Shown here one piece after another: positions 1 through 64,000 of a stretch of 64,000 nucleotides of DNA. Positions within the stretch are counted from its first letter, which is position 1, and every line of letters starts with the position of its first letter. The DNA comes from Blasia pusilla (taxonomy: Eukaryota). The position numbers were made by a program, and so were the translations under genes. The notes beneath the pieces were generated by a model. The model did not search any database. It saw nothing but the letters and a program-made list of their open reading frames with translations, and was not told the DNA's origin. The stretch covers positions 40,796,001-40,860,000 of the forward strand of contig CM114271.1 of the NCBI GenBank assembly GCA_050084515.1. Direction: 5' to 3'.

Positions 1-2400
1 TTCGACACGTATGGCGCTCCAGCTTCAGCGTCCAGGTTTTCAATAGGGCTAGATGAAGTGGGAAACTCATCTTCTCGGACTTCGACTTCCAGGTTCTCCT
101 TCATGTCGTCCTCGGTCGGAGATTCGTCCTCTCTCACATCTGATCCACCTTCAGCTTCCCAGACCTCAGTTCTGTCAAACGAAGTGGAAGATTCATCTTG
201 TGCCAGGACTGATGGTCGGACGTTTGTCTCCGACTTCTCATTTACGCCATCCAGAATATCGGAATCCTCTGCAACTAAATCTGACGCTGTAGCTTCAGCT
301 TCCGAGTTCCTCACCCTGTCAACGACTATCTCAGATTCATCTTCTGTTACATCTGATGTCACCCCAGTTACCAAGTTCTCATTACCATCAGCCAAAGAGG
401 GAGATTCATCTGCTTGTACATCTGGTACTCCAACTACTGTCTCGAAATTTTCAGCCGTGTCACCTGTGACGACAGGTTCACCTGATGCCATATCTGGTGC
501 TAACACGTCACCTTCCGAGCTCGGAGCTTCAGCTTCCAATTCCACTTTCTCATCTACCAAAGCAGGAATTTCATCTTCTCTCGCAACTGACAATCCCAAT
601 TCGGTTTCCAGCTTCTCTTCCCTGTCAACTGTGATTTCAGATACACTTCTTGTGCCATCAAATCCTACCACTTCGGCGTCCGAATTCTCTTTCAGGTCTC
701 CAATGATTTCAGGATCATCTACTCTGACATCTGAGGTTTCTAATTCTCTCCATACACTTTCCACGTACCGAGGGCCGTCCTTAACAACAGAAGACTCGTC
801 TTTCGATAGTAAAGCTTCAGCCTCCGGGTTCTCTGTCAAACTAGCTGAATTGGGAAAATCCTTTCCTCGGACATCTGCTCCACTCGCTTCCGAGCTCTCC
901 ATCCTATCAACTGAAGCACGAGAGTTATCTTCTTTCACGTCTGATGCTTCAGATTGAGCTTCCAAATCCTCCTTCATGTCAACTACGATCTCAGTTTCAT
1001 CTTTCGCTCCTGCTATTTCCTCAAAAATTTCAATCTTGTCACCTTCAAGGACAGACTCACCCAATGTCGAATCTGATGCCGACACTTCATCGTTCAAGTT
1101 TTGAATCCCGTCAACTTCACCTGGGCATTCACCGACGCTCACATCTAGTGCTCTGGTTTCAAATCCCAAGGTCTCAACCATATCAGATGTAAGAGGAGAA
1201 TCATCGTCTTGCATACTTGATGCTCTCACTTCAGCTTCCAAGTGCTCCTTCCCGTCTACTGGAGTCAGAGATTCATCCTCTTTCGCACCTGATGCTCCTA
1301 CTCCAGATTCCGGATTCTCCTCCTGGTCAACTGGCGTTCCAGATTCATCCACTCTCACCTTGGATGATACCACCTCCCCTTCCAAGTTCTCCTTCGTGTA
1401 CCAAGTGACCTCGGAATCAACCACTTTGACATCTGATACTTCTGATTCTTCCCGTTCACTTCCCACGTTTTGAGCGCTCTCAAGTGCACTAGGAGACTCA
1501 TTTTTCGGCACATCCGATGCTCCAGCCTCAGCCGCCAAGTTGTCGGTTCCACAAGTTGGAAGAGAATCATCTTCTCCAACATCTAATGCCATCTCTTCAG
1601 CTTCCAAGTTCTCTTTTCTGTCAACTGAGGTCGGGGATTCCCCATCTATCGCATGTGAAGCTCTAGCTTCAACCTCCAAGTCCTCCTCCCCGTCGACTAC
1701 GGTCTGAGATTCGTCAGGTACGACATCTGATGCGCCCTCTTCAGCTTCCAAGTCCTCGTTCCTGTCGACTGAGGTGGAAGATTCACTCACCGTGACATCT
1801 GACGGCCGGATTTCAGCTTCCAAATCCTCATCCCTGTCGACTGAATCGGGAAATTCATCTGCTTGGACATCTAAAGCTCCGCCTTCTGTTTCCAAGGTTC
1901 CATTCCTGCCATTTATGGAGACAGACTCATCTGCAGTCACATCTGATGCTCCCACTTCTCGGACTTCCGATGCACCAGAGTCATCTTCCAAGTTCTCCAC
2001 CCCCGAAACTGAAGTCCGACTTTCGTCTACCCTCACGAGCAAATCTCCGGCTTCAGTTTCCAAGTTTTTCTTGTTGTCCCCTGCGGTAGCAGACTCATCT
2101 GCTCTCATATCTGAGGCATCTGCGTCCAAGTTTTCCCTTGTGATGGCAAGCTCATCCGCTGTCAAGTCAAATGCTCCCACTTTGGCTTCCAAGTCCTCAC
2201 TCTTGTCCGCTACAATAAAAGATGCAGCTTCACCTTCTAAGTTCTCAACCCTCCTAGGTGAATTAGGAGGATCTTCTCGGACATCCCATGCTCCAGAGTC
2301 ACCTTCCAAGTTCTGCATCCCCGAAACTGAAGTCTCAGACACATCTTCCGTCGCATGCAATTCTCTGACTTCAGCTTCCAAATTTTCATTTCTGTCGTCT
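1..2400 (-). repeat. Coding minisatellite, ~72-bp (24-aa) imperfect unit
   Basis: TTCAGCTTCC-like motif (LEAE on the minus strand) recurs at ~1595, 1667, 1739, 1811 (72-bp steps) and at near multiples elsewhere (149, 292, 815, 883, 955). Confidence 0.8.
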
Positions 2401-3208
2401 GTTGTAGCAGAATCATTTACACTCATATCTGAGACTTCTGTTTGTTTGATTTCTACTCCTTTCTCAGCAATATCAACACCTTCACGTTCCACAGCTGTAT
2501 CTTTGGTGGGATACTCCGATCCCATACCTGGAACGGACTCCCTTCCTTCCATTCCTTGAGTTTCGAGACTCTCAACAACTAACTGGCCAGCCGGCTCACT
2601 TGCCACCACAGCTTTTGGTGATAGAACTGCATCTTCGCTCTCGTCTTTCAAATCTGTACCTTCATCACCGTCGGCTTCAAATCCAAGACTACTATCGTCA
2701 GCTACTCCTGAAAAAGAGCTTCGACTAAGTTTATCTTCGGATGAAGGGCTTCCATGACTAGCAACCCCGTCAACATCCTTCCCGTCAACGTCCTGGTTTG
2801 ACATCGATGCATTCTGATACATTGGAAAAGAGGACTTCAGCATGGACTCCAAACGCTCTTACATATCATAATGCTTGGGTGAGGGCAGAACGTTTGACCC
2901 ACACACAACAGTTGAAATCAAACAAATTAATTTCTGAACCACCATCGCTCAGGAAAAATGGCTCTATGATGACACACAGCTGCCTGATTAGAGACTAACA
3001 TGGCGACAAAAGCCTTCCTTCCTACTAACTATGAATAGAATATCTAAACTGTCTCCTCAAAATGAAAATGTGAAGGAGAGGAAAGGGACTTTTCACGGCC
3101 AAGGACCAGTTAAGCGCATGTGCTCAACTCATATACCTCTGAGGCTGCGGTTATGCCAAAACCCAGTGTCACCTTTGATCCATCTCCTTCTGACGCCTCG
3201 TTTTCCAT
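1..3208 (-). CDS. 5' part of a host gene encoding a large Asp/Glu/Ser-rich protein with ~24-aa imperfect repeats; exons 3208-3137 and 2813-<1; continues beyond the window
   Basis: ATG at 3208 follows an in-frame TGA. The 72-nt exon (MENEASEGDGSKVTLGFGITAASE) ends at a GT donor (3136) and joins in phase 0 to an AG acceptor at 2814 (NASMSNQDVDGK...). The same frame was read at both ends and at internal checkpoints down to position 3. Repeat example: IRPSDVTVSESSTSVDRNEDLEAE. Confidence 0.85.
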
Positions 3209-4786
3209 CCTTCAATTAATTGTATTTCGGGGATGCCACTCCAATAACTGAATACACCAATCCGAAACTTACATTCAGTATACCTGGCAACATTTTGGCG
3301 TCAAGTAGTAGCCAGCATACAAGTTTGACAGCTAGAAGATCCATGGCTATGAGCAAATGTAGGTAAATTTTGGACGTCGTGACCATTTGTGCTCTTAACA
3401 GTAGCACTATATCCGATTTGAAATCAGATGACACAAACTCCGAAAGACAATTCGAAAAACCCCGAAAGAGAAGGAATCTGGCAAATGAAAAAAAATGGTT
3501 GTGAAGAGAAACTATAGGTTTTTGCTTCAGAAAACCACACGGAAAAATACACAAGCTACTCGGAAGGCAGTCGCACGGCACGCAAAATTTGGAAAGAAAA
3601 TCTGTGACATGGAAGGCATGTAATGAATAAACTGGAACGTTCTTAGGAAAATCACATTAGTCCAATGACTCGGAAAAGAGTGTAGTGCTAAGAGAGAGAG
3701 ACGTGCGTGACCTTTATTTGAGAGTAGAGCTTACTAATAACTTACTCACACGCACACCATAAAAAAAAACTGAACTCAATCAAGGATAACTGGTGAATTT
3801 TCTTTGATCAAAGCTACCGCCTCGGACAAGCTTGCATTACCCCTAGCCTGTAGCACAAAGAATCTGTTAAACAGACTTGAGCAGGAATGTGACAAGAGAA
3901 CGTCGACAGAGAGTCGCTTTAAGTGGTTCTGACTGAAACTCAAGCAGCTTCTAATTGTACGGTTCTGTTTCTTTTACTTTTCTGATCGAGGAAGTAGATT
4001 TTCAATTTTGAAGCCCAGCAAAACGAATATCTCTGTAGAGCTAACTAATTCTAACTGGATAGTGTAGCTGTAACAAGTAAAACCTGTAAAGAAGGAGATT
4101 ATGAAGAGAAATATACTCCCGTTGGATAACATTTGCAGTTCGACTTGCTGGGTCTCATTTTAGGATGAAACCAGTAAAACGATGAGTATTAAAGTAGCAA
4201 AATCACAACCCGGTGCGATTGACTTATTCTATTCAAGAGTACTCCCGTGCATGACAAACGCAGGCTAGTCAAATGCTTTGACGAGAGTATTGATAAACAT
4301 CAGAATCCGTTTCAAAGCGTAGCTTCAGTTCACTAATACCGTGAACGGACTTAGCTGCTTGCAAATCTGTCCTTGGTATGTTGTGATCACTTGTTTTTGG
4401 GACGACGTCAAGTGACGTAAATAAATGAATCCAATTTAACCTCATAGAGTCGGCGAATCCTTTCCTTCACTCATTCACACAATTCTTGGATGACTTGACC
4501 CATGTTGACAGAAAGAAGAAAGGGGACCAAGAACAGGTAAAAAATTGATCGAGAGCAGGAACCGTAAAATCTGATTATCAAGCCAAACATCTATTTCCGA
4601 TGACGAACAGTGTCAGGAACGTTAATGCATGCAAAAGGCTATGGAAAAGTAGTCGGCACAAATGATGTGGAAAACTAACACAGGAAGAACACAACTCCAA
4701 AGGCACGAAAGCCTCCGAAATCTGGTTAGAAAAACATCTCGATCAACTCATTACATATGTGTAGAAGGACAGACACCTAAGAGAAT

Positions 4787-4942
4787 TTAATCCATCACAG
4801 AGAGCGCCAGTCCGCTGTAGCAATCACCAACCAGTTTCGTAGAGGACTTCAAATTGAAATCCCCATCACCGTCCTCGACAAGAATACCAACTTCTTTGCA
4901 CTCATTCACCTGCGTCAAGGTGAGAATTTCGGCAAGGTTCAT
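4787..4942 (-). pseudogene. Short ORF (51 aa) resembling the C-terminal part of 4-hydroxyphenylpyruvate dioxygenase; relic fragment or uORF
   Basis: MNLAEILTLTQVNECKEVGILVEDGDGDFNLKSSTKLVGD aligns without gaps to the plant HPPD segment ...DVLSDDQIKECEELGILVDRDDQGTLLQIFTKPxGD as recalled from memory. A Pro-rich relic just upstream resembles HPPD PSPPPT. Confidence 0.45.
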
Positions 4943-6559
4943 CTAAACGTGGAGGTTGGGGGGAGGGGGGGGTACAGCTTCACTGCCATCAACTTTTCAT
5001 TCGCGCTTCGTTGACGTTCAGGACAACGCCGCCACAAATGAGAGTTAATTTTGGTGGTCCAGCTCCTTTCGGTTGGCTGGAGGTACTAGCGGGTTTCAAG
5101 CATAGGTTCATTGAGCGAAATGAAAACAATTTAGTCGCTGCTTGCCAGAAGCACACCCTTCAGTGAACTTACACCGTGGGTAGTCAATCTGGCAAACATA
5201 TGCATCCGTAAGAATGTAGAAGCGACGTAACGCTGGGGCCATTTTCGGACGCAGCAGACTCCAGCTTGTCACTGCAGTTAGTTACACGAGGACTGAATCG
5301 ACCAGCTCGGAATTCTGGTGTTTATCAATGCTCTCCTCAAAGCATAAACACATGCCTCATTAAACATATTTCCGGCGATCATCCGAGGAAATCATCTTCA
5401 CTCAGCGTCACATCTATCGCTTTTGATGGAGACGGCGATGTTTCCACAGAGCGGCGTTGGCTGTTAAACAGAAACTGGACCACCCTTGAAGATCACGGAA
5501 TGAGAATTTCTAAATCTCCCCATAGTATTGCGACGCCCGCAACCCGTAAAAATGATGCGGGATTACTTCCTTAACATCCTTGGATGCGAATCCATGATCT
5601 GATCACACTGCATTCGACTAGTCTACTGCTCGGAGTGGTCAGGGTACAAACTGTGAGTGCAAAACGTCTAAATCGGCAGAACTTCGTCAGAATTGGTCAT
5701 TGGTCTCCCTACGTCCCTCCCTCCCATAAGAAGCAACAGTCTTGGGCTGGATTCCACACAAAAAGTCCATTTGGTGTAATTCCTCAACCACAAACAAAAC
5801 TCTCTCAGGCAGTTTCCTCTCGATTGTTTTGCATTCGCTCAAACAAAACTTCGTGGCTTCGTTTCGACAGGCGCAGGCGAAGGCTAGCCTCGCCTCGGCT
5901 GCGGTGCCAGTAGTTCTTCTACCCCACCGGTCAGGAGAATACGGAACCAGATTGACAGACTACCAACTGTTCTAGTATCGCTAGAACACCCTGGACTTGC
6001 GACCGTCCCCAATAAGCTCTATTTTTCCAGAGAGAATACTAGATATATCATTAATGCTCTCAATAGTATCGTGGCCACACGCCGGTGAAAAGATGACGCA
6101 ACGCCTGATATGGCAACTATAACGACGGGTTTTGAAATTCCGTGGATCTTGACACGCGTGAGTAGCTGAGATGGAAGCTCCATGACGATTCTCAAAGACA
6201 TTCCAGCTGAGCATACGACGGAGACAGACAAATTCATACATTTGGACGTCTTCGAATCGTGTCTACACGCTTGTCGAAGCAAGAGAATATGACAAGACCA
6301 ATGAAACATCTAAAAATTTGGGAGAAGGTGCTCACTTGTGGGAACACGACTCTAATCCAGACGGAAATCAAGTATCCTGTTTCGCCGACTGCCCCCGATT
6401 CCCAGCATTTCCCCGGACTCCGCCCCCAGCCAGGCAGCGAGACGCGAGCTACTGACCGACAGAATCAGCGCAAGAAAAAAAAAGAAATCAGTTCGCATCA
6501 ACGCCAGTCTCACACATCTACTATATGAAATATCAATCACCTACGGAATCGAGCCTACC

Positions 6560-6850
6560 TTCGATCATTCCAGGCGGATGGACTCCCACGCCGTCGTCCG
6601 AATTCTCCTCCCCTGCATAACGTCAGATACGGGCTCCAATTCCACCTTCATTCACTTCCCACCTTATCTCGTCCTCATCCTCCGATCCGGCGAAATTGCA
6701 GCCCCGATCCGCTCCGCCCCTCCGCTCATCTATCGTCCCATCGCATCCCACTCGCTGCACCCGCTCATCTATTCTCTCCGCTCCCTCGCCTACGCGCTCC
6801 GCCCCGCCTCGCCACGCCAGCTCCGACCCGGGCAGCGCATTCAGACAAGT
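6560..6850 (-). promoter_or_regulatory. Probable non-coding first exon / TSS region of the acidic-repeat gene
   Basis: GC-rich island, GA-rich on the minus strand, ending at a donor-like AAG|GTAGG near 6560. AT-rich sequence lies further upstream. Confidence 0.4.
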
Positions 6851-8246
6851 TCGCGCGGGAGCCACATTACCACACCTAATCCGCATTAGACTCTTTGTGG
6901 ATTTTCACTCCCTCGGAACGCCGCGGGACATCAGCATACGGCACTGTTCTGCTAGCGCCGGTAACTTTCTTAAAGCATTCTGAGATTCCCGATCGAAATA
7001 CGGGAAAACGGTGTAAATGATAATAACTTCTGACCGAAGAGGGGATTTTCAAAAATCTGGAAATGGCGATAGAATTTCGAGGGTCTGGCGAGTCTAAAAT
7101 AACTTGCGGGATGCGAGTGCCCGCGTAGTGAGTGAATGCATCTGAACTGCCTCTGGGGCGGGGGAATTCCGGGAATAGATTTTCGAGGTAATTGAAGTCT
7201 AAGTGCGTTAACGCACTCGCTTTCGAATCCGAAAGGGATTGTGCTATAGAGCATGTGGACACGCTTTACTCCAACAGTATGCGCATTCATATATATGCTC
7301 TCACGTACTACTTCCCTCGTATCACGGATACGATGGATGAAATTCATTGGAAGTTTTCTTATCCTCATTTATCTTGATCCGCTATTTTCTATCAATTCCC
7401 TTGTTCTCTTTAGCACCTCAATTATTTGAACGCTTGAAAATAAATTCACATACACACTAAGGTGTAAAATAGTTCTGGTGCTTCTTTTTTATAGATTTTT
7501 TTTCTTTTAACCCTCCTACTCATAATAACTTCCATGTGTTTTGCTAATAATATAGATGGCCTCGACAACCTCGAAAATTTCATGGAATTTCTTATTTCTA
7601 TGAGTTTGAGTACATTTTTGGGTTCATTTTGGTTTTTTTAAATCACGTTCTCACTATGAAAGAAATGCCATAATTTAATCATATATGTTAATGAAAAAAA
7701 AGTATATTGTCATTTCTTTCTGTCGCACCATAAATGCATCTATATTATTACAAGAGAAGAAAATTACTTGTAAACATCTCTTTTTTTACATGTTGCAATT
7801 AGGCAACAAGAAAATATTTTGTGTTACAAGAAATAATAATTAATTTTAAAATTTTTACATCCCCCAGATGTAGACTCGATCTAAATTCCCTCCTCCATGT
7901 GTGTCGTATATGCTTCTCTCTTTTTTAGCTCGCTCGCCATGTACAGGTGTTCAAATCTATTACGTGGAGCTCTCAAAACCGTTTGATGCCAACTATCTAC
8001 CCTAATTCCGGCATCTCGCGTTAGGTTGCTCAATTCAATGACGTTGCAGCAGCGTACCATTGATGTTGGGGCCTTACTTATCCTTCACTGCGCAACATTG
8101 TTTGAGAGAAGCCGCGTGTTAGCTTCATAGATGCAGTTGCATTTTTGTTTCCTCACTTGTATTTGCTTTGAAGCACGCTCTATGGCAGCTTCTCTACCTC
8201 TTGGTGTATTGTAGTTCGCATGGCTACGACGGGCTAGATTGTGCTA

Positions 8247-8416
8247 TCTATATTATTATTGGAGAGTGCCTTCTTGATTTGCAAACGCCTCTTTGTTTGA
8301 CATCTGGCAACTGGGCATCAAGAAAATGTTTCCCCCTCTACAAGCAACAAGATAGAATTTTGTCCGCAACATGATTAGTCCCTTCACTCCCGTGCATGGC
8401 ACAGGGTGCCCACTAG
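8247..8416 (+). mobile_element. Non-autonomous mini-Helitron (~170 bp)
   Basis: A|TCTATATT 5' end, 3' hairpin CCCGTGCATGGCACAGGG (8389-8406), CTAG|T end. Homologous to 63286-63526. Confidence 0.8.
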
Positions 8417-9443
8417 TGTTGGTGTATTGTCAAAGTGCTCTATCCTCAAAGACTCTGTCGATCACACTTGTCTTTCGCTCGAACAATCATGTACGCGCAC
8501 ATTGTACTAACTCAATTGTGCCCTGTTTACCCCATGCTTCCATTTCCATCTCTCATTCATCCGTTGAGGCTCGGTTCATTTATTAACCATGATTGGTCCC
8601 ACGCACAATGGGGGTTACACAATAGTACAACTAACCATTGCAGATTTCTATGCATAACACAAGCTACACACTAGTAGAACTAACCATTGCAGTTTTCTAG
8701 GAAAGAAATGTGGAAAATTCTGCATCCTTGGATACAAATCTTCACCTTCTTATTTTGGAGATTCTTAGTATCTCAAGTTTCTTTTGAAACCATCCACACA
8801 TGAAAATACTTCTTACATAACCTTTGAATATTTCTAAGAGATTTGAATCTTCTACAAATTTCATGATCCAACCTATTAATTTTAAATCATGAGAATTTAT
8901 GTGGAAGCAAAGGAAGGTAGATAACATTCACAAACTTCCAAGTATTTGTTTGGTGAGACTCTTACAGGAAAATTATTGTGTGCAATTTATCTCGCGAATA
9001 AATGACAATCAAGAAAGAACCATTGCCCCCAGAAAATAATTACAAGCAAATTGGATCTTCAAAAGGGGGGGGGGGGGTAGATTTGTTAGAAACTTGCAAG
9101 TAAAGAAGCAAGAACTACAACCCCAGCAGCTTGAAGGCATAGAGGTACAATGCACTTGAGCAAGGACCGGTAGGTTCAACATCCTTGGCCTCTATATTTA
9201 TGCCTAAAGGGCCCAAAGCGAGGACCTTGATAGGGTTCCCACTTACTATTGGGAAATTTGTAATGTTATTTGAGGAGCGTTTCTCAAACGGCAACAGCTT
9301 GAGAGTTCACCACATGTCTTTTTTAACTTAGGAATGCATAACGCGTGGCATATATGTCTATCATATAAAAAAATTTAATAAATGACTTTTAGGAAATTGG
9401 GCACGTACGTAATATACATGTATAATTACATTAAATTACACAC

Positions 9444-9460
9444 ACCGTGCATCGCACGGT
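9444..9460 (+). mobile_element. Helitron-type 3' hairpin without an adjacent CTRR
   Basis: ACCGTGCATCGCACGGT, the same core as the other Helitron ends in this window. A possible 5' end A|TCTATATTATTA lies at 7739. Confidence 0.45.
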
Positions 9461-11612
9461 CCCTCGAGGGTCCTAACCATTATTTGAAATAGAGGGATCG
9501 AGGTTGTATTATTCCTTGTGCTAGATATTCATGACACACCCTACTGGATTTTTAATGGGCCCATGAGAAAATTCAATGTCATTACTTCAAACATTTTCCA
9601 ATGAGCCAAAGGACGCATTATTGTTTTTCCATGTTCATATCTGAAAAAATTTCTCAAAGAATATAATTTCATATTTTCCGAAAAAAACGTTTTAATGCGG
9701 TAGGACATGTTCTGATTTTGTTTCTTTCACCATATTTAGTTGTAATAGGAACTAAACGGAAAAATATAAACTTTTAGGATAATGAAAATATATATACCAC
9801 CCTAAAATATTTTCTTACCGTTTGGGAGAAAAAGTATTGCACCTGAATTATCTTACATAAATTAAAAATTTTGCTTATTTTTAGATTGAAGCATTAATTT
9901 TCCATAAGATTCATCAAAAAATCATAAAATTTTCAAATTTATTTGATGAAAAAGGATAATTAAATACATTTATTGATGAAATTTGTTTACTGGACCAAAC
10001 AAGTGTGCATGTAAGAAACATATCTAAATTCATAAGATGACTACACGGCAGATTCCATCCAAGCATATTCTTAAAGATGACCATAAAATAGAAATTAGAC
10101 CTATTTTTCATGAGACCATGAAGCCTCCTGGAACGCTATACAGCTACTTTCAGAGTGAAAAGCCACAAATTCATTTAACGCTACACTCCTACTTCTGGGG
10201 ATTCTACAAATTGAGTTTCTTATACATCACTTATGATGTGCTTTAGCCAAAAAAATATAGTTATTCATAGACGAGGCCCTCTTCCAACAAAATGTGAAAT
10301 TTTTTCCTTGGAACCGAATTTATATCAAACGTTACCGTCAAAAAGGTGTTTCTCGATCTTTGAAATCGATTGAATCCAAAGCTTCAAATGACTTGGAACT
10401 TTGTAATGGTAGGGTAAGTGTTAAAGAATTGGGAAACACCGAGATTTGGAAAATATCACACGAACTAATGTCAAAAAATTATCATTTTAATATTCCACCC
10501 ATAGGACCAGAAAAAGTTTTGGGGGTTACCTCGAAAATAGCTAAATTTATTATAGAACAAAAATTTGTATAATTTTGCGTGGATACCTTTAAAAATTATC
10601 TTCTCCAAAATTTAATTACTAGGATAGTCAATATTTTTCAATTTTGAAGCGCATAACTACATGCGAGATGGTTCTAATATATCCACACTAGCTAGATGCC
10701 CATAGAATATAAAATAAACATTTAAATCAATCTATGTTATAATGTGAGGAGGCTCTTGGGCGGGCGTTTTTGGTAGTTTGTCCTCCTAAGAAGTGATTCC
10801 CTTCTTGAAAGGGAAATCCACTTTGAAAATAATAGTTTTTTTTATGGTGAAAACTTGCTAACCTTAGAGTGGACTAAATATGTGTATGAGTGCTTGTTTT
10901 TGTAAGGTTGAACCTCTTCTATCATCCACACACATTTACGTTAACATTAGAGTTTTCCTATCAAAATTGTACCGATCACTCTCTCATAAAATTGAATTGT
11001 AGTTTTAGTTAATACCCATTTTTTGAGACATCAAAGCCTCCAAGGAGATTTGAGTGGAGCAACTATCAAAAAATTGGTGGGTCAAGTGGTGGAGTTATTG
11101 CCAAAAGTTGAGGAATAAATGAGGTGAGGGGTTTGTATCTTATGATTTCTCACATCAATTTTGTTTACATAGGTTGATTATGTTGTCATGCACTCTATGT
11201 CCTTATCGATTCGTTGCCTAGCATAGAGAATGAGTGAATGAGCTTTTTATTTCCATCCATTTGACCTAGTACATCGCCTAAGCAAAAAATTACAAGTATA
11301 AATAAGTCGAAATGCAGAGAAATTTAAAACTATGTTATCTTGTTGTACAATTAAGTTGCCTATTTTGCCACATCATTAAAAAACTATATTTTAAATATCC
11401 AAATCCAATGAAACCATACTCATATTGTCAAATGAGGTAGCACCCATGGCTTTTAAAATTCAGGAATGGACAGTAGGCATACCATGCCACAAATATGTAA
11501 GGGAGGAACTTCAAACACATTTAAAGCCATACTAGGACAAGAAAACTAACGAGTAGAGTTTTTTTTGGGATGATTTATTCAATGGTCATGATGACTTCTA
11601 AATAGTGATATA

Positions 11613-11829
11613 TTCATTTCTCCAAGCATGATCAAAATTTATTGGTTATTTTCATCAGATTGTTAGGTAAGCAAATAGTCCTTAAATTTTTAAGAAAAAT
11701 ATTATAATGACTTTTATTCATTTCATTTCTCCGAACATGATGAAAATCTATTGGTTATTTTCATCTGATTGTTAGGTAAACAAATAGTCCTTAAAATTGT
11801 AGGAAAACTATTCTAATGACTTTTATTCA
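11613..11829. repeat. Tandem duplication, 2 x ~109 bp
   Basis: TTCATTTCTCC...ATTGGTTATTTTCATC.GATTGTTAGGTAA.CAAATAGTCCTTAAA starts at 11613 and again at 11722. Confidence 0.9.
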
Positions 11830-13817
11830 CCACTTTCTATTGTATGGAGTTTTGAGAACAGGTAAAACTCGCTTGACTAAATCACATGAATAATACCAAA
11901 CAACGTTTGTAAAGTTCTTTCAAAACCGTCTACAGCTGGAGTTTCCAAGTTTGAAAAGAGGAGGGTAAAGCGGAACGGAACAACAGTGTTGAAACACACG
12001 ACTTTAGCGATGTTAAGTGCAGTGTAATCGTGTTAATAAAAATCACGCGGGAAAAAATGAAAGAGGAGTGCCGGTGGTACACCTGGAATCCGCATTCTAC
12101 GGAATCGCCCTCTGCAACTTTCGGCGCTCAGAATATATACTGCGTTGATCCAAAGGACCCACGGAGCATCTCCGGGTGTAAAGCCTTGGGAGACCCACGG
12201 TTTCTTGGTGCGGGGTGAACATGATGCCACGAAGCTTGGAAGCAGGCCTACGTGGATCTGGCTCGGAGCACCCTGTTACTGACTTTCCCGACTACCCGAC
12301 AGCTACTCCCAGCTACTTAAATAGCTCCTCCAGCGCTTGCCTCACTGTGGTGTCCATCGCATTTCCTTTAAGCCCTTTAGGGCTCCGTCCCCTCCTTCAA
12401 CGAATACCGGGCGGCCATCTCCGTGTGGGCTGCCATGACGGAAGGCCGGAAGTCAAACTGGTCGGTCGCCCCGACTAACTAAGTAGGTCGCGCCGCCCTC
12501 AAAGTTCAAACCCGTGTAGGACGCCACGTAAGGGGTTCAGCCGCCTTGTCGTTTTCGGGCTTTGTCATTTTCTTTCCATAGTCTCTTCCCTCACGACATA
12601 TCGTTTTCAGTAGGTTGCCCGTGCATGTTTTCCGTTAATTTAATTACTTTAATATAACATCTCTTTAATGTTAAGGATAGATGTAAACACAAATAGAGTT
12701 TTGAAAGGACACGTGTTAATTTTTCTAGAGGTTTTTCTAATCTCTTTTTCTTTTTCTTTTTTGGATTAGCAAGAATACTCGCATGATGCACACGCGTCAA
12801 ATTTTGGGGCGAAAAGAGAGGAGACAGGATAAATCAAATCTTTGAACGAGTGAATGCATTGTTTTGTTTTGAGAGGGAGAGGTTTCTCACTTGAGGAGGT
12901 TATTGTGTGCTCTAGGTACGGAGGAGGCTCCATTTCATATGCACAAAGGTTTTCAACCTCAATGGACAAGAAAGCTATAACCAAGAATTAGAGATCATTG
13001 GTTTTCAAACTGAATGAAGGAGAAAGTTGTAATCACATATTGGAGAGTGTTCGTCTTCAAACTAAATGAACAACAAACCTGTAATCAGAGGGAGACGAGC
13101 TGCAAGTTTCTGAAACGAGACTCTTAATTTTCCTCCGCATCGGCCATTTCCAATAGAGTGAACACAAAGCTGCAATCAAAGAAAGGAGGGTTCTACGTTC
13201 TCTAAAGAGAACCCGCATAGTTTTTCTACGCATGCATTAGGAAATTGTGCATGGGCGAAAGTCAATATCCACACATATAGGATTAGATAAAGAAGACCTC
13301 CGGATCCGTCCGACCATGTTTGGATCCGATGGAAAGAATGGAAGCACGAGGCTACATGGGAGTGATGCAAAAGCAAAAATAAGCTCCTTGTGCGAAAACT
13401 CCAGCGCATGCGGTAGCTGTCTCGAGCGACATGGTCGATCGAGTCACCTTGGAAGTATCCATCTTTGAAGGGGTTGGTTGCACTCCCCACGAGCATGGCT
13501 AGGATGTTTATGATCATCCTCTCCATTCCCAGTTCTCTACTCGGGGATGCCAACTCTAGAGTATCGAGCCGAATTCCCCGTTGGCAAATGGCCAAGCACA
13601 TTTTTCTAGATATTGAGACATGGAATTTCCCCCCCACGTGTATGGCAGATTTTGGGGTTAGGTTGAAAGACGTGGTGGTGGAAAGGTAGCTACATCCATC
13701 TTCTAATGCAAAATCCTTCGACATATACCTTTGTGCTCAACACGAGGTAGAACGCATTGCATTCTGTGGGAGCTCATCAACATCCCTTCCACATGATCTT
13801 CCATGAGGTAGCGGCCT

Positions 13818-13843
13818 AGAGAGAGAGAGAGAGAGAGAGAGAG
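13818..13843. repeat. (AG)n microsatellite
   Basis: Direct reading. Confidence 0.95.
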
Positions 13844-15627
13844 GTGGAGGAGTTACACGTATTTCTTAGATGTACGATGAGATTCTTACAAAACTTCCTA
13901 GAGTAGAGAGACATAGTCGAGAAGAACCAATAGGAAAGTTTGCGTCGCCACGCATAAGAGGTTCGAGTTGAGCCAGCAATAACAAGACCTCAAGAACATA
14001 AAAAATGGAAGTGGTCTACCATGTTTGTTTCTACAATTCAACGAGAAGGTTCGATCGAACGCCTATAGAGCAAGTAAGGAGTAAAAGAGATTGTAGTGGA
14101 ATGACAAGGTCAAATTTGAAAATTTACCTCTTCTAAAACTCCAACTTTCTTTATGCCCACGACTCAAACTTTCCCTCCTCCCACAATTCCAACTCTCCCT
14201 TGTCTCCAACTTTGGCTGTCTATCGAAACTGTACCAGGCTCCCCACTTATGCAAAAATTACAATCGTAACTATCACACATGTGTAAATACAATGGAGCAT
14301 GCCCTCTCACAATGACACATGTAACTAAAGGGAAAATAACCAATACCACACAAACAGTTGTATAATTTTTTTTCAGCCAACAATGAAAACACGGCACGGA
14401 GTATGCTCGCTTTAAATTCGAGCCAAAAGGAGAAGGAAAAATAGTGACACGGGGTCCACAATACCCCCTCCCAATGCACAAGTCGGGAAATAAGTCTCAT
14501 TAAGAAGCAAAAACTGGGTCCTTACGGTAAAATTGTATAGTATTTTAATTAAGGGTTTACTTGTTGTAGACATCATGCCTTCTTCTTCTTCTTTTTTCCT
14601 TTCCACACATACTAACCCCAATGTTGCAGTAATAGTATAGATTATTTGGGACTAGTAGTTTGCAATGGGATAGTAAAATAGGAATGAAAAAGGTAACTAA
14701 GGGATAATGAAATCTAGTTATTAAGAAATCTACATACATATTTTGGAGCATATAAATATGTAATTTTTTGTTGGAAATTTGACTTGATATGTTTTATGGA
14801 TACTCATTGTAAGCCCAACAAATGAAAAAATACCATATGAAACATTTGGAAATAAGTAGCAACTTTGGAGTGTTAAGAAGCAAGAACTAAATATGAATGA
14901 ACCTATAGATAATTTTGACTTCAACACTTTCAACAATGAGATAATTCTAAAGAAGAAATGGAACCCTTTATTCTTTAAAATGACATAGTCTTACCTTTGA
15001 TCACTATGAAACTATATATTTTGATCAATTTTTCAAATCACATAATTTTGATATGTGGACACTTGGTCATACTCAAGATACTTAACTCCTTGAAAACATC
15101 AAAGCAAACATTTTTATGGTAGATTTTTTTAATAAAATAACCCTTTGGGATTTTTTCCAAGTAAATTTTTCCTTGTAGAATTTTGAATGTAAGTCTCCAC
15201 CCATAAATATGGTCATAACATATTTTTGCATTAAAATTTCATATCAGATTTGCATCTTTTAAAGTTATTTTCCAAAAGTAACCAAAATCTAATTTATGTC
15301 TTTCAAAATTCCCTACCAAAATTATCTTGCAAACAAAAATAAAAATTTGGAATTTCAAATTTGTGAGTGTGTTTCATCCACATTGTTCAATCCGTCTCAC
15401 GAGCGTCAAATTACTAGTATCACATATGAATACACGCATATTCATATTGTGCATAAAAAATAATTGTCAATTGATTCTCATACATTCAAACTTTATTTGC
15501 TTAAGTAAAGGATATACATAGCTCATGTTCAATTATAAAAGTTCCTTACCCATCTTTATTTTTATGTAAAGACTCATATTGCATTAAACAAATACATTTA
15601 AAATCCAGTTATGAAAAATTAAATCTA

Positions 15628-15654
15628 CTAGTTGATTCCCGTGCGATGCACGGG
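15628..15654 (-). mobile_element. Helitron 3' terminus (element extends to higher coordinates; 5' end not located)
   Basis: Minus strand reads CCCGTGCATCGCACGGG-AATCAA-CTAG|T. Confidence 0.75.
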
Positions 15655-16201
15655 TTAATGATGGGTAGTTTAAAGTAAGAATATTGTAAATAAAAATGTC
15701 TTTCATGTAGTATTTGACCTTGAAACCCATCCAATAACTCAATTGACCTTCAAAACCAAACCCCAAGTTACTCAAATACGCATGTCAAGAACCGGATTGG
15801 CTGCAAACACTAGGTGTAACAAGGAGACGTGTTAAAAAATCAAGACAACACCCTCCCATAATCATATACCTTTTTTTGAAACCTACAACTTAAATCCATT
15901 AGAGTTGCAATCATGATTATGTGCTTTGAGTGTTGAGCAAGGGGTAGATATTGTCTTTTTTGGAATATTTCAAAAGGAGAACAACAACCGTACTATGATT
16001 ATAATATATGAATAAAAATTTAATTTATAATATTCTTAGATTTTTTAAATATGATCGTCTCTAATATGAGTCTCCATGATCAAATTAGCATGAGTTTTAG
16101 GGGGCCTCATATCATGTCATCTCATAATTGTAATTTCCTTCATATCTTATTAATTCATTGTTGTAGACTATCATATTGTCCTGGATACTCATTTTCATGC
16201 A

Positions 16202-16264
16202 CGACATGAGGTAGGCAAGCTTACATTGAGGCCTACCTCATGTAAGCTTGCCTACCTCATGTCG
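16202..16264. repeat. Perfect inverted repeat, 25-bp arms with a 13-nt loop
   Basis: CGACATGAGGTAGGCAAGCTTACAT (16202-16226) pairs with ATGTAAGCTTGCCTACCTCATGTCG (16240-16264). Confidence 0.95.
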
Positions 16265-19200
16265 CAAGGGATCCTTTTTTTATTTCCATTTCAAGAGGTT
16301 ATGGCGAGTCAGTGACTTGCTATCACAAAGACGATTAATATATACAACTTATATTTCCTTTAATAAATGTCATTCTTTGAGGGGCTACTATTTTTTTCAT
16401 GTCTTGCGACACATTAAGGTAGATTGCTAGTTGGTAATACCACTTGTGCCGACGTCCGTGTAAGATGTGGCGCTATAGAGAGTCTTCTATTTTACAAGGC
16501 CTTTTCTTCACAAAAGTACACCTAGTTCATATGGAGAGGACCATGTGTCATACCTTCTGAGGTTGAGAACATTCTGTACATGAGGTCCTTATTGACTTAT
16601 TGTAAATAGGTAACATGTGCACACATAATTTTCAAGAGGGGAATTATACCCTTGATGAAGCTCATCATGAAGCTTATCTTTTAAATATAAGACCTAGAGT
16701 TTGGATATGTAATTCAATTGATATATGTTGATGTATTGAGCTTTGATTTTCTTGAGTAAGAATGGGCTAGGATTGATTTGACAATCACACATTTTCATTT
16801 GGTTGTATATTGTTTTATATCTCTTTGTCATAAACGTGTGCAAGTTGGATGTATACAAGCCCAATTGGGAATGAATGTTGTGTTAACAAATTTCAATAGT
16901 GGAGTTCTATCTCTAGAGTAGGTTTATAACTTAGATATACTATAATTTTGGAGTATGTATCTAGAAGACAATTTTATTTGGGTGTCTCCACTTGTTTATG
17001 TACATTTATGGATTATTGAATTCGTAAGATAGATGAATATTAGAAATATGTTCATGATAGCCTATGTAATGTGCATTTACACGACACCATTCATATCATC
17101 ATTGGGAACACCCTTTATTACAAAAAGACAAAGTAGTCCAACCATATAAATAGGAGGATGTCTTTTTGACTTGCAATAGCATATCTTTTTGACATGAGAT
17201 TGGGGCAACAATAAATGTATCCATAGCATGAACAACTAGATATGTTTTTGTAGAATAGCTACTAGCTCCGTGGAGATATTAGTTTTGCCCTTTAGAAATA
17301 TTAAATAAGACTAAAAAAACCACCATTACAATTGGAAACATGACTTCTATCCTAATATGGAAAGTTGGCAAGAAAACACATTTATTTTAATAAATTAACT
17401 CTAGCCCTATTATTCCAAGATTCACTTTTTTAAAATTGCAAGTTAATTGCAATTTGTGTGGACAAGGCCCAACTAATGTGGACTATTTGGTCAATTCCTT
17501 TCCCGATTCCATCATATCATTATTGGCATCAGCCTCTTTCTTGAGAAGCTCACCTTGCATGCCACATGGAAAACCTTTCACACCTGAATTTTTTATTTCT
17601 TTAATGTCAAGCTTAGCTAAGTTGAGGGGCAAATGAAAGAAAAAGACCGAGGTTTAGTTATTAAATTAATTTCTTATCTTAAATTTATTTTAACATTTTG
17701 AGAGTCTCCTTGAATTTTACCAAGTCTACCTCCTCTTAAATATTTGTAATTTGAAATATTTGCTCTATTAAAAAAGTTTAAAGTCTCCCTCCTTTTTAAG
17801 TTTTATCTTATAAAAACAATCTTTAGAAAAATAAATAAAATTTGAAAAACATTATTTTCCAAATTTCTCAAAGAGAAAAATATTTTCAAAGGGTTTCAAG
17901 TTATATTGTTCGTTGTGAAATATCTCCGACCAAAAACTCATCAATAATCTTAATTTTATATTATTGATAGTTGAAATTGAGCTAGCTTAACGTTTGCTTC
18001 TTCCATCTTAAACTTCAAAATTGAAAAGCGTTTCCAAAGGTTGAATGCAAACGGTAGTTTCCCATTTTTTTGGCTTGCTATAATATCCATGAACAAATAT
18101 TTCAAGTCATGCTATCATTGTTACAAATATTTTTTCATAAGTATCGAACTAGGACGGTTTTCATCTCACACTTCCATGGTCGAAAACATTTTATCACAAA
18201 TAGGAAACCAACTTTTTTTCTAACTAATGGGACTTTATCGAATCTTATAGTTATCGTTTTTATTTTCATGCATGTAACCCAATTCATTGCAATGCCTCCA
18301 AATTACTAGTACACATGGATGGTGGTAGGAGGACCTCTCAATAGCATCCCACGACTAAACTTGTGAAATATCAGTTTGGGACTATACATATGTGTGATCA
18401 CGCGTGTGAAATTATAGTGGGGCATGTAAATTTCTCTTCCCGCCATGAAATGTTTTGTCATATAAGTTACACATATAATACAATACTAGTATGTTGCTCG
18501 TGCGATGAACTCATGACACAGTTTCCTCAATGGAAGGGCCTTAAAAAATAGGTTTCAATAATAGTTTTTAAAAATTATACTTAAAATTTGAAATTATATT
18601 AATTTTAAAGTTATAATTATACTTATATTTTTAATCTTCAAATAGTAAGAAAATTTCCCCTTTAAAATAATACCCATCTCCCCTAAACAATTATATTCAT
18701 ACATCAAATTATTCAAATAAAAGTTCAAACAATAACTATTCTTCCCCTTCTACTCTTCCGACCAAAATAACATCTGATGATTCAATTATAAAATAATTTT
18801 AATTAAATAAATCATTTTCCTTTTCCATTAAAATTCATTTTCTTTTCCCAAAATATCACATGTGAATTAATCTGGTTATTTTAAAAAAATCATGTAAAAT
18901 TTTAAATATATTATATATTTTCTAAAATCTTAGAAGAGTAATAACATTTCACTCTTCTAAGTAATTACAATCCTCCATTAAAATTTAAATGATATCCCAA
19001 TCCCTTGAGTAATTTTACCCTTCCATACTATTTAAACAAAATCTACTCCTTCTCCATTAAAATTTATTTTCCATTTTCATCAAATATGAATTAAACATAA
19101 TTTTCTAAATTTAAGGTTATTTATTATAAATATTTCATTTTATTAATATAATATAAACACCCATTATAATAGAAATTATGTAGTGAATTATAAATTGATT

Positions 19201-19352
19201 AATAAATAATTTTACTCTACTCAAAATTCAATTTTCTTTATCCTATCTATTTTTATCCGTCTAATATGACTCAAACAACAAGATGTAAATATTATTTTGT
19301 TGTATTATCTCACTATCTTGTTGTTTTATGGATATAGGATCGCCAATTATTT

Positions 19353-19370
19353 TATATATATATATATATA
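19353..19370. repeat. (TA)n microsatellite
   Basis: Direct reading. Confidence 0.9.
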
Positions 19371-19769
19371 AAATGAGAAACATAACTAAAAGATATTTAT
19401 AAGAAATAAAAATGAAAGAACCCATCCAAATTAAATATGTATAATTCAAAGAGGATGGGATTGAGTACCCCATTCAACCTCCATCCTCCGGTGATGACAC
19501 GTATACGTGGAGTACTCTCGTGACGATATGTGTAGTTGTTGAATTATGCTTTTCACGTGTGCATAGCAAGGGTATTATACTGGTGGATACAAGAGGAAGG
19601 TACAATAGAAGGCGTAAAAACCAAACTCACTACCTTTAGGGCGAAGAGAAAAGAAAGAACTCCTAAACCTTTGATTTAGGGCAATCTTCATGTTCATGGT
19701 CTGTATCTCCAATTGACCACTGGATTTCCCCCAATCGTTCGTGTGGCTCTATCGCTCCCCAAATAGAAT

Positions 19770-20446
19770 ATAAAATTTAATAGAAACTGGGATAGAAAAC
19801 CCATCGGGATACAAAGGAGGGGAGGAATAGAGAGCCAAAAACCCCGCGGCCCAAAACCGGCCTCGAAGAGACAGGAGGGGACCTCCCCCCCCCTAAGGAC
19901 CAAAATCACCAACAACAGAAACAATATCAGCAACACCTATAGAAGTATGGCTATTACTAAGTGAGCCTCTAGCATTGGTGTCTCCAATCGCCTGAACCTG
20001 CCGCAAAATCCCATTTGCGTGGGCACGTTGCAAAGCTATGGAGACCCATTGCCTACAATAAAGTATCGTAGTGGCTAAGGAAAACCCATTTCTCGACTGG
20101 AGATGATGGGCGCAATCCGTAAGAAACGAGTCAAACCTCTCCTCCATAGCCCCGTACATCTCAATGGCTAGGGGGGTAAATCGATGTCCGTCATGAAATC
20201 GACTATAAATGTGGGTCTTATTTACCGCCGCCGCTCCTTGTAGTAGTCTCCCTTGTGCCACCACTTGGGCCCGCACCGTCTCCCGCGTAGGATCTGTCAC
20301 TACAACATCCGCTACCACCATCTTAGACTCCCGCGTCATGCAGAGATCACTACGGATAAGGGAATCCCACATGGAGTAGTGCCTCTCTCTGTGCACATGG
20401 AAGTCACTCTCCCAAGCAATAGAGAAGATAATATTCCGCATCATAA
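19770..20446 (-). mobile_element. 5'-truncated CRE-like non-LTR retrotransposon: C-terminal restriction-like endonuclease (ORF 20444-19893) plus 3' UTR
   Basis: RSD...VVADVVVTDP...AAAVNKTHIY...FTPLAIEMYG...VSIALQRAHA matches the RLE-domain pattern of CRE-clade elements. Outer boundaries are approximate. Confidence 0.7.
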
Positions 20447-20450
20447 GTGA

Positions 20451-20568
20451 CTTGTGATAACCACAATTTTGTATTTTTGAAGATTTAGAGCTTTTGATAT
20501 TATGGTTGCGTAGTAGAAGAATAAAAAGCTCTAAATCTTCAAAAGTACAAAATTGTGGTTATCACAAG
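20451..20568. repeat. Fold-back inverted repeat, 45-bp arms (1 mismatch)
   Basis: CTTGTGATAACCACAATTTTGTA.TTTTGAAGATTTAGAGCTTTT and its reverse complement. The loop sequence recurs directly at ~20653-20683. Confidence 0.9.
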
Positions 20569-21638
20569 CTTCTTTGAATAAAAAGCTCAAAATCATAGAT
20601 TTTGAGCTTTTGAAGATTTTGAACTTTTTATCAACTTGTATATACACTATGATTTTGATATTATGGTTGCGTAGTAGAAGAATGAGTGAGATTGAAGTGA
20701 ATCACGAAGCTCCAAGGATAAGGCAGAGAGGTAGATAATCAAGGATTTGCCTTAGAGGAGAGAGAAATGCAGTAACAAAGTCTCAAGACCCAGCGCGAAG
20801 CTTGGAAAAGACAACGAAGCTATGTTAAGAACTTGTGTATGAAGTACTTCGCTCTTGAACGAAGAATGAAGACGAAGTAGAAGAAGTACTACGCTCTTCA
20901 GTGAAGCACGAAGCACTTGAAACCAGAGCAAAGAATGGAGCGCTTCATCTTCAGATTAGGAGAAAGAGCTTCGTCCTCAAGTGAAGCAAAAGAGGTCCAG
21001 ACTTCGCGGCGAAGCGAAACTTAGACTAGAAGTGATTTCAAGCGGCACACCGTTAGAACAGTTAGACTAAGAAGAGGCGCGACTTTTCGTATCAAATAGG
21101 AAGTTAGTACAGTTACGCTCTGCGGATTCATAGGGATCCGAGGAAAAGAAAAGAGAACCATAGATCTGGGTAGTTACAAATGTTGAAGAGACACCGGCTT
21201 CATCAAGAACGCTTCGAATCTTTGGAACACTTCTACTTCAGAGAGTATTTAAGAAACATGAAAGTAGCTATCATCATATTTCTTTCACGAAGTCCTTATG
21301 CTGTAGGAATGGTCCGAGCAAGGGAGTAGTACCCTCTCGAGCTTGTATAACACTTTGAAGCTTTCTCATTCTTGATGGAGTAGTAAAGCACTCATTCCTT
21401 CATCCTAGTTCCGAAAGTAGGAGAAGCCAACTTCCTTGTTGAGATCTCTGTGAGGTTTCTTGATGTCGAGAGGAAATCTACCCGAGCGTGATGTCAGCTC
21501 CACTAGAGAGAATTGAGGAAAGGAATCTTGACTAAGAGAGATCCGACGACGTTGATAAGTCATTTAATCTAAATCATATACACTTAAATATAATTATCGC
21601 AAGAGAATTGTAATTTGGAATTCTATTTTCACCAAACA
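20569..21638 (+). mobile_element. Possible LTR remnant
   Basis: Non-coding GA-rich tract with a TATA-like stretch (~21090), ending in ...CACCAAACA. No TSD found. Confidence 0.3.
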
Positions 21639-24600
21639 ATGATCCTCTTGGGGATCGAATTCAGTAAATAAATATAAATCTAAAACTCTTGTATATTATA
21701 TGACTATTCTCTCACCCCAATTGGACATCGTGCCAAATACACACCCAGACTCCGGCAACACTCACAATGTATCAAACCAACTACCCATGGTTGGGGGAAG
21801 CCAATCGAAACCGCATTCCTGTAAAATAGATAAGTGATGCGTTTATGATATAGTTTCCCGCTCCCCAAACGGGAAGACTACCTAGTGTGGATGGCGGACA
21901 GGATCCCCATAGGTTGTTTCCGGTTTTCCGTGCACTCTGATTTCCCACGCTCGCCACTTCCCACCGCCTTTACCACTCACTCCATCTCTAACCGGTCCCG
22001 ACAGAAGGCAGAAAGAAAGAAGCGTCGGACAGACGAAGTCATCGTCGGGGAACTTCCGTTCAAGCTGAACGTTGAGCGTTAGTTTGTGTCAGATGACGGA
22101 AGGAGGGAAAATGTGGTCCCCATGTGCATTCTGCCCTCATTTCGCGCACTTGAGTGCCTCGCGAACAGACAGCCACGTGGTGGGACACTGTCACTGTGTC
22201 GAGCAGGAGATGTCACAGTGCTGAGGGTAATGGTCAAGCGATCGTCGGGTGTTTCGACCTGGGCTCGTTAAAGGTGATGGATATATTCGGATCCGGGTTC
22301 GCTAAAGGTCACGTACTCTGCAGGCACCGGTCGGCCGGGCGGACTTATATCTATGGCGTAGTTGAGGTTTTTATTATTGCCCGTTATTATGTTGCGGCTG
22401 GCTATAGTAATTTCCGTAGGGTATGAACTATTTATTTACGAGTTTGTGAAAATTTAGAGAATGATTCTCCACACGATTCTTTGACGGACTAGAAGGTGAG
22501 AGAGAGTGAACCCAGGAGACAAAGTTATTGCGTTCGATAGGAGCTTACATGCTTTAGTTCAAAAAGAGTGACACATGTCAATTATATACAGGTTAAAATT
22601 GACATATGTCACCTAGAGAGATGACACCCTTATAAGGGTACTCTCCCAAATATAGATGAATCCTCCTCCTCCACATATTATTTTGGTTTTCCATAGGATG
22701 AAGAAACATGCTCCTTTTCGGATCTTTCCCATGGAATTGGGACCATTGGAAAAGAAATAGATGGGGAGAAAGTAATTATCAAACATGTGAATAGGCTAGA
22801 TGGCAAGAAAAAAATTAGAAAGAATTTGTAAGGATCGTAAATACAACCAAAATCAATATGTGGGTGATGATGATCCTTTATACGGAGAATCATAATATAT
22901 TTTTTATTCGCTCGTAAGTAAATAATTCATACCCCATGAAAACTATAATATTTATCTGCAAAATACTAGCACATCCTAATAAAAACCTTATAATGGTGGG
23001 AGGGAAGGTTGTTGTAGTGAAAGGATGTTATTCTCAAGCATCGCACAAGTAGCGATGAAGTTTGGGGTGACACGAGTTTATGGATCCACATCTATGCAAG
23101 GGTTCAAATGGTCGCCACATAGATTGTTGAGTCTAGATGTACATGTGATATGGTATTCAAAATGATTACCTGTACTCAAAATAAGGAGTTGCCACAAATC
23201 ATAACTCCCAATATTATCTACTAAAATTAAGATAGATTGTAATATTACAACGTAATCTTTTGCATCATCTTTTGCAATATTTACATGTTCACAACATTGG
23301 TGGGCCTTATGCAAACAATGAGGAATTGGAACTTATTACTTGTTTTAAGATAGACATAACAACAAGCATTCACATGGACGCAAGCAAAAATGCTTCAAAT
23401 TGTGGCAAATGAACACACTATAGGAAAATGAAACATATAAAATTAGGCATTGGAACTATGGTTCTCGTGCATACACATGGAAAAACATTGCACTCAAATT
23501 GATACATAATCGTAATGACAAATATCTAAATCATATGCATGTAAGTAAATCATGAGTGTAATGAACTTTTAAAGATATTTCTAACCGGAAATAAACCATC
23601 CGTAGAAACCCTAAACAAAATTGGAAACATTGAATATAAATTAATCCAAAAAATTAGTGAATTAATAAGAAACTACTGACAATGTAATGGGAAATCTGAG
23701 GCATGTATGAATAAAAAAATGACATTGCATGCCTACAATGTAGCTATCAGAGAATGATTTTTGAGCTATAGACAAATTAACTAGATCGCATAGTCAATTT
23801 TGCTACCTATGTACATTATACATAAGTCGTAGAACCGTTTGCATATGGCCAAAACAAGTTTAAAAAAACGGAAGGTCGGATGTTGTTTGGGTATTTATCA
23901 ACATATCAATTTTCGTGAATTGTGATGAGAGTGTTATAAATTTGCATGAAATAAAGTAAAATTAGCTAAGGGAAACATCCAAAAAAAGAATAAAATCAAC
24001 ATATATAAGGTGTACAATGTAAATACTCACAAGTTGGATGCAACAAAATCCTCATTAAGAGCACTAGTGCTTGTTGGGAGATTCAAGTAGGAAGGGGCCC
24101 TCGTAATTTGATTCATTCTTAGGGCTATGTTCTACCATAGCTTGGTAATTTGGTAAAATTAAGTTGGTGTTGTAGGTCGAGAAAGCAATGGAGAATCAAC
24201 CATCTACCTTTCTTTCCTTATTGCTTTCATGCAAAGTAGCAAGTTTTTAGCCTTGGATGATTGTAGAGATGTAAGTATGTGAATGGGATGTTGGAAACAA
24301 TCCAAGCTCTAAAACAAGCCAAACGTGTTGTAATATAAAGTGGGCAGTTGTTCACAATGTGAATAACATAATGGTGCTACAAATGCTCACTCTTGAAAAC
24401 TGGTACATATGTATGGCAATAAACATGTGGTACCTAAAAAAGGTCACTTAAGAAGATGAAAATTTTACTTGAGAAATAATTTAGAAGAATCAACATTAAA
24501 ACATGGGTTAGTCTCCTAGCTATTTTGTATAGAAGTTGAGAAGTATTTAAGCATGGGAAGCTCATCTATAACAAAGCATTCTATAGTAAAAAGATTGAAA

Positions 24601-25023
24601 TATTGGTTAGATGCATAGATATCTTATGCAAATTATGGTACGTTGCCTTTGACAAGTATTCCAAATGCAATATAGAATGAGCAGTTGTAGCACCATTATG
24701 TAATAAAAAAACAACAATTATAATAGTTGTTGTGAATAGTATTCGGGTGGATTTACTGATTCGACTCATACTTGTGCATGAAATACATGAAAAATATTCT
24801 TCTAGATTTAGGCAAACCAATAAGTAGCTATATGGCAATGAATTTGTGCTTTAGTACATGAAACAAAATTTTCCCTTATCATTGAGGATATCCATAGAAA
24901 ATGCAGCGTAAGGAATAGGAGAGAAACCCTTAGTGGATAGACTATGCTCCTTTATAGGCTCGAATATTGACGGTCAAATGTCAAAGTGGAAGCATGGCTC
25001 AATAAGGCTTATGACTTTGGTGA

Positions 25024-25500
25024 GAATTTGCGGCAAGTGTAGGTTCTAGAGCACACCGCCCGCGTCTTTGGTGGACCAACTTAGTCCCACACGAGGTGTT
25101 GCAGAGGGCGTATGCGCGAGTGGAGCGCCCCTCCCAATTGTTGGTGGATTCCATATTGGATTCGGGTCGTCAATCATAGGCAGTGAGGCACGATGATCAA
25201 CCGTCGTTGATTGTGGTCAATAGGATTGGCATGCCATGGGCAGCCTTTCCCACATTTATGAGTTTTCCCGCTTCCTATGCATTCAAGAAGGACGGACCTA
25301 GCTTGGTTTGGGATGACCAGGTACAGAGGTTGGTGGAGCCCAACGCCGATGAGCGAGAGTGAGAGATGGGATTCCCCATAGGAATGACGGCAGTACAATC
25401 GCTTTCAGAGGCATCACGACGTCATGTCTTCGGTCAAGCAATGGACCTAAACTACTTGACATGGATTTTGAGCTTAGGAATAGTTGAGCAACGTCATTTG
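25024..25500 (+). pseudogene. C-terminal half of a DNMT3-like C5-cytosine DNA methyltransferase domain within a gypsy polyprotein
   Basis: Frame +1 reads AASVGSRAHRPRLWWTNL (motif VIII; cf. DNMT3 SAAHRARYFWGNL), then DSILDSGR, and EPNADERE*EMGFPIGMT...LSEASRRHVFGQAMD (motifs IX-X). Stops at 25177 (TAG) and 25360 (TGA). Confidence 0.8.
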
Positions 25501-27150
25501 AGGATGCGGCAGATCACATGTGTTGCGTTGGTGAGCCCCATGCCTACCGAGACGGTTGAGGCAGAGGTTGGGGGCGAGACGCGAGGAGATTGACATACCA
25601 TGGATGATCGGGAGAGACACCCTTGGACTTCTTGGGATGTTTTGCGGGTACACCATGAGACGGTAGCCACAACATCGAGTGTGGTTTCGGGTACTGCACA
25701 TGGAGATTAGATTTTGCAGTTGGCTGCAGGAGAGCAATCGAGTTGTGTTGTCTGAGACGGGGTTGCACTATAGCAACCATCTACACCTATGCCAGAGAGT
25801 CCTACCGTAGTCATGATGGAGACTTGGGAGCCAGACATGGGCCTTAAGTTGACAAGAGGAGAGCAGTGCCGGATACATCAGTTCCTTAGGAGTTATAGGA
25901 GTTGTTTTGCATTTAGCATGAAAGATTTGGGTACGCGGAAGGGTCCAGGGATCCGCATTGAATTGTCGAGTGACCAGCCAATCTTCCGACTACCCTATAG
26001 GTACAATGACGTGGAGAAGGCTTTGATTCAGAGTAGGAGCTAGGATTTGGATGGAGCAGGACTAGTGGAGATGTCGTATGGAGAGTATGCATCTGCCACT
26101 GTCATGCCCGCCAAGAAGGATGTGCATGGCAACTGGACGGATAGGCGGATGTGTGGAGATTACCAACCTATCAATTGGTAGACAAAGTCCGATATGTATG
26201 CCATGCCCATCCATGAGGAGATATTTGATGCGATTAGGCGTACAAAGATCTTCAATTCATTGGATTTACAAGCCGGATACCATCAGCCGCCTATCAGATT
26301 GGAGGACAGGTAGAAGACGACATTTTGGGGCATCGATCCTCACGGGAAGGATTGTTGGTACCCGTGGCGGTTCTTACCATTCGGGTTAAAGAACGCTCTG
26401 GCTGAGTTTCAGAGGGTCATGGATAGGCTCTTGGCATGGCGTGATTTTTCTAGGTGTTATATTGATGACATCGTAGTCTTTAGGGCCACGGTTGAGGAGC
26501 ATGAGAGACATCAAGAGGAGATATTTCGACGATTGCAGTTACATGGGCTGCAGCTACATCCATGCAAGTACAAGTTCTTCTACAACCAAATTGAGTACTT
26601 GGGTCATATGATATACCCAGGGGGCCTTGGTGTGTAGCAGATGAAGGTAGAGGCTATTTCACGCATTCCACGCCCTACAAATGTGAGTTGAGTTCGTGCA
26701 TTCATGGGATTGGCAAACTTCTATCGATGGTATGTCAAGGGTTTCAATTCGATTGCGAAGCCCCTAACCTTGCTGACCAAGGTGGATCAAGAGTGGCACA
26801 GGGGGGATGAGAAGGAGAGAGCATTTCAGCTGCTCAAGGACAGATTGACTTCCGTGCCCATATTGAGGAGACCGATCAGGGGGCGTCTTTTCCAATTGTA
26901 TATTGATTAGAGCATATTGGGGCTTGGGGCCATGATCACCCAGCATGACGATGATGTTAGAGAGTTTGTGGTGGCTTACGCTGGTCGCTCGAACAACGTT
27001 GCAAAGGCAAAGTATAGCTCGTATGAGGGTGAGTGCTTGGCTGCAGTGTGGGTTGTCGCGCATTTCAGGTATTATCTATTCAGCAACCCCTTAACCATCA
27101 TTACTGATCATCAACCACTTAAGTGGTTGATGGAGTCCGACAAGCTTACA
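25024..27150 (+). mobile_element. Degenerate Ty3/gypsy LTR-retrotransposon pol fragment: DNMT - linker - reverse transcriptase - RNase H
   Basis: RT motifs PIFRLPYR, RRMCGDY, SLDLQAGYHQ, LPFGLKNA, CYIDDIVVF. RNase H motifs FQLYID, YSSYEGECLAAVW, ITDHQPLKWL. All are in one frame with premature stops but no frameshift. Confidence 0.92.
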
Positions 27151-28420
27151 AATCCCATGGCTTCATCTTTAACATACCCTTCTAACATGCAACCCTCTGG
27201 TCTTGCTTTAGACGTGACATGCTTTTTAATTGTTCTCATGTACCTCTCTATTGGGTGCGTCCAGCGACAAGCCACTGGTCCACAAATATCAAGTTCCTCT
27301 ATTAAATGGACAAGTAAATGGGTCATTACGTCAAAGAAGGCAGGAGGAAAGTGCACCTCTAATAGACATAAGATGATAATGGTATCCTCACGTAGTCTTT
27401 TCAAGTTGGGAAGCATCATAGACTTTGACACATATACTTTTAAAGAACCTAATTAACCTCATTATAATCATCCGAACTTCCTTTTTCATGAGGCCACACA
27501 AAGAGTAAGGTAGGATTTGATGAATCAACACATGGTAGTCATATGAGTTCATATTTTCCATTTTCTTGTTAACCACATGTTTCTTCTACTGACCACAATA
27601 CTCCGTGGGCGCTTTCAATTCCTGAATTGTACCAAGAACTATCATCAACTCATGAGGAGACAGTACATAATGTGCAGTAGGTTTCAAAAGATCTTCTACT
27701 CTTTGCAGATGCTGCTGCAACCACGAATGAGGTCGAACTCTTCTTGCCTCCATATCTCTTCTAAACTTGACTATGTCTTTCATTCCAAATATTGTCTTTA
27801 CTAAGTTCCCAACAATGTTATTCTCCACATGCATGACATCCAAGGTATGGCGAATGAGAAGATGTTGATTTTTTATCAAGGAATCTCGTCAAAGACAAAT
27901 GTGAAACCAAAACAAATCCTGATAATAAGACTTTTGTTCAAGGGAAAATTAAGTTGCTAGGATACTTTCCAATAAGGTAAATTGAAGAGAAAACTCCTCC
28001 TCTTGACTCCTATTTTCTTGTATGGGTCTGAAGTACCATCTTCTCGTCCTCCACTCTCGTCATATTCTAGTTTCTCCGGAGTCCAAGCCAGAATCTCCTC
28101 ACTTGTAACTCTTTCTGGTGGTGGCCTTGTTTCCCCTCTACCATTAAAATGGATGCCATACTTCCTACCTCTCCAAGGATGAGTACAAGGCAAGTATCAT
28201 CGATGACCTCCAAAGATGGGTTTGCCACATTCTTTGGAGAAATTTGATTCTATCCGAGGCCCACATGTGGTATACGCAAGCTTCCCACCATGGCTTTGCC
28301 CTGAGATTTTACCTAATGCAGGATAGTCATTGATAGTCCAAAGAATCATCGCCTTAAAAGTAAACTCCCACTGCCCACGAGGTCTTTGAACATCTTGGAG
28401 CACCACTCCCGCCACCACCC
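27151..28420 (-). mobile_element. CACTA (En/Spm) TnpD transposase fragment, pseudogene
   Basis: ILWTINDYPALGKISG (Transposase_21-like), LLIRHTLDVMHVENNI, and LEVHFPPAFFDVMTHLLVHL...GPVACRWTHPIERYM...RPEGCM (DUF4218-like). Confidence 0.9.
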
Positions 28421-28626
28421 CCAGATTTTTGGCACTTTGGGCAAATTATTGAATCTTTCAGATCCCCACGGAACAACACACATCCCATGGGACGTGCATG
28501 ATATGAATCGTAACTCAATCCTAGCTTTCCTATAAGCTTTTTGGCGCGTAATAACTAAGAGGAACATGGTTTTCTACTGGAAGAATGAGTTTACCAAGCA
28601 TCTTCAAGATCTCACAAAGAGCAATG

Positions 28627-29389
28627 TGTCGTGCGCATATACATCGCTACACAATATACATCGTTGTTGACAAACATACACACAAACAAATACGATCCCA
28701 TGCTAATATGACATCCAAAAAACAAGACAAGAAGTACGAAAATATCTCCAATAAAATAGGATCTAATCTCTCTCAACACCACAACTCTCAAATGTGTGCA
28801 CTCTAACATATCTCTCTCAACGTCAAACCCAACCCACTCTCCTAATGAGAGGCTTGGGTTACACTCACAAGGCAAGGGACCATACTCCGCCGCCTCGTGC
28901 CAAGAGGTTCAACAAAGAGCGAATGAGTTCTCAACCTCTCTCTCCTTGAGGTATACCCCCTTCCCTCTCCCAACCTCTCTCCTCGATAACCTACGCTCGC
29001 AGGTCACCTCCTTGGCTCTTGACCTGCTGTAGCGGGTCAAGTGCCACTTCCCAAAGTGAAAATTAAACTCTACCAAACATGGAAACTTACCCAAAATAAT
29101 AAGTTTCTCTATATGGCTCCAAATGAGCCGAAACGAAGGGGAAATCTACTCTCTCACGTTTCCCAGGACCTAAGAAAGTCATCCTTGACCTCCTGAGCCT
29201 GTCCTCCTCTATCCTAAACAATCTGCCAGATAACCTTGATCTATCATAAAAGTCGTGACATCTGTCGTGCGCATATACATCGCTACATAGCATATATCGC
29301 TGTCGACAAAGATACACACAAACATGCACAATCCCATGCTAACTCATGGCATCCAAACAACGAGACAAGAAGTACCAAAATATCTCCAA
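28627..29389. mobile_element. LTR-like unit (28627-29260, TG...CA) directly followed by a partial second copy (29263-~29389)
   Basis: TGTCGTGCGCATATACATCGCTACA occurs at 28627 and 29263. The first unit ends GTCGTGACA. The terminal 10-mer is shared with the chromovirus LTR end at 29643. Confidence 0.55.
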
Positions 29390-29642
29390 CCACCCCCCTA
29401 GTTGATGGTTAGATCCCTCTAACTCCAGATAGCCATCTATCCCTACCTACCATGACATACATCTCTTGGACGCTAAGAGCAAAAAGGTCAGGTGCTCATG
29501 TGGCCCCATCATTAGTCGCCTTCTTGTCATCCATGTCATAGACATAAGTCGGAATCTAGAACTACCTACTCTATGAACATCTGGGACACATCCATCGTCG
29601 TTCAGGAATCCTAGTGAGAGGTGGTGTCAGACATGTCATATT

Positions 29643-30672
29643 TGTCGTGCGCCTACTCTCCTTGAACAGTAATTGTTGTTGTTGCGGAAGCGTGTGTTCA
29701 GTAAGTAGGTCACGCTCTCAACGCTGATCTGCATCCAAATACGCACTCTAGTTAGTCGAGTCTGGATCAATCAGTGGGCTAAATTTCCAAGTTCTCGTCT
29801 CGGTCTCTCATAAAACTCAACCTTCCTAGATTTGCAGTTTACAACATAGGCTAGTCTCGAAAGACTTGGGATAGACTTTCTAGTCGGTTCTGGAACCTCA
29901 AACGGGGTTTCATGCTTGGCGGTTCCAACTGTCCGATGGACATCCAATGAGTCCCTAACCGAGACTCACACAAAATGAATCATGGTTCGGAATCCAAGTG
30001 TGGCGTACAAAGTCCACTCCCTTGGATCAGGTTTGGGTTTCGAGTTCCAACGCCAAACTCCCGTTCCATCCAGTGCCCTTGAGACGCTGTTTGGTGCAAA
30101 AAATGAGGATTCGTGTTCTAAGACATATTGGAGAAACTCCTCCCTTACAAGTACTTGTGGAGATCTCCGGGGTCCCCCTAACTTTAGGGAAGGACAGTTG
30201 GACCCCTCAAAGTGGCCCTCAAACCGATTGCTCTCATAGTCATTTTTTGCCAATATCTCTGTTTTACTCATGCATTTTCTAAGACCTTTGGTTCATTGGA
30301 AGCGCCAAAGAATTATCTTTCCAACGCCCTTATTTGTCCCAAACTCATCTTGGAGCTAAACGTTATGGTCCAAAATACAGTCAACTTCCCCAAACGCTAG
30401 TCGCGTTCCAAAACTGGTTCTCACCTCTTTGGCAACCAACCTTTAAGACTCAACTCATCTCGAGTCTTGGTTTGCATTTGGTTTAGGTTTCTTGGTCGCG
30501 ACCACTAACGCATGAAACACACAACTCCATTCCGCATTTCATCTTGTGGACTTTTCCAAGAGACCTTCCAAAAGCCTCTCCAAAGCGCGATCATCGTAGT
30601 GTGAGTCCACTTGAGTTATGATGTTCCGCTTGGCACCGATTTGGTGTTTGTTTGGTTATAATGGTCGGGACA
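29643..30672 (-). mobile_element. 3' LTR (~1030 bp) of the chromovirus
   Basis: Minus strand runs TGTCCCGACC...GCGCACGACA. It is homologous along its length to the solo LTR at 62232-63243 and is preceded by a PPT. Confidence 0.9.
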
Positions 30673-30685
30673 GTCACCCCTCCTT
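30673..30685 (-). promoter_or_regulatory. Polypurine tract
   Basis: AAGGAGGGGTGAC immediately before the LTR TG on the minus strand. Confidence 0.8.
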
Positions 30686-31365
30686 AGAAAGTTGATGTCC
30701 TCATGAATGCAAACCTTTGTAATGTTAAGTTCTAGGAAGCCGATCCCTTGACACTGAATCGCGTTCTGGTAGCTAACCCGCAATTCCTCTTTTGGCTTAA
30801 GTCTTAGGCTGTCGCTTGCAGCACTTAGAATTGTTAGCTTCTACACTTCAATCAGCCTAGACCAATTCTGCAGAACTAATCTAAACTATCAAAATAAGCT
30901 AACTAAGTCTGCAACCTAACACTTCACTTAGTATTTGTAAACAACCGCCTATTTATCTAGCCAACTCGTACTACTTTTGGGTCACTCGTATTCTACTTAG
31001 GCGCGTCACTAAGTTCACTCATGCAATATGAATGAGATCACCATAAACCCCAAGACACACTTATCTGCCCCACCGACGTAGGGCGGGTCCAAATGTTAGT
31101 ACTTCAACACTTGGTCATGATCTAGATGCCTTATCCGAATACAAGTTCTCACCTCAAATACTCATTGTTTGGCATCCTTGACTTACATCCTAAGCATATG
31201 AAGAACTACTCATTGCCATGCACTACCAAACTCAAAATCACGATCACAAGCACCGGATCTCCAAATCCTTGCATTCTTTATTGCAACAACTAAACTTTTC
31301 TAGTTACAACGGGTTATCGGCCCAAACTTCCTGGTCACAAGTTATGTCCTTTGCTTCACCATGTA

Positions 31366-34300
31366 CTAACGTATGTGCCTATCTTGCATCCATTTGAAGT
31401 CTCCCAATGCCTCTTGCGCGTGCTCAAGATCTTCCTCCGCAATCCAAGTTGCCTCTTTCACATGGTGGCTTTTCCACTTGACCAAGTGCTCGTACTCGAT
31501 GGTTCTATGTCTCGAATGCATAAAGGTGCCCATCTCGAACTTTGGTTCCTCATTTTTTATGATCGGTTGTGGTCTCAACACAATCCTTCGTTCCGGACGC
31601 ACATTGTCTTGAAGACACTTCTTCAATAATGACACATGGAAAGTCGGGTGAATCTTGAACTTGGTTGAGGATGTGTACACATCCTCAAAAGGCTTTTCGT
31701 TGATCACATATGGTCCAACATACTTGGATGAAAATTTTGCGGACAATTCCTCCTGAAGAGTGAGATTCTTTACACTCAACCACACTTGCTCCCCAACTTG
31801 GAAACTCACTTGGCGCCAACTTTTGTTAGCATGCTTTACGTATCTTAGTTGAGCCTTGGCAAGACTTATCCTCGCTCTCTCTTATCGTTCATGCATTTCC
31901 ACTAACAAACCTTGTGTCGTTGCTTGACGAGTGTGTGTCAATGTAGCGCCCCTTGAAAGGACCAAGTCAAGAGGCCCTTCTGGTTCTCTATGATACACCA
32001 AAAGAAACGGATGTTCTCCGATTGTAGAATGCTTGGTCGAGTTGTAACAATACTCAACCATACTTAGCCACTTTGCCTAATCTCTTTGGTCCGCACTCAC
32101 GTAATTGCTTAAGTACTAGTTCACGATCGAGTTTAGTTTTTCGGTTTGCCCATCTGTTTGAGGATGGAAGACCGTACTAAAGTTGAGTTTGGTCCTAAAC
32201 CTCTTGAATAGATGTTTCCAAAAGGCACTGGTAAACTTCAGATCTTGATCGGACACAATCCTCCTAGGAAATCCGCGAGCTTGCCACCAACCATCCAGGA
32301 ACAGTCGCAAAGTCGTGTAGGCCATCGCAGAATCTCTCGTCGGCACAAACCTCCCCAACTTGCTAAATCGATCAACTATCATAAGTAAAGCGTTGTATCC
32401 CTCAGATTCTGGAAGACTCGTAATGAAATCCATGCTAATGCTTTGCAAGGGTCCCTATGGGATCGGCAAAGGACGAACGAAGTAAGCCTTGCTTCTTGGC
32501 ATAAGAAACTCTGTTTGTCTGACAGGTCACGCAGGTCTTCACATATTGAGCAACATCTTCTTTCATGTTGGGCCAGAAGAACCTCTTGGCCGAAACAACA
32601 AGAGTGGATTTCTCCCCTTTGTGTCTTGCCAAGATCCATCATGACATTCCACAAACACTTTGGTCCGTAGCTTGCCTTGGCCTACATAGATCCTGCTCTA
32701 CTTAACCTTAGCAAGGTGTGCCTCAAACTTAGATTGGCCACCTTCTCGCCTCGCTTCAACTTCCCAAGGCACTCACTCGCTTGCGCATGCTTCATGTATG
32801 CTTCACGAATCCTTCTTTCCAGATCTGTTTCATTAGGGAACATTGCTCTCAAGACTTGTGTCCTCGATGGCATATGCTTATCCCTATGACTTAACGCTTC
32901 TAGAATGATATTGTCTTTCCCCGACTGGTTGATAAGCTCCAAATTTTTCAATGCCAAGGTATCATGCCATGGAAGTTGCTTCGGTGTTACGCAATCCCGA
33001 GTCTCAAAATACTTGAGCGATATGTTATCCATGAATACTCGATTCTTGTAAAGTCCCAGATAGTGACGCCACTTCCTCGAGAAATGAACCGCCACAAACA
33101 ACTCTTTCTTATGAGTGGGCTATCTCCTTTCGGTATCGCTAACTTTCTTTTTCTCGTATGCTTACAAGTCTCCTTTTTGCACCAATATTCTTGTAATCGC
33201 GAAATCACTAGCATCAGTGTGCACCTCGGACGGTTGGTCAAACTCTGGTAGCTTCAAAACTGGTTCCTGCAAGAGGATCTCCTTGACTCTGTTGAACACT
33301 TTATCCACTTCCTCGATCCATGTTGTGTTGGCAAACTTGGTGGTCCAATCTGTGAGAGGTTTCACTATTCCCAGAAGTTCTTCACCTATGTCCGGTAAAA
33401 TTGGACCGCTCTAATGAATCTCCTCATCCCCTTCACAGTGGAAGGCGGTTCCCATTCGGAAATCGCGCTTACCTTCTCCATGTCTGGACTCACTCCATCT
33501 GCACTAACCACATACTGCAAGAACTTGATCTTTGTCAAACCGAACTCACTCTTATCCGCATTTGCATACAGCTTGTTCGCCCTGAGTTTTTCAAACACTG
33601 TCTTCAAATATCGAGCGTGCTTTTCTAATGTTTTCGAATAGATGAGTATGTCATCTATGTAGATGATCACAAACTCATCAGTCTCCTTGTGAAAGATGGA
33701 GTTCATCAAAGTGGTGAATGTTGGAGGTGCATTACAAAGACCGAAAGGCATTACCACAAACGCGAACGAACCGTATCTCGCCTTACACGCAGACTCTTCT
33801 CTACATGCGCTTCCGCAATCCGAATCTTATAATATCCTGATTTCAGGTCAATCCGGCTGAAACACTTGGCACTTGATCATCGATCAAAGAGGTCATCCAT
33901 CCTTGGAATAGGATAGTTGTTCCTTACCGTCACTTTATTCAGCGCCCGGTAATCAACACAAAGTCTCAACTTTCCATCTTTCTTCTTCACAAATAGAACG
34001 GGCGCTCCATAAGGTGACTTGCTAGTTTGGATGTAACCTCTCTTTAGGAGTTCACCCAACTCTTTCTTCAACTTAGCAAGTTCTTCTTGATTCAACCTAT
34101 GTGGTGCCTTTGAAGGTGTTTGAGATCTGGGTATCACCTCTATCTTATGATCAACTGCCCTATATGGCGACAACTCAGTTGGAAGCTCCTTAGTCAACAC
34201 ATCTTCAAATTCTTTCACAACTCTCTTGAGTGTTTTAGGAATTCCCCTTGAAGCCGAGCTATGATCTCTGCACCTCGCGCTTGCATCATCATCTACTTGT

Positions 34301-34575
34301 CTCATCAAGCAAAGGAATCCTTCCTCTAACTCAGTCAAACTCGTACTCGTGATGGTGTTCATCAACTGCGTCTTTCTAGGAACCTCAGGAACCAATCTGA
34401 CGTCCGTCCATTTACCGCTAACCAAGACGCTCAACCTCAAATGTCTTTGCCTTAGTTCCACCTCATACGCATCCAAGAACATATTTCCCAAGACTCCATT
34501 GATTCCGTCCATCTCGCAATCTGTGAAATTTTCCTTCAACTCGAATACTCCACATCCCACAACTAACCCTAAAAC
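31366..34575 (-). pseudogene. Chromovirus (Ty3/gypsy) pol: protease tail, RT, RNase H, integrase, chromodomain; 5' truncated and frameshifted
   Basis: [84 protein letters not shown], and chromodomain LVKWKSHHVKEATW. Confidence 0.93.
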
Positions 34576-35249
34576 GGGGGCTGGTATTGAGGCAGGAGAG
34601 AGGGAGAGAGAAGAGGAAGAGAGGAGAGTCTCTCTTTAAAAAAAAAAGGGCCAAATCCGCCTCCTCTCTTCAAAAAAATTTTACATATTTGAAATTTTTT
34701 TTGCTTTCAAATTCATGAAATCTTTAGAAGAGAGTAGGTAGTGGTCCACATTCGGGCCTAAAGAAACCTCCTTTTTCCAAGGGGCGAAAAACAAGTAGAC
34801 ATCATAAGACCACTACAAACATTTTCCCATCACTCTCCATGTGAGCCTAAGTTTTTTCACGCTGTCTCGCCTCTGATGGCAATGTGCCTGGGCTATTTTT
34901 TTTTGGAGGACCATTGGCAAATAATGTGATCAGAAGTAGCAATCTCATCTCAATGAAAGGTTCAAATAAAGACCAACTTTGTGAAATGTGAACATAGAAG
35001 ACGATAATTGAACCAAAACATTGTTAGTTGTTTGGAATAAAGAGGAACTGATGTCCCTTCATTCAGATCCGAAATCTGAGAAACTGAGAAGCTGCACCCT
35101 TCCCAATCCGTCGGAGTTTTACATGTTGCAACTCTTGCAACCCATCGGAATCAGATGGCTTGCACCCTTTGCAAGCAAGCTCACCATAACAAAGGAAAGA
35201 TTTTGAGAAGTGATTCCATTCCACCCTGCACCCTCGAAGATCCAATTGG

Positions 35250-36380
35250 TTGGGAATCCGAAATGGCAATCCGACAAGCTTTAGGAATCCAACACGTCTT
35301 AGAGAAGAAAAGAAGCCTACGACTGGTTTGACAATACTAGGGGAACGAGCCAAAAGTGAAGAAGTCCGTCAGAATGCCTCAAAAGTTGGTCTCATAGGGA
35401 AAGAGTCCGATCACTCAAGCAGCCAACCTGTCGGAATCCGACAGCTTGCTTGGAAATGGTTAAAAAGTTGCAATGGTGAAAAAGTGACAAGTTGCAACCC
35501 GTCTGAATCAGACAGGTTGCAAAATAAACATTCTAAGTAGCTAGACGAACACAATCGACAAGGTCACAAAAAATATTCAGCAAAATTTTACAAACACCAT
35601 TATCGTTTGAAAAAATCTTGTCCCTTATTACATCCGAAGGAAGCTCGGAAACGATCATTTGATCTAGTATATGATTTCTTCAGCCTCGTCATCTACAAAT
35701 TTACTCCTAACTCTCCTAGGTTCCTGTACAAAAGGAATGTCGTGGGATACAAGTGGCTCCTCTGGCCAATTGTAGACGGGGATCGAAAATATTGGCGAAT
35801 TCGAGAGCCTTGGCACCCCCTTAGGTACACCATAACGGTCCCATGTAACCTGATTTGAGTCCCACCGCCTTCCTTGGCAGTAAATCTTGTACGCTCTGCA
35901 ATATGACACCCATCCAGTATCAATATGTGCTCCGTCCTTGGAGACACCATCATGTCCTCAGCCAGGTAGTAGGAATCCAACACGTATTAGAGAAGAGAGG
36001 AAGCGTAAGACTTGTTTGACGAAACTAGGGGAAGGTGCCAAAGTGAAGAAGCCCACCAGAATGCCTGTAAAGTTTGACTAACAGGGAAAGAGTTCGATCA
36101 CTCACGCAGCCATCCTGTCAGAATCCGATAGGTTTCCTGGAAGTGGTTAAAAAGGTGCAGTGGTCAAAAAGTGAAAAGTTGCAACCTGTGGCAATCCGAC
36201 GGGTTGAAATATGAAGTGTCAGAGTACATAGACGATCACAATCGACAAGACCAAAAAAGATATTCAACAAACTTTTACAAACACCATCATTGTTTGAAAA
36301 AATCTTGTCTTTTATTACATCCGAAGGAAGCTCAGAACTGTACATTTGATCTATTCTATGAATTCTTTTGCCTCATCAAA
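35250..36380. repeat. Subterminal direct repeat (~690-bp period) in the left arm, mirrored at ~50000-51110 in the right arm
   Basis: GGAATCCAACACGT..TAGAGAAGA at ~35284 and ~35972. AAACACCAT....GTTTGAAAAAATCTTGTC at ~35592 and ~36279. Confidence 0.8.
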
Positions 36381-36434
36381 TAAATCCCTACTCCAAAACG
36401 CTGCAATCAAGCACGGTCCTTGAGTACTTTGAAC

Positions 36435-39400
36435 TCACTCTTCATCGTCTGAGAGCTCCTCCAGAATCACTGTCAGCCTTGCCCTCCCGATTGTTTGAAT
36501 TGTGGGAAGTGACGATGGTGTCACTACCAATGGTGGGTCTCGAACCGGAGCTGTCGGCTTCGAAGGAGAGTTGTACTAGCAACAGGCTAGTTGGAGGCCC
36601 CAATTAGCATGTCGTAATGTGCCTTTGCCTCTTTGCAAAGGTCAAACAATTCCTGCCTTCCCTCAAGGCAAAGAATGTTCCTGCCACTTTGCCAGGCGCC
36701 TCTGATACTCGCCCCCGAAAGGCCCACTAAGTCGAACACCAAGTCACCCGGCCTTGAGCAGAGCTCAATTAGCGTTTGCATCAGCACCGTCAACTTTTCC
36801 CTTCCTCCAAGTAAGGGGATACCATTTTCCATGTAAATTCCTGGGGAGGAAATGTATAAACTATCTAAGCTGTACCCATCAGAGCATGGATCCATTGGAT
36901 CGAGGATCTGAAACACTTGGAAGTTGTGCTCATGCCTTACAAAACAGTAGACAAAGGAGTGGTCCATCTGTTAAGAAGTAGGTTTGGAAAAAATGTCAAC
37001 AACAAGAAAGAGCTAATTTCAGTATGCAACAACAAGAAAGGTATACTATTAGAATGGTGACACAATGTGCAACTCGTTCCCAAAGAACTTTGCTTAACCC
37101 CAGAGAACTTAGTTATAGTCCTAATATTGGAGCAACCTGTTGGAGTCCAACGGGTTGTTTTACAAGTGTTAGTGATTTTTTTTGCCATTAGCAACCCGTC
37201 ACAAGGCGACAGGTTGCTAGCTTAGAGCAGCCCATGGTTGGCTAAGAGCAACCTGTTGATTCAGACGCGTTGCATCATTCTAGATACACAAAGAAAAGCA
37301 TAAGCACTTGCAACTCGTCGGGTTCCAACGGGTTGCATTCACCCAATGGAGACTTGCAGTAAATTTGCAACCCATCGCTTTCAGATGGATTGCACCACCG
37401 AAGTCTCCAGCTCAGAAAATCCGATGGGTTGCATGCAGAGATGCAACCCGTCGGAGCTAGAAAATATGGATATGGATTTAGAGGCCTTACCTGGATTTGA
37501 CTCGTCGCGGATCAGAGTGGGTACTCGTTCTTGATGACCCACGATTGCGTCGTCCTTCACTTCAGCGGCGTCTTGACGCACTGCAGGTTGAAGAGCTCGT
37601 CTTGGCTCCCTCCAATCAAAACCAAGAAACAGCCCTTGTCACTGAGATAAGCGTTTGCAAAGGAAAACATGAGTGCGATCTGGTCATAAGAAAGAGGGAC
37701 ATTCTAGTCTGGGACACTGTAGAACGGATGCTTGTCCCACAAGCGCAACCTCGAGGGCAAATCAGCGACAAGGAGATCCACCGCGACCTCCTCGACCTCC
37801 CCATGGACCGTCCAAGGAGCGTGCCCGTTTTGTTGAATCTTCCGTCCCAGCGTTGTCAATTTGTCGATGGTGGGTGTCGACGCTTGGGAACTGAAACTTT
37901 TCAGCTCATCCAAAAGATTCGTGCAGTGAATGATGACGCTTGTCCGGGTCGTTGTTGATCTATGTCTTCCCAAGGATGATGGAGTGTATTCCACATCCTG
38001 GTCTGCTTCCTGGGACAAACCTGGTGCCTCTCGCTTCCGCTTCTCCCAAGTCTGCGATCGACTTGTTGGGGTCTCTATTACCTCATACTCTGGTGGAGTG
38101 TTTTTTGCGGAGGACCTGATCCAATCCTCTCTTTCCACTTGCCCGGAAGATTCCGCCCCTTGCCTTGAATTCTCAGCCTCCTTTTGGGAAGACTCGGCCT
38201 CGGAATTCTTTGATCCCCTCGCCTTGGGTTTGAGACCCGCCATAGATTTTTCCTTGGCGGTGACGACCTTGGACACCAACTCCGTTGTCTCGATGGCTTG
38301 CTCCTCCGCATCTCCTTCGAAAAAGTCTTCAAGTTGCACAAAATTGGGGATGTCGTCCCTACCTGCGGCCACTACATCACTGAGCATGCGTAGATTTTTA
38401 TCGGTTATGTCCTCAGGATCGTTGAAGTCCAGCCAGATCGGGCAATTCTCCACCTCCCAGTCGGACATGCTTTGAGCCATCTCCATGTCGTACATGGAAA
38501 ATGTCTCTCCATTAGGCGGAGAAGCCCACAATTTGCAGGCTGCCGGTATTTTTTGCCACCTACTTGCATTCTTACAATGGACGAGGTACCTGATCACCAT
38601 GTGTTGGGCAACTCTTAGTCGACATGCATCGGCCGCCTGCTCCTGAAGATCTTGCTTTTTCTTTGCGAAATCCCTTTTCCTTCACCTCTATTTCTTCATC
38701 AAGGTCTGCCTCATGGAGGATGTGATCCTTGAACATCGTCCTGAAGCCTAGGTTTTTTATGGGCTTGTCCCGCATGTCATCCAGCCAAAGTTTAAAATCT
38801 TCAGCACTCTCTAGGTTTACTTCCTGCGGAACAACCTCTATTTTTTTCAGCTCTGCTTGGAGGCCCACGAGCATGGACTTCCCGAGAAGCCGCAACGCGT
38901 CCCAGAATGACCATTCACGGAGCCCGTGGGAGATCACTGGATCAGAGACACCTAGAGGATGCTGTACCACCCTCTTTTGGGCCTCTATGCCCTCGAGACT
39001 GATTTTCATTAGTCGGATTCTCCTAAATTCCGAAATTCCAGACAAGGCAAATCAATGGACACGTTCGAGAGATACTTTCTCCCCAATCCGACCGTGCGGA
39101 TCTTCATCCCTCTTCCGCTGGCGCTTGATTATCGCCTTCAGCTCCTTGTAGAAATCGGGGCCAAGTTCGGGGTTGAGAATGGCGATATAGCGCTGCATCT
39201 TGCTTGCAGTGTACTTCGTAGCTCGAGATACTACAGTTTGGATAAACTTAGCACGCTCAGACACAAACACTTTCTCCCTCCGCTCCAGCTCCAATGAAGC
39301 GCTCTTCTTGGCGGCCTGTATCTTCGACCAGCAAAGGATTGTCAGGGCTGCATCTTGGGAAATAAATGTATTTTCCCAAGTCTTTTTTTTTATTTGAGCC

Positions 39401-39584
39401 CCCTTCGCCAGCATCTCATTTACAAGGGCGTCGCCCAAGAACATGTGGTTTCCACTCTTGAACTGGGTCCACGCCATGAACTTGTGGTTTCCATCCCAGA
39501 TGAAGAAATACAGGTTCCGCATCCAACTCAATTCCGTCCCCTCAATCGCCCTTCTGAATTCATGATCTCTCATCCTCCAGAATG
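36435..39584 (-). pseudogene. Left-arm copy of the ParB-like + N6A/N4C methyltransferase-like gene (5' truncated, internal deletion, intron 37490-36968)
   Basis: FFIWDGNHKFMAW; VDLLVADLPS; REKLTVLMQTLIELCSRPGDLVFDLVGLSGASIRGAWQSGRNILCLE. Colinear with the right-arm gene. Confidence 0.75.
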
Positions 39585-39979
39585 GAGGTGCGGTAAGAGG
39601 AGAGGAAGAGAGGAGAGAGGAGAGAGGAAACTACCTTCAACCGAAATAGATACTTTTTTTTTAAGAGAGTTTCCGTTGGGTTGAAGAGAGGAAACTTTTT
39701 GTGTGAATTTTTTTGCACTTTTTTGTTCATTTATTAAGTAGTCCCACAGTTTTTTTTTCCTCTTCCATATTTTGGCAACCCCTCTGAGTTCGACGAGTTG
39801 CAAATTGCACAAAATTTAGAAAACTGAAAAATCAGTGGAATCATAATTGTGGAACCAATCACTTTTTCCATCCAAGGTCTGGAAAAAATCTGTCATTTTC
39901 CCCGGGCTGAATAGAGTTCAAGCTCAAAGTGAAGGTTCAGGAAAAATAAAAGTACAATCTAACACCTCATTTTGCATCC

Positions 39980-42900
39980 TCAAAGTGGTTTGTTTAAAAT
40001 ACTTCGCACTTCTTTAAGGGACAGAATTGGTTGGTGGATTCCTACTCCTACCTCCGACTCTCTTAAAACTACCAGCAACACATAGTACATGTGCTTACAA
40101 GGGAAATACCTTTTGCCACTTGTCTCTCTTTGGACAAAGTCATCACATGAACATGTGGGAAAGCAACAGATGTGCACCACATACATCCCTGTGACTCTTG
40201 AATTTACAGTGTTGTTCCTGACCCAATACATCCTTCCTATTCCATTGCCACTCAAGACATCTTTCGTGGCGATGATCTACATTTTTGCCTCTCGAGCTGA
40301 TGCAATTCGCTTTGCTCTCTCCATCGTTGGCCAACACATTCTGTTTCTCTTCACCCCATTTCTAGACTCAAACAGAAATAATGGATTGAGATCATCCACC
40401 TTCTCCGGGTACATGTTGACATCAATCTTGGGTTGAATACGAAATACGAAGGTCTCTGTAATGCGAACATGCTCCGAACTTCCCCCGTCTACGAGTCTGA
40501 AACCGGCACTTGTAAGATTGTCCACTTCGTCTTGAGTGTAGTTCGTACCTGCGGCGATGGGCCAAATCGTGGGGGTATTCCCCAGAGCTCCAATGGCAGC
40601 CGCATAAGACTTCCGGAAAGCGCAAGATTCATTTGGGCAGAAGAAGTACTTCAATTGATCCCCGGTCCTCGTGAAACGATCAAAGTTTTTGAGTCCCCAA
40701 AACCCAGGCAATGGTCGTCCAGTCCTTGTACAGTTCTTATTTAGGAAAGTGCCGCATGCTCTCCTAATGCCATCAGATCTTGCCCTGCAGGTGAGTCCGC
40801 GTCCTGGGTTACTCTGAGATATATGCCACCGTTTTAGGTTGCAATCCACCTCCATTACCGGAATCCCATATTGTTGAACCACCGTAGTGACAGGATGTTG
40901 CGAACTTCCAGAAACAGAGGGCTTTTGAAATAAAACATTCATTGATTTTGGAGAAGTTACTCCATCACGGATTTGGGATGGGTCCGGGGTCCCCGAATAC
41001 CTGGGCGGCGTAATTTCCTCATCCAAATCAATCACCGGATTCCTTCCTCGATGCTGCCTCTTCACCTGCCTGAAGTCAAGATACTTATCTGATCTCCAAG
41101 TCTCACGGGATCGCTCTACCACCATCTCAGATGGGGACGTCTTGAAACCTGCCCACGAATATCCCCACCAATGTTTACGTCTTGCTCGAGGGGAGTTCCA
41201 GCTACGCACCGGTTGAAGGCTTCCACATACATTTTTCATCACCAGATCTCACAGCCGCCCTGACATAGAGCTCGTAGATCGACGGCCCCCTTCCTTTTGT
41301 TATGCCTTTTGTGAGGAAGATATGGGATGCTGCAGACTGTAGCATTGCTCTTGCCTAGTCTTGTTGGCATGCCTCCACAAGTGAAATTCGTAGGCATGCT
41401 TGTGACGACCTCCACGAGGAATGAACACTTTCTGCTCCACTTGTGTTGGGACAGAGGGCATTTTCATGAACGTTCAATCCCTACAACGACGGCAATGTTA
41501 GAAGGGAACAAAAATAACTCAGCAGTCAAAGACATAAGCTACCTGTCGGAACCCAGACGGGTTGCAAGGCCGAGGCATCCCATGAACGACTCTACGACCC
41601 GTCGGGTCCCGACGCGTTGTAACCTTAAACCCACCTACTGCAACCCGTCGGAACCAGACGGGTTGCAAGGCCGAGGCATCCCATGAATGACTCTGCGATC
41701 CGTCGGGTCCCGACGGGTTGCACACTCGGGTTGCACCAAAAATTTGGATGCAACCCGTCGGTTTCCGTCGGGTTGCACACTCGGGCAACCCGTCGCATCC
41801 GACAGCTTGCTTGGTTTTTTCGATTTGAAATCCCTATAGTTCCCACGCTTCTCACCCTGAGCTACAACTTTACAAACAATTCTCAGCGTGAGCTTGACAA
41901 GACAAAATAGTGAACTCACCTACCGCATGAAGTTTCCCCATTGTCTCATACGTACAGTCCACCAACTCAACCAAGAGCACAACTCTTTGTACTTCCCCTC
42001 AATAGTTCTTCCTGGCATTCCATGGCCTGCTTCAAGGTTTTGTTGTCCTTGCAGCGTTGGAGTAGAGTGGCATGCTCTGTCCTCTTATTCTCCTTGATGC
42101 AAGATTTGGTGTACCGTGTCATAGACTGTTGCCAGTGGAAAGCATCCGACCTTTCCCTCTCCGGTTGAATCTCTCCACCCCATAACACTTCCCGGATAGC
42201 AATCCACCCAGGTTGTGCATTGTCTGCCATGAACACATAAATTTCCGGAGGTGGCCTTTTGTTTTCCTTCACCACCTCCAATAAGAGTAACCAGCACATC
42301 TTCAAACTGCCAACGTCTTCTGCCTTTACTTCACAGACAAATATAGTTTTGAGTCCCTTCTCCACATGGTCATAAACGTGAGCACCCATCGTCAACCATC
42401 CATTTAGCACTCTGGAGCAAATATCAAAGCTTACCCAGCTGCCATAAAGATCTTCCCCTTCCCTCATTCGATCTATAAGATCGAGGCCACTCGACGGACA
42501 TGTGGTTGACATTTTGAAGACATAGGCCCTGGATCCCTCGCCTCCTTGGCCCATGAACTGCCATCTCTGAATGAATGGAAATCTAGAGTTGGCCTTGATT
42601 CTGGCGATGGCATCCATTTCGGCCATCTTTCCATCCAGAACTCGTATTTGACGTAGCAAATTCCAGAAGCATTCAGGATGAGCGAGAAATGCGAGATTTT
42701 CCCATAGTTGTTTCTCCTCAGCCGCCGTGATCTCACCCTGTCCAGGGATTCCAAACAATTGTTCACAAATTTGTGATGTCGTTGTGAGCTTGATCACTCC
42801 GGGCTTTGAACCCGAAGAGTTTCTGTAGACCTTGTCAACTTTCTTCGCCACATCCTCCTTGATGTGTCTCTGAATTGCATCGCTCACAGGATGAGTGTGG

Positions 42901-43910
42901 GAGCCAACATGAACTTCCAGCCTTGTGTACTCTGACGTGGAGCCCAAGTCGTGGACAATGAAAAATATGTATGCAGGACACGCTCCAACGCAGAAGGGCG
43001 ATGCCTGACAATGAGGACATCGATGGCCTCCCGGCGGTATGGTGGCACCGACCTCGTATGGAGTTTCTGCATTCTTGGGGGGGAATTGCGACGTATTGAC
43101 TCGCCCGTTGCGCTCTAGATACGGGCATGCTGGACTTCTACACTCCAAGGCTCCCACGCATTGGCGGCGGGAGACAATCCAAGGACCATCTGGAATTGAA
43201 GCACTAGTCCGTTGAAGCCTGCACCATCGATGACAATCGACTTTTCGCCCATACCCTTTCAGCGCCCTCCATCTTTCTTTTGAGCAGGAGCAGCAAGTGG
43301 AGGCAACTCAAAAATGGAATTACCATCGTACGTGGGCGGCAACTCGTCATCAAGAATGTGCTTGAACATTTTCAAGGCCAGAGACAAAAGCAAACTATTT
43401 TGCCTGATACTCGCAAGAGGAACGAGTAGGCGGACAGAGGGCCCGGTTGGTGTCTGACAGATCCACTGAGGTTGATAACATCCGGAATCTCTTCAGGAAG
43501 AACAACATTGATACGAGCGTGTGAAGTTGGAGTGGAAGCCGGATCTGCAGAGCTTGGAGTTGCAAACGTAGAGCTCGGAGCACTAGGAAATTCTAGACCG
43601 TCTACTTGGGAAACAGACGAATTGGGCAAAAGGGGCCCGTAAACTCAGATTGACCATTTGCTAGAGGTAGGAGATTCCATACTTTACGGTCTGAGGTCAC
43701 TGGTTGGACGGTCTCACCTATTATGTCTTCCGTACCGTCCACCCTAACATCTTTGGATACAAAGATGGTTCCAATTTGGAGAAGAAATCGAACAGAGAGA
43801 AAATTTTCATCCACTGCTATGAAAGACTCTCGAGCTTGCGGTCGAATGATTTCTGATTGAGGAAGGGCCGCCAGATGACTGCCACAAGTGAGCTTAACAT
43901 AATTATCCAT
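39980..43910 (-). pseudogene. Mutator-like (MULE) DDE transposase with an N-terminal GCM-like Zn domain and a C-terminal SWIM finger; one intron (~41918-41482); several frameshifts and stops
   Basis: CVGALECRSPACPY...CPHC...C...HVGSHTH. Catalytic WVSFD, FMADNAQ...AFHWQQS, WLSWWTVR, PNTSGAESVHSSW. SWIM CSCDDF...CKHMYYV. Confidence 0.8.
41500..41810. repeat. Palindrome cluster in the transposase intron
   Basis: Multiple GCAACCCGTCGG-n-(T/C)CGACGGGTTGC variants, including a ~110-bp internal duplication. Confidence 0.85.
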
Positions 43911-43991
43911 TCCCAAAAATTTCGTACGGGAGGAGGGTGAGAATGAGAAAAAGAATGAGAATGAGAATGAGAATGAGAATGAGAATTTTTA

Positions 43992-43998
43992 ATTTATA
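43992..43998 (-). promoter_or_regulatory. TATA box of the transposase gene
   Basis: TATAAAT on the minus strand, followed by (TCTCAT)n and the ATG at 43910. Confidence 0.55.
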
Positions 43999-44204
43999 GT
44001 GAATAGGAAAACAGATACTTCTGACAGATTTTTACTGACAAGATGAATTCGGTAGGTGACATTGTCTGACACAATGGATCCAATTCTGTTGCAATGTGTT
44101 ATCGGATTTGGGAAGCAGAGACGTGGGTTGCGAAGCACACTTCATTTTGTTGGATCCTGTCGGAGTCCTGGTAACTCAACAATTAACCCAAGCTAAGCGA
44201 AGCC

Positions 44205-44767
44205 TACAACCCGTCGGCTTCGGACGGGTTGCACGCTTCTGCCTTCCCTTCAAACGCAAACATGGTCGAAGCTGGCAACCCGTCGCTCTCCGACGAGTTG
44301 CTCGGATATAGCTCCTTCTTGCCCGAAGATGCCGGAGGCGTGCAAACCGTCTGTTCCCGACGAGTTCCACGGGTGCCGCACCTATTTGCCCAAAGATGGC
44401 AAGGCGTGCAACCCATTGCCCTCCGACGGGTTGCGCAAGGGCCTCGCCTTGTGGTGCTTACATGAAGGAAGCGTGCAACTTGTCGGACTCCGACGAGTTG
44501 CGCGGGAAGCCCGCGTTGTTAACCCTTGACGAGGGAAGCGTGCAACCTAGCGGTCTCCGACGGATTGGGCGGGTACGTCCCGTTCTTGTCCAAAGACAGC
44601 GGAGGCGCGCAACATGTTGGTCTCCGACGGGTTGCGTGGGTACCTCGCGTTCTTGTCCAAAGACGGCGGAGGCGCTCAACCCGTCGGTCTCCGACGGATC
44701 GTTCGCGCACGTGGCGACGTACCCAGGACGGCGGAGGCGCGCAACCTCTCGGACTCCGATGGGTTGC
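44205..44767. repeat. Array of nine 27-bp palindromes at ~67-bp period in the divergent promoter
   Basis: Copies start near 44208, 44275, 44342, 44408, 44475, 44542, 44609, 44677 and 44741. Confidence 0.9.
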
Positions 44768-44857
44768 CATTTTTTCACGTCCGGACTTCCGTAACCTCCG
44801 GCACGTCGCCGTCGAAAGGACGACCGGACCCAAGGGTCAGCCCAACGGCTAGAAAAG

Positions 44858-44865
44858 TATAAATA
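44858..44865 (+). promoter_or_regulatory. TATA box of the ParB-MTase gene
   Basis: TATAAATA followed ~20-60 nt later by a CT-rich/TCA initiator-like region; ATG at 45125. Confidence 0.6.
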
Positions 44866-46224
44866 GGGCAGAAATTGCTCATTTCCGGTTTCTCATTTTG
44901 CGATCTCCATTCCTCTCTCTCCCGCGCAGCAGCTGATCAGATACCAAGGGGCGTTTCACACGGCGAGTCATCGCGAGTCGATACAAGGGAACGAGAGTGA
45001 GACGGTTCGACTGAACGATCACGAGACGATTCAAGCTACCCATCAAGGCGACTCATCTTGACATCAGCAAGGCGACTGATCAAGCGATTCATCGTGGACA
45101 TAGGTGGAGGCATTTCCGAAAAAAATGACGAGGAAAAAATCACAAGCAAACAAGTTTGGGAGCTTCACTCCGAAGTCCATTTGTACTCCTGCGTCAGCAT
45201 CTCCAGGGCCTCGTTCGGCAAATGAAATTAGGCAGCAAGAAATCAAGGAGCGGGAAAGCGAAGCGGAGATGCACAACCAGGAGCTTCTTGCGAGACGTGT
45301 TCAAGAGGCGCTTGATAGACAGAACGCAGAGGCTGAGACGTCGCAGGCCTTGAAGAAAAGGATCGCCGACGAAAAGAGAGAAAAGAAGCGTCTGGACGCG
45401 TCGGTGAGGAGAGCAGAATTGGCTAAAGCGATGAGGGAAAAAGCGATAGCCATTGATGACAGCCCTGCTTGTCCAACCGAAAGTGTTGAGATGCGGGAAA
45501 TGTCCCCGATGAAGTCCGGGGACACAATCAACATAGCGGAAACGCCAGAAGTTCAAATCACGGACGATGAGGTCATGAGGACCGCTAGCGTGGAGATGGT
45601 GGACATTGCCGAAGAAGCCGGAGAGCGGTCATTCTCGTCTCCAAGCACGGCAGAAGACATCAACCTCTATCGTATCGACGAGTTCCTAGTCGATTTTCCA
45701 GCTTTTGTCTCAGACAAGTTGGCTGGTCAAGAAACCGACCCAATTTTTGAGCGGGTAAGAGAGGATCTGGAATTTTTGAATTATGTGAATTGCAATTCAT
45801 TGGGAATTCAATGTAGCTTATTGATCAGTCCGACGAGGACATTGCAAAGCTTAAACAATCGGCAGAAACAGCATCCTACGTCGATAGTTTTCCTCCCTTA
45901 TATGTTCAGCCTTACGACGAGCATGGAACCCAAGCCCTGGTTACGGAGGAGGACTTGGAAAAGCTCCACACATTCTGGAGGATGAGAGACCACGATTTTA
46001 GAAGGCAAGCAGAGGGCACGGAATTCAGCTGGATGAGGAATCTGTATTTCTTCATCAGGGATGGAAATCACAGGTTCATGGCGTGGACCAAGTTTGCAGA
46101 GGAGCAGCCCAACTCCTTGGAGCCACATTTTTGCGTGAAGGCAGTGGTCCTTCATCCATTCCCTCATCACATGGCGACGGTGGAGATGGCAATGCATGCC
46201 ATGAACACGTGAGTATCTTCTTGC

Positions 46225-46980
46225 TGCAAACCGTCGGACTCCGACAAGTTGTTTGGGTCGGTAGTGTTGTTGGGATGCTTTTGGCCAAACGCAACTCGTC
46301 GGACTCCGACAAGTCGCTCGATTGATGAATGGCTTACGTTTTTTTTTGCCGAAAGCAACTCGTCGGACTCCGAGTTGCTCGACTCGACGCTTTTTCAGGA
46401 TGTTTCTTGAAGAATGCAACTCGTCGGACTCTGACGAGTTGTTCGACTGACCACAGGTTTAATACGTTTTTGACCCAAAGCAACCCGTCGGAGTCCGACG
46501 GGTTGCTCGACTCGCCGCCTTTTCAGGATGTTTTTTGAAGAAAGCAACTCGTCGGACTCCGACTAGTTGTTCGACTGACCGCAAGTTCAGTATGTTTTTT
46601 GCCCAAAGCAACCTGTCGGAGTCCGACGGGTTGCTTGACTCGAAATTGTTTTTGGCCGAAATCAACTCGTCCGAGTCCGACAGGTTGCATTCGGAAGTTG
46701 GTTTAGCAAATTTCGCGTCAAATTGCAAGTTTCCATTCAATTGCGCAACCTGTCGGACTTTGACGGGTTGCTATGTTCACGTTAGTATGTTCAATTCCAC
46801 AACCCGTCGGAGTCCGACGGGTTGAAACCAAGAATTAGCAAATCTGAATGCAATCCGTCGGACTCCGACGGGTTGCATCATTTAGCTCGTTGCTAGAATC
46901 CGACTTTGAGCTGTGACGACCCGTCGGAGTTCAACGGGTTGCAGGAACCCATGTAACTTACAAATTTTCTGACGGGTTGA
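46225..46980. repeat. Palindrome array (~12 copies, ~64-bp period at the 5' end) in intron 1
   Basis: Perfect copy GCAACCCGTCGGAGTCCGACGGGTTGC at 46480-46506. Spacers alternate A/B. Confidence 0.9.
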
Positions 46981-49099
46981 GTTTGGATGTGCAGGATTGT
47001 ATCGGAGGGTAATGTCACCCACCACTGGATCCAAGATTGCGATCGGGTGAAGAAGGTGCTTACGATGCACCCGGGAGAGTACAAGGGGTTCTTGGGCGAC
47101 GCCCTGGTAAATCAGATGCTTGCAAAGGGTGCTCAGATAAAAAAGAAAACTTGGGCAAATAAGTTTATTTCCCAAGATGCAGCCGTAACCATCCTTTGCT
47201 GGTCGAAGATACAGGCCGCGAAGAAGAGCGCTGCATTGGAGCTTGAGCGGAGGGAGAAAGTATCTAGGTCTGAGCACGCGAAATTCATCCAAGCTGCAGT
47301 ATTTGCAGCCACAAAATACACGGCGAGCAAGATGCAGCGATACATCAGCATTCTCAACCTCGAACTTGGTCCAGAGTTTTACAAGGAGCTGAAGGCGATT
47401 ATCAAGCGCCAGCGGAAAAGGGATGAAGATCCGCAAGGTCGGATTGGGGAGAAAGTGTCCTCGGATCACGTGCATCGGTTTGCGGTGTCTGGCATAAGAG
47501 AGTTTAGGAGGATCCGACTGATAAAAATCAGTCTCGAGGGCAGAGAGGCCCAGAAGAGGGCGGCACACCATCCTCCGGGTGTGTCCGATCCAATGATCTC
47601 CCACTGGCTACGCGAATGGTCGTTCTGGGACGCGTTGCTATGGTTATCGGAAGTCCGTCGGACGGTCTGCAAGCAGAGCTCAAAAGATTAGAGCCCATTC
47701 CGGATGAAGCAAACCTGGAAAGTTCTGTAGATTTCGAGGTTTGGCTCGAGGACATCCAGGACAAGCCAATAAAAAACCCAGGATTCAAGACAATGTTCAA
47801 GGTTTGCGTCCTACCTCAAGCAGAGCTTGACGAAGAAATCGAGGGGAACAAACGGGATCAAGCAAAGAAGAAGCGAGATCTACAGGAGCAGACGGCCGAT
47901 TCAGTTCGAGTAAAAGTTGCCCAACGGATGGTCTTCAGGTACCTCGTCCAATGTAAGAATGCAGGTTCCTGGGGAAAATTATCGGCAGCCTTGAAATTGT
48001 GGGCTTCGCCGCCTGATGGAGAGACATTCTCCATGTACGACATGGAGATGGGGCAGCACATGTCTGATTGGGAGGTGGAGAATTGCCCCATTTGGCTTGA
48101 CTTCAACGATCCTGAAGACATCACCGATAAGGATTTACGAGTGCTTCATGATGCAGTGGCCTCAGGACAAGACGACATCCCCAATTTTGTGCAGCCTGAA
48201 GACTTCTTCGGAGGAGGAGATGCGGAAGAGCAAGCCCACGAGACAGCTAAGTTGGCTTCCAAGGTCCGCACAGCCAAAGAAAAATCCACAGCGGGTCTCA
48301 AAGGCAAGGCGAGGGGAGGGAAAAATTCCAAGGCCGAGTCTTCCCAAAGAGAGGCTGAAGATTCAAGGCCAGAGGCGGAATCGTTCGGGCGAGCGGAGAG
48401 AGAGGGTCGGACCAGGTCCTCGGCGAAAAAAAACCCCACCAGAGTCTGAGGTCATAGAGACCCCGACAAGCCGTCCGCAGACTCGGGAGAAGCGGAAGCG
48501 AGAGGTGCCAGGGTTGTCACAAGGAGAATACAGTCCATCATCCTTGGGAAGACATAGACAAACAACGACCCGGACAAGCGTCCTCCTTCAGTTCACTCCT
48601 TTACTGGATGAGCTGAAAAGCTTCAGTTCTCAAGCGTCGACACCAGCCATTGATAAATTGACAACGCTGGGACGGAAGCTCCAACGAAATGGGCACGCTG
48701 CCTGGACGGTGATCTCTTGATCGCTGATCTGCCCTCGAGGTTGCGACTATGGGGCGAGAATCGTCGGACGGGGTACCTGAGTGGAATGTGCCGCTCTCTT
48801 ATGACCAAATCGCGCTATTGTTCTCCTTTGCAGACGCATATCTAAGTGATAGGGGCTGCTTCTTGGTGTTGACTGGAGGGAGCGAGGACGAGCTCTTCAA
48901 CCTCCAGTACGTCAAGAGGTCGCTAAAGTGGAGGACGACGCAATTGTGGATCATAAAAAATGAGTACCCACTCCGATCCGCGACGAGTCAGATTCGGGTA
49001 AGGCTCAATTCCTGTAGTATAAGATCAAATATATTTTCAAATTTGGGTAAGGCTCAATGAGTGTTAATTTCAAATAGTATATCTCCGTTGTTTTTTTCC

Positions 49100-49330
49100 G
49101 TAAGCAACCCGTCGGAAGGCGACGGGTTGCTGGCTTAGAGCAGCCCATGCTCAGGGAACCCGACGGGTTGCAGTTGCTTCTGGTTTTTCCCTGTGTTTCC
49201 GGAAAGCTGCAACCCGTCGGAAAGCGACGGGTTGCTCACGCGATGGGTTGCTGCTCTAGGCCAGCAACCCATCGCCTTCCGACGGGTTGCTCACGGACAA
49301 AACAACCCGTCGGACTCTGACAGGTTGATC
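49100..49330. repeat. Palindrome cluster in intron 2 (counterpart at ~37130-37460 in the left arm)
   Basis: GCAACCCGTCGGAAGGCGACGGGTTGC and variants. Confidence 0.85.
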
Positions 49331-51778
49331 CAAAGTTAGTAATTGAAAAAGTTCTCTAGGGTCAAACCGACTTCTTTGGTGACGTGTTGCACATTATGCC
49401 AAGTTGCTGACATTGTTTCCAACGTGCTTCTTTACAGATGGACCACTCCTACGAATACTGCTTCGTTCGGCCCGAGCACAATTTCCAGGTGTTCAAGATC
49501 CAGAATCCTGTGGATCCATGCTTAGATGGGTACAGCTTAGATAGTTTGTACAATTCCCCCCCGGGAATTTACATGCAAGATAGTACCCCACTTCTGGGAG
49601 GAAGGGAAAAATCGCCAGCCCTCATGCAAACGCTCATCGAGCTCTGCTCAAGGCTGGGTGACTTGGTGTTCGACTTAGTGGGACTTTCAGGGGCAAGTAT
49701 CAAAGGCGCCTGGCAGAGTGGCAGGAACATTCTCTGCCTCGAGGGAAGGCATGAACTGTTTGACCTTTGCAAGGAGGCAAAGGCAGAATACGAAAGGCTC
49801 ATTGGGGCGTACAACTCTCCACCGAAGCCGAGAGCTCCGGTTCCAGACCCACCATTGGTAGTGACTCCATCGTCACTTCCAACGATTCCGAAAATCGAGA
49901 GGGCAAGGCCGAAAGTAATTTTGCAAGAGCTCTCGGACGATGACGAGTGAGTTCAAAGAACTCAAGGACCCAGCTTGACTGAAGCGTTTGAGTAGGGAGT
50001 TATTTGATGATGAGGCAAAAGATTTCATAGAATAGATCAAATGTACAGTTCCGAGCTTTTTTTGGATGATATAAAGGAGATGATTTTTTCGAACGATGGT
50101 GGTGCTTGTAAACATTTGCTGAACATTTTTTATGTCTTTTCGAATGTGATCGTCTATGTACTCCGCGGACTTCTATTTTGCAACCCGTCGGATTTCTCCA
50201 GCTTGCAACTTTTCACTTTTTGACGACAACACCTTTTTACCACTTCCAGACAACCTGTCGGATTCCGACATGTTTCCTGATCGGATTCGATCGGTTTCTC
50301 GATCGGACTCTTCCCTGTTGGTCCAACTTAAGAGGCGATCGGAGGGCTTCTTCCTTGGCACCTTCCCTCAACTCGTAAAGGCGGCGAGGCTTCTTTTCTT
50401 CTCTCGACGTGTTGGATTCCTACTACCTATGCGATTGCCATAATGGTATTACCAAGGACGGAGCACATATTGATCTTTGGATGGGTGTCACATTGCGGAG
50501 CGCACAAGGTATCTTTGCCGAGGAAGGCGGTGGGACTCAAATCAGGTTACATGGGACCGTTTTGGCGCACCTAGGGGGGGGGGCAAGGCTCTCGAATTCG
50601 CCAACATCTTTTATCCCCGTCTACAATCGGCCAGAGGAGCCACTTGTATCCCAGGACATTCCTTTTGTACTGTCACCGAGGAGAGTTAGCAGTAAATTTG
50701 TAGATGACGAGGCTGAAGAAATCATAGACTAGGTCAAATGTACATTTCCGAGGTTCCTTCGGAGGTAATAAAGGACGAGATTTTTTCAACCCATAATGGT
50801 GTTTGTAAAAGTTTGCTGGAATATTTTGTTGGACTTGTGGATTGTGTTCTTTTAGCTACTCAAAATTACAATTTTGCAACCCGTATGATTCTGACGGGTT
50901 GCAACTTTTTGCTTTTTGCCCACTGCAACTTTTTAACCATTTCCACGATTCCGATAGGTTGACTGCTTGAGTGATCGGACTCTTTCCCTGTGAGACTAAC
51001 TTCTGACGCATTGTGGCGGGCTTCTTAACTTTTGGCTTGTTCCCCTACATTTGTCAAACCAGTTGTAGGCTTCTTTTCTTGTCTAAGATGTGCAAGATTC
51101 CTACTACCTGTCGGATTGCCACCCAACCTGTTAGATTGTCGTGGGTGCAGGGTGGAAGAAAATCACTTCTAAAAATCTTTCCTTTCTTATGGTGAGCTTT
51201 CTTACGGGTTGGGAGGGGTGCAGCTTCTCGGTTTCTCAGCTTTAGGATCTGAATGAAGGGACATCAGTTCCTCTTTACTCCAGACAGCTAACAATCTTTT
51301 GGTTCAATTATCCTCTCGTGTGTTCACATTTCACAAAGTTGGTCTTGAGCATACACCATTCATAACCAACAGAAAGTTGGTTATGGGGCAATTCAGGGGA
51401 GGCCATGATGCAGGCAACAATCCCTGCAAAAAGAGAGGTCGGCATCCGGGTGGTCCTCCAACAAAAATACCCATGGGCACTGCTTTTTGTAGACCGAGAC
51501 AGGTAATGTTAAGAAACTTAGGCTCACATGGAGAGTGATGGAAAAATGTTTGTAGTGGTCTTATGATGTCTACTTTTTTTTCGCCCCCAGGAAAAAGGAG
51601 GTTTTTTTAGGGCCAAATGTGGACCACTACCTACTCTCTTCTAAAGATTTCCTGAATTTGAAAGCAAACAAAAATTTCAAATATATCATAAAGTTTTGAA
51701 GAGAGGAGACGAATTTGGCCCTTTTTTTTTAAGAGAGACTCTCCTCTCTTACTCTCTCCTAATAGAATATCAGCCCCC

Positions 51779-53248
51779 ATCTCACACGGCCAAAACTCAA
51801 CCTGAATATTTTGGGTCATGGAGTAGTTTAAGGCTTGAGTGGGCGAGACAAGTTCCATGGGAAGGTGTAGGTCTTGGATTAGTTCAATTGGACCTTAAGG
51901 ACACTTCTCCACCGGATTCCCAACTATGGGAGCCGAATACAATGGACGAACTTGCTCAACTCACACTTGGAGATGCAGTCGGAACTTCAATCATTTGGCC
52001 GGAGCTGAATATGAAGAAGCTAGTTCATTAGGATCTGTGGATTCTATGATTTTCAAGATTTTTAAAAGTTTCACGATGATTCCATCAAATCATTTGTTTG
52101 TAGTTTGGCTTCCATATGCTCTTGGTTCCTACTTGCAGCTTGTTCAGATGTAAACGCTATGATTATGCAATACAATCAATCATCCATATTTTGGTTTCAT
52201 CAATTAGAGAATGGTTTGATTGTGATGTATCTATAGTTTTCAGTATTCATTGTAATTGGCATGTACCCAAGAATCACTTGCTTGATATATGTCCCTCTTC
52301 TAGAGCTTCAGATTGAGATTTTGTCTATCCTCACCATTGTATATGCTGCTTGTATTCACACATTACTCCTTGCTGGATCTGAGAGAATCTCAATTTATGT
52401 TACGAGGATAATGTTACTTAGATGGCCATCACATAGTTACCAAAGTAACTCCTCTGATTTAACAATCACTAGGAGGAGCAATGACAAACTGTGAACACAA
52501 TTCATGATCTAGTAATAAAAAAAAACTGATAAAGTAGGATGAATCACTAATACAATATGTAAAATAACTCAGACCGCCAAAATATTATGTAATGGTAAAA
52601 AAAAGGACTAATCTTGTCAGAATAATAACTCATACAGTAAACACAATGACTCAAATGGTTAGGAAACATGACTCATACACTCATGAATGACTCGAGATAA
52701 ATGACTCAACCATCAATATAATGTCTTAGTTAGTGTAAAATATGACTATACTACATTTAAGGTGACTAAAAGAGTCGTAACTGCGAACCCATCTAGTCAT
52801 AAATAATGACTCATTTAGTCATAGGAAATGACTATGTATACGGTTGGTACGTATGACTCACTCATTTCAACCACCTGTCACTCAATCATTCGTTCATATC
52901 ATTACATATGTCATCATCTAATTGAGCCTAAAATATCCAGCGTTCCCAAATATGACACGTGGCAATACAATAGTTGATGCTTATTTTGCCACGTCATTTC
53001 TTATTGCCATATCATATGCCAACTTGGCACTATGACGTGTCATTCACACGTGCCATCTTAGTCATATATTAATGATTCAGTATCTAATGACTTGAGTCAT
53101 TTACCAATCTAGTAGTGAGAGTCATATCCTATCTATGACTTGGTTTATATGACTCTAATGGTTATGAGTCATCGTGAGTCATTTACCGTGAATAATGACT
53201 CAACCTAGTCATTTATTAGAGTCATATAATACGCAATTTGTTCTAGTG
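51779..53248 (+). mobile_element. 3' end of a CACTA element: TnpA-like C-terminus, subterminal ATGACT/AGTCAT repeats, terminal ...TTCTAGTG
   Basis: TLGDAVGTSIIWP motif (ORF ends 52031). Many direct and inverted ATGACT(C) copies at 52640-53230. Ends TAGTG at 53248. Confidence 0.7.
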
Positions 53249-55329
53249 CTAGTTCTGCCTGTGCACCTTTTGAGACCTTCAAAAAAGGTGACGAGCTCCG
53301 TTTGGATGCATTATCGTCGTACTCTACATTAGGCTTCCACTATCAATAAAGTGTGTATGTCGTCATTCAGGCTTATGGTTAATAATCTGTCCACGTCGCT
53401 ATAATCCAAACTCAATTTGCCTTTGTGGAGAGTTGCAATCGTTTACGGTGTTTATGCTCAACAAAAGTTCTCGTTAATTGCACTTACTATATGAGGCTAA
53501 CCACTTAAATGAATGTGATTGAAATTCTAGTTAGCACGACCACTAAGTGCAGTCGTAGTACAACAGTAAGGTCTGTGCGTATCAGGTATGTGTAGTTGGC
53601 CTTAATTATTTATGCTCATGTGTATGGTACAACCCTCCTTGTGCTTGCATGTCTGCCTTTGTGCTTGTGCGTATGCACTTGTGCTCGCTATTGAGGCTTT
53701 GCAAGTATGTCATGCTTCATGTTGGAGTAATAGTTTAAGCTATGATTGGGAGTCACTTCTTTTTGTTGTATGCAGCAATACTGTAGATATGCATGGAGCA
53801 TTTCCTTTATGTGCAGTATTGTTGTAAGTAAGATTTGGGTGTGCCTCCCATAGATATGAATTTATGAAAAAGACTTAGATGCATGATCCATTAAGGTCCC
53901 TATTCCCATATAGTTCGATGGATTTCAGCCATATTTTTGTGTTTCCCTACTGATAGGAGCGGTAAGCCCTAAATGTGGATATAACCAAACTTGTTGTAGA
54001 GACCAAAACATGCAGATCTTTGTCTTCTTATTTTCATATTGTTTCATTCGTGACTGCATCCTCATGTAGCCAAGTTCACTAGTTTCAACCTATGTTGCAC
54101 ATTATTTATCAATTCTATTGTACCAAAGCACATATCAGTGAGATACATAGACGTGTCCCTGGACCTTCTCTGTTGATGCTGTTAGTTTCTAGTTATTCGT
54201 AAGTTGTTAATAATGCTCACCAATAGTGCCTAGATCCATAGTGTTGGTATAATGCGATGACAATAGGTAGTGTACGTGTGTTTTCACAATTCAACTTTTA
54301 AGCCATTCATTTCGATATGAGGTGAGTTTATTATTTTTCCTTTACGTTCCATATAAGGGGAAGCCACTACCAATCCATGAACTCTATGCAATATCTTTAC
54401 ATACCTATCATGCTGCGATGATCTGTGATGAAGCACTAGTAGCAAATGAGGCAAGAACACTATTATCGGTAGGGAGCGATCACTTAGTACACAATGCAAG
54501 CACTAGGGTGAGTACTGTATTGGTACTCAATAGCAAACATAGTGATAACACCCTCCGCTTCTTATTTCCACCATTGTCGAACATCTACTTATAGTGATCT
54601 ATATACTAACATATGAGTGTAGCTAGTATCCTACGCCGCCTACATGTTCATCAAATATGATGGAATAGGTTTAGAGCGCATGCCGTTTACTAGTGCAATA
54701 AAATTTCATATTCCTTACATTTGAAAAGGTATGTAGGTGGTTGTGCAAAGCCCAACTAGTGTTTCAGAACTTGATGATGTAAACACACAAGGGGCAAACC
54801 TCCTACACTCAGCTTGCGACTAGTAGTCACTTGGTTGATTGGAAAAAAGTAGATTCCACATGACAAATAATCAGAAATTTGTGTTGAACTACCAACTCCT
54901 CTACAACCCATTTTTTGCGCCCCTTACTTAAACTTGCTATAAGGCACAGGTGTGAATCAACACTTATGATGCCTAAAGTGTCGCTAATGGAGCAAAATTA
55001 GCCGAGTTCAAATCATACTACACACCATGGTAAAGAACTGGACCACACTGACTTCCTTACATCGACCCTTATTCATTCCTTGCAACAATAGTTTGCACAA
55101 CCATATATTTGAGCGCCAAACATGGCTAGAACACAAAGGACAGTGAGACCCAGATGTTGACTTCTTCTTAAACAGAGTGCGGCTAAATCAGTGTAGGGGC
55201 CATGCGAGAACCCGAGTAAACACCTTAAGTAAGTTTCCGACACTATGTGTTTGTGTAGTATGGCCTGGGATAGAGCTCTTACTCAAGGGTTGGCAAACCT
55301 AATGCTCTTCATTTATTAGAGATATGAAG

Positions 55330-58300
55330 TGTTGTGGGTACTTATGCTTGTGGGGGGGGTATTTTATAGCACCAGTCACTTGAGAATATATATTAAAAAA
55401 TCAGGGATATATCCTCAATATGCCTTATGTAATGGTTACATAACCGAATATATTGTACCGTCTATCGAGAAATTTTACGTATGCAATCAGTGCATAGGAA
55501 ACAACCCAAAAATTGCACACAATGTGTACATGACGCCAACATATATTTGAGATTGTTGGGTGTTAACCCTTTATACATGCAATTTTTATCTCTTGTAGAC
55601 TTGAGCCTCGGGATTGAAACCAAATACAATGGCTTTCATGGGTTTTTTCAGGTTGAGCCCTTGCTGGATTGTCCGTTTATTGCTTGGGGACTTGCGGACT
55701 CAACCGTGACAAATTAAGTCTTCTTGTACTGCAAGGTCAGGAATGTTCTATTAGTGAACTTACAAATCAATGAACTATATTCGTAGTATGTCCTGCTTAT
55801 TGAGCTACCTGATCCAACATGTAGGTTTGTGGTTCTACCATCTTCATCTGTTGAAACTATTTTGAAGGCATCCCAAGAGAAGGGGAAGATGACACATAGT
55901 ATGCGTTTGGACCCTTATAGTGTTGAGCTCAATGTGTTGCAAGACGTACAGTACTCACTACCCGTAAAGAGAAGACATGCATATGACATATTTCATAGTG
56001 GCAGCGTGTTTCTTAGAGAGCATACACACGTTCGCGAGCAATTTCTTAGTGACAAAGACGGTATATCGCCAAACTCAAAGTTAACTATTGAGACTGGAAT
56101 ATTTTTATTCTTGTTTCCCTACCTTAAGGGATATTCCATTGGTCGATACCCCTTTTTTTATAACCTTTGGAGCCGAGTGAGAAAAATATTAAGTATGTTT
56201 ACACTTTACAAGACATACTTGCTTCTTATGCATTAGTTTTGAGAGTCTATTACGCTAGCTAGCTTCACGAACTCGCTCATGCATCTTAAATAGATAACTA
56301 GATCAGCTAAAAGTGAAGTATCCAGAACTTACCGAACAAGAATTGTATTCCTATTTATCTAGAATATTGTGAGTGTACAGATCCCAAGAACCCCTAGCTG
56401 GCATCGCTGCCATCTTAGGGACCTTAAAGCCATGGTCTAGGCCCCATTTCTTCTTGACCCTTACATTTGATGAAGTATCTTATACAAGGAGGTCTGAAAT
56501 ATCCAATATTGAGGCACTAGTGAAGAAGATGAACCCATCTATTACATGGCACGATGCACTTGTTGAGTGTGTTGTATTTTTCATACTAGACTGAAAGCTT
56601 TCTTTTATTACTATATCCTAGGCGGACGGTGCATACTAGGAAGTATGCAGAATAACCTCGTTAGATGTGAGTTGCAAGGTCGGGGTAGCTTGCACTTGCA
56701 CATTATACTATGGGTAAACAAGCACGACATTGATCGGGTCACAAGCAAAATATGTTGCTATATTTCCTTAGTGGAATAGTGTAGTCCCGAGCAAACAGCC
56801 TATTCTAGCATGACTGCCATGCTGCAAAAATACGTAACTTCAAAACAATTACATATATGTAGGCCAGATGGCTGTATCACCAAAGCAACCAGAGATCACC
56901 CACCATATTTCTACATAGGTTTCCCCGCTCCTACCAACATGCAAGTAGAACGTGCCATAGATCCAAAGACTGTGAAATTGAACTATTACATACCTAGTGA
57001 ATGTCACATGAACGTTATACCACATCACCATGCTATCTTGCTCTTGTGGGGTGCCCATATGAATTTACAATGTGTTATGAATGTGCAATGGTCTTTTTAT
57101 CTATTGAAATATGCCTTGAAATGTGGACCCCAAGGTGCCCTCAATATCACAATGGAATGTGATAAGAACCTTGGGCTTGAGGGCTTGGACCATACAAGAT
57201 TTGCGGCTAATATCTGGACTAGTGCTCAATAGGTTGGTTTCTTCCAATGATCCCAATTATCACAAGGGTGTTCAATATATTGATTTCAGCCCACCGTATC
57301 AACGAACTACATTTATATATTATACAAAAATGCAATAATTGTATGCATACATCCCACCACACTCGATTGCCATTGCCTAGAATGTTTTTCTAATTTGACA
57401 TTTGTACAGTTCTGGACTCACCATGAGGTTTCTAAGCTTACCACAAGAACCACCAACAACTTTTTTGGCCTTGATTTAATAGGAAATTATGTTTATACAA
57501 CATCGAGGCTTGTTTGATTTATTGAATATCATCCCTTATACCAGTGGAACGAGTTCTTTAATACATTACTACTAAGAAAAATGTGCTTCAGATGTGAGTC
57601 ACAAGTGTTGTCTATCTCATCGACACCTGGACCTATCTACACGAGTGCATCCATAGAAAAATATTCAAAAGTGCATTGTGTATTGTAAATGAAATCGAAC
57701 ATCATACCACCGTCAGCCTCTAGAGCCAAGTCCATGCTAGTGAAATCATTGCATCCCACCTCTATTTTGACTTACATGTTGATTCATTTCCGGACCATGT
57801 TGATCAACCTTTTGTCTTACCCACTCCTATCCGACGAGAAAGTCAAGCAGATTCCCAACCAACCTTGCCATACACTCATTAAATCTATAACAAACAGATC
57901 TGTATCACAAGATGAAAGCCATGACAAGTGGACTCTTCATGCTAACTGGCCCACCGGGTTGTGGAAAGACCTTTTTTTATTAACTTAATGCCAAAATTCT
58001 TGTCGTTCAATTGCATTCCTACACTCTTGGTTGCAACTACAGGAATCGCGGATGTACGCTAGCATCCCACTGCCACAACTGTGCACTCAACATTTGGTAT
58101 TCTGGTAAAGGGAGATCTTCCTTGCAACAAACAACTTCAAATCAGTATATGAATCTACGAGACTCCAAGGTCATCATTCTAGACGAATGCTCTATGCTTA
58201 GACCTTGCCTACTACAAATAATTGCTTTAAGGTTATTCCGGGTCGCCTTGTCGTCGAACATGGACCCTTTCTAAAAAAGAATTGTCATTTTATTAGGTGA

Positions 58301-59075
58301 TCTCTGCCACCTACCTCCTATATGTCGCCACAGCAGTCGCCCTTTTCTCTTTTTTTCCCTTCTTCCACATATCTTCTTCACCATTTTACAACAGTATGAA
58401 AAAATTACAGCCTGCATGCACCAATGAGGCACGTTAGTGACCTTGAATTCCTTACATTTATGTCACACATAAAAAGAGAAAGTCCTACCCAGGACCACAT
58501 AGAAAATTACCTTGGTAGTTGCATTGTAGATGAGGATGTTGCTATAGATTATATAGATTATTGTACTCGAATAATTTGTACACACTATGTCGATGTGCAA
58601 GTGTTCAATCGTGTTGCCCTTTGCATACTATTTGGTATAGTTGAAATCTTTCCAGTGCATTTAACAACAGATGCTCTTGGTGACATGTATTTCAGTGATT
58701 GGATATCAAAAAATCAGTTTTGTGAGCTTCAATTTCTAGGAATAGGGTGTAGTGTCTTGCTTACATCAAACATCGACATGAAAAACCAGACAGCAAACGA
58801 TGCATTGGGCACGGTTGTAGATTGCATTTATAAACAAAAAGACCTAGTTGGTATCTTAGTTAGCCAAGTTATCAAGGTAACAAGAACGAACTTTGCTACG
58901 TTGAGGCATGGGCCTAACTGGAAATATCATAAGCGCACTTTCCCACTTATGTTGGGCTATGCTATGACTGGCCATAAGAGTCAGGGTCTGACAGTAAAAG
59001 GCAAGTGTTTGCTTAACATCAAGTCTGCCTTTGCCATAGGACTTGTGTTTATCATGTTGTCTCGTGTGTAGAGTA
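55330..59075 (+). pseudogene. Helitron RepHel (HUH Rep + PIF1-like SF1 helicase), heavily disrupted
   Basis: Rep motifs PHFFLTLTFDE, RCELQGRGSLHLHIILW, YLLKYALK. Helicase motifs LTGPPGCGKT (~57945), VIILDECSML, LLGDLCHLPPI, FPLMLGYAMTGHKSQGLT, IMLSRV. Confidence 0.9.
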
Positions 59076-62000
59076 GATCTCAATTACAAATTCTTGGTTG
59101 TCTAGTACTTGTAGATTTCCATGTGTTTGGCCAGCGACCGTAACATATTCAATCAAGTGCACCCAAGAGGATGGCCAAAAATGATGGAATGTTGAGAAGC
59201 CGGGCGAGAAGTTCAGGTGTGCCAAAAACACCGCCATATGTACCAGATTTCAATCTACCCACAACTGGTACACCTCAAGAAAACCCCATTATGCTTAGCG
59301 ACAACACCTAAGACGACCACCACAAAGCAGACACACTACCACACACTCCACAAAATCAAATCGATCACCATGCAGACCATACAACTCAGGTTAGTAAATA
59401 CTTTCTCTTTTAAACTCTGATGTCATGTATACACATTATGGTGCATTAACAACCACATCTTGAGGTACCAAAGTCCTTCTTGGACTTTGTCAAGATAATC
59501 TTGGAAGACATGCCTATCCTCCCGCACTAACCAAATATCAGTGTTGTTCCACCCACAGATGCCTAGCTAAAGATACACTAATAGTCTAGGCTTGGACCAA
59601 TCCCACTAGTACGACGGCACTACAAGTCGGCAGTTAAGCCAAACAATATACCAACAAAAGGCATGGGCAGCTTCATTCCGAGAATTAAAGAAGTAGCCAC
59701 CTGTAACAGGTATTTCAGGAACATACAACCCTATGCTTTATTCACCGATGTTTAATTTTTTCAGCTTGTCAAGCTTACTGATGTACTTAAATCTATAATC
59801 GCTTCATCAATGGCAGGGATCCAAAAGGAGGTTATGAGCTTTAAGGGGATCGAATTCAACGAACTTGAGCTGACTCGACAACATGAAACAGTCCATTTTG
59901 GAAGATTGACAGTTGGCATAAAGCCTGATCAATTTCAAGAGTTATTTTTAATCATGAAGCTGCCACTCCTAATGCTGATCGGACTCTAAGATCCAAAAGT
60001 TGCAGACCTTCTTGAGTGCATGAAGACAACTCGTGAAGCTAGTGCAATTGTAGACCTCCCTACAAAGAAGCAGGATGTAAATGACCTTCACGCAAGCTCA
60101 TCTTCACAGTACGTCAAAAATTCTATGTCTCTACACCGCTCTACTACGACCTCTCATTTCTATAACAATGGGAGTTTGTATCAGAACCCCAACATGCCTC
60201 AATCACCCAGAAAAAGGAAGTGTGTGTAGCACTCACCAAACTAATTCTCCTCTCTAAAATTATCTCTCAGATGTTGATTATGCCACTGCAAACAACGACA
60301 TTCCCTCCCTACCCACGGAAGTTCACTTGCAATATGCTTTACTATTCGAGTAGCCATAACAACGTCTTCTCCGTTTTGGTTTTTATCCTAAGATACTGCA
60401 ATTACAGATCTCCACTTTTTGCGTAGTATACCAACCTCAACGAGTCAACAAGCTCATTTAAAATGGGTTTTTTTTAAATTTCTGCCACAAGTGCTGTAAT
60501 GTTGCAATATCAATTGTATGTAGGTGCCCACACACATTCTTTGTCTTCCATTTTTTACCATCCGAATCATTAAAGCATGGCTTATTACCGGCTGCTACAT
60601 TTCTCTTCAGAGCCTGTTTGTGTTAATAAAGGAGTCACATCTTCTCTAAGTTAACTGCCATCTTTATGTGAAATGTCTTTAAGTTTTCTCATTCCGTGTT
60701 TCACAATATTTCTGCATGTTTCTATCCACAAAGATGATGTGCAACTCTTTGTTTCAGTTCAGAAGTTTTCCATGGACCTTAATTTCTCTTAGAAGAGCCA
60801 TGTGAACACCTTTTACGGTGATTTCATCACTCGAAACTTTTGTTTCCATTTTTCAGGAGCACAATAAGGCAAGAAATTGAAGTACAAGTTCGTATCACAC
60901 ACCACCGTCAAATAATTTTGTAAAGTCCAGAAGTCGAAGAAGGCGTTCTTCCTATAGCAAGGAGATTACATTGCCAAGTATGGGTGATGAAATCTACCAA
61001 ACTGGCGTTGTTCCCATTAGCCTATTTGACAGCAATGATAAACATAGGCGTTGTCCAGGACAAGCTAGATGAGAGTGAACGTCACATCGAAATCCTTTGC
61101 ATTGTAATGAAATCACTGGCTGGAGACGACAACTATAACACTGAAAAAATCGTGAAGCTGCAACGCCAAGTTAAGGCAATACTTGATAAGTCAGTAGGTG
61201 TGTTGCAACATTGCAAAGAAAAATATGGCAATGACTCTAAAATTCTTGGCATGATTATGGAGTTGTAGAGTGTATGCAAAGACAAGTGATTTTGAATTAA
61301 GTTCATAGACATATATGTTGGAGTTCTTGGTCTGTCTTGCTATTTTTCTACCAATCCTCATGTATGTCTGTTATTTTTATAACTCAAATGTATTATGTAC
61401 CCATACTTGCATTCATACGACATGTGTACTCAGTTTTGATCAACCACTTTGATAATATATCATCCCGTTACTATGTCTATCAAATTGCCACCTATGACAA
61501 TACACTATGGGTTAAGCCGTGCATTTTACTTTCCTCATTTTAGTTCACTTTGCCTCTGAACAGTGTATGTTACTTCTATATGTTTTTGTGTATAGCATCA
61601 TTGGTTCATACTACTAATATTTCCATGCACTTCTAGTACTTATTATGTCCACCTGGCCAGCAGTTACTGCATCTGTTATAGATGCACTGAATTTTTGTTG
61701 CATGACATGGTTTTAACTTACTTCCTGGTTCCCTACACTCCCGTGAAATCCTGTTCATTTTTGTCACTACTGCAAGTTCTCTAGTAACTACGCTACTGTA
61801 TCATTGCGTAATTGTGTTTAGTGATGTTAAGGCCGTCCTTCATAGCCTACAATGCTCTTTACTCGCATTCAGCTTTCCACTTTTACTATGCAATTTTACT
61901 TATCGACACTCCACCAACACAATATTTCCCCAATTGCTTTGTTCATCATGGCTGGCTACCATATTTATAGTTGACATATAATTTCAACGACGCTACGTCA

Positions 62001-62231
62001 ACAACATCCCGTCAGATAACCATTCGCCCAAAATCATATTCACAAGTAACTGAAAATCACCAACGCAAAATCAATATATTTGGTTGACATTCCTCTCATT
62101 CGTTCAGCACTCATGCAATACATAACAACTTATGGCACCTCTACAGCGTTTCCAAATTTAACTACAGCTCGTCACTAGCACCTCTTTATCGGCTTAAACA
62201 TTAAGTTGTCGTTATCCTAAACTATCTATTA

Positions 62232-63243
62232 TGTCGCGACCCTCATAACCAAACAAGCACCAAATAGGCGCCAAGCGGAACATTGGAACTCTAGTGGACT
62301 CACGCTACGATGATCGCGGTTTGGAGAGGCTTTTGGAAAGATCTCTTGGAACAGTCCAAGAGACAAAACACAGAATAGAGTTTTGTGTTTCATGGGCGAC
62401 CACAAACTTGGACCAAAAGCAAACCAAGACTTGAGATAAGTTGGAAGGTTGGTTGTCAAAGAGATGAGAACCAATTTTGGAACATGACTAGCGTTTGGGG
62501 ATTTTGACTGTGTTTCGGACCATAACGTTTAGCCCCAAGATGCATTCGAGACAAAGAAGGGCGCTTTGGAAAGCTTATCCCCAAGATTCTTCCAACGCAC
62601 CAAAGATCTCAAAAAATACATTAGTATAGGATGAGATATTGGCCAAAAACGATTGTGACAACAATCGGGTTGAGGGCCAATCTGAGGGGCCCGAATGTCT
62701 TTCGCTAAAGTTAGGGGGAAGGCGGGGATCCTCAGAAGTACTAGCAAGGGGGAGTCTCTCCAAGGAGTCTTAAAACACAATCCCCCACTTTGAGCACCAA
62801 ACGGCGTCTCAAGGGCACGGGATGGAACGAGAGTTTGACGTTGGAACTCCAAACCCAAACCTGATCCAAGGGAGTGGACTTTGTAAGCCACACTTGGATT
62901 CCAACCCACGATTCATTTTCGTGACTTGCGGCTAGGGACTCATTGGATGTCCATTGGAGAGTTGGAACCGCCAGGCATTGAAAGGTCGTTTGAGGTTCCT
63001 GAACCGACTAGAAAGTTTGTCCCAAGTCTGCAAAGACTTGCCTATGTTGTAAACCGCAAAATTAGGAAGGTTGAGCTTGATGAGAGGCCGAGTCGAGAAC
63101 TCGACAAGTTAGAACCGCTGATTGATCCATACCCTAAACGTGAGTGCGTGTTTGGATGCAGATCAACGTTGAGAGCGTGTCTTACCGAACACACGTTTCT
63201 GCAACAAACAAGATTAACGTCCAAGGAGAGTAGGCGCACGACA
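62232..63243 (+). mobile_element. Solo LTR (1012 bp) of the chromovirus family, with 5-bp TSD TATTA
   Basis: TGTCGCGACC...GCGCACGACA, with TATTA at 62227-62231 and 63244-63248. Homologous to 29643-30672. Confidence 0.93.
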
Positions 63244-63285
63244 TATTAACTATCCTCATCATGGTAACTAATTTATACACCTCTA

Positions 63286-63526
63286 TCTATATTACTATTG
63301 GAGAGTGACTTCTTGATTTGCAAACACCTCTCTGTTTGACATGTGGCAAATGGGCAACAAGAAAATATTTCACACGCTAGAGGTAGCAGATTTTTTTTTG
63401 AATTTGTGTGTAACATCATTAGTCCTTTCACTCCCGTTCCCTCCTTTCACGGGCCGGACAAAGGACTCCTCAACGAGCTCCTCAAATATTTTTTTTTCCC
63501 CGTGCATCTCACGGGCACCTTGCTAG
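63286..63526 (+). mobile_element. Non-autonomous mini-Helitron (~240 bp)
   Basis: A|TCTATATTAC 5' end, hairpin CCCGTGCATCTCACGGG (63499-63515), CTAG|T end. Homologous to 8247-8416. Confidence 0.82.
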
Positions 63527-64000
63527 TATTGCCTAAGGACTTGCTCCAGTTGGTTTTATGAGCGATGGTGCTAACTATGGGCCGCATTCTTGTTTTTCTA
63601 AGTTATTTTTCTCTAGTCGTTTGTTTTTCCCGTGTTTCTTCTCGTTCCGGCTCAGCCGAAGCATTAGGGCCACTCACTTCCGGAGTTGGGAGGCCCTCGG
63701 GAGTCGTGGTAACGGCAAATGCCCGTTTGAAGAAACGAGTACCTACACACCACTCCCATTTCTATAAACGGAATTTTTTAGAAACGTTCTAAAAAGATTT
63801 TTCTCCTCTTTCGGACGATATACATTTTTAAAATTTTTGTCCTTAAAATATTATTATTATTATTCAATAAAATCCACTCGTGTGAACTAAACGGAAATTT
63901 CCTTGTATTTGTCCCCGTTGGAAGGAAATGAGTGGCCCTATTACTCTCTTCCCTCCGAACCCTCTTCCCCGTCTTCTCTCCGGAGTCCCTCAAACCTACT

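Follow-up and report, generated by a model that had tools for sequence, protein, structure and literature searches.

Positions 25029-27150 (+) of the 64,000-nt stretch of DNA analysed in this study (the window) very probably hold an internal remnant of a Ty3/gypsy LTR retrotransposon; the copy is dead, truncated at both ends and interrupted by premature stops, and it belongs to a family whose pol carries a DNMT3-like C5 cytosine methyltransferase.

Structure of the window copy

When the fragment is read through its stops, one frame encodes the C-terminal part of a C5 cytosine methyltransferase, a linker, a reverse transcriptase (RT) and an RNase H (Table 1). This frame has 12 stops in 711 codons, and the other five frames of the same interval have from 19 to 43. 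The tblastn matches of relatives were confined to the element frame, from 25030 to 27162. A single match of one Sphagnum protein, from 25039 to 26232, spans both the methyltransferase part and the RT, and therefore there is no frameshift between them. An earlier note on this DNA had placed three short methyltransferase-like strings in frame +1 with the YIDD of the RT and with the RNase H, without a frameshift, and both the coordinates and the tblastn matches bear this out.

Table 1. Features of the retrotransposon fragment in the window.
Feature	Position	Strand	Basis or remark
5' breakpoint of the window copy	25028..25029		Read depth begins; 25 contigs of run X3 continue upstream with sequence unlike the window
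DNMT3-like C5 methyltransferase domain, C-terminal ~150 aa	25029..25482	+	tblastn, alignment with relatives, family profile vs DNMT3A
GSRAHRPRLWWTNL block	25042..25083	+	Family profile aligns with SAAHRARYFWGNL of DNMT3A
ERE*EMGFPIGMT	25351-25389	+	One in-frame stop inside
SEASRRHVFGQAMD	25405-25446	+	Same frame (+1) as GSRAHRPRLWWTNL and ERE*EMGFPIGMT
Methyltransferase-RT linker of ~125 aa, with 4 in-frame stops	25483..25869	+	Ends of relatives, tblastn
Reverse transcriptase (YIDD at 26458-26469)	25870..26805	+	Pfam RVT_1 match at about 26212-26613, tblastn
Ty3/gypsy-type RNase H (RT_RNaseH_2 and RT_RNaseH), 3' side cut off	26806..27150	+	Pfam, tblastn, reads
RNase H end DHQPLKWL	27106-27129	+	Element frame
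In-frame stop codons (n = 12; span 25177..26910)	start at 25177, 25360, 25591, 25708, 25753, 25771, 26041, 26179, 26311, 26635, 26689, 26908	+	Stop count per frame
3' breakpoint of the window copy	27150..27151		Family depth ends in bin 27102-27242

The Pfam scan of the read-through translation gave RVT_1 (4.5e-20), RT_RNaseH (3e-23) and RT_RNaseH_2 (9.8e-23), all in the element frame. The window thus contains a gypsy-type RT followed by RT_RNaseH domains, the arrangement by which Ty3/gypsy elements are recognised, and the DNMT3-like domain shares the pol frame with this RT, which is the mark of the KnitGypsy-Dnmt3 kind. In the linker, HPWTSW at 25618-25635 is common to the liverwort copies; the proteins P0002 and P0005 terminate in the same stretch, and the tblastn matches of P0156, P0157 and P0170 extend into the linker as far as 25668-25686.

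No coding-like sequence was found in any frame 5' of the fragment. Within the window, tblastn found neither an integrase of this element after the RNase H nor its gag or protease before the methyltransferase, and the window contains no LTRs, PBS/PPT or target-site duplication of the element and no direct repeats flanking the fragment. Because of these absences, the term LTR retrotransposon is drawn from the proteins of the relatives. The truncation at 25028/25029 removed motif I (FxGxG), the catalytic PCQ cysteine and ENV from the window copy. With the half of the enzyme that binds SAM and carries out catalysis gone, this copy itself has no function. The Pfam scan of ten other ORFs of the window returned a single named domain, a chromodomain/SH3 integrase tail.

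Identity of the methyltransferase

The methyltransferase remnant begins with the GSRAHRPRLWWTNL block, which we take to be motif VIII, and continues through a long insert resembling a target-recognition region to the ERExxMGF and RRxxxGQAMD blocks. The stretch 25351..25446, from ERE*EMGFPIGMT to SEASRRHVFGQAMD, was aligned by the family profile to EMERVFGFPVHYTDV...RQRLLGRS of DNMT3A; these blocks presumably represent motifs IX-X.

The earlier note had assigned the piece to C5 methyltransferases of the DNMT3 type and had proposed a Pfam DNA_methylase search of its translation. The fragment itself gave no match to DNA_methylase (PF00145) at E<=10 on the read-through, and a phmmer search of the PDB with the fragment alone gave no match either, so the assignment rests on the relatives, which do match PF00145. 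With no more than about 150 C-terminal residues left, we do not count this failure as a refutation. At E<=1e-3 the 159-aa methyltransferase piece finds 686 relatives, of which 325 reach E<=1e-10, and the best E value, 1.9e-55, indicates a resemblance far beyond chance. PF00145 lies directly upstream of the window-matching stretch in 5/7 relatives in one Pfam scan and in 8/9 in another; that is, the window piece continues the C5 cytosine methyltransferase domain of its relatives. The aligned liverwort copies keep motif I, PCQ and ENV; in relatives these stretches read DLFGGISTG, AGWPCQGH and ILENV, respectively.

Two family profiles were compared with the PDB. The E values for DNMT3A were 1.6e-20 and 4.4e-28, those for DNMT3B were 1e-17 and 2e-24, those for DRM were 9e-11 and 1e-15, and those for HhaI were 4e-6 and 4e-9; DNMT3C (5e-25) ranked between DNMT3A and DNMT3B. 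No DNMT1 or CMT chain in the PDB matched the family profiles at E<=1. The structure of the relative P0160 was predicted with a pLDDT of 85.7, and all the Foldseek matches listed for this model, down to rank 50, were DNMT3A, 3B or 3C. Against chains containing only the catalytic domain, the target TM was about 0.8, with superposition over about 320 alignment columns. An initial AlphaFold model, built on an alignment of 9 rows, reached a mean pLDDT of 42.3 and was set aside before the structure search. The ranking of PDB matches and the predicted fold support the view that the methyltransferase of the family is DNMT3-like, in agreement with the DNMT3 type claimed before. A DNMT4-like affinity is excluded only indirectly, since the PDB match list includes no DNMT4-type structure. 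The protein atlas gave only clusters with the general label "C-5 cytosine methylase", of which one was streptophyte and two were dominated by phages.

The lack of any Pfam or PDB match for the fragment alone would fit a pol domain of another, unknown kind whose likeness to DNMT3 motifs is fortuitous. We give this reading almost no credence. It is opposed by the continuity of the piece with the PF00145 matches of the relatives, by the alignment of the window-covered blocks to the corresponding blocks of DNMT3A, and by the superposition of the P0160 model on whole DNMT3 catalytic domains.

Family architecture and relatives

In the relatives, the pol polyprotein of the family is arranged as gag (CCHC), aspartic protease, DNMT3-like C5 cytosine methyltransferase, RT, RNase H and integrase, and close relatives have a PHD finger after the integrase. 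For example, the full type-A polyproteins P0016 and P0213 contain CCHC, DNA_methylase, RVT_1, RNase H and integrase, with a protease also in P0016. P0232 contains DNMT, RT, RNase H and integrase; the Marchantia proteins P0169 and P0174 contain DNMT, RT and RNase H; and P0216 and P0217 contain RT, RNase H, integrase and PHD. Single proteins of Marchantia, Closterium and metagenomes have the order DNMT, RT, RNase H (and integrase), in keeping with the claim that the window fragment was once one polyprotein. It had also been stated that the reading would fall if other copies of this RT family lacked the domain. Upstream of the RT, at least 400 aa are available in 5 of the 120 best RT relatives, and DNMT is present in 5/5. 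Judged from these proteins, the methyltransferase belongs to pol itself and is inherited with it; it is not a neighbouring host gene.

The integrase of the relatives bears on whether the family is a true Ty3/gypsy LTR element. KnitGypsy-Dnmt3 has the repeat structure of DIRS elements together with gypsy-like domains, according to a figure legend (Fig. 4, PMC5890265), and the window offers no terminal repeats to judge by; a DIRS-like or otherwise non-canonical element is therefore an alternative, and one that we consider improbable. The relatives P0016, P0213, P0232 and P0214 encode an integrase, and it is a DDE integrase (rve and Integrase_H2C2), not a tyrosine recombinase; the RT_RNaseH domains of the relatives are of the gypsy type.

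The closest named relatives are proteins of liverworts (Calypogeia and Marchantia) and Sphagnum. The Marchantia protein MARPO_0091s0058 (P0169) is collinear with the window, with identities of 57.5% (DNMT) and 60.3% (RT/RNase H). In tblastn, residues 549-694 of P0169 matched 25030-25467 at 57.5%, and residues 1137-1291 of P0016 matched 25030-25482 at 45%. The RT tree placed the window in a 7-row clade with Calypogeia and Marchantia (SH-aLRT 98), and the DNMT tree placed it in a 15-row clade with Calypogeia, Marchantia and Sphagnum (support 100); the two sequence trees agree. There are at least 16 Marchantia protein records of this element kind, some of them nearly identical. These protein relatives support a bryophyte-like land plant as the host.

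Breakpoints, read depth and transcription

Contig pieces of two DNA runs of one organism, numbering 38,835 and 7,640, were confined to bins 24987-27242, and the depth of the 5' flank in the DNA runs was 0-3.3. One 228-nt contig from the same runs matched the 5' flank with 1 difference. The family is therefore highly repeated in DNA runs that also contain the unique flank of the window, which, together with the liverwort and moss relatives, agrees with the earlier proposal of a land-plant host. The 5' truncation and the loss of upstream motifs had also been proposed, and they are confirmed by the start of depth at 25029 and the non-coding sequence before it.

A 3' truncation, which the earlier note did not mention, is also present. 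Past 27150, 99 and 100 RNA reads (X19 and X20, respectively) and 22 contigs (X1) continue with sequence unlike the window. When the loose ends past 25029 and 27150 were translated by hand, their residues were as in the relatives at those places.

The high read depth was equal over the methyltransferase and RT parts and broke solely at 25029 and 27150. This speaks against a chance juxtaposition, in which a fragment of a host DNMT3 pseudogene would lie beside an unrelated gypsy RT fragment. Such a juxtaposition is suggested by the fragmentary state of both parts and by a window without LTRs that tie them together, and it is extremely unlikely: the parts share a frame bridged by the Sphagnum match, the same order occurs in the single proteins listed above, and the two parts agree in their nearest relatives and are about equally similar to them.

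RNA reads covered all the element bins, with 27-165 per bin in one orientation versus 0.1-15 in the other. Most of these reads were less than 90% alike to the window (1502/1897 and 1333/1718), which indicates transcription of the family and not of the window copy. The RNA comes from diverged copies and is apparently in the sense orientation, where the sense call assumes the usual stranded library. In the run search by sequence words, the best DNA run contained 0.23 of the words, and no RNA run was listed.

Comparison with known elements

KnitGypsy-Dnmt3 of the charophyte Klebsormidium nitens was described in 2018 by de Mendoza et al. (PMC5890265), and its un-rearranged DNMT3-like domain inside the pol ORF of a streptophyte gypsy-type retrotransposon, as given in that article's text, resembles the window family. 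The nearest named hosts of the window family differ in being land plants (liverworts and Sphagnum). The Klebsormidium RT proteins P0257, P0307 and P0312 fall in the window's 27-row half of the RT tree, and none of them includes the DNMT stretch; no DNMT-bearing Klebsormidium protein was recovered in the protein searches. The link to KnitGypsy-Dnmt3 is accordingly a tentative one between RT proteins only. The words Marchantia, liverwort, moss and Sphagnum are all missing from the main text of PMC5890265. A published report of land-plant gypsy-DNMT elements was not found in openly accessible main texts, including PMC11982613, PMC12344493 and PMC6317226. The element kind has been known since 2018; for land plants, it is provisionally regarded as unreported.

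Gypsy elements of green algae (the Scenedesmus "pol" KAF8056149 and metagenome proteins) have the order RT, RNase H, DNMT, integrase and PHD, and the proteins of Volvox reticuliferus and Cymbomonas show only part of this order. They share with the window family a homologous DNMT (35-41% identity to the window piece), a homologous RT and the PHD finger after the integrase. Their methyltransferase, however, follows the RNase H, whereas that of the window family precedes the RT. A branch with support 100 separates the two arrangements in the RT tree, and the DNMT tree unites the rows with DNMT before RT in one clade (support 99).

The catalytic domain of mammalian DNMT3A/3B/3C is the best match to the family in sequence profile and fold and is collinear with it from motif I to motif X, at about 20-22% identity. 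The family differs from these enzymes in several ways: Pfam detected neither PWWP nor ADD in the relatives that were scanned, the insert between the RxR and ERExxGF blocks is longer, and the domain forms part of a retrotransposon polyprotein. Plant DRM2 and NtDRM form the second-best PDB family (1e-15 to 9e-11). Their match is limited to the profile segment with motifs I-IV, which is located at the C-terminal end of the DRM chain, whereas the family is collinear with DNMT3A. DRM enzymes have a rearranged motif order, which fits a match limited to motifs I-IV.

SymbioDIRS-Dnmt3 and EpiLTR are also retrotransposons with a C5 methyltransferase in pol, as described in PMC5890265 and bioRxiv 10.64898/2026.05.21.726589. 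They differ from the window family according to the same sources: SymbioDIRS elements use a tyrosine recombinase, and EpiLTRs have a DNMT4-related domain at the pol 3' end, an adenine methyltransferase and a chromodomain.

Possible role of the methyltransferase

In intact copies, the methyltransferase would be made together with the RT from the pol reading frame. It would then act on the element's own new cDNA or fresh insertion, as proposed by de Mendoza et al. in the text of their 2018 article (PMC5890265), and the integrase-linked PHD finger would read histone tails.

The methyltransferase of the lineage may instead be an inert or repurposed module, serving in DNA binding or targeting or acting on RNA, which we consider somewhat unlikely. 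The gypsy DNMT of Klebsormidium, the single gypsy example assayed so far, produced no methylation in yeast, a result that its authors call inconclusive in the article's text (PMC5890265). Against such a module, 7/7 aligned copies of the window's clade in the DNMT tree retain motif I, the cysteine of PCQ, ENV and the RxR block (P0156, P0157, P0158, P0159, P0161, P0169 and P0171, some with gaps or substitutions elsewhere), and the Marchantia copies in this tree are nearly alike, with end branches of 0.004-0.12.

A broader reading, which we regard as doubtful, concerns the whole lineage. Gypsy-DNMT3 elements may be one old retrotransposon lineage of Viridiplantae instead of a Klebsormidium curiosity. 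Capture of the DNMT would predate the divergence of a streptophyte form, in which it precedes RT, from a chlorophyte form, in which it follows RNase H, both with the integrase-linked PHD finger. The lineage would persist in land plants, where it would be abundant, transcribed and recently amplified, as the near-identical Marchantia copies suggest, and it is apparently missing from vascular plants. DNMT and PHD might then act as a functional writer-reader pair by which new insertions acquire their methylation state. If this is true, the pair would contribute to bryophyte methylomes from within a transposon.

How a transposon benefits from an enzyme that usually silences transposons has been a question since 2018. 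The same element kind occurs in Marchantia polymorpha, in the many protein records noted above. As this model plant can be transformed and its methylomes are published, the question is directly testable in a land plant. For annotation, a gene model labelled "DNMT3-like" in a bryophyte genome can turn out to be a piece of retrotransposon pol.

Identity of the methyltransferase piece

The earlier note proposed that a DNMT3-like cytosine methyltransferase (DNMT) is fused in frame upstream of the RT of a Ty3/gypsy retrotransposon. In the plus-strand translation of 25024-27150, its quoted strings, the RT and the RNase H were all present in a single frame, and the read-through matched Pfam RVT_1 (4.5e-20), RT_RNaseH (3e-23) and RT_RNaseH_2 (9.8e-23). 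The expectation of a C5-methyltransferase profile match failed for the fragment alone and held for its family. The fragment read-through had no match to Pfam DNA_methylase at E<=10, and the 159-aa upstream piece had none among PDB sequences at E<=10 (phmmer). A phmmer search of the 159-aa piece against 1.84 billion representatives matched 686 proteins at E<=1e-3. Of these, 325 reached E<=1e-10 and 14 reached E<=1e-30, and the top match scored 1.9e-55 with 60% identity. PF00145 lay immediately upstream of the window-matching stretch in 5 of 7 and 8 of 9 relatives in two Pfam scans. Eleven relatives aligned with the window showed DLFGGISTG, which we take to be motif I, AGWPCQGH with the catalytic Cys, and ILENV. 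The window enters this alignment exactly at ...AASVGSRAHRPRLWWTNL and continues to the domain end.

Two family profiles were compared with the PDB. Profile A1 (8 relatives and the window) matched DNMT3A first (1.6e-20), followed by DNMT3B (1e-17), DNMT3C (7e-17), DRM (9e-11), HhaI (4e-6) and DNMT2 (1e-3). Profile A2 (66 rows) matched DNMT3A (4.4e-28), DNMT3C (5e-25), DNMT3B (2e-24), DRM (1e-15) and HhaI (4e-9). DNMT1, MET1 and CMT chains were absent from both searches at E<=1, and in both alignments the window's two conserved blocks paired with the corresponding DNMT3A blocks. The AlphaFold model of relative P0160, built from A2, had a mean pLDDT of 85.7 and a pTM of 0.82. Its Foldseek matches, among those listed (to rank 50), were all DNMT3A, 3B or 3C, with E-values down to 3e-18, about 320 aligned columns and a target TM of about 0.8 where the matched chain was the catalytic domain alone. 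Given PF00145 in the relatives, the family profiles and the P0160 fold match, the upstream piece is a METHYLTRANSFERASE remnant, as the earlier note had it. An earlier AlphaFold model from a 9-row alignment was dropped (pLDDT 42.3).

Linkage of the methyltransferase and RT in one pol

The read-through was compared by blastp with 153 proteins (150 phmmer matches and three cluster members). Among the matches listed, 54 proteins had at least 600 aa: DNMT preceded RT in 5 (P0016, P0152, P0153, P0058 and P0149), RT/RNase H preceded DNMT in 28, and 21 matched in the DNMT only. The Pfam domain order of P0016 was CCHC, protease, DNA_methylase, RVT_1, RNase H and integrase; P0213 had the same order without a Pfam protease match. 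Marchantia MARPO_0091s0058 (P0169) and Mp_2g26090 (P0174) had DNMT, RT and RNase H by Pfam, and Marchantia MARPO_0204s0011 (P0170) had a weak gag match (E 3.5e-4, under Pfam's cut-off) and then DNMT. P0232 carried DNMT, RT, RNase H and integrase, and P0216 and P0217 carried RT, RNase H, integrase and PHD. By tblastn, P0169 matched the window at 25030-25467 (57.5% over 146 aa) and, in the same frame, at 25825-27162 (60.3% over 446 aa), and Sphagnum P0172 spanned 25039 to 26232 in a single match.

Chance juxtaposition, in which close RT relatives lack the domain, was not borne out. The RT/RNase H search gave 534 proteins at E<=1e-30, and among the best 120 all 5 with at least 400 aa upstream of RT carried DNMT (two Marchantia, one Closterium and two metagenomes). 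Of the 115 with shorter upstream room, 9 carried DNMT (3 partial upstream, 6 downstream), and two with about 320 aa upstream and 38% identity had none.

Trees (IQ-TREE 'quick', SH-aLRT support only) each contained 43 hand-picked proteins and the window. In the RT/RNase H tree, the window fell in a 7-row clade with Calypogeia and Marchantia (98), and the rows divided 27 versus 17 with support 100; the 27-row side held every row with known upstream DNMT, three Klebsormidium and several Closterium proteins, and all downstream-DNMT rows were on the 17-row side. In the DNMT tree, the window was in a 15-row clade with Calypogeia, Marchantia and Sphagnum (100), and the upstream-DNMT rows formed a 28-row clade (99). 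Therefore, both domains share one history.

Decay, copies and transcription

The protein-like stretch was limited to about 25024-27150 in the read-through of 22000-30501, and upstream of 25024 all three frames lacked protein-like sequence, which agrees with the proposed 5' truncation. The element's frame had 12 stops per 711 codons, compared with 19-43 in each of the other five frames. Seven of the 12 stops fell in columns with aligned relatives, whose residue at 6 of these was Gln, Arg or Trp, one transition from a stop. For CpG, the observed/expected ratio was 0.68 within the fragment and 0.74 for the window overall. The pattern may reflect the usual decay that a methylated repeat undergoes. 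The window copy is a dead relic. With 12 relatives in tblastn, no further pieces of the family were found elsewhere in the 64 kb. Weaker tblastn matches at 32862-34260 (-) were rejected as a family piece; they are part of the other gypsy element.

Sequencing runs of the same organism (organism A) were mapped to 24000-28200 at a likeness of at least 80%. The DNA runs gave 38,835 (X1) and 7,640 (X3) contig pieces. Summed contig depth, which is not equal to copy number, was thousands to above 100,000 in the bins of 24987-27242, against 0-3.3 over 24000-24986 and 1.7-376 over 27243-28200. The family is highly repeated in these DNA runs. One 228-nt X3 contig matched 24489-24716 with 1 difference, and therefore X3 contains the window's own single-copy flank. 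Upstream, 25 X3 contigs extend past 25029; at 27150/27151, 99 (X19) and 100 (X20) RNA reads, together with 22 X1 contigs, extend downstream. Hand translation of the two continuations in the element's frame gave the residues found in relatives (P0157, P0016) at the same positions. Other copies are therefore longer, and the window copy is cut at 25028/25029 and 27150/27151.

The RNA runs mapped with 1,897 (X19) and 1,718 (X20) raw reads, and every element bin was covered. Per-bin depth was 27-165 in one orientation versus 0.1-15 in the other in both runs; under the usual stranded library convention, the dominant orientation is sense. Reads less than 90% alike to the window numbered 1,502 (X19) and 1,333 (X20), and only 14 and 16 were at least 95% alike; the transcripts therefore come from other family copies. 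Ten X19 and 18 X20 reads joined 25938 to 27010, skipping 1071 nt without GT..AG ends, and 14 and 13, respectively, had a 21-nt gap at 26494. Both kinds of read probably represent transcripts of other family copies that carry deletions.

Host range

Relatives of the DNMT piece comprised 6 Marchantia polymorpha, 2 Calypogeia fissa, 1 Sphagnum fallax and 11 nameless proteins in a first listing of 20, and 12 Marchantia, 1 Sphagnum and 16 without an organism name in a second of 29. Named RT relatives among the best 120 of 534 include Calypogeia, Marchantia, Closterium, Klebsormidium and Volvox; Calypogeia RT identity reached 72% among the matches listed and 74% over 325 tree columns. Scenedesmus is a named carrier of the downstream-DNMT form, the Volvox DNMT stretch is located after RNase H, and a Cymbomonas protein has DNMT before integrase with no RT matched in it. 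No vascular plant was among the named matches; this counts for little, since a word filter restricts how far each search can reach. The DNMT-domain end branches of Marchantia polymorpha P0176, P0170, P0178, P0171 and P0163 were only 0.004-0.05 substitutions per site; such low divergence among gene models points to the family having amplified recently in this model plant. Protein P0198 (Logan, 2112 aa; copia-type RT, precomputed PF07727) matched the DNMT profile weakly (1.5e-9, 22% identity) and is possibly a separate copia-borne methyltransferase.

Proposed working and known systems

The proposed working starts from the domain order, the inheritance of the methyltransferase together with RT, the transcription of the family and the catalytic motifs, which are conserved in all 7 aligned copies from the window's own clade. 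The methyltransferase would be translated along with pol, the predicted enzyme would target the element's cDNA or a new insertion, and the PHD finger that follows integrase may serve as a chromatin tether. Action on their own cDNA or insertion was proposed for DNMT-bearing elements by de Mendoza et al. (PMC5890265). In that study, the Klebsormidium gypsy DNMT domain produced no methylation in yeast, and the authors judged this inconclusive because human DNMT3B also gave none.

KnitGypsy-Dnmt3 and SymbioDIRS-Dnmt3 were both described in 2018 (PMC5890265), and the portions of later papers available to us mention only 'streptophytes (Gypsy-DNMT3)'. The available main text of PMC5890265 has no mention of Marchantia, liverwort, moss or Sphagnum, and the available part of a plant LTR survey has none of methyltransferase, PHD or Marchantia. 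In the literature as available to us, we found no published report of gypsy-DNMT elements in land plants, although supplements may list them. Gypsy-DNMT3 elements are already known as a kind, and the window's family adds another member; the family is of moderate interest, and the window copy itself is only a relic.

Other features of the window

Coordinates of features in the window
Feature	Position	Strand	Basis
RT YIDD	26458-26469	+	translation
Second Ty3/gypsy element, ordinary, chromodomain-bearing	31366-34635	-	integrase tail with SH3_Tf2-1, Chromo
Inverted stretches	34692-39442; 47088-51676		78-93% complementary, 11 collinear blocks
Long ORFs between inverted stretches	41967-43307; 40277-41248	-
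Open frame, 952 aa	3-2858	-
Direct repeats inside the 952-aa frame	1955-2440
Open frame opposite the 952-aa frame	1-957	+
Open frames	58400-59071; 56780-57232	+	resemblance

The RT/RNase H of the second gypsy element is degenerate and 26-37% identical to the DNMT family, and the element has no methyltransferase. The 952-aa frame runs past the window start and is rich in acidic and serine repeats; neither it nor the frame opposite had a Pfam match. The last two open frames in the table presumably resemble a Helitron/PIF1-type helicase tail; the longer one, 58400-59071, had no Pfam match. The inverted stretches are roughly 5 kb each and enclose about 7.6 kb, whose long ORFs had no Pfam match. 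The pair might represent diverged copies of some large, uncharacterized element, two in number, or else a single element whose inverted ends are very long.

What the first reader, a model, noticed from the sequence alone, without database searches (positions are those of the whole stretch)
44205..44767. CRISPR-looking array of 27-bp palindromes at a strict ~67-bp period filling the bidirectional promoter
Seen: nine copies of GCAACCCGTCGGAnTCCGACGGGTTGC (13-bp arms, 1-nt centre) with ~40-bp spacers that have diverged more than the palindromes while keeping their length. Inference: conserved motif plus conserved spacing suggests phased binding sites for an element-encoded dimer (transposase autoregulation or ParB-MTase loading, loosely parS-like) controlling both genes.
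Basis: partly seen in the sequence, partly recalled or inferred. Interest (0 to 1): 0.75.

Follow-up and report, generated by a model that had tools for sequence, protein, structure and literature searches.

The report
Palindrome sites marking a plant transposon
The repeat array is not CRISPR but one of several clusters of a 27-letter palindrome spread through all non-coding parts of a plant DNA transposon that carries an unusual extra gene, and the palindromes look like docking sites for one of the transposon's own proteins.

Summary
The array is real: nine degenerate 27-bp palindromes at 44206-44767, period 65-69 bp. It is a tandem repeat with homologous spacers, not CRISPR. It lies between two TATA boxes in a 12.2-kb Mutator-like transposon without long inverted ends (39585-51778, 9-bp target duplications). 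The element carries a MULE transposase and a divergent accessory gene with a ParB-like motif, a helical domain of unmatched fold and a degenerate amino-methyltransferase; homologues occur in Riccia liverworts. The same palindrome occurs 34 times across the element, never in exons. It is kept across subfamilies while spacers turn over, and in 18 of 19 gene-less 0.3-0.7-kb miniatures. It is absent from 20 other MULE loci. So the motif is conserved but the spacing is not: no helical phasing, and the 67-bp period comes from tandem duplication. Its role also extends beyond the promoter. Best reading: element-wide binding sites for an element-encoded dimer, working like VANDAL/VANC self-recognition. 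I put the binder at accessory protein about 0.45 and transposase about 0.27. Binding, methylation and anti-silencing are untested. I found no description of this element in nine literature searches.

The parts
44206..44767 (.). Promoter array: nine degenerate 27-bp palindromes in a 67-bp minisatellite (the finding)
39585..51778 (.). Whole Mutator-like element without long TIRs, 12.2 kb; this copy is decayed and has no target duplication of its own
   Evidence: ends and TSDs of other copies
39585..39700 (+). Left end: GAGGTGCGG followed by GA-rich short repeats
39775..39801 (.). Single palindrome 190 bp inside the left end
39990..41479 (-). Transposase 3' exon (Cys-rich region and a C-terminal SWIM-like motif read by eye); the lower boundary is approximate
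41480..41919 (-). Transposase intron holding four full palindromes (41594, 41640, 41695, 41750) and half-sites
   Evidence: spliced in 6 reads of one run; sites
41920..43700 (-). Transposase 5' exon (Cys/His-rich N-terminus, SFDIC, FMADNA, DAFHW motifs); the start is approximate
   Evidence: ESM Atlas nearest cluster 0.97, MULE on 61% of members; motifs
43992..43998 (-). TATA box on the transposase side
   Evidence: present in 28 of 30 same-subfamily loci
44858..44865 (+). TATA box on the accessory side, 90 bp after the last palindrome
   Evidence: 26 of 30 same-subfamily loci; 89 bp after the last palindrome in 4 of 6 other promoter arrays that passed the filter
45125..45755 (+). Accessory gene exon 1 (charged, low complexity); boundaries inferred from sequence
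45826..46207 (+). Accessory gene ParB-like exon (WDGNHR motif); this copy lacks about 108 bp at 45825 that other copies have
46208..46995 (+). Accessory gene intron with 12 palindromes (46226-46942), partly a 64-bp tandem array with AT-rich spacers
   Evidence: GT..AG joint in 6 reads over three runs; sites
46996..48998 (+). Accessory gene exon 3: all-helical domain, linker, methyltransferase motif IV region (DLPSG)
48999..49438 (+). Inferred intron with five palindromes (49104-49328); the cluster is itself an inverted repeat
   Evidence: splicing not seen
49439..49950 (+). Accessory gene last exon: methyltransferase SAM-binding motif I region (DLVGLSG)
   Evidence: PHROG DNA methyltransferase E 6e-5; Pfam N6_N4_Mtase E 0.002, below cut-off
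50180..50902 (.). Palindromes in the 3' non-coding region (50180, 50250, 50876)
51714..51778 (+). Right end: CT-rich short repeats ending in CCAGCCCCC
34576..39584 (-). Partial inverted copy of another subfamily (77% identical), with the same palindromes in its intron and 3' region; it is cut in the ParB-like exon where the main element begins

Best explanation
The 27-bp palindrome is an element-wide recognition site for a dimer of the element's own accessory protein (ParB-like motif, helical domain, methyltransferase-like domain). Sites accumulate by tandem duplication wherever coding constraint allows: promoter, introns and 3' region. Selection in transposing lineages keeps the motif but not the spacers. 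Bound protein marks family DNA as self and keeps it open or mobilisable, which includes holding the CpG-rich bidirectional promoter active, in the way VANC acts on VANDAL. Shown: motif conservation, non-coding distribution, family specificity, retention in miniatures, purifying selection on the accessory gene. Inferred: protein binding, the identity of the binder, and the anti-silencing effect.
For: 0 of 34 sites in exons, which are 56% of the element. The motif is kept across subfamilies whose accessory genes differ at dS 0.40-0.66, while spacers are replaced. Departures from the consensus are mostly one-sided (51 one-sided, 6 symmetric, 3 other, over 30 sites), as for a sequence-read site rather than a hairpin. 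0 of 20 other MULE-domain loci carry the motif or the accessory gene. 18 of 19 gene-less miniatures carry 1-4 sites at <=5 mismatches. The accessory gene has dN/dS 0.13-0.22 between subfamilies, including the methyltransferase exon. The termini carry a different motif (GA-rich repeats) and no full palindrome within about 190 bp on the left and 800 bp on the right, which suggests a second specificity besides end recognition. CpG observed/expected is 1.35-1.5 in the array and just right of it, against 0.68-0.88 in five of six exons (1.09 in exon 1) and 0.25-0.41 at the ends. The layout matches VANDAL, where motifs lie upstream of the transposase gene and in introns as dynamic tandem repeats (PMC5735166, passages).
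Against: No binding data. No recognisable DNA-binding fold was found in the accessory protein. CG decay in inserted copies is uniform at 6-8% whether near or far from sites, so there is no sign of lasting local protection from methylation. The transposase is more conserved in amino acids between the sampled subfamilies (medians 0.82-0.90) than the accessory domains (0.65-0.82), which fits an unchanging motif equally well. VANC motifs are short, non-palindromic and turn over quickly between families, whereas this one is long and constant. In miniatures the transversion difference is small (2.9% against 4.2%), and one miniature with an 8-of-9 TSD has no full site. Exclusion from exons is also expected for any repeat. 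Units were picked by their match to the palindrome and are not independent, which inflates the contrast.
Confidence: 0.45

Rival explanations
1. The transposase itself binds the palindromes through one of its Cys-rich domains. The sites then act as an internal transposition enhancer and as autoregulatory or self-activating sites.
For: Miniatures need only the transposase in the simplest model and keep the sites. The transposase is the more conserved protein. The AtMu1 transposase alone binds and activates cognate copies (bioRxiv 10.64898/2026.08.24.746577, section 7). 5 of about 15 nested insertions fall in or within 12 bp of a palindrome against about 2 expected, P about 0.05 (weak, and the loci were not sampled blind).
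Against: In that paper AtMu1 binding is at the TIRs. Here the sites are internal and the ends have a different repeat. This reading leaves the conserved accessory gene without a target.
Confidence: 0.27
2. A host transcription or chromatin factor binds the motif, and the element has hoarded its sites.
For: The last site sits a fixed 89-90 bp before a TATA box in this subfamily and in 4 of 6 other promoter arrays. The half-site holds a CCGAC/GTCGG core, which I recall from ARF and AP2/ERF sites.
Against: 19 of 20 sampled exact sites lie in family elements and the last lies in a fragment of a family intron array.
Confidence: 0.1
3. The palindromes act through DNA or RNA structure (cruciform or hairpin), for example in splicing, replication or small-RNA handling.
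For: Near-perfect 13-bp arms. Promoter spacers fold slightly better than shuffles (mean z -0.75), and one intron cluster is a larger inverted repeat.
Against: Compensatory changes are rare (6 of 60 departing pairs). The sequence, not just the symmetry, is the same in unrelated contexts. Intron spacers do not fold (z +0.48). No Rfam match.
Confidence: 0.08
4. A neutral or selfish mini-repeat spreads by slippage and arm-to-arm conversion, with no function.
For: Palindrome and spacer diverge equally among 30 copies of this subfamily. Arrays gain, lose and homogenise units.
Against: The same CpG-rich 27-mer persists while its neighbours are replaced by unrelated sequence in five divergent intron clusters, although CG sites decay at 6-8% in inserted copies. 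It is retained in miniatures that have lost nearly everything else.
Confidence: 0.07

Closest known systems
Arabidopsis VANDAL elements and VANC anti-silencing proteins (PMC5735166 and PMC10398659, passages read)
   Same: Mutator-like, degenerate TIRs, accessory gene; motif clusters in non-coding regions (upstream of the transposase gene and in introns) that expand as tandem repeats; motif specific to the family.
   Different: The VANC21 motif is a 9-bp non-palindromic word in one orientation that turns over fast. Here it is a 27-bp palindrome that stays constant across subfamilies. The accessory protein has a methyltransferase-like domain and no Pfam match to any family over cut-off. No anti-silencing effect is shown here.
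Spm/CACTA TnpA and the AtMu1 transposase as sequence-specific regulators (bioRxiv 10.64898/2026.08.24.746577, abstract and sections 4 and 7 read)
   Same: An element-encoded protein binds clustered cognate motifs, which are also present in non-autonomous relatives.
   Different: Those motifs lie at the termini or TIRs. Here they are internal, and the element is a MULE without long TIRs.
Bacterial parS/ParB and phage ParB-methyltransferase loci (parS/ParB recalled; phage loci from PMC4738411, passages)
   Same: Clustered palindromes, a protein with a ParB-like DGxHR motif, and a fused amino-methyltransferase-like domain with weak phage profile matches.
   Different: Eukaryotic transposon with introns; the ParB fold is unconfirmed, no HTH was found, no ParA partner is encoded, and the site is longer than parS as I recall it.
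Transposon-borne or horizontally acquired DNA methyltransferases: DAM-LTR retrotransposons (10.64898/2026.05.21.726589, abstract and passages), Marchantia DN4MT1 (10.1101/2021.02.12.428880, passages), DNMT retrotransposons (PMC5890265, search listing only)
   Same: A prokaryote-like methyltransferase domain in a mobile element or in a liverwort genome.
   Different: Here it is a DNA transposon, and the catalytic motif is D-[LMV]-P-x-G rather than TSPPY or DPPY, so it may be inactive or atypical.
CRISPR arrays
   Same: Regularly spaced palindromic repeats of similar size.
   Different: Spacers are homologous, repeats are degenerate, the host is a eukaryote, and no cas gene was found.

Membership tests
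CRISPR array | Near-identical repeats with unique, unrelated spacers | tested here: not met
   Repeats have 3-6 mismatches and spacers are 48-58% alike within the array; spacers recur across subfamilies.
CRISPR array | cas genes nearby or an Rfam CRISPR repeat match | tested here: not met
   12 ORFs from 33.9-50 kb gave no Cas family in Pfam; 0 Rfam matches in 39500-52000.
Mutator/MULE superfamily | MULE-type DDE transposase | tested here: met
   ESM Atlas first hit 0.97, 191 shared features, MULE on 61% of members; D, D and xxxH motifs conserved in copies. Pfam hmmscan alone gave no hit.
Mutator/MULE superfamily | 9-10-bp target-site duplication | tested here: met
   3 of 5 full-length copies tested; at least 8 of 9 bases matching in 13 of 20 miniature loci, allowing offsets of 2.
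Mutator/MULE superfamily | Long terminal inverted repeats (TIR type) | tested here: not met
   The ends share only GA-rich short repeats, so it is the non-TIR type.
VANDAL/VANC system | Non-TIR MULE with accessory gene and family-specific motif clusters in non-coding tandem repeats | tested here: met
VANDAL/VANC system | Accessory protein homologous to VANC | tested here: inconclusive
   No direct comparison with a VANC sequence was made. Pfam scans of the protein and of 21 homologues gave no relevant family over cut-off, and every homologue with an organism name among the 20 looked up is from Riccia.
VANDAL/VANC system | Protein binds the motif and causes loss of methylation in cognate copies | not testable with these tools
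   The indirect proxy was negative: CG decay is uniform along inserted copies.
parS/ParB | ParB/Srx N-terminal fold | tested here: inconclusive
   WDGNHR is conserved and DUF1015 matches at E 0.005, below cut-off; the model has pLDDT 46 and no fold match.
parS/ParB | HTH domain that reads the palindrome | tested here: inconclusive
   The central domain of a Riccia homologue is confidently helical (residues about 311-713) but its best Z is 4.8.
beta-class amino (N6A/N4C) DNA methyltransferase | Motif IV before SAM-binding motif I, with profile similarity | tested here: met
   PHROG E 6e-5 for this copy and 2e-7 for a Riccia homologue; Pfam N6_N4_Mtase 5e-5 for P0043; order.
beta-class amino (N6A/N4C) DNA methyltransferase | Catalytic (D/N/S)PP(Y/F/W) motif | tested here: not met
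   D-[LMV]-P-[STIKE] with no aromatic residue in the homologues aligned; LIADLPSG is the commonest form in genomic copies.
beta-class amino (N6A/N4C) DNA methyltransferase | Methyl transfer to DNA | not testable with these tools
   Needs an assay or long-read modification calls.

The most novel reading that the evidence does not exclude
A bryophyte-type Mutator transposon has adopted a prokaryote-derived ParB-methyltransferase fusion that loads on parS-like 27-bp palindromes throughout the element, spreads along the DNA, and writes or shields a base modification to license its own transcription and transposition. This would be a bacterial-style self-recognition system used against plant silencing.
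Probability: 0.12. Interest if true: 0.9.

Novelty: new variant of a known kind. Interest (0 to 1): 0.62.

Why it matters
Sequence-specific self-recognition by transposon accessory proteins is known mainly from Arabidopsis VANDAL and Spm and from maize. This family offers an apparently independent case in an early-diverging land plant lineage. It has a long, well-defined candidate site, two candidate proteins, natural gene-less miniatures as reporters, and a methyltransferase-like domain under purifying selection despite a non-canonical active site. The question of how a DNA transposon without TIRs recognises and protects itself becomes testable with one binding experiment.

Tried and rejected
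CRISPR: rejected. Helical phasing: not found. A central GANTC as methylation target (CcrM/HinfI site, recalled): present in 2 of 9 promoter, 9 of 11 intron-2, 1 of 4 intron-3 and 0 of 4 transposase-intron sites listed, so it is not a conserved part of the motif. Local protection from CG decay: not seen. The window's apparent 17-kb inverted-repeat element (34.6-51.8 kb) is two separate copies. Three word-index protein searches found nothing (the last covered only proteins of 2114-5000 residues). Scans of metagenome and viral contigs found no relatives, and the exact palindrome was absent from prokaryote and viral contigs. Thus the DNA around the Riccia homologues could not be read, and co-evolution of motif and protein across species is untested. 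Fold searches for the helical and ParB-like domains gave no match; this shows neither a new fold nor the absence of ParB. PDB sequence searches gave only weak methylase hits or nothing. A search for a related transposase lacking the accessory gene turned up only broken copies. No RNA holder was listed by index; three raw-read runs were laid instead. No complex prediction was run, because a dimer would not separate the two candidate binders. Four look-ups of earlier findings returned nothing. Nine literature searches listed no description of this element; subscription papers and bioRxiv supplements were not visible and may hold one.

Full report
Observation. Nine palindrome-like units start at 44206-44741 with spacings 69, 67, 66, 67, 67, 67, 67 and 65. 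Each has 3-6 mismatches to the stated consensus, and 20 base-shuffles of the window gave no match at <=8 mismatches. The spacers resemble each other (58% and 48% for the 20 bp before and after, against 75% for the palindromes), so this is a 67-bp minisatellite and not a CRISPR array. The same 27-mer matches 46 places in window 35103-50902 at <=9 mismatches.

Host element. Comparison with ten other genomic copies fixes the ends at 39585 and 51778. The ends share only GA-rich short repeats. Three of five full-length copies tested have 9-10-bp target duplications; the window copy has none. The minus-strand gene is a MULE transposase (Atlas 0.97; Pfam alone found nothing). The plus-strand accessory gene has four inferred exons: a charged N-terminus, a WDGNHR (ParB-like) exon, a helical domain and a beta-order amino-methyltransferase region. 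Of 36 library hits, 35 aligned as homologues at about 23-35% identity and one was a low-complexity match; all those with an organism name among the 20 looked up are Riccia hypothetical proteins. The catalytic motif is D-[LMV]-P-x without the aromatic residue. The ParB fold could not be confirmed, and the helical domain has no fold match. The family is large: 40 promoter copies were scored at 86-100% from 2094 candidates, 150 last-exon matches from 3514 candidates, and there are 522 exact palindromes in the 390-Mb genome (candidates are not copy numbers). RNA reads from three runs (312, 427 and 336 laid, mostly 90-95% alike, so from other copies) show low, oppositely stranded transcription on the two sides, a minimum over the array, and splicing of two palindrome-bearing introns (6 reads each).

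Is the motif conserved? Among 30 loci of this subfamily (the window's own included), all keep 8-9 detectable units. Palindrome and spacer diverge equally, 305 of 7273 against 392 of 9463 bases, mostly as CG and CHG transitions. Selection acts along transposing lineages, so I compared subfamilies. In pooled 67-bp units (73 of 78 kept; 5 dropped for spacers under 40% alike) transversions are 66 of 1752 in palindrome arms against 321 of 2920 in spacers. In 64-bp units (29 of 34 kept) they are 20 of 696 against 188 of 1073. The units are related and were picked by the motif, so these are not independent counts. Stronger evidence: promoter and intron palindromes are 83% alike with flanks at 22-34%, and five divergent intron clusters hold 12-15 sites each among largely unrelated spacers at periods of 34-118 bp. 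Departures are mostly one-sided (51, against 6 symmetric and 3 other), which favours sequence reading over hairpin structure.

Is the spacing conserved? No. Other subfamilies have different unit numbers, alternating two-unit repeats and homogenised runs. The 28 common spacing classes show no helical phase (R 0.16). The one fixed distance is 89-90 bp from the last site to a TATA box, in this subfamily and in 4 of 6 other promoter arrays that passed the filter, of 14 loci given.

Where does the motif occur? In the majority sequence 0 of 34 sites lie in exons, which make up 6816 of 12194 bp. Of 20 exact sites sampled from the first 50 places listed on contig C1, 14 align to the window element across the site, four lie in introns of divergent copies, one is in a miniature element, and one is in a fragment of a family intron array with no exon within the 3 kb read. 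None of 20 other MULE-domain loci has the motif or the accessory gene. A gene-less miniature family exists: 19 of 20 loci fetched are 306-674-bp elements with both ends, 13 of 20 have target duplications matching at 8 or 9 of 9 bases, and 18 of 19 carry 1-4 sites at <=5 mismatches in AT-rich spacers. The motif therefore does more than regulate the two genes. Against this, one miniature has no full site, and in miniatures the transversion contrast is small (2.9% against 4.2%).

Mechanism. The evidence shows a family-specific, sequence-conserved, two-fold symmetric cis element. Binding by an element-encoded dimer is an inference (about 0.7 in total). I favour the accessory protein (0.45) for three reasons: it is under purifying selection (dN/dS 0.13-0.22 at dS 0.40-0.66), the ends carry a different repeat that is the likelier transposase site, and the layout parallels VANDAL/VANC (PMC5735166 and PMC10398659, passages). 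The promoter is CpG-rich in the transposing lineage (observed/expected 1.35-1.5), as expected if it was kept unmethylated or selected for CG. However, inserted copies decay at CG sites uniformly (6-8%), so no lasting protection is visible. The transposase is the main rival (0.27): it is the more conserved protein in the loci sampled, and a Mutator transposase can act as its own activator (bioRxiv 10.64898/2026.08.24.746577, section 7). Host factor, hairpin and neutral readings are less likely.

Comparison and novelty. It is a non-TIR MULE by transposase and target duplication. It works, by inference, like VANDAL/VANC, but membership is not shown: the motif type differs and homology to VANC was not tested directly. 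It is not CRISPR, and the parS/ParB label rests on one motif. Passages of PMC4738411 mention ParB-linked adenine methyltransferases in phages, chlorophytes and chytrids but no such transposon. The DAM-retrotransposon preprint has no occurrence of Mutator, MULE or ParB in its main text. The Marchantia DN4MT1 enzymes carry TSPPY. Nine literature searches listed no description of this element; subscription papers and bioRxiv supplements were not visible. Verdict: a real and functional-looking feature, a new variant of a known kind, interest 0.62.

Noticed in passing
accessory versus transposase genes, loci L051-L068: Between subfamilies synonymous divergence is 0.40-0.66 for the accessory gene but about 0.17 for the transposase, which suggests that the two halves are swapped between lineages. 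The loci were picked through accessory-protein searches, which may bias this.
   Followed up: partly
element ends in L031-L130: Copies often nest in each other; 5 of about 15 nested junctions lie in or within 12 bp of a palindrome, and one miniature's target duplication is part of a palindrome (L116). About 2 were expected, P about 0.05.
   Followed up: partly
window 44233-44740 (spacers): Some 40-bp promoter spacers contain a second imperfect inverted repeat; mean fold z is -0.75 over 76 related spacers, and intron spacers show none.
   Followed up: partly
window 49504-50766: The highest RNA depth on the element is over the last exon and at 50346-50766, with reads joining 49959 or 49989 to 50452. 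This probably comes from a read-through or deleted copy elsewhere.
   Followed up: no
window 50000-51120 and 35260-36380: The 3' non-coding region is a tandem duplication of about 700 bp, each unit with a pair of palindromes about 70 bp apart.
   Followed up: no
L085:1252-1833 and 2261-3001: A detached fragment of a family intron array (10 sites) lies beside a PIF1-like helicase frame (Pfam E 0.019, below cut-off), possibly captured by or inserted in a Helitron.
   Followed up: partly
L082:178-693 (minus): A repeated element next to the miniature has a frame with a motif resembling C5 cytosine-methyltransferase motif I (by eye, recalled); Pfam gave no hit.
   Followed up: partly
window 33877-34560 (minus) and 26911-27456: Remnants of LTR retrotransposon reverse transcriptase and RNase H-like frames flank the element.
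   Followed up: no
window 16202-16264 and 20451-20631: Short self-inverted (hairpin) segments of 63-120 bp unrelated to the element.
   Followed up: no

Follow-up and report, generated by a model that had tools for sequence, protein, structure and literature searches.

The 64,000-nucleotide stretch of Blasia pusilla DNA analysed here (the window) contains two dead copies of what is probably an accessory gene of a high-copy, land-plant Mutator-like element, encoding a protein with a non-catalytic domain derived from a methyltransferase. Sequence comparison indicates that this domain has its origin in a bacterial or phage-type DNA methyltransferase of the beta class (PF01555, N6/N4). As judged from the aligned family, PPY and the FxGxG glycine are missing from the family as a whole, since the paralogues of the moss Ceratodon also have non-canonical motifs. 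DNA methyltransferase domains of bacterial type are seldom met with in eukaryotes and, to our knowledge, the transposon-borne ones described so far come from red-algal DNA transposons and, for the Dam type, from retrotransposons. A land-plant Mutator family in which selection maintained such a domain beyond the loss of its catalytic signature would provide a candidate methyltransferase-derived pseudoenzyme of a transposon.

Layout, lesions and selection in the two gene copies

Copies A (45971–51346, forward strand) and B (39584–34969, reverse strand) form an inverted repeat of about 82% identity, and a tblastn search of the 64-kb window with the exon pieces of A found no third copy. The gene is longer than the interval 45900–49950 assigned by an earlier, sequence-only reading, starting at about 45125 and containing three GT..AG introns predicted from the sequence. 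The putative exon 1 of copy A (45125–45754, forward strand), placed from the sequence without RNA support, is an open reading frame with its first ATG at 45125 and the donor GTAAGA after 45754. Its product would be charged and coiled-coil-like; it matched no Pfam family, and tblastn found it in copy A only, with no second copy in the window. Exon 2 (45817–46208, forward strand), placed between the acceptor AG at 45815–45816 and the donor GTGAGT at 46209–46214, holds a ParB-like candidate region with 'FFIRDGNHRFMAW'. Intron 2 (46209–46994, forward strand) carries an array of a 25-bp palindrome with a period of about 64 bp (10 sites, 46227–46941), and the matching stretch is deleted in copy B. 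Exon 3 (46995–48997, forward strand) would encode the middle region and the N-terminal half of the methyltransferase-like domain, including DLLIADLPS at 48711–48737. Intron 3 (48998–49437, forward strand; GTAAGG...TTTACAG) contains four palindrome sites (49105–49327), and its donor and acceptor are also kept in copy B. The C-terminal half of the domain (REKSP...GDLVFDLVGLSGAS...LCLEG; 170 aa and a stop) lies in exon 4 (49438–49950, forward strand), followed by 3' non-coding sequence that both repeat units share (49951–51346, forward strand) and that is 86% identical to B. The homology between A and B stops sharply at 51346, the terminal 22-mer being identical at 51325–51346 (forward) and 34969–34990 (reverse), and inverted homology starts again farther out. 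Without these breaks the protein would reach a length of about 1,180 aa, with the domain as its C-terminal 250 aa or so.

Frameshifts, stop codons and deletions have turned both copies into pseudogenes. The frame of exon 3 in copy A breaks near 47640–47690, 48425–48446, 48711 and 48762, and the motif-IV stretch is out of frame with its neighbours because 28 nt of B are missing at 48711 and a 1-nt difference occurs at 48762. Copy B (34969–39584, reverse strand) is 5'-truncated and broken; it carries DLLVADLPS at 37752–37778, a motif I-like stretch at 36713–36736 and exon 4 at 36969–36587. Its lesions comprise a deletion of about 1 kb with respect to A, a stop near 39052, a frameshift near 38680, a 20-nt insertion in exon 4 and three in-frame stops in the methyltransferase-like half. 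RNA reads stop exactly at the exon-4 acceptor of B at 36969 (three runs, with 13, 11 and 19 reads), and family members, mostly 90–95% alike, give low-level sense-strand RNA. The pseudogene state of both copies had been missed by the sequence-only reading.

Frameshifts and stops throughout both copies would fit a scenario in which a captured methyltransferase, canonical at first, decayed neutrally into the variant motifs and left a protein devoid of function. This scenario is extremely improbable and is already contradicted by the pattern of substitutions between A and B. Differences at codon positions 1, 2 and 3 amount to 89, 92 and 209 of 811, 811 and 809 sites, respectively (chi-square p 2e-16); the frequency of change at third positions is 2.3 times that at first or second ones, and the non-coding controls are flat. 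The dN/dS ratio is 0.22 overall (0.11 in the N-terminal and 0.21 in the C-terminal half of the domain), and may overstate constraint since dS (0.50) is above the divergence of aligned non-coding sequence (0.16–0.26). The non-canonical architecture is also found in intact Ceratodon proteins, which again speaks against decay. These comparisons indicate that the A and B lineages diverged under purifying selection and that the domain was kept while the family was active.

The methyltransferase-derived domain and its variant motifs

The C-terminal half of the domain matched PF01555 in both copies (E 0.0021, 18.5 bits in A; E 0.0025, 18.3 bits in B) with scores under the Pfam gathering cut-off of 26.7 bits, and no Pfam match was found for the N-terminal half. 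A family profile compared with the PDB gave DpnA as its best match (E 4.4e-4), with beta-class DNA methylases accounting for eight of the nine matches and chains of bdelloid N4CMT present at E 1.3–1.4; the top PDB match of exon 4 of copy A was M.RsrI. DNA methyltransferase families of PHROGs were matched down to E 6e-5, and tblastn against phages (best E 1e-4) gave annotated methylases in 21 of the 25 rows listed, the other four being unannotated. The family was then aligned by hhalign with six phage enzymes, four of them confirmed as PF01555 (E ~1e-42) and two (L005 and L006) included by annotation alone, with a local E of 8.7e-11 and a global E of 2.8e-13 over 240 columns. Motifs IV, V/VI, VIII, X, I and II are all in register in the global alignment, in the permuted order IV–VIII followed by X–I–II. 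Together with the PDB profile matches, this bears out the beta-class arrangement, with motif IV before X–I, that the sequence-only reading had described. The family stretch iDLiiaD.P aligns with iDliitDPPY of the phage enzymes, and the motif-X/I/II block is about 35–39% identical to them. Taken separately, exon 4 gave E 2.4e-11 and the N-terminal half was weak (P 0.011, probability 3.8%). An AF2 model of the Ceratodon homologue P0004, built from a nine-row alignment, had a mean pLDDT of 31.8, with a compatible order of strands and helices in residues 426–653 of an otherwise poor model; a Rossmann-like methyltransferase fold is predicted solely from the profile alignments.

The six-frame regular-expression search that located the two DLL[IV]ADLPS strings placed FDLVGLSG at 49669–49692 (forward) and 36713–36736 (reverse). 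DLL[IV]ADLPS lies upstream of GDLVFDLVGLSG in both copies, and EKSPALM is found in A only (49606–49626), its equivalent in B being EKLTVLM. Neither canonical DPPY nor DPFxGSG was found by this search in either gene copy, and the sole DPPY of the window (31078–31089, reverse strand) is unrelated to the two genes. The domain recurs in one ENA protein and in four Ceratodon paralogues, which lie on four chromosomes. The Ceratodon proteins, which are the nearest protein relatives of the window family, are intact, 32–41% identical to it and annotated as hypothetical only, with the non-canonical motifs ADAPE (four proteins) and DWSANTGAS; a search of 5.8 billion clustered proteins gave no relatives beyond this multi-copy set. 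With respect to the motif-IV signature (D/N/S)PP(Y/F/W), a PP-aromatic was seen in none of the five family rows covering the motif, the residue after the proline being S or E and never aromatic. Motif I reads DLVGLSGAS, DWSA[NS]TGAS or DLSASTSAS, so that the first glycine of FxGxG is replaced by L, N or S in all seven rows and the second is kept in six of the seven. The acidic residue of motif II is kept in every one of the seven rows, where G[VI]E of the phages lies opposite LCLEG, [IL]ALER or FGMEG. Both DPPY and D.F.GSG were matched in five of the six phage enzymes, L006 matching neither expression. The purifying selection between A and B and the non-canonical motifs of the four Ceratodon paralogues and the ENA protein uphold the earlier view that the variants are features of the family and not the result of decay.

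The window copies and Ceratodon have several positions in common, namely the motif-IV Asp and one Pro, the motif-II Glu, GD.VFD and (S/T)GAS, and the EK.P stretch is also retained in the family; the residues kept are those that define the fold and several on the cofactor side. The retained Asp, Pro and Glu together with GD.VFD may allow SAM binding or an unusual chemistry. In this scenario the domain would still methylate DNA, using an atypical D-x-P-x catalytic loop to modify N6 of adenine or N4 of cytosine, perhaps in the CG-rich palindromes of the element, and the purifying selection on both domain halves would be in agreement with it. Eukaryotes do have working PF01555 enzymes of bacterial type, as exemplified by bdelloid N4CMT (the PDB match at E 1.3) and, by the published account, Marchantia DN4MT1 (bioRxiv 10.1101/2021.02.12.428880). 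However, an active enzyme is unlikely in view of the missing aromatic after the motif-IV proline and of the lost first glycine of FxGxG. Moreover, the residues at the lost positions are not the same in Ceratodon as in the window family, which is what a relaxation of catalytic constraint would produce, and METTL14 is a published precedent of a protein that lacks the aromatic and is inactive (PMC5023411). The sequence evidence leans towards a non-catalytic domain, the loss of activity being deduced from the motifs. Under the preferred reading of a non-catalytic domain, methyl transfer would have ceased and the domain would act as a DNA- or partner-binding module, by analogy with METTL14 beside METTL3.

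Transposon context, palindrome arrays and the ParB-like candidate region

A MULE-like transposase gene (39980–43307, reverse strand; ORFs of 446 and 323 aa) adjoins copy B, with a SWIM zinc finger at its end (39980–40276; PF04434, E 0.0038, 17.2 bits where the cut-off is 19.6). The ten language-model neighbours of the transposase all belong to the MULE family (score 0.96, 187 of 256 features shared). The MULE transposase domain PF10551 was not matched in Pfam at E≤1, and a search for the 9–11-bp target-site duplication expected beside the terminal inverted repeats of a MULE (8–11-bp direct repeats with at most one mismatch, within 12 bp on either side of the homology ends at 34969 and 51346) found none; the Mutator assignment is therefore incomplete. 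The family is high-copy: in run X1, 10,938 pieces of DNA contigs matched at 90% identity or above. The transposon-borne location claimed by the sequence-only reading is supported by the transposase and SWIM finger beside copy B, by this copy number and by palindrome arrays that are specific to the element.

The 25-bp palindrome has the form CAACCCGTCGGA-N-TCCGACGGGTTG and occurs at 33 sites in the window, all of them within 35424–50901, where none would be expected by chance. The sites are confined to the element, in introns and upstream regions and at homologous places in A and B, with an array period of 64–67 bp. In addition to the intron arrays of copy A, seven sites with a period of about 67 bp lie between the transposase gene and copy A (44207–44766), four are clustered inside the transposase region (41595–41775) and three are placed in intron 3 of copy B (37133–37335), at positions homologous to those of A. 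Compensated changes of the palindrome arms were counted in nine cells, modestly above the 4.7 ± 1.8 of the shuffles, 10 of 500 of which reached this value.

The arrays also bear on the origin of the gene, which could be a host gene or fragment captured by a Mutator element in the Pack-MULE manner, the motif variants then being those of a host protein family. MULEs are reported to pick up host fragments often (PMC6446971), and the Ceratodon relatives are hypothetical proteins on four chromosomes. Such a capture is very unlikely given the high copy number of the family in DNA contigs, the restriction of its relatives in the clustered proteins to a multi-copy set, and the divergence of the copies under selection while they multiplied, unlike typical captured fragments. 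Furthermore, the palindrome arrays are common to the gene introns, the transposase region and the spacer, and gene and element therefore share cis-sequences.

The ParB/Srx label given by the sequence-only reading gained no significant support and stays a candidate assignment for the N-terminal region. No match to PF02195 was found in the Pfam scan at E≤1, ParB was absent from the PDB matches at E≤10 and from NCBIfam, and the PHROG 'ParB-like partition protein' scored E 0.4. The candidate region matched only fibritin in phages by tblastn (E 0.2–0.5). ParB_N was present in 11% and 32% of the members of its two best language-model clusters (score 0.94, 156 and 151 features), with five of the ten best neighbours sharing a family and the assignment rated 'probably wrong'. 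PF02195 was seen in none of five phage records, and none of the four nearest phage methylases scanned contained a ParB domain. A motif of DGxHR type, typical of ParB-like domains, is present after a beta-strand in copy A (within exon 2) and as 'FFIWDGNHKFMAW' in copy B. AlphaFold models of this region (single sequence, pLDDT 39.1) and of the Ceratodon homologue both have values too low to judge a fold.

Under the accessory-gene reading, the protein would recognise the palindrome arrays in its own introns and in the spacer towards the transposase gene, as their co-location suggests, and could in this way serve to mark, or else protect, the copies of the element that encodes it, by analogy with VANC in VANDAL elements. 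Protein and element-specific palindromes would represent a testable candidate pair for the recognition of self copies and for interference with host silencing in bryophytes. A more specific form of this proposal, in which a ParB-like module and a silent beta-class methyltransferase fold are joined in a single protein that reads the CG-rich palindromes in its introns and promoter-side spacer, is tentative and rather improbable. If true, the protein–palindrome pair would be a eukaryotic, transposon-encoded counterpart of parS/ParB self-recognition, shielding or marking copies against host silencing.

Comparison with known systems

The order of motifs (IV, V–VIII, variable region, X, I, II) is that of PF01555 enzymes such as DpnA, M.RsrI, CcrM and the phage 'DNA adenine methylases', whereas in the window family PP-aromatic and the first motif-I glycine are lost, the score is under the gathering cut-off and the domain forms part of a transposon-encoded eukaryotic protein of about 1,180 aa whose gene contains introns. 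Bdelloid N4CMT and Marchantia DN4MT1, which possess the canonical catalytic motifs, function as active enzymes of their hosts. They are likewise eukaryotic, of PF01555 type and of bacterial origin, but here the domain is transposon-borne and degenerate. In METTL14, as described, EPPL replaces DPPW, the stacking aromatic is missing and the inactive protein serves as a nucleic-acid-binding scaffold (PMC5023411), which resembles a methyltransferase fold kept by selection without the stacking aromatic. METTL14 differs in being a host-encoded member of the MT-A70 family with an RNA substrate, and the likeness may be taken as an analogy only. Fusions of a ParB-CTPase fold with an N6_N4 methyltransferase are reported as enriched in phages and prophages (PMC12704722); they are the domain pair proposed by the sequence-only reading, of which the ParB part is unsupported here.

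VANC of the Arabidopsis VANDAL elements, by its published description, binds short, tandemly repeated motifs that its own MULE carries within introns and in upstream regions (PMC5735166). As in that case, a Mutator accessory gene is accompanied by repeat motifs in its introns and upstream of the transposase, and the palindromes, like the VANC motifs, are nearly confined to their own element family. The VANC motifs are 9-mers in direct orientation and those found here 25-bp palindromes, so that the likeness is one of layout and a relation in sequence is not expected. In red algae, PAG2 (PF01555 and SET) and PAG3 (ParB-like and 2OG oxygenase) are described on Plavaka, Mutator and Zisupton elements (bioRxiv 10.1101/2025.02.11.637652). 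Compared by description only, the window family agrees with them in a PF01555-type, possibly ParB-like, cargo on DNA transposons including Mutator, in tandem arrays of inverted repeats beside the gene (here 33 sites) and in copies that are mostly degenerate and weakly transcribed. PAG2 passes InterPro as PF01555 by the account of that paper, whereas the motifs of the window family are degenerate. No SET or 2OG domain was found in the pieces scanned against Pfam (E≤1 to 10), unlike in PAG2/PAG3, and here a single protein, not two, is encoded in a land-plant lineage. Were the ParB-like module and its reading of the palindromes to be real, such a self-recognition system would have arisen here separately from Arabidopsis VANC and from the red-algal PAG2/PAG3.

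Structure and disablement of the two gene copies

Copies A (45971–51346, + strand) and B (39584–34969, − strand) are inverted copies of one repeat unit with an identity of approximately 82%, and no third copy was found in the window by tblastn with the exon pieces of A. A six-frame search located in both copies the stretches on which the sequence-only reading had built its proposal of a methyltransferase-like protein, namely the motif-IV-like DLLIADLPS at 48711–48737 (+) and DLLVADLPS at 37752–37778 (−), and the motif-I-like FDLVGLSG at 49669–49692 (+) and 36713–36736 (−). The gene model of copy A was inferred from the sequence and comprises, all on the + strand, exon 1 (45125–45754), present in A only in a tblastn search of the window, intron 1 (45755–45816), exon 2 (45817–46208), containing FFIRDGNHRFMAW, intron 2 (46209–46994), exon 3 (46995–48997), intron 3 (48998–49437; GTAAGG...TTTACAG), whose donor and acceptor are kept in B, and exon 4 (49438–49947), followed by a stop. 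The intact product would have a predicted length of about 1,180 aa.

Both A and B are dead copies. Frame breaks relative to B are seen in copy A near 47640–47690 and near 48425–48446, and a loss of 28 nt at 48711 together with a 1-nt difference at 48762 places its motif-IV stretch out of frame with its neighbours. Copy B has lost about 1 kb, and with it the remainder of exon 2. Its reading is further interrupted by a stop near 39052, by a shift of frame near 38680 and by three in-frame stops within the N-half of the methyltransferase-like domain (the motif IV side), and its exon 4 is cut short by a 20-nt insertion.

RNA reads aligned at an identity of at least 90% reach a depth of 0–7 and come mostly from copies that are 90–95% alike; assuming a stranded library of the usual kind, they are sense reads for each of the three genes (A, B and the transposase gene). 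No splice joints of the accessory gene were seen in these reads at the listing threshold. Reads from three runs (13, 11 and 19) end exactly at the exon-4 acceptor of B (36969) and run on into an upstream exon absent from the window, the 30-nt consensus beyond the acceptor having no match there; the expressed members of the family thus have a different sequence ahead of the last exon. Further RNA reads join the 3' part of B to that of A across 'opposite strands' (35942 and 36393 with 49959 and 49990). These 3' units are internally duplicated, 50006–50248 being similar to 50703–50945, and transcribed copies elsewhere probably carry another arrangement of them.

The methyltransferase-like domain and its variant motifs

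By homology, the C-terminal half is clearly a methyltransferase domain. The C-half (the motif X-I-II side) matched Pfam PF01555 with E values of 0.0021 (A) and 0.0025 (B), under the gathering cut-off and over profile positions 165–220 of 221, and four methyltransferase families of PHROGs (best E 6e-5). The best tblastn match against phage genomes had an E of 1e-4, and among the 25 matches listed 21 were annotated methylases and four carried no annotation. A single-sequence PDB search gave seven matches in all, headed by M.RsrI (E 0.29), with precorrin methylase and HDAC4 accounting for another five. When the profile of A1, a nine-row alignment of the window copies, Ceratodon sequences and an ENA protein, was used, eight of nine PDB matches were beta-class N6/N4 DNA methylases; DpnA (E 4.4e-4), TTHA0409, CcrM, M.RsrI and the bdelloid N4CMT were among these eight, and the CcrM alignment sets 'idlivadaPeglpv' opposite 'VDLIFADPPYNLQL'.

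The register of the motifs was obtained by hhalign against six phage methylases, four of them confirmed by PF01555 (E ~1e-42) and two, L005 and L006, taken by annotation. The family domain aligned locally with a probability of 97% (E 8.7e-11) and globally with an E of 2.8e-13 over 240 columns, with motifs IV, V/VI, VIII, X, I and II all in register; the N-half by itself gave a weak match (P 0.011, probability 3.8%) in the correct register. The beta-class order read from the sequence alone, IV before X-I-II, is thus supported. An AF2 model of the Ceratodon homologue P0004 with the A1 alignment (pLDDT 31.8) was too poor for a fold search.

Relatives are few. An HMMER scan of 1.84 billion proteins returned four matches, including a hypothetical protein of Ceratodon purpureus (758 aa, E 1e-6, motif block 41% identical) and an unnamed ENA protein of 147 aa; P0002 and P0003 were rejected from their sequences as repeat or low-complexity artefacts. 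Three more Ceratodon paralogues were found afterwards. Word-based protein searches gave no match for the C-half among longer proteins nor for read-through B at similar lengths, and metagenome scans with A2 and A3 gave pattern matches in 188 and 449 stretches, none of them confirmed.

The non-canonical motifs had been regarded as family features and not as random decay, which agrees with the low dN/dS between A and B and with the non-canonical motifs of the Ceratodon and ENA proteins. The dN/dS is 0.22 overall, 0.11 in the N-half, 0.21 in the C-half and 0.11 in the ParB-like stretch, values that may overstate the constraint because dS (0.50) exceeds the divergence of aligned non-coding sequence (0.16–0.26). 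The two copies differ at 89 first, 92 second and 209 third codon positions, each of ~810 sites (p 2e-16), and the intron and 3' controls are flat. From both patterns, the A and B lineages diverged under protein-level selection and were disabled afterwards. The Ceratodon domains, 32–41% identical to the window family, read I-D-[LM]-I-[FI]-A-D-A-P-E and G-D-I-V-F-D-W-S-A-[NS]-T-G-A-S, and the ENA protein V-A-D-L-S-A-S-T-S-A-S. Kept throughout the family are the motif-IV aspartate and one proline, EK.P, GD.V[FA]D, (S/T)[GS]AS and the motif-II glutamate. The PP-aromatic is missing in all five rows that cover motif IV, and the first FxGxG glycine in all seven family rows; five of the six phage enzymes match both DPPY and D.F.GSG, while L006 matches neither regex.

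The positions lost differ between the window family and the Ceratodon lineages, as would be expected if catalysis were no longer selected. A precedent for such a loss is METTL14, which has EPPL without the stacking aromatic and a degenerate active site (PMC5023411). With these family-wide losses, lineage-specific replacements and this precedent, the methyltransferase-derived domain is probably non-catalytic, and an active enzyme, the other reading of this domain, appears unlikely.

The ParB/Srx label proposed for the same protein was not borne out by any significant profile match, and beyond a DGNHR-type motif it has no significant support. PF02195 gave no match in Pfam at E≤1 and was present in none of five phage records, ParB was not found in the PDB or NCBIfam searches, and phage tblastn with the ParB-like part returned fibritin only. 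The PHROG 'ParB-like' scored E 0.4, short of significance, and Pfam gave a weak match to DUF1015 (E 0.023). A language-model search ranked first two ParB_N-bearing clusters (0.94), in which 11% and 32% of the members carry that family; shared-feature counts were low, five of the ten best agreed and the tool graded the lead 'probably wrong'. The AF2 model of exon 2 alone (pLDDT 39.1) was too poor for a fold search. No counterpart of exon 2 was found in the annotated Ceratodon proteins, the N-terminus of which bears a weak likeness to exon 3 of the window (E 0.14); these proteins may lack the ParB-like part or be mis-annotated. The chances that the exon 2 region is ParB-related seem to us evenly balanced.

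Transposon context and palindrome arrays

The transposon setting claimed from the sequence holds, with an adjoining MULE-like transposase gene (39980–43307, −) and a high copy number. Two ORFs of 446 and 323 aa, in the orientation of B and directly upstream of it, end in a SWIM finger (E 0.0038, under the cut-off), and the language-model neighbours of the 446-aa ORF are MULE transposases (score 0.96, 187 features shared, all ten of ten agreeing). Copy A and the transposase gene are divergently transcribed. Among DNA contigs from a same-species run, 10,938 pieces matched at an identity of at least 90% over 17.5 kb, so the family is high-copy. An eight-copy (TGAGAA)n microsatellite lies directly upstream of the transposase gene (43938–43986).

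The A–B homology stops sharply at 51346 and 34969, where an identical 22-mer is found. Since no target-site duplication was found at these ends, two readings stand: the pair may be one composite element with inverted arms of ~5 kb, or two separate insertions. After 108 and 161 bp of unrelated sequence, inverted homology resumes outward, 34608–34860 with 51508–51758 (91%) and 29643–30672 with 62232–63243 (82%), which suggests a larger palindromic duplication or an insertion into another inverted-repeat element.

Allowing up to three mismatches, the window contains 33 sites of a 25-bp palindrome, CAACCCGTCGGA-N-TCCGACGGGTTG, every one of them within 35424–50901; by chance none would be expected. 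Intron 2 of A and the spacer separating A from the transposase gene contain arrays with a 64–67-bp period, whereas intron 3 of A and B and the transposase region itself contain smaller clusters. Symmetry-preserving changes show a modest excess (9 cells versus 4.7 ± 1.8; 10 of 500 shuffles reach 9). Judging by this co-location, the accessory protein may bind the palindromes of its own element. Two RNA runs contain reads (7 and 9) that jump across 1,150 bp of the transposase region (40659–41810) with non-canonical ends CC..TG (+ strand), a palindrome cluster lying within the skipped part; the skip is probably a deletion variant of transcribed copies and not an intron.

Introns of the GT..AG type, Ty3/gypsy fragments and an uneven GC content mark the window as eukaryotic. 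Translations inspected by eye at 26911–27456 (+), 31366–31881 (−) and 33877–34635 (−) resemble Ty3/gypsy RNase H, integrase/chromodomain and protease-RT pieces. The ORFs at 56780–57232 and 58400–59071 (+) bear some likeness to a Helitron/PIF1-type helicase; the latter matched no Pfam family at E≤1. A 952-aa acidic, internally repetitive ORF (3–2858, −) is open at the window edge, and serine-rich ORFs lie opposite it (1–957, +).

Comparison with known systems

Of the interpretation from sequence alone, three parts stood: a domain derived from a methyltransferase, motif variants shared by the whole family, and a transposon setting. The ParB label did not stand on the available evidence. On present sequence evidence the gene is best described as one that serves a Mutator-like transposon as an accessory; its domain descends from a methyltransferase and is probably non-catalytic, and both copies here are pseudogenes. 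No land-plant description of this accessory gene family was found in literature searches covering main texts. Its nearest published kin, compared by their main-text description, are the red-algal transposon accessory genes PAG2/PAG3 (bioRxiv 10.1101/2025.02.11.637652), which likewise have inverted repeats in tandem arrays beside them. The motifs bound by the anti-silencing protein VANC form arrays within introns and upstream parts of VANDAL elements in Arabidopsis (PMC5735166), and the palindrome arrays in the window are placed in the same manner.

Follow-up and report, generated by a model that had tools for sequence, protein, structure and literature searches.

A 27-bp palindrome in the non-coding DNA of a decayed Mutator-like element of Blasia pusilla as a candidate site for an element-encoded anti-silencing protein

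Introduction

Sequence-specific anti-silencing by DNA transposons of plants is best known from the VANDAL/VANC systems of dicots. In Arabidopsis, the pairs VANDAL21/VANC21 and VANDAL6/VANC6 are described as such systems (PMC5735166, PMC10398659), and VANC is characterised as dicot-specific and derived from MAIN (PMC13547354). For AtMu1, the MULE transposase alone is reported to bind and activate its own family (10.64898/2026.08.24.746577). Eukaryotic amino-methyltransferases of the beta class are described for Marchantia (MpDN4MT1) and for bdelloid rotifers (N4CMT) (10.1101/2021.02.12.428880, PMC8885841). Here we report on a 64-kb stretch of DNA from Blasia pusilla, in the following called the window, with a Mutator-like element that carries an accessory gene and arrays of one palindrome. 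An original prediction had described every intron of this element as a container for the palindrome and had likened the sites to the motif arrays of VANDAL elements.

Results

Structure of the element and its second copy

The window contains an old element and, next to it, a partial second copy:

39583..51779, no strand: full-length Mutator-like element, decayed, with a divergent gene pair and an approximate left end (terminal similarity; diverging reads)
34575..39582, minus strand: second copy of the right half, inverted and 5'-truncated, earlier called the left arm (blastn)

The ends of the element were placed by about 40 bp of degenerate similarity shared by 39583-39630 and the right end, and by 16 RNA reads that diverge past 51779. 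All RNA evidence consists of raw reads under the same species label, which come from family members and reveal transcription in the sense of both genes. No convincing target-site duplication was found for either pairing of ends. Target-site duplications of Mutator elements and MULEs measure 9-11 bp; the missing duplication weakens the MULE assignment without overturning it, the copy being old and its surroundings rearranged. By blastn, 34969-39442 matches 51346-47088 at 77% identity and 39461-39584 matches 46094-45971 at 85%, with 83% in exon 2, 75% in the intron and 85% in exon 3 of the accessory gene; a counterpart of about 46095-47087, intron 1 included, is missing from the second copy. That the two arms, of 5 kb and inverted, belong to one element appears unlikely, since 37% of synonymous sites differ between them, the left arm ends at a terminus-like sequence and the outer ends have no target duplication joining them.

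Distribution of the palindrome

The palindrome comprises 27 bp, with 12-bp arms around a variable 3-nt centre. A scan of the window, seeded with 46480-46506 and allowing up to 6 mismatches over the 24 arm positions, yielded 40 copies within 34575-51779, spanning 35137 to 50902. They fall into four introns (23 copies), the divergent promoter region (9) and 3' or terminal DNA (8):

46209..46994, plus strand: intron 1 of the accessory gene, packed nearly end to end (GT..AG; 6 spliced reads, 3 runs)
48998..49437, plus strand: intron 2 of the accessory gene, four full palindromes and two half-sites in 49104-49328 (GT..AG; open phase-0 join)
41481..41919, minus strand: transposase intron, four palindromes (six by PWM) in 41538-41811 (CT..AC; spliced reads)
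36968..37490, minus strand: intron 2 of the second copy, four palindromes (five by PWM) and half-sites (copy comparison; motif scan)
44206..44767, no strand: array of nine palindromes with a period of 65-69 bp in the divergent promoter region (motif scan)
50180..50902, no strand: three palindromes (50180, 50250, 50876) in the 3' non-coding region (motif scan)
39775..39801, no strand: lone palindrome 3' of the transposase, near the left end (motif scan)
35137..36207, no strand: four palindromes in the 3' region of the second copy (motif scan)

The clusters predicted for four introns are thus all where they had been placed, but the introns are three distinct ones, the supposed left-arm intron being the second-copy counterpart of intron 2. 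The predicted number of about 12 copies in intron 1 was a fair estimate, as we counted 11 full palindromes, one copy with an internal deletion (46355) and a half-site (46969), whereas the alternation of A and B spacers is real but local, being a unit with a 128-bp period present in 2.4 copies at 46343-46643. With regard to the proposed check of the junctions by RNA-seq, intron 1 is joined in 6 reads from 3 runs (mapping label 'between: not known') and the transposase intron in 16 reads from 3 runs, but no match for the splice of intron 2 is among the RNA joints listed; its position is equal in both copies. An Introner-like origin of the introns was rejected, the palindromes being internal to the introns and the intron ends unrelated.

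Every non-coding compartment of the element carries sites (three introns, divergent promoter, both ends), and the 7.5 kb of this DNA houses all 40 copies. In agreement with the prediction, the exons are free of them, with 0 full and 0 half-sites in 9,701 bp, a length for which the outer exon limits are estimates. Under uniform placement, the probability of finding 0 of 40 copies in exons is 4e-15, which is overstated as tandem copies are counted as independent. Since 17 of the 40 copies lie outside introns, the motif is a mark of non-coding DNA and not of introns as such. The cluster-free stretches of the element are all at most about 2.4 kb long.

In the repeat-rich flanks, no full or half site was found in the 46.8 kb outside 34575-51779, and each of 100 Markov resamplings of that stretch gave 0 copies as well. 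A dispersed mini-element unrelated to the family, which the original prediction had set against its own reading, therefore lacks local support. It is very unlikely, in our view, that a mini-element independent of the transposon, or a quasi-palindrome that amplifies itself, has accumulated wherever it was tolerated and without function for the transposon: the identical unit does stand amid unrelated spacers, and selection on the proteins alone would empty the exons, but the contrast between flanks and element non-coding DNA speaks against it, as do the arrays, which are kept at equal places in both window copies and in expressed relatives. Exact scans of metagenome, viral and GTDB collections gave 0 matches for the palindrome, which says little as these hold little plant DNA. 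The relatives vary in unit number, with 46533-46605 skipped in 9 RNA reads and further skips, seen in contigs, within intron 1 and the promoter array.

Conservation of the palindrome and its reading as DNA or RNA

Between the clusters of the promoter, intron 1 and the transposase intron, the arms are 78-80% identical and the spacers 33-41%, compared to a baseline of 48% for random 39-mers, which is not length-matched. When the two copies of intron 2 are compared, 90 of 108 motif positions and 219 of the 307 remaining positions match. The centre measures 3 nt in 40 of 43 PWM sites and occurs in 14 distinct sequences among the 40 strict copies, which would fit a dimer with fixed geometry. Both consensus arms contain CCGAC/GTCGG, which we take to be the core of the DRE/CRT element and which would suit recruitment of a host transcription factor. 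We find this extremely improbable: such sites are short, so that symmetric 12-bp arms with a fixed 3-nt centre would be superfluous, and invariance within the arms is highest at CAA and T rather than at the CCGAC core.

The original prediction also had the introns form multi-hairpin RNA. The predicted fold of intron 1 is indeed strong (-352.6 kcal/mol, z -16.3), yet that of the antisense strand comes close to it (z -15.2). Changes that preserve G-U pairing number 17 in sense and 15 in antisense and show no strand bias, and Rfam gave no match. Two-sided compensatory changes are slightly in excess (12 versus 6.5 in the shuffle, p 0.013, with tandem copies not independent). This excess is also compatible with a hairpin or a cruciform. 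That the arrays act as RNA, be it as multi-hairpin introns for splicing control, as small RNAs or as silencing decoys, appears highly improbable to us. The fold, the excess of compensatory changes and sense reads of relatives over 46557-46977 (depth 7-16) are in line with it; the similar antisense fold, the missing strand bias and the copies outside introns, nine of which lie in a promoter region of weak read coverage, argue against it and suggest that the hairpins are, within these tests, a by-product. Arm conservation amid unrelated spacers, a constant centre length and the missing RNA-strand bias make binding sites in double-stranded DNA more plausible than RNA hairpins.

The accessory gene and its methyltransferase-like domain

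The accessory gene is oriented opposite to the transposase gene and has three exons:

45104..46208, plus strand: exon 1, frameshifted, start approximate, with a DGNHR motif at 46060-46074 (ORFs)
46995..48997, plus strand: exon 2, frameshifted, with a degenerate motif IV (DLPS) at 48726-48737 (alignment)
49438..49950, plus strand: exon 3, SAM-binding half with a degenerate motif I at about 49672-49695 (PF01555; profile)

As judged from a dN/dS of 0.22 over 642 codons, the gene is under purifying selection. By similarity, the C-terminus of its product is a beta-class N6/N4 DNA-methyltransferase-like domain: exon 3 matches PF01555 (E 0.002, below the cut-off), a PHROG DNA methyltransferase (E 6e-5), an ESM Atlas entry (0.93) and a profile that was built from loci retrieved with exon 3 itself as query (E 1e-15), and in comparison with Ceratodon proteins and a prokaryotic profile, motif IV lies N-terminal to the SAM-binding motif I, which is the order of the beta class. 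A HMMER search of 1.84 billion representatives returned 6 matches, 4 of which were dropped as repeat artefacts and 2 of which are real. With the methyltransferase alignment, 36 loci were retrieved from metagenomes and 60 from viral contigs, all 30-52% identical to the C-terminal part, none of which convincingly matched the transposase or the middle and N-terminal pieces of the accessory protein. The four relatives from the moss Ceratodon purpureus (M758_9G084500, 3G218200, 1G310400, 6G158200) are dispersed and, like the window copies, degenerate at the catalytic and SAM motifs: the two window copies have DLPS as motif IV and DLVGLSGA as motif I, the moss proteins have DAPE and DWSA(N/S)TGA at these places, and an intact (D/N/S)PP(Y/F) motif and FxGxG loop are absent from all of them, the loop being replaced in every plant-type sequence aligned. 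In contrast, all 61 prokaryotic relatives in the profile, which were selected for having the motif, show D/S-x-P-Y/F (46 of them DPPY). The accessory protein thus probably represents a conserved amino-methyltransferase fold that is catalytically dead.

This bears on the idea that the protein is an active writer of 4mC or 6mA on the palindromes, whose own bacterial-type mark would block silencing by 5mC. The order of motifs, the similarity to PF01555 and the purifying selection would agree with such an enzyme, as would the beta-class 4mC writers described for Marchantia and bdelloid rotifers, the rotifer enzyme being reported to recognise a motif in a tandem repeat. Given the replaced motif IV and FxGxG loop, and since replacement of S and Y in the SPPY motif is described to have abolished activity of the rotifer enzyme (PMC8885841), we judge an active writer distinctly unlikely.

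Pfam gave no match to DUF1985 or DUF287 at E<=1 for six ORF pieces of the right copy and one of the left copy; by this domain content, the accessory protein is not a VANC. For the N-terminal part, exon 1 gave E 0.016-0.023 with DUF1015 and E 0.4 with a PHROG ParB-like family. By eye, the N-terminus shows a GxxRxxA pattern, presumably that of the N-terminal CTP-binding domain of ParB/parS-type systems. The score against a profile of 11 ParB proteins was 0.9 bits, below the shuffle maximum of 5.1; tblastn gave no match for this reading and the PDB nothing relevant. A profile of 6 DUF1015 proteins scored 6.7 and was beaten by 2 of 1000 shuffles, the similarity being confined to the DGxHR motif. 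AlphaFold gave no usable model for exon 1 (pLDDT 39) or for a Ceratodon relative (pLDDT 28). With both structure models of low confidence and the ParB profile negative, none of the domains of the accessory protein was recognised as DNA-binding.

The transposase as an alternative binder

The transposase gene is interrupted by the intron listed above:

41920..43900, minus strand: exon 1, frameshifted, start approximate, with a Cys/His domain and the first two acidic catalytic motifs
40011..41480, minus strand: exon 2, broken, with a putative catalytic Glu motif just past the junction (translation)

The first ESM Atlas match of exon 1 (0.96, 187 shared features) belongs to a Streptophyta cluster that is 61% PF10551 MULE, while hmmscan of the exon 1 frame against Pfam gave no match. 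The D, D and E motifs were recognised by eye and span the RNA-confirmed junction, and a SWIM domain (PF04434) at about 40070-40162 scored 18.0 bits (E 0.002), below the cut-off of 19.6. The Atlas match and the D, D and E motifs indicate a MULE-type DDE transposase domain, though not at the curated Pfam threshold. The transposase retrieved no loci among viral contigs, and word-indexed homolog searches at 'longer' lengths found none for the methyltransferase exon or the transposase, which is weak evidence.

The palindromes may alternatively be sites at which the transposase binds for end pairing or autoregulation, with no anti-silencing and no part for the accessory protein. In this case, the sites would compensate for the putative terminal repeats, which would be short and degenerate. 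By eye, the N-terminus of the transposase reads Cys..(Cys4 insert)..Cys..HxH, a pattern similar to that of the WRKY-GCM1 fold carrying a Zn-ribbon insert, as described in PMC1702500, and ACCCGTC, the core of the half-site, bears a loose resemblance to the GCM1 site GCCCGCAT as reported in PMC9894182. However, a GCM domain had no match in Pfam or the PDB, and the densest arrays (promoter and intron 1) lie mid-element, 4-7 kb from the ends, the sites closest to the termini being about 190 and 880 bp inside. We consider this alternative unlikely.

Discussion

Our preferred explanation, to which we give slightly better than even chances, is that a dimeric protein, encoded by the element itself, binds the palindrome as double-stranded DNA. 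Bound there, this protein would keep the site-bearing regions transcribable against host silencing, much as VANC does on VANDAL and TnpA on Spm, and the introns would provide room for the tandem duplication of sites inside genes without breaking the proteins. The first candidate for binder or effector is the accessory protein; the Cys/His domain of the transposase is a close second, and both may act jointly. By analogy, this suggests a self-recognition system that resembles the one of Arabidopsis and is made of different parts. Because the palindrome is CG-rich and 73 of its 123 departures from the consensus are C>T or G>A, the sites in this copy were probably methylated rather than protected, which counts against the anti-silencing explanation.

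A more far-reaching version, which we regard as rather doubtful, is that a Mutator element of a seed-free plant has reused a decayed bacterial amino-methyltransferase as a sequence-specific anti-silencing factor acting on palindromes, which would amount to a second and independent origin of a VANC-like function from prokaryotic parts. Such a protein might possess a ParB/Srx-like N-terminal domain and would dock on the palindromes of introns and promoter. In practical terms, the anti-silencing explanation would offer a testable protein-site pair, with one long, defined palindrome and two candidate binders, and if the protein were a sequence-specific guide for demethylation, the 27-bp site would be a highly specific handle for epigenome editing.

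Among the known systems, MpDN4MT1 and N4CMT share with the accessory protein the bacterial-type permuted N6_N4_Mtase domain in a eukaryote; as described, they are 4mC writers that belong to the host and have kept the SPPY motif intact, whereas the domain found here is transposon-borne and lacks the motif. DIRS1 (PMC4738411) is reported as another case of a transposon-borne methyltransferase domain retained despite catalytic substitutions. Its inactive N6A-methyltransferase domain is described as PCIF1-derived, of group 2 and part of a retroelement polyprotein, in contrast to the beta-class domain encoded here by a separate gene of a DNA transposon. Transposons of early land plants may harbour a reserve of N6/N4-methyltransferase domains, a point of relevance to the origin of the plant 4mC writers.

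In Spm (TnpA) and AtMu1, an element protein is described to act on repeated cis sites and to activate cognate copies, as we propose by analogy here; AtMu1, according to its report, binds the terminal repeats and needs no accessory gene, whereas the present sites are internal and intronic. The likeness to VANDAL/VANC held in the layout: as far as the cited reports describe it, both are Mutator-like elements with an accessory gene and, putatively in the present case, degenerate terminal repeats; their arrays occupy introns, terminal non-coding DNA and the region upstream of the transposase but not coding sequence, and the VANDAL arrays likewise arise by tandem duplication and vary among copies (PMC5735166). 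It did not extend to the parts. The VANC site is described as an asymmetric word of 8-9 bp, compared to the 27-bp palindrome found here; VANC has DUF1985/DUF287, in place of which the accessory protein has an amino-methyltransferase-like domain with a putative role; and VANC is dicot-specific, whereas the nearest relatives of the accessory protein are found in a moss. If the proposed explanation is true, a shared cis layout combined with an unrelated, bacterial-type accessory protein would represent convergent evolution of this strategy.

Distribution of the palindrome within the element

A repeat finder run on the window returned one repeat family spanning 35.1-50.9 kb, the unit of which is a 27-bp palindrome with a 3-nt centre between two 12-bp arms (flawless copy at 46480-46506). 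Scanning with up to 6 mismatches over the 24 arm positions yielded 40 copies, every one within 35137-50902.

Features of the element and palindrome copies per region
34575-39582: inverted copy of the right half of the element
36968-37490, minus strand: left intron, 4 copies
~39583-51779: Mutator-like element
~40.0-43.9 kb, minus strand: broken MULE-type transposase gene
41481-41919, minus strand: transposase intron, 4 copies
44206-44767: divergent promoter region, 9 copies
~45.1-49.95 kb, plus strand: broken accessory gene of three exons (45104-46208, 46995-48997, 49438-49950)
46209-46994, plus strand: intron 1, 11 copies
48998-49437, plus strand: intron 2, 4 copies
3' and terminal DNA: 8 copies

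The same scan found no copy in the 46.8 kb outside 34575-51779, nor in any of 100 Markov resamplings; the pattern is a real and highly non-random feature. Judged by the window, we regard it as very improbable that the palindrome is an independent or neutral mini-repeat. Least probable of all is that it serves as a site for a host factor. The original prediction of clusters in four introns, with A/B spacer alternation (present over 46343-46643), was borne out, as was the near absence from exons: 9,701 bp of exon contained neither full palindromes in the mismatch scan nor half-sites in a matrix scan, of which only the zeros are informative since the matrix was derived from the hits that it rescans. 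The palindromes are, however, not an intron feature as such, 17 of the 40 lying outside introns.

The transposase resembles a Streptophyta cluster in the ESM Atlas (0.96; 61% PF10551); its SWIM match (E 0.002) is below the cut-off, and its main frame has no Pfam match. The right element end lies at 51779, behind which 16 reads diverge. The inverted segment 34575-39582 has lost intron 1, together with some exon sequence, to a deletion; it differs from the element at 37% of synonymous sites and stops at sequence similar to the right terminus. In our reading it is a truncated second copy adjoining a full element of ~12.2 kb, which would make the left intron another instance of intron 2; neither reading of the element ends (one element or two copies) yielded a target-site duplication. 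The 3' region of both copies carries a tandem duplication of ~690-700 bp (49978-50130 vs 50675-50827; 35282-35691 vs 35970-36378), which contains a degenerate repeat of the last codons of the accessory gene; expressed relatives jump from 49959 or 49989 to 50452 (37 and 26 reads).

Decayed Gypsy-type pol fragments (31366-34575, minus strand) are interrupted at 34575 by the end of the second copy, and no continuation of them was seen right of 51779. At 51780-52031 lies the end of a short ORF, …LTLGDAVGTSIIWP…, without a Pfam match, which we take to be typical of CACTA/MULE accessory proteins. Just right of the element, the AT-rich stretch 52480-53250 contains numerous TGACTC/GAGTCA words as well as a 22-bp tandem repeat; it may be a motif-rich terminus of some other transposon. 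Judged by eye, 56780-59071 presumably holds Helitron Rep/helicase-like fragments and 27111-27888, beside Gypsy pieces, CACTA transposase-like fragments. A low-complexity coding-like region (1105-2559) has a 72-bp tandem repeat at 1579-1844 and strong strand skew.

Splicing and expression

Each of the four introns is bounded by GT..AG, and its removal joins reading frames. Three RNA-seq runs labelled with the same species, together with one contig set, were mapped to 39400-52000 at 80% likeness, which placed 569 of 10.1 million, 753 of 12.0 million and 625 of 11.1 million reads. Since only 1, 9 and 3 of these are at least 99% alike to the window copy, the signal originates from other family members and the window copy is probably silent. 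Splicing of the predicted introns was recovered for the transposase intron (16 reads) and intron 1 (6 reads), with all three runs represented in each case, but not for intron 2, where no joint was listed and upstream depth is just 1-3. Both genes are transcribed divergently and in sense, judged by the first-mate strand under the usual stranded-library convention, and array unit number varies among expressed relatives. Coverage is deepest in the methyltransferase-like exon (49504-49924, depth 27-35, sense), which may reflect 3' bias or truncated copies. A transcribed derivative has lost 1150 bp of the transposase gene (40659-41810; 23 reads, 2 runs; not GT..AG), and reads that connect the promoter array with the opposite strand of exon 3 (44472 / 49515; 11 in total, all three runs) suggest a rearranged family member.

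DNA site or RNA hairpin

Palindrome arms are 78-80% identical between clusters, the spacers of which are no more alike than random, and between the two copies of intron 2 the arms are better preserved (90/108) than their surroundings (219/307). The centre is 3 nt long in 40 of 43 matrix sites, with variable sequence. The proposed multi-hairpin introns stood in part: the fold of intron 1 is much stronger than that of shuffled sequence (z -16.3), but so is that of its other strand (z -15.2), and across the 23 intronic copies the transcribed strand has 17 G-U-preserving changes vs 15 for the other. Arm conservation, fixed centre, absence of G-U bias and two-strand folding thus make a duplex DNA site, bound by a predicted dimer, our preferred reading, and arrays acting as RNA seem highly improbable. 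Against a simple duplex-site reading stand a modest excess of two-sided compensatory changes (12 vs 6.5, p 0.013, with copies not independent) and the departures from consensus, 73 of 123 being C>T/G>A, which on sequence grounds is a signature of past methylation.

The accessory protein and the putative binder

With a dN/dS of 0.22 over 642 codons between the two window copies, the accessory protein evolved under purifying selection. The last exon is similar to N6/N4 DNA methyltransferases (Pfam E 0.002, which misses the cut-off; PHROG E 6e-5; Atlas 0.93). Of six matches among 1.84 billion representatives, two held up: one protein of Ceratodon purpureus and one unnamed fragment of 147 aa. Ceratodon has at least 4 copies with locus tags, which are spread over four chromosomes; three of these copies share 90-100% identity in the domain, which suggests an unrecognised mobile family. 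These relatives (P0003, P0007, P0008, P0009) are 'hypothetical proteins' without Pfam annotation that have a degenerate methyltransferase-like domain in common. Judged by the nearest relatives, the host is probably a seed-free land plant.

The domain has its motifs in beta-class order. As catalytic motif both window copies carry DLPS and the moss proteins DAPE, compared to D/S-x-P-Y/F (46 DPPY) in the profile's 61 prokaryotic relatives, which were chosen for having it, and the FxGxG loop is likewise replaced; the domain is therefore probably inactive as a methylase. In the part of PMC8885841 available, substituting S and Y in SPPY cost a rotifer enzyme its activity. We accordingly find an active 4mC/6mA writer improbable. 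The DGNHR motif of exon 1 weakly matches DUF1015 and a ParB-like PHROG; the DUF1015 profile match to the protein is confined to this motif and the ParB profile gave none, so that this kinship is a lead.

We lean slightly towards a model in which a dimer encoded by the element docks on the palindromes and, once bound, would keep the element expressed despite silencing, with introns as places where sites could multiply within genes. Our first candidate for the binder is the accessory protein, closely followed by the transposase, the N-terminus of which has, by eye, a WRKY-GCM1-like Cys/His pattern (fold described in excerpts of PMC1702500); a MULE transposase can, moreover, itself activate its own family (10.64898/2026.08.24.746577). 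It seems unlikely that the transposase uses the palindromes solely to pair the ends. That a dead bacterial methylase gave rise to an independent anti-silencing system is conceivable, if doubtful.

Comparison with known systems

In the sections of PMC5735166 available, the 9-bp motif bound by VANC21 lies in introns of VANDAL21 and in its intergenic and terminal non-coding regions, and builds up there via tandem repeat formation; VANDAL terminal repeats are described as degenerate (PMC10398659, in part). The VANC-like reading held for this layout of motif arrays in non-coding DNA, but not for membership, because the accessory protein is without DUF1985/DUF287 (Pfam), the site differs and VANC is called dicot-specific in extracts of PMC13547354. 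Among eukaryotes, amino-methyltransferases are described, in the texts available, from Marchantia and rotifers, where they are host genes, and, in part of PMC4738411, as an inactive domain in DIRS1 elements. A Mutator-like element with an N6/N4-methyltransferase-like gene, or with such a palindrome, was not found in a literature search mostly outside subscription papers and supplements, where prior mention is possible. The element thus has a cis layout like that of VANDALs, but its site is a long palindrome and its passenger gene resembles methyltransferases.
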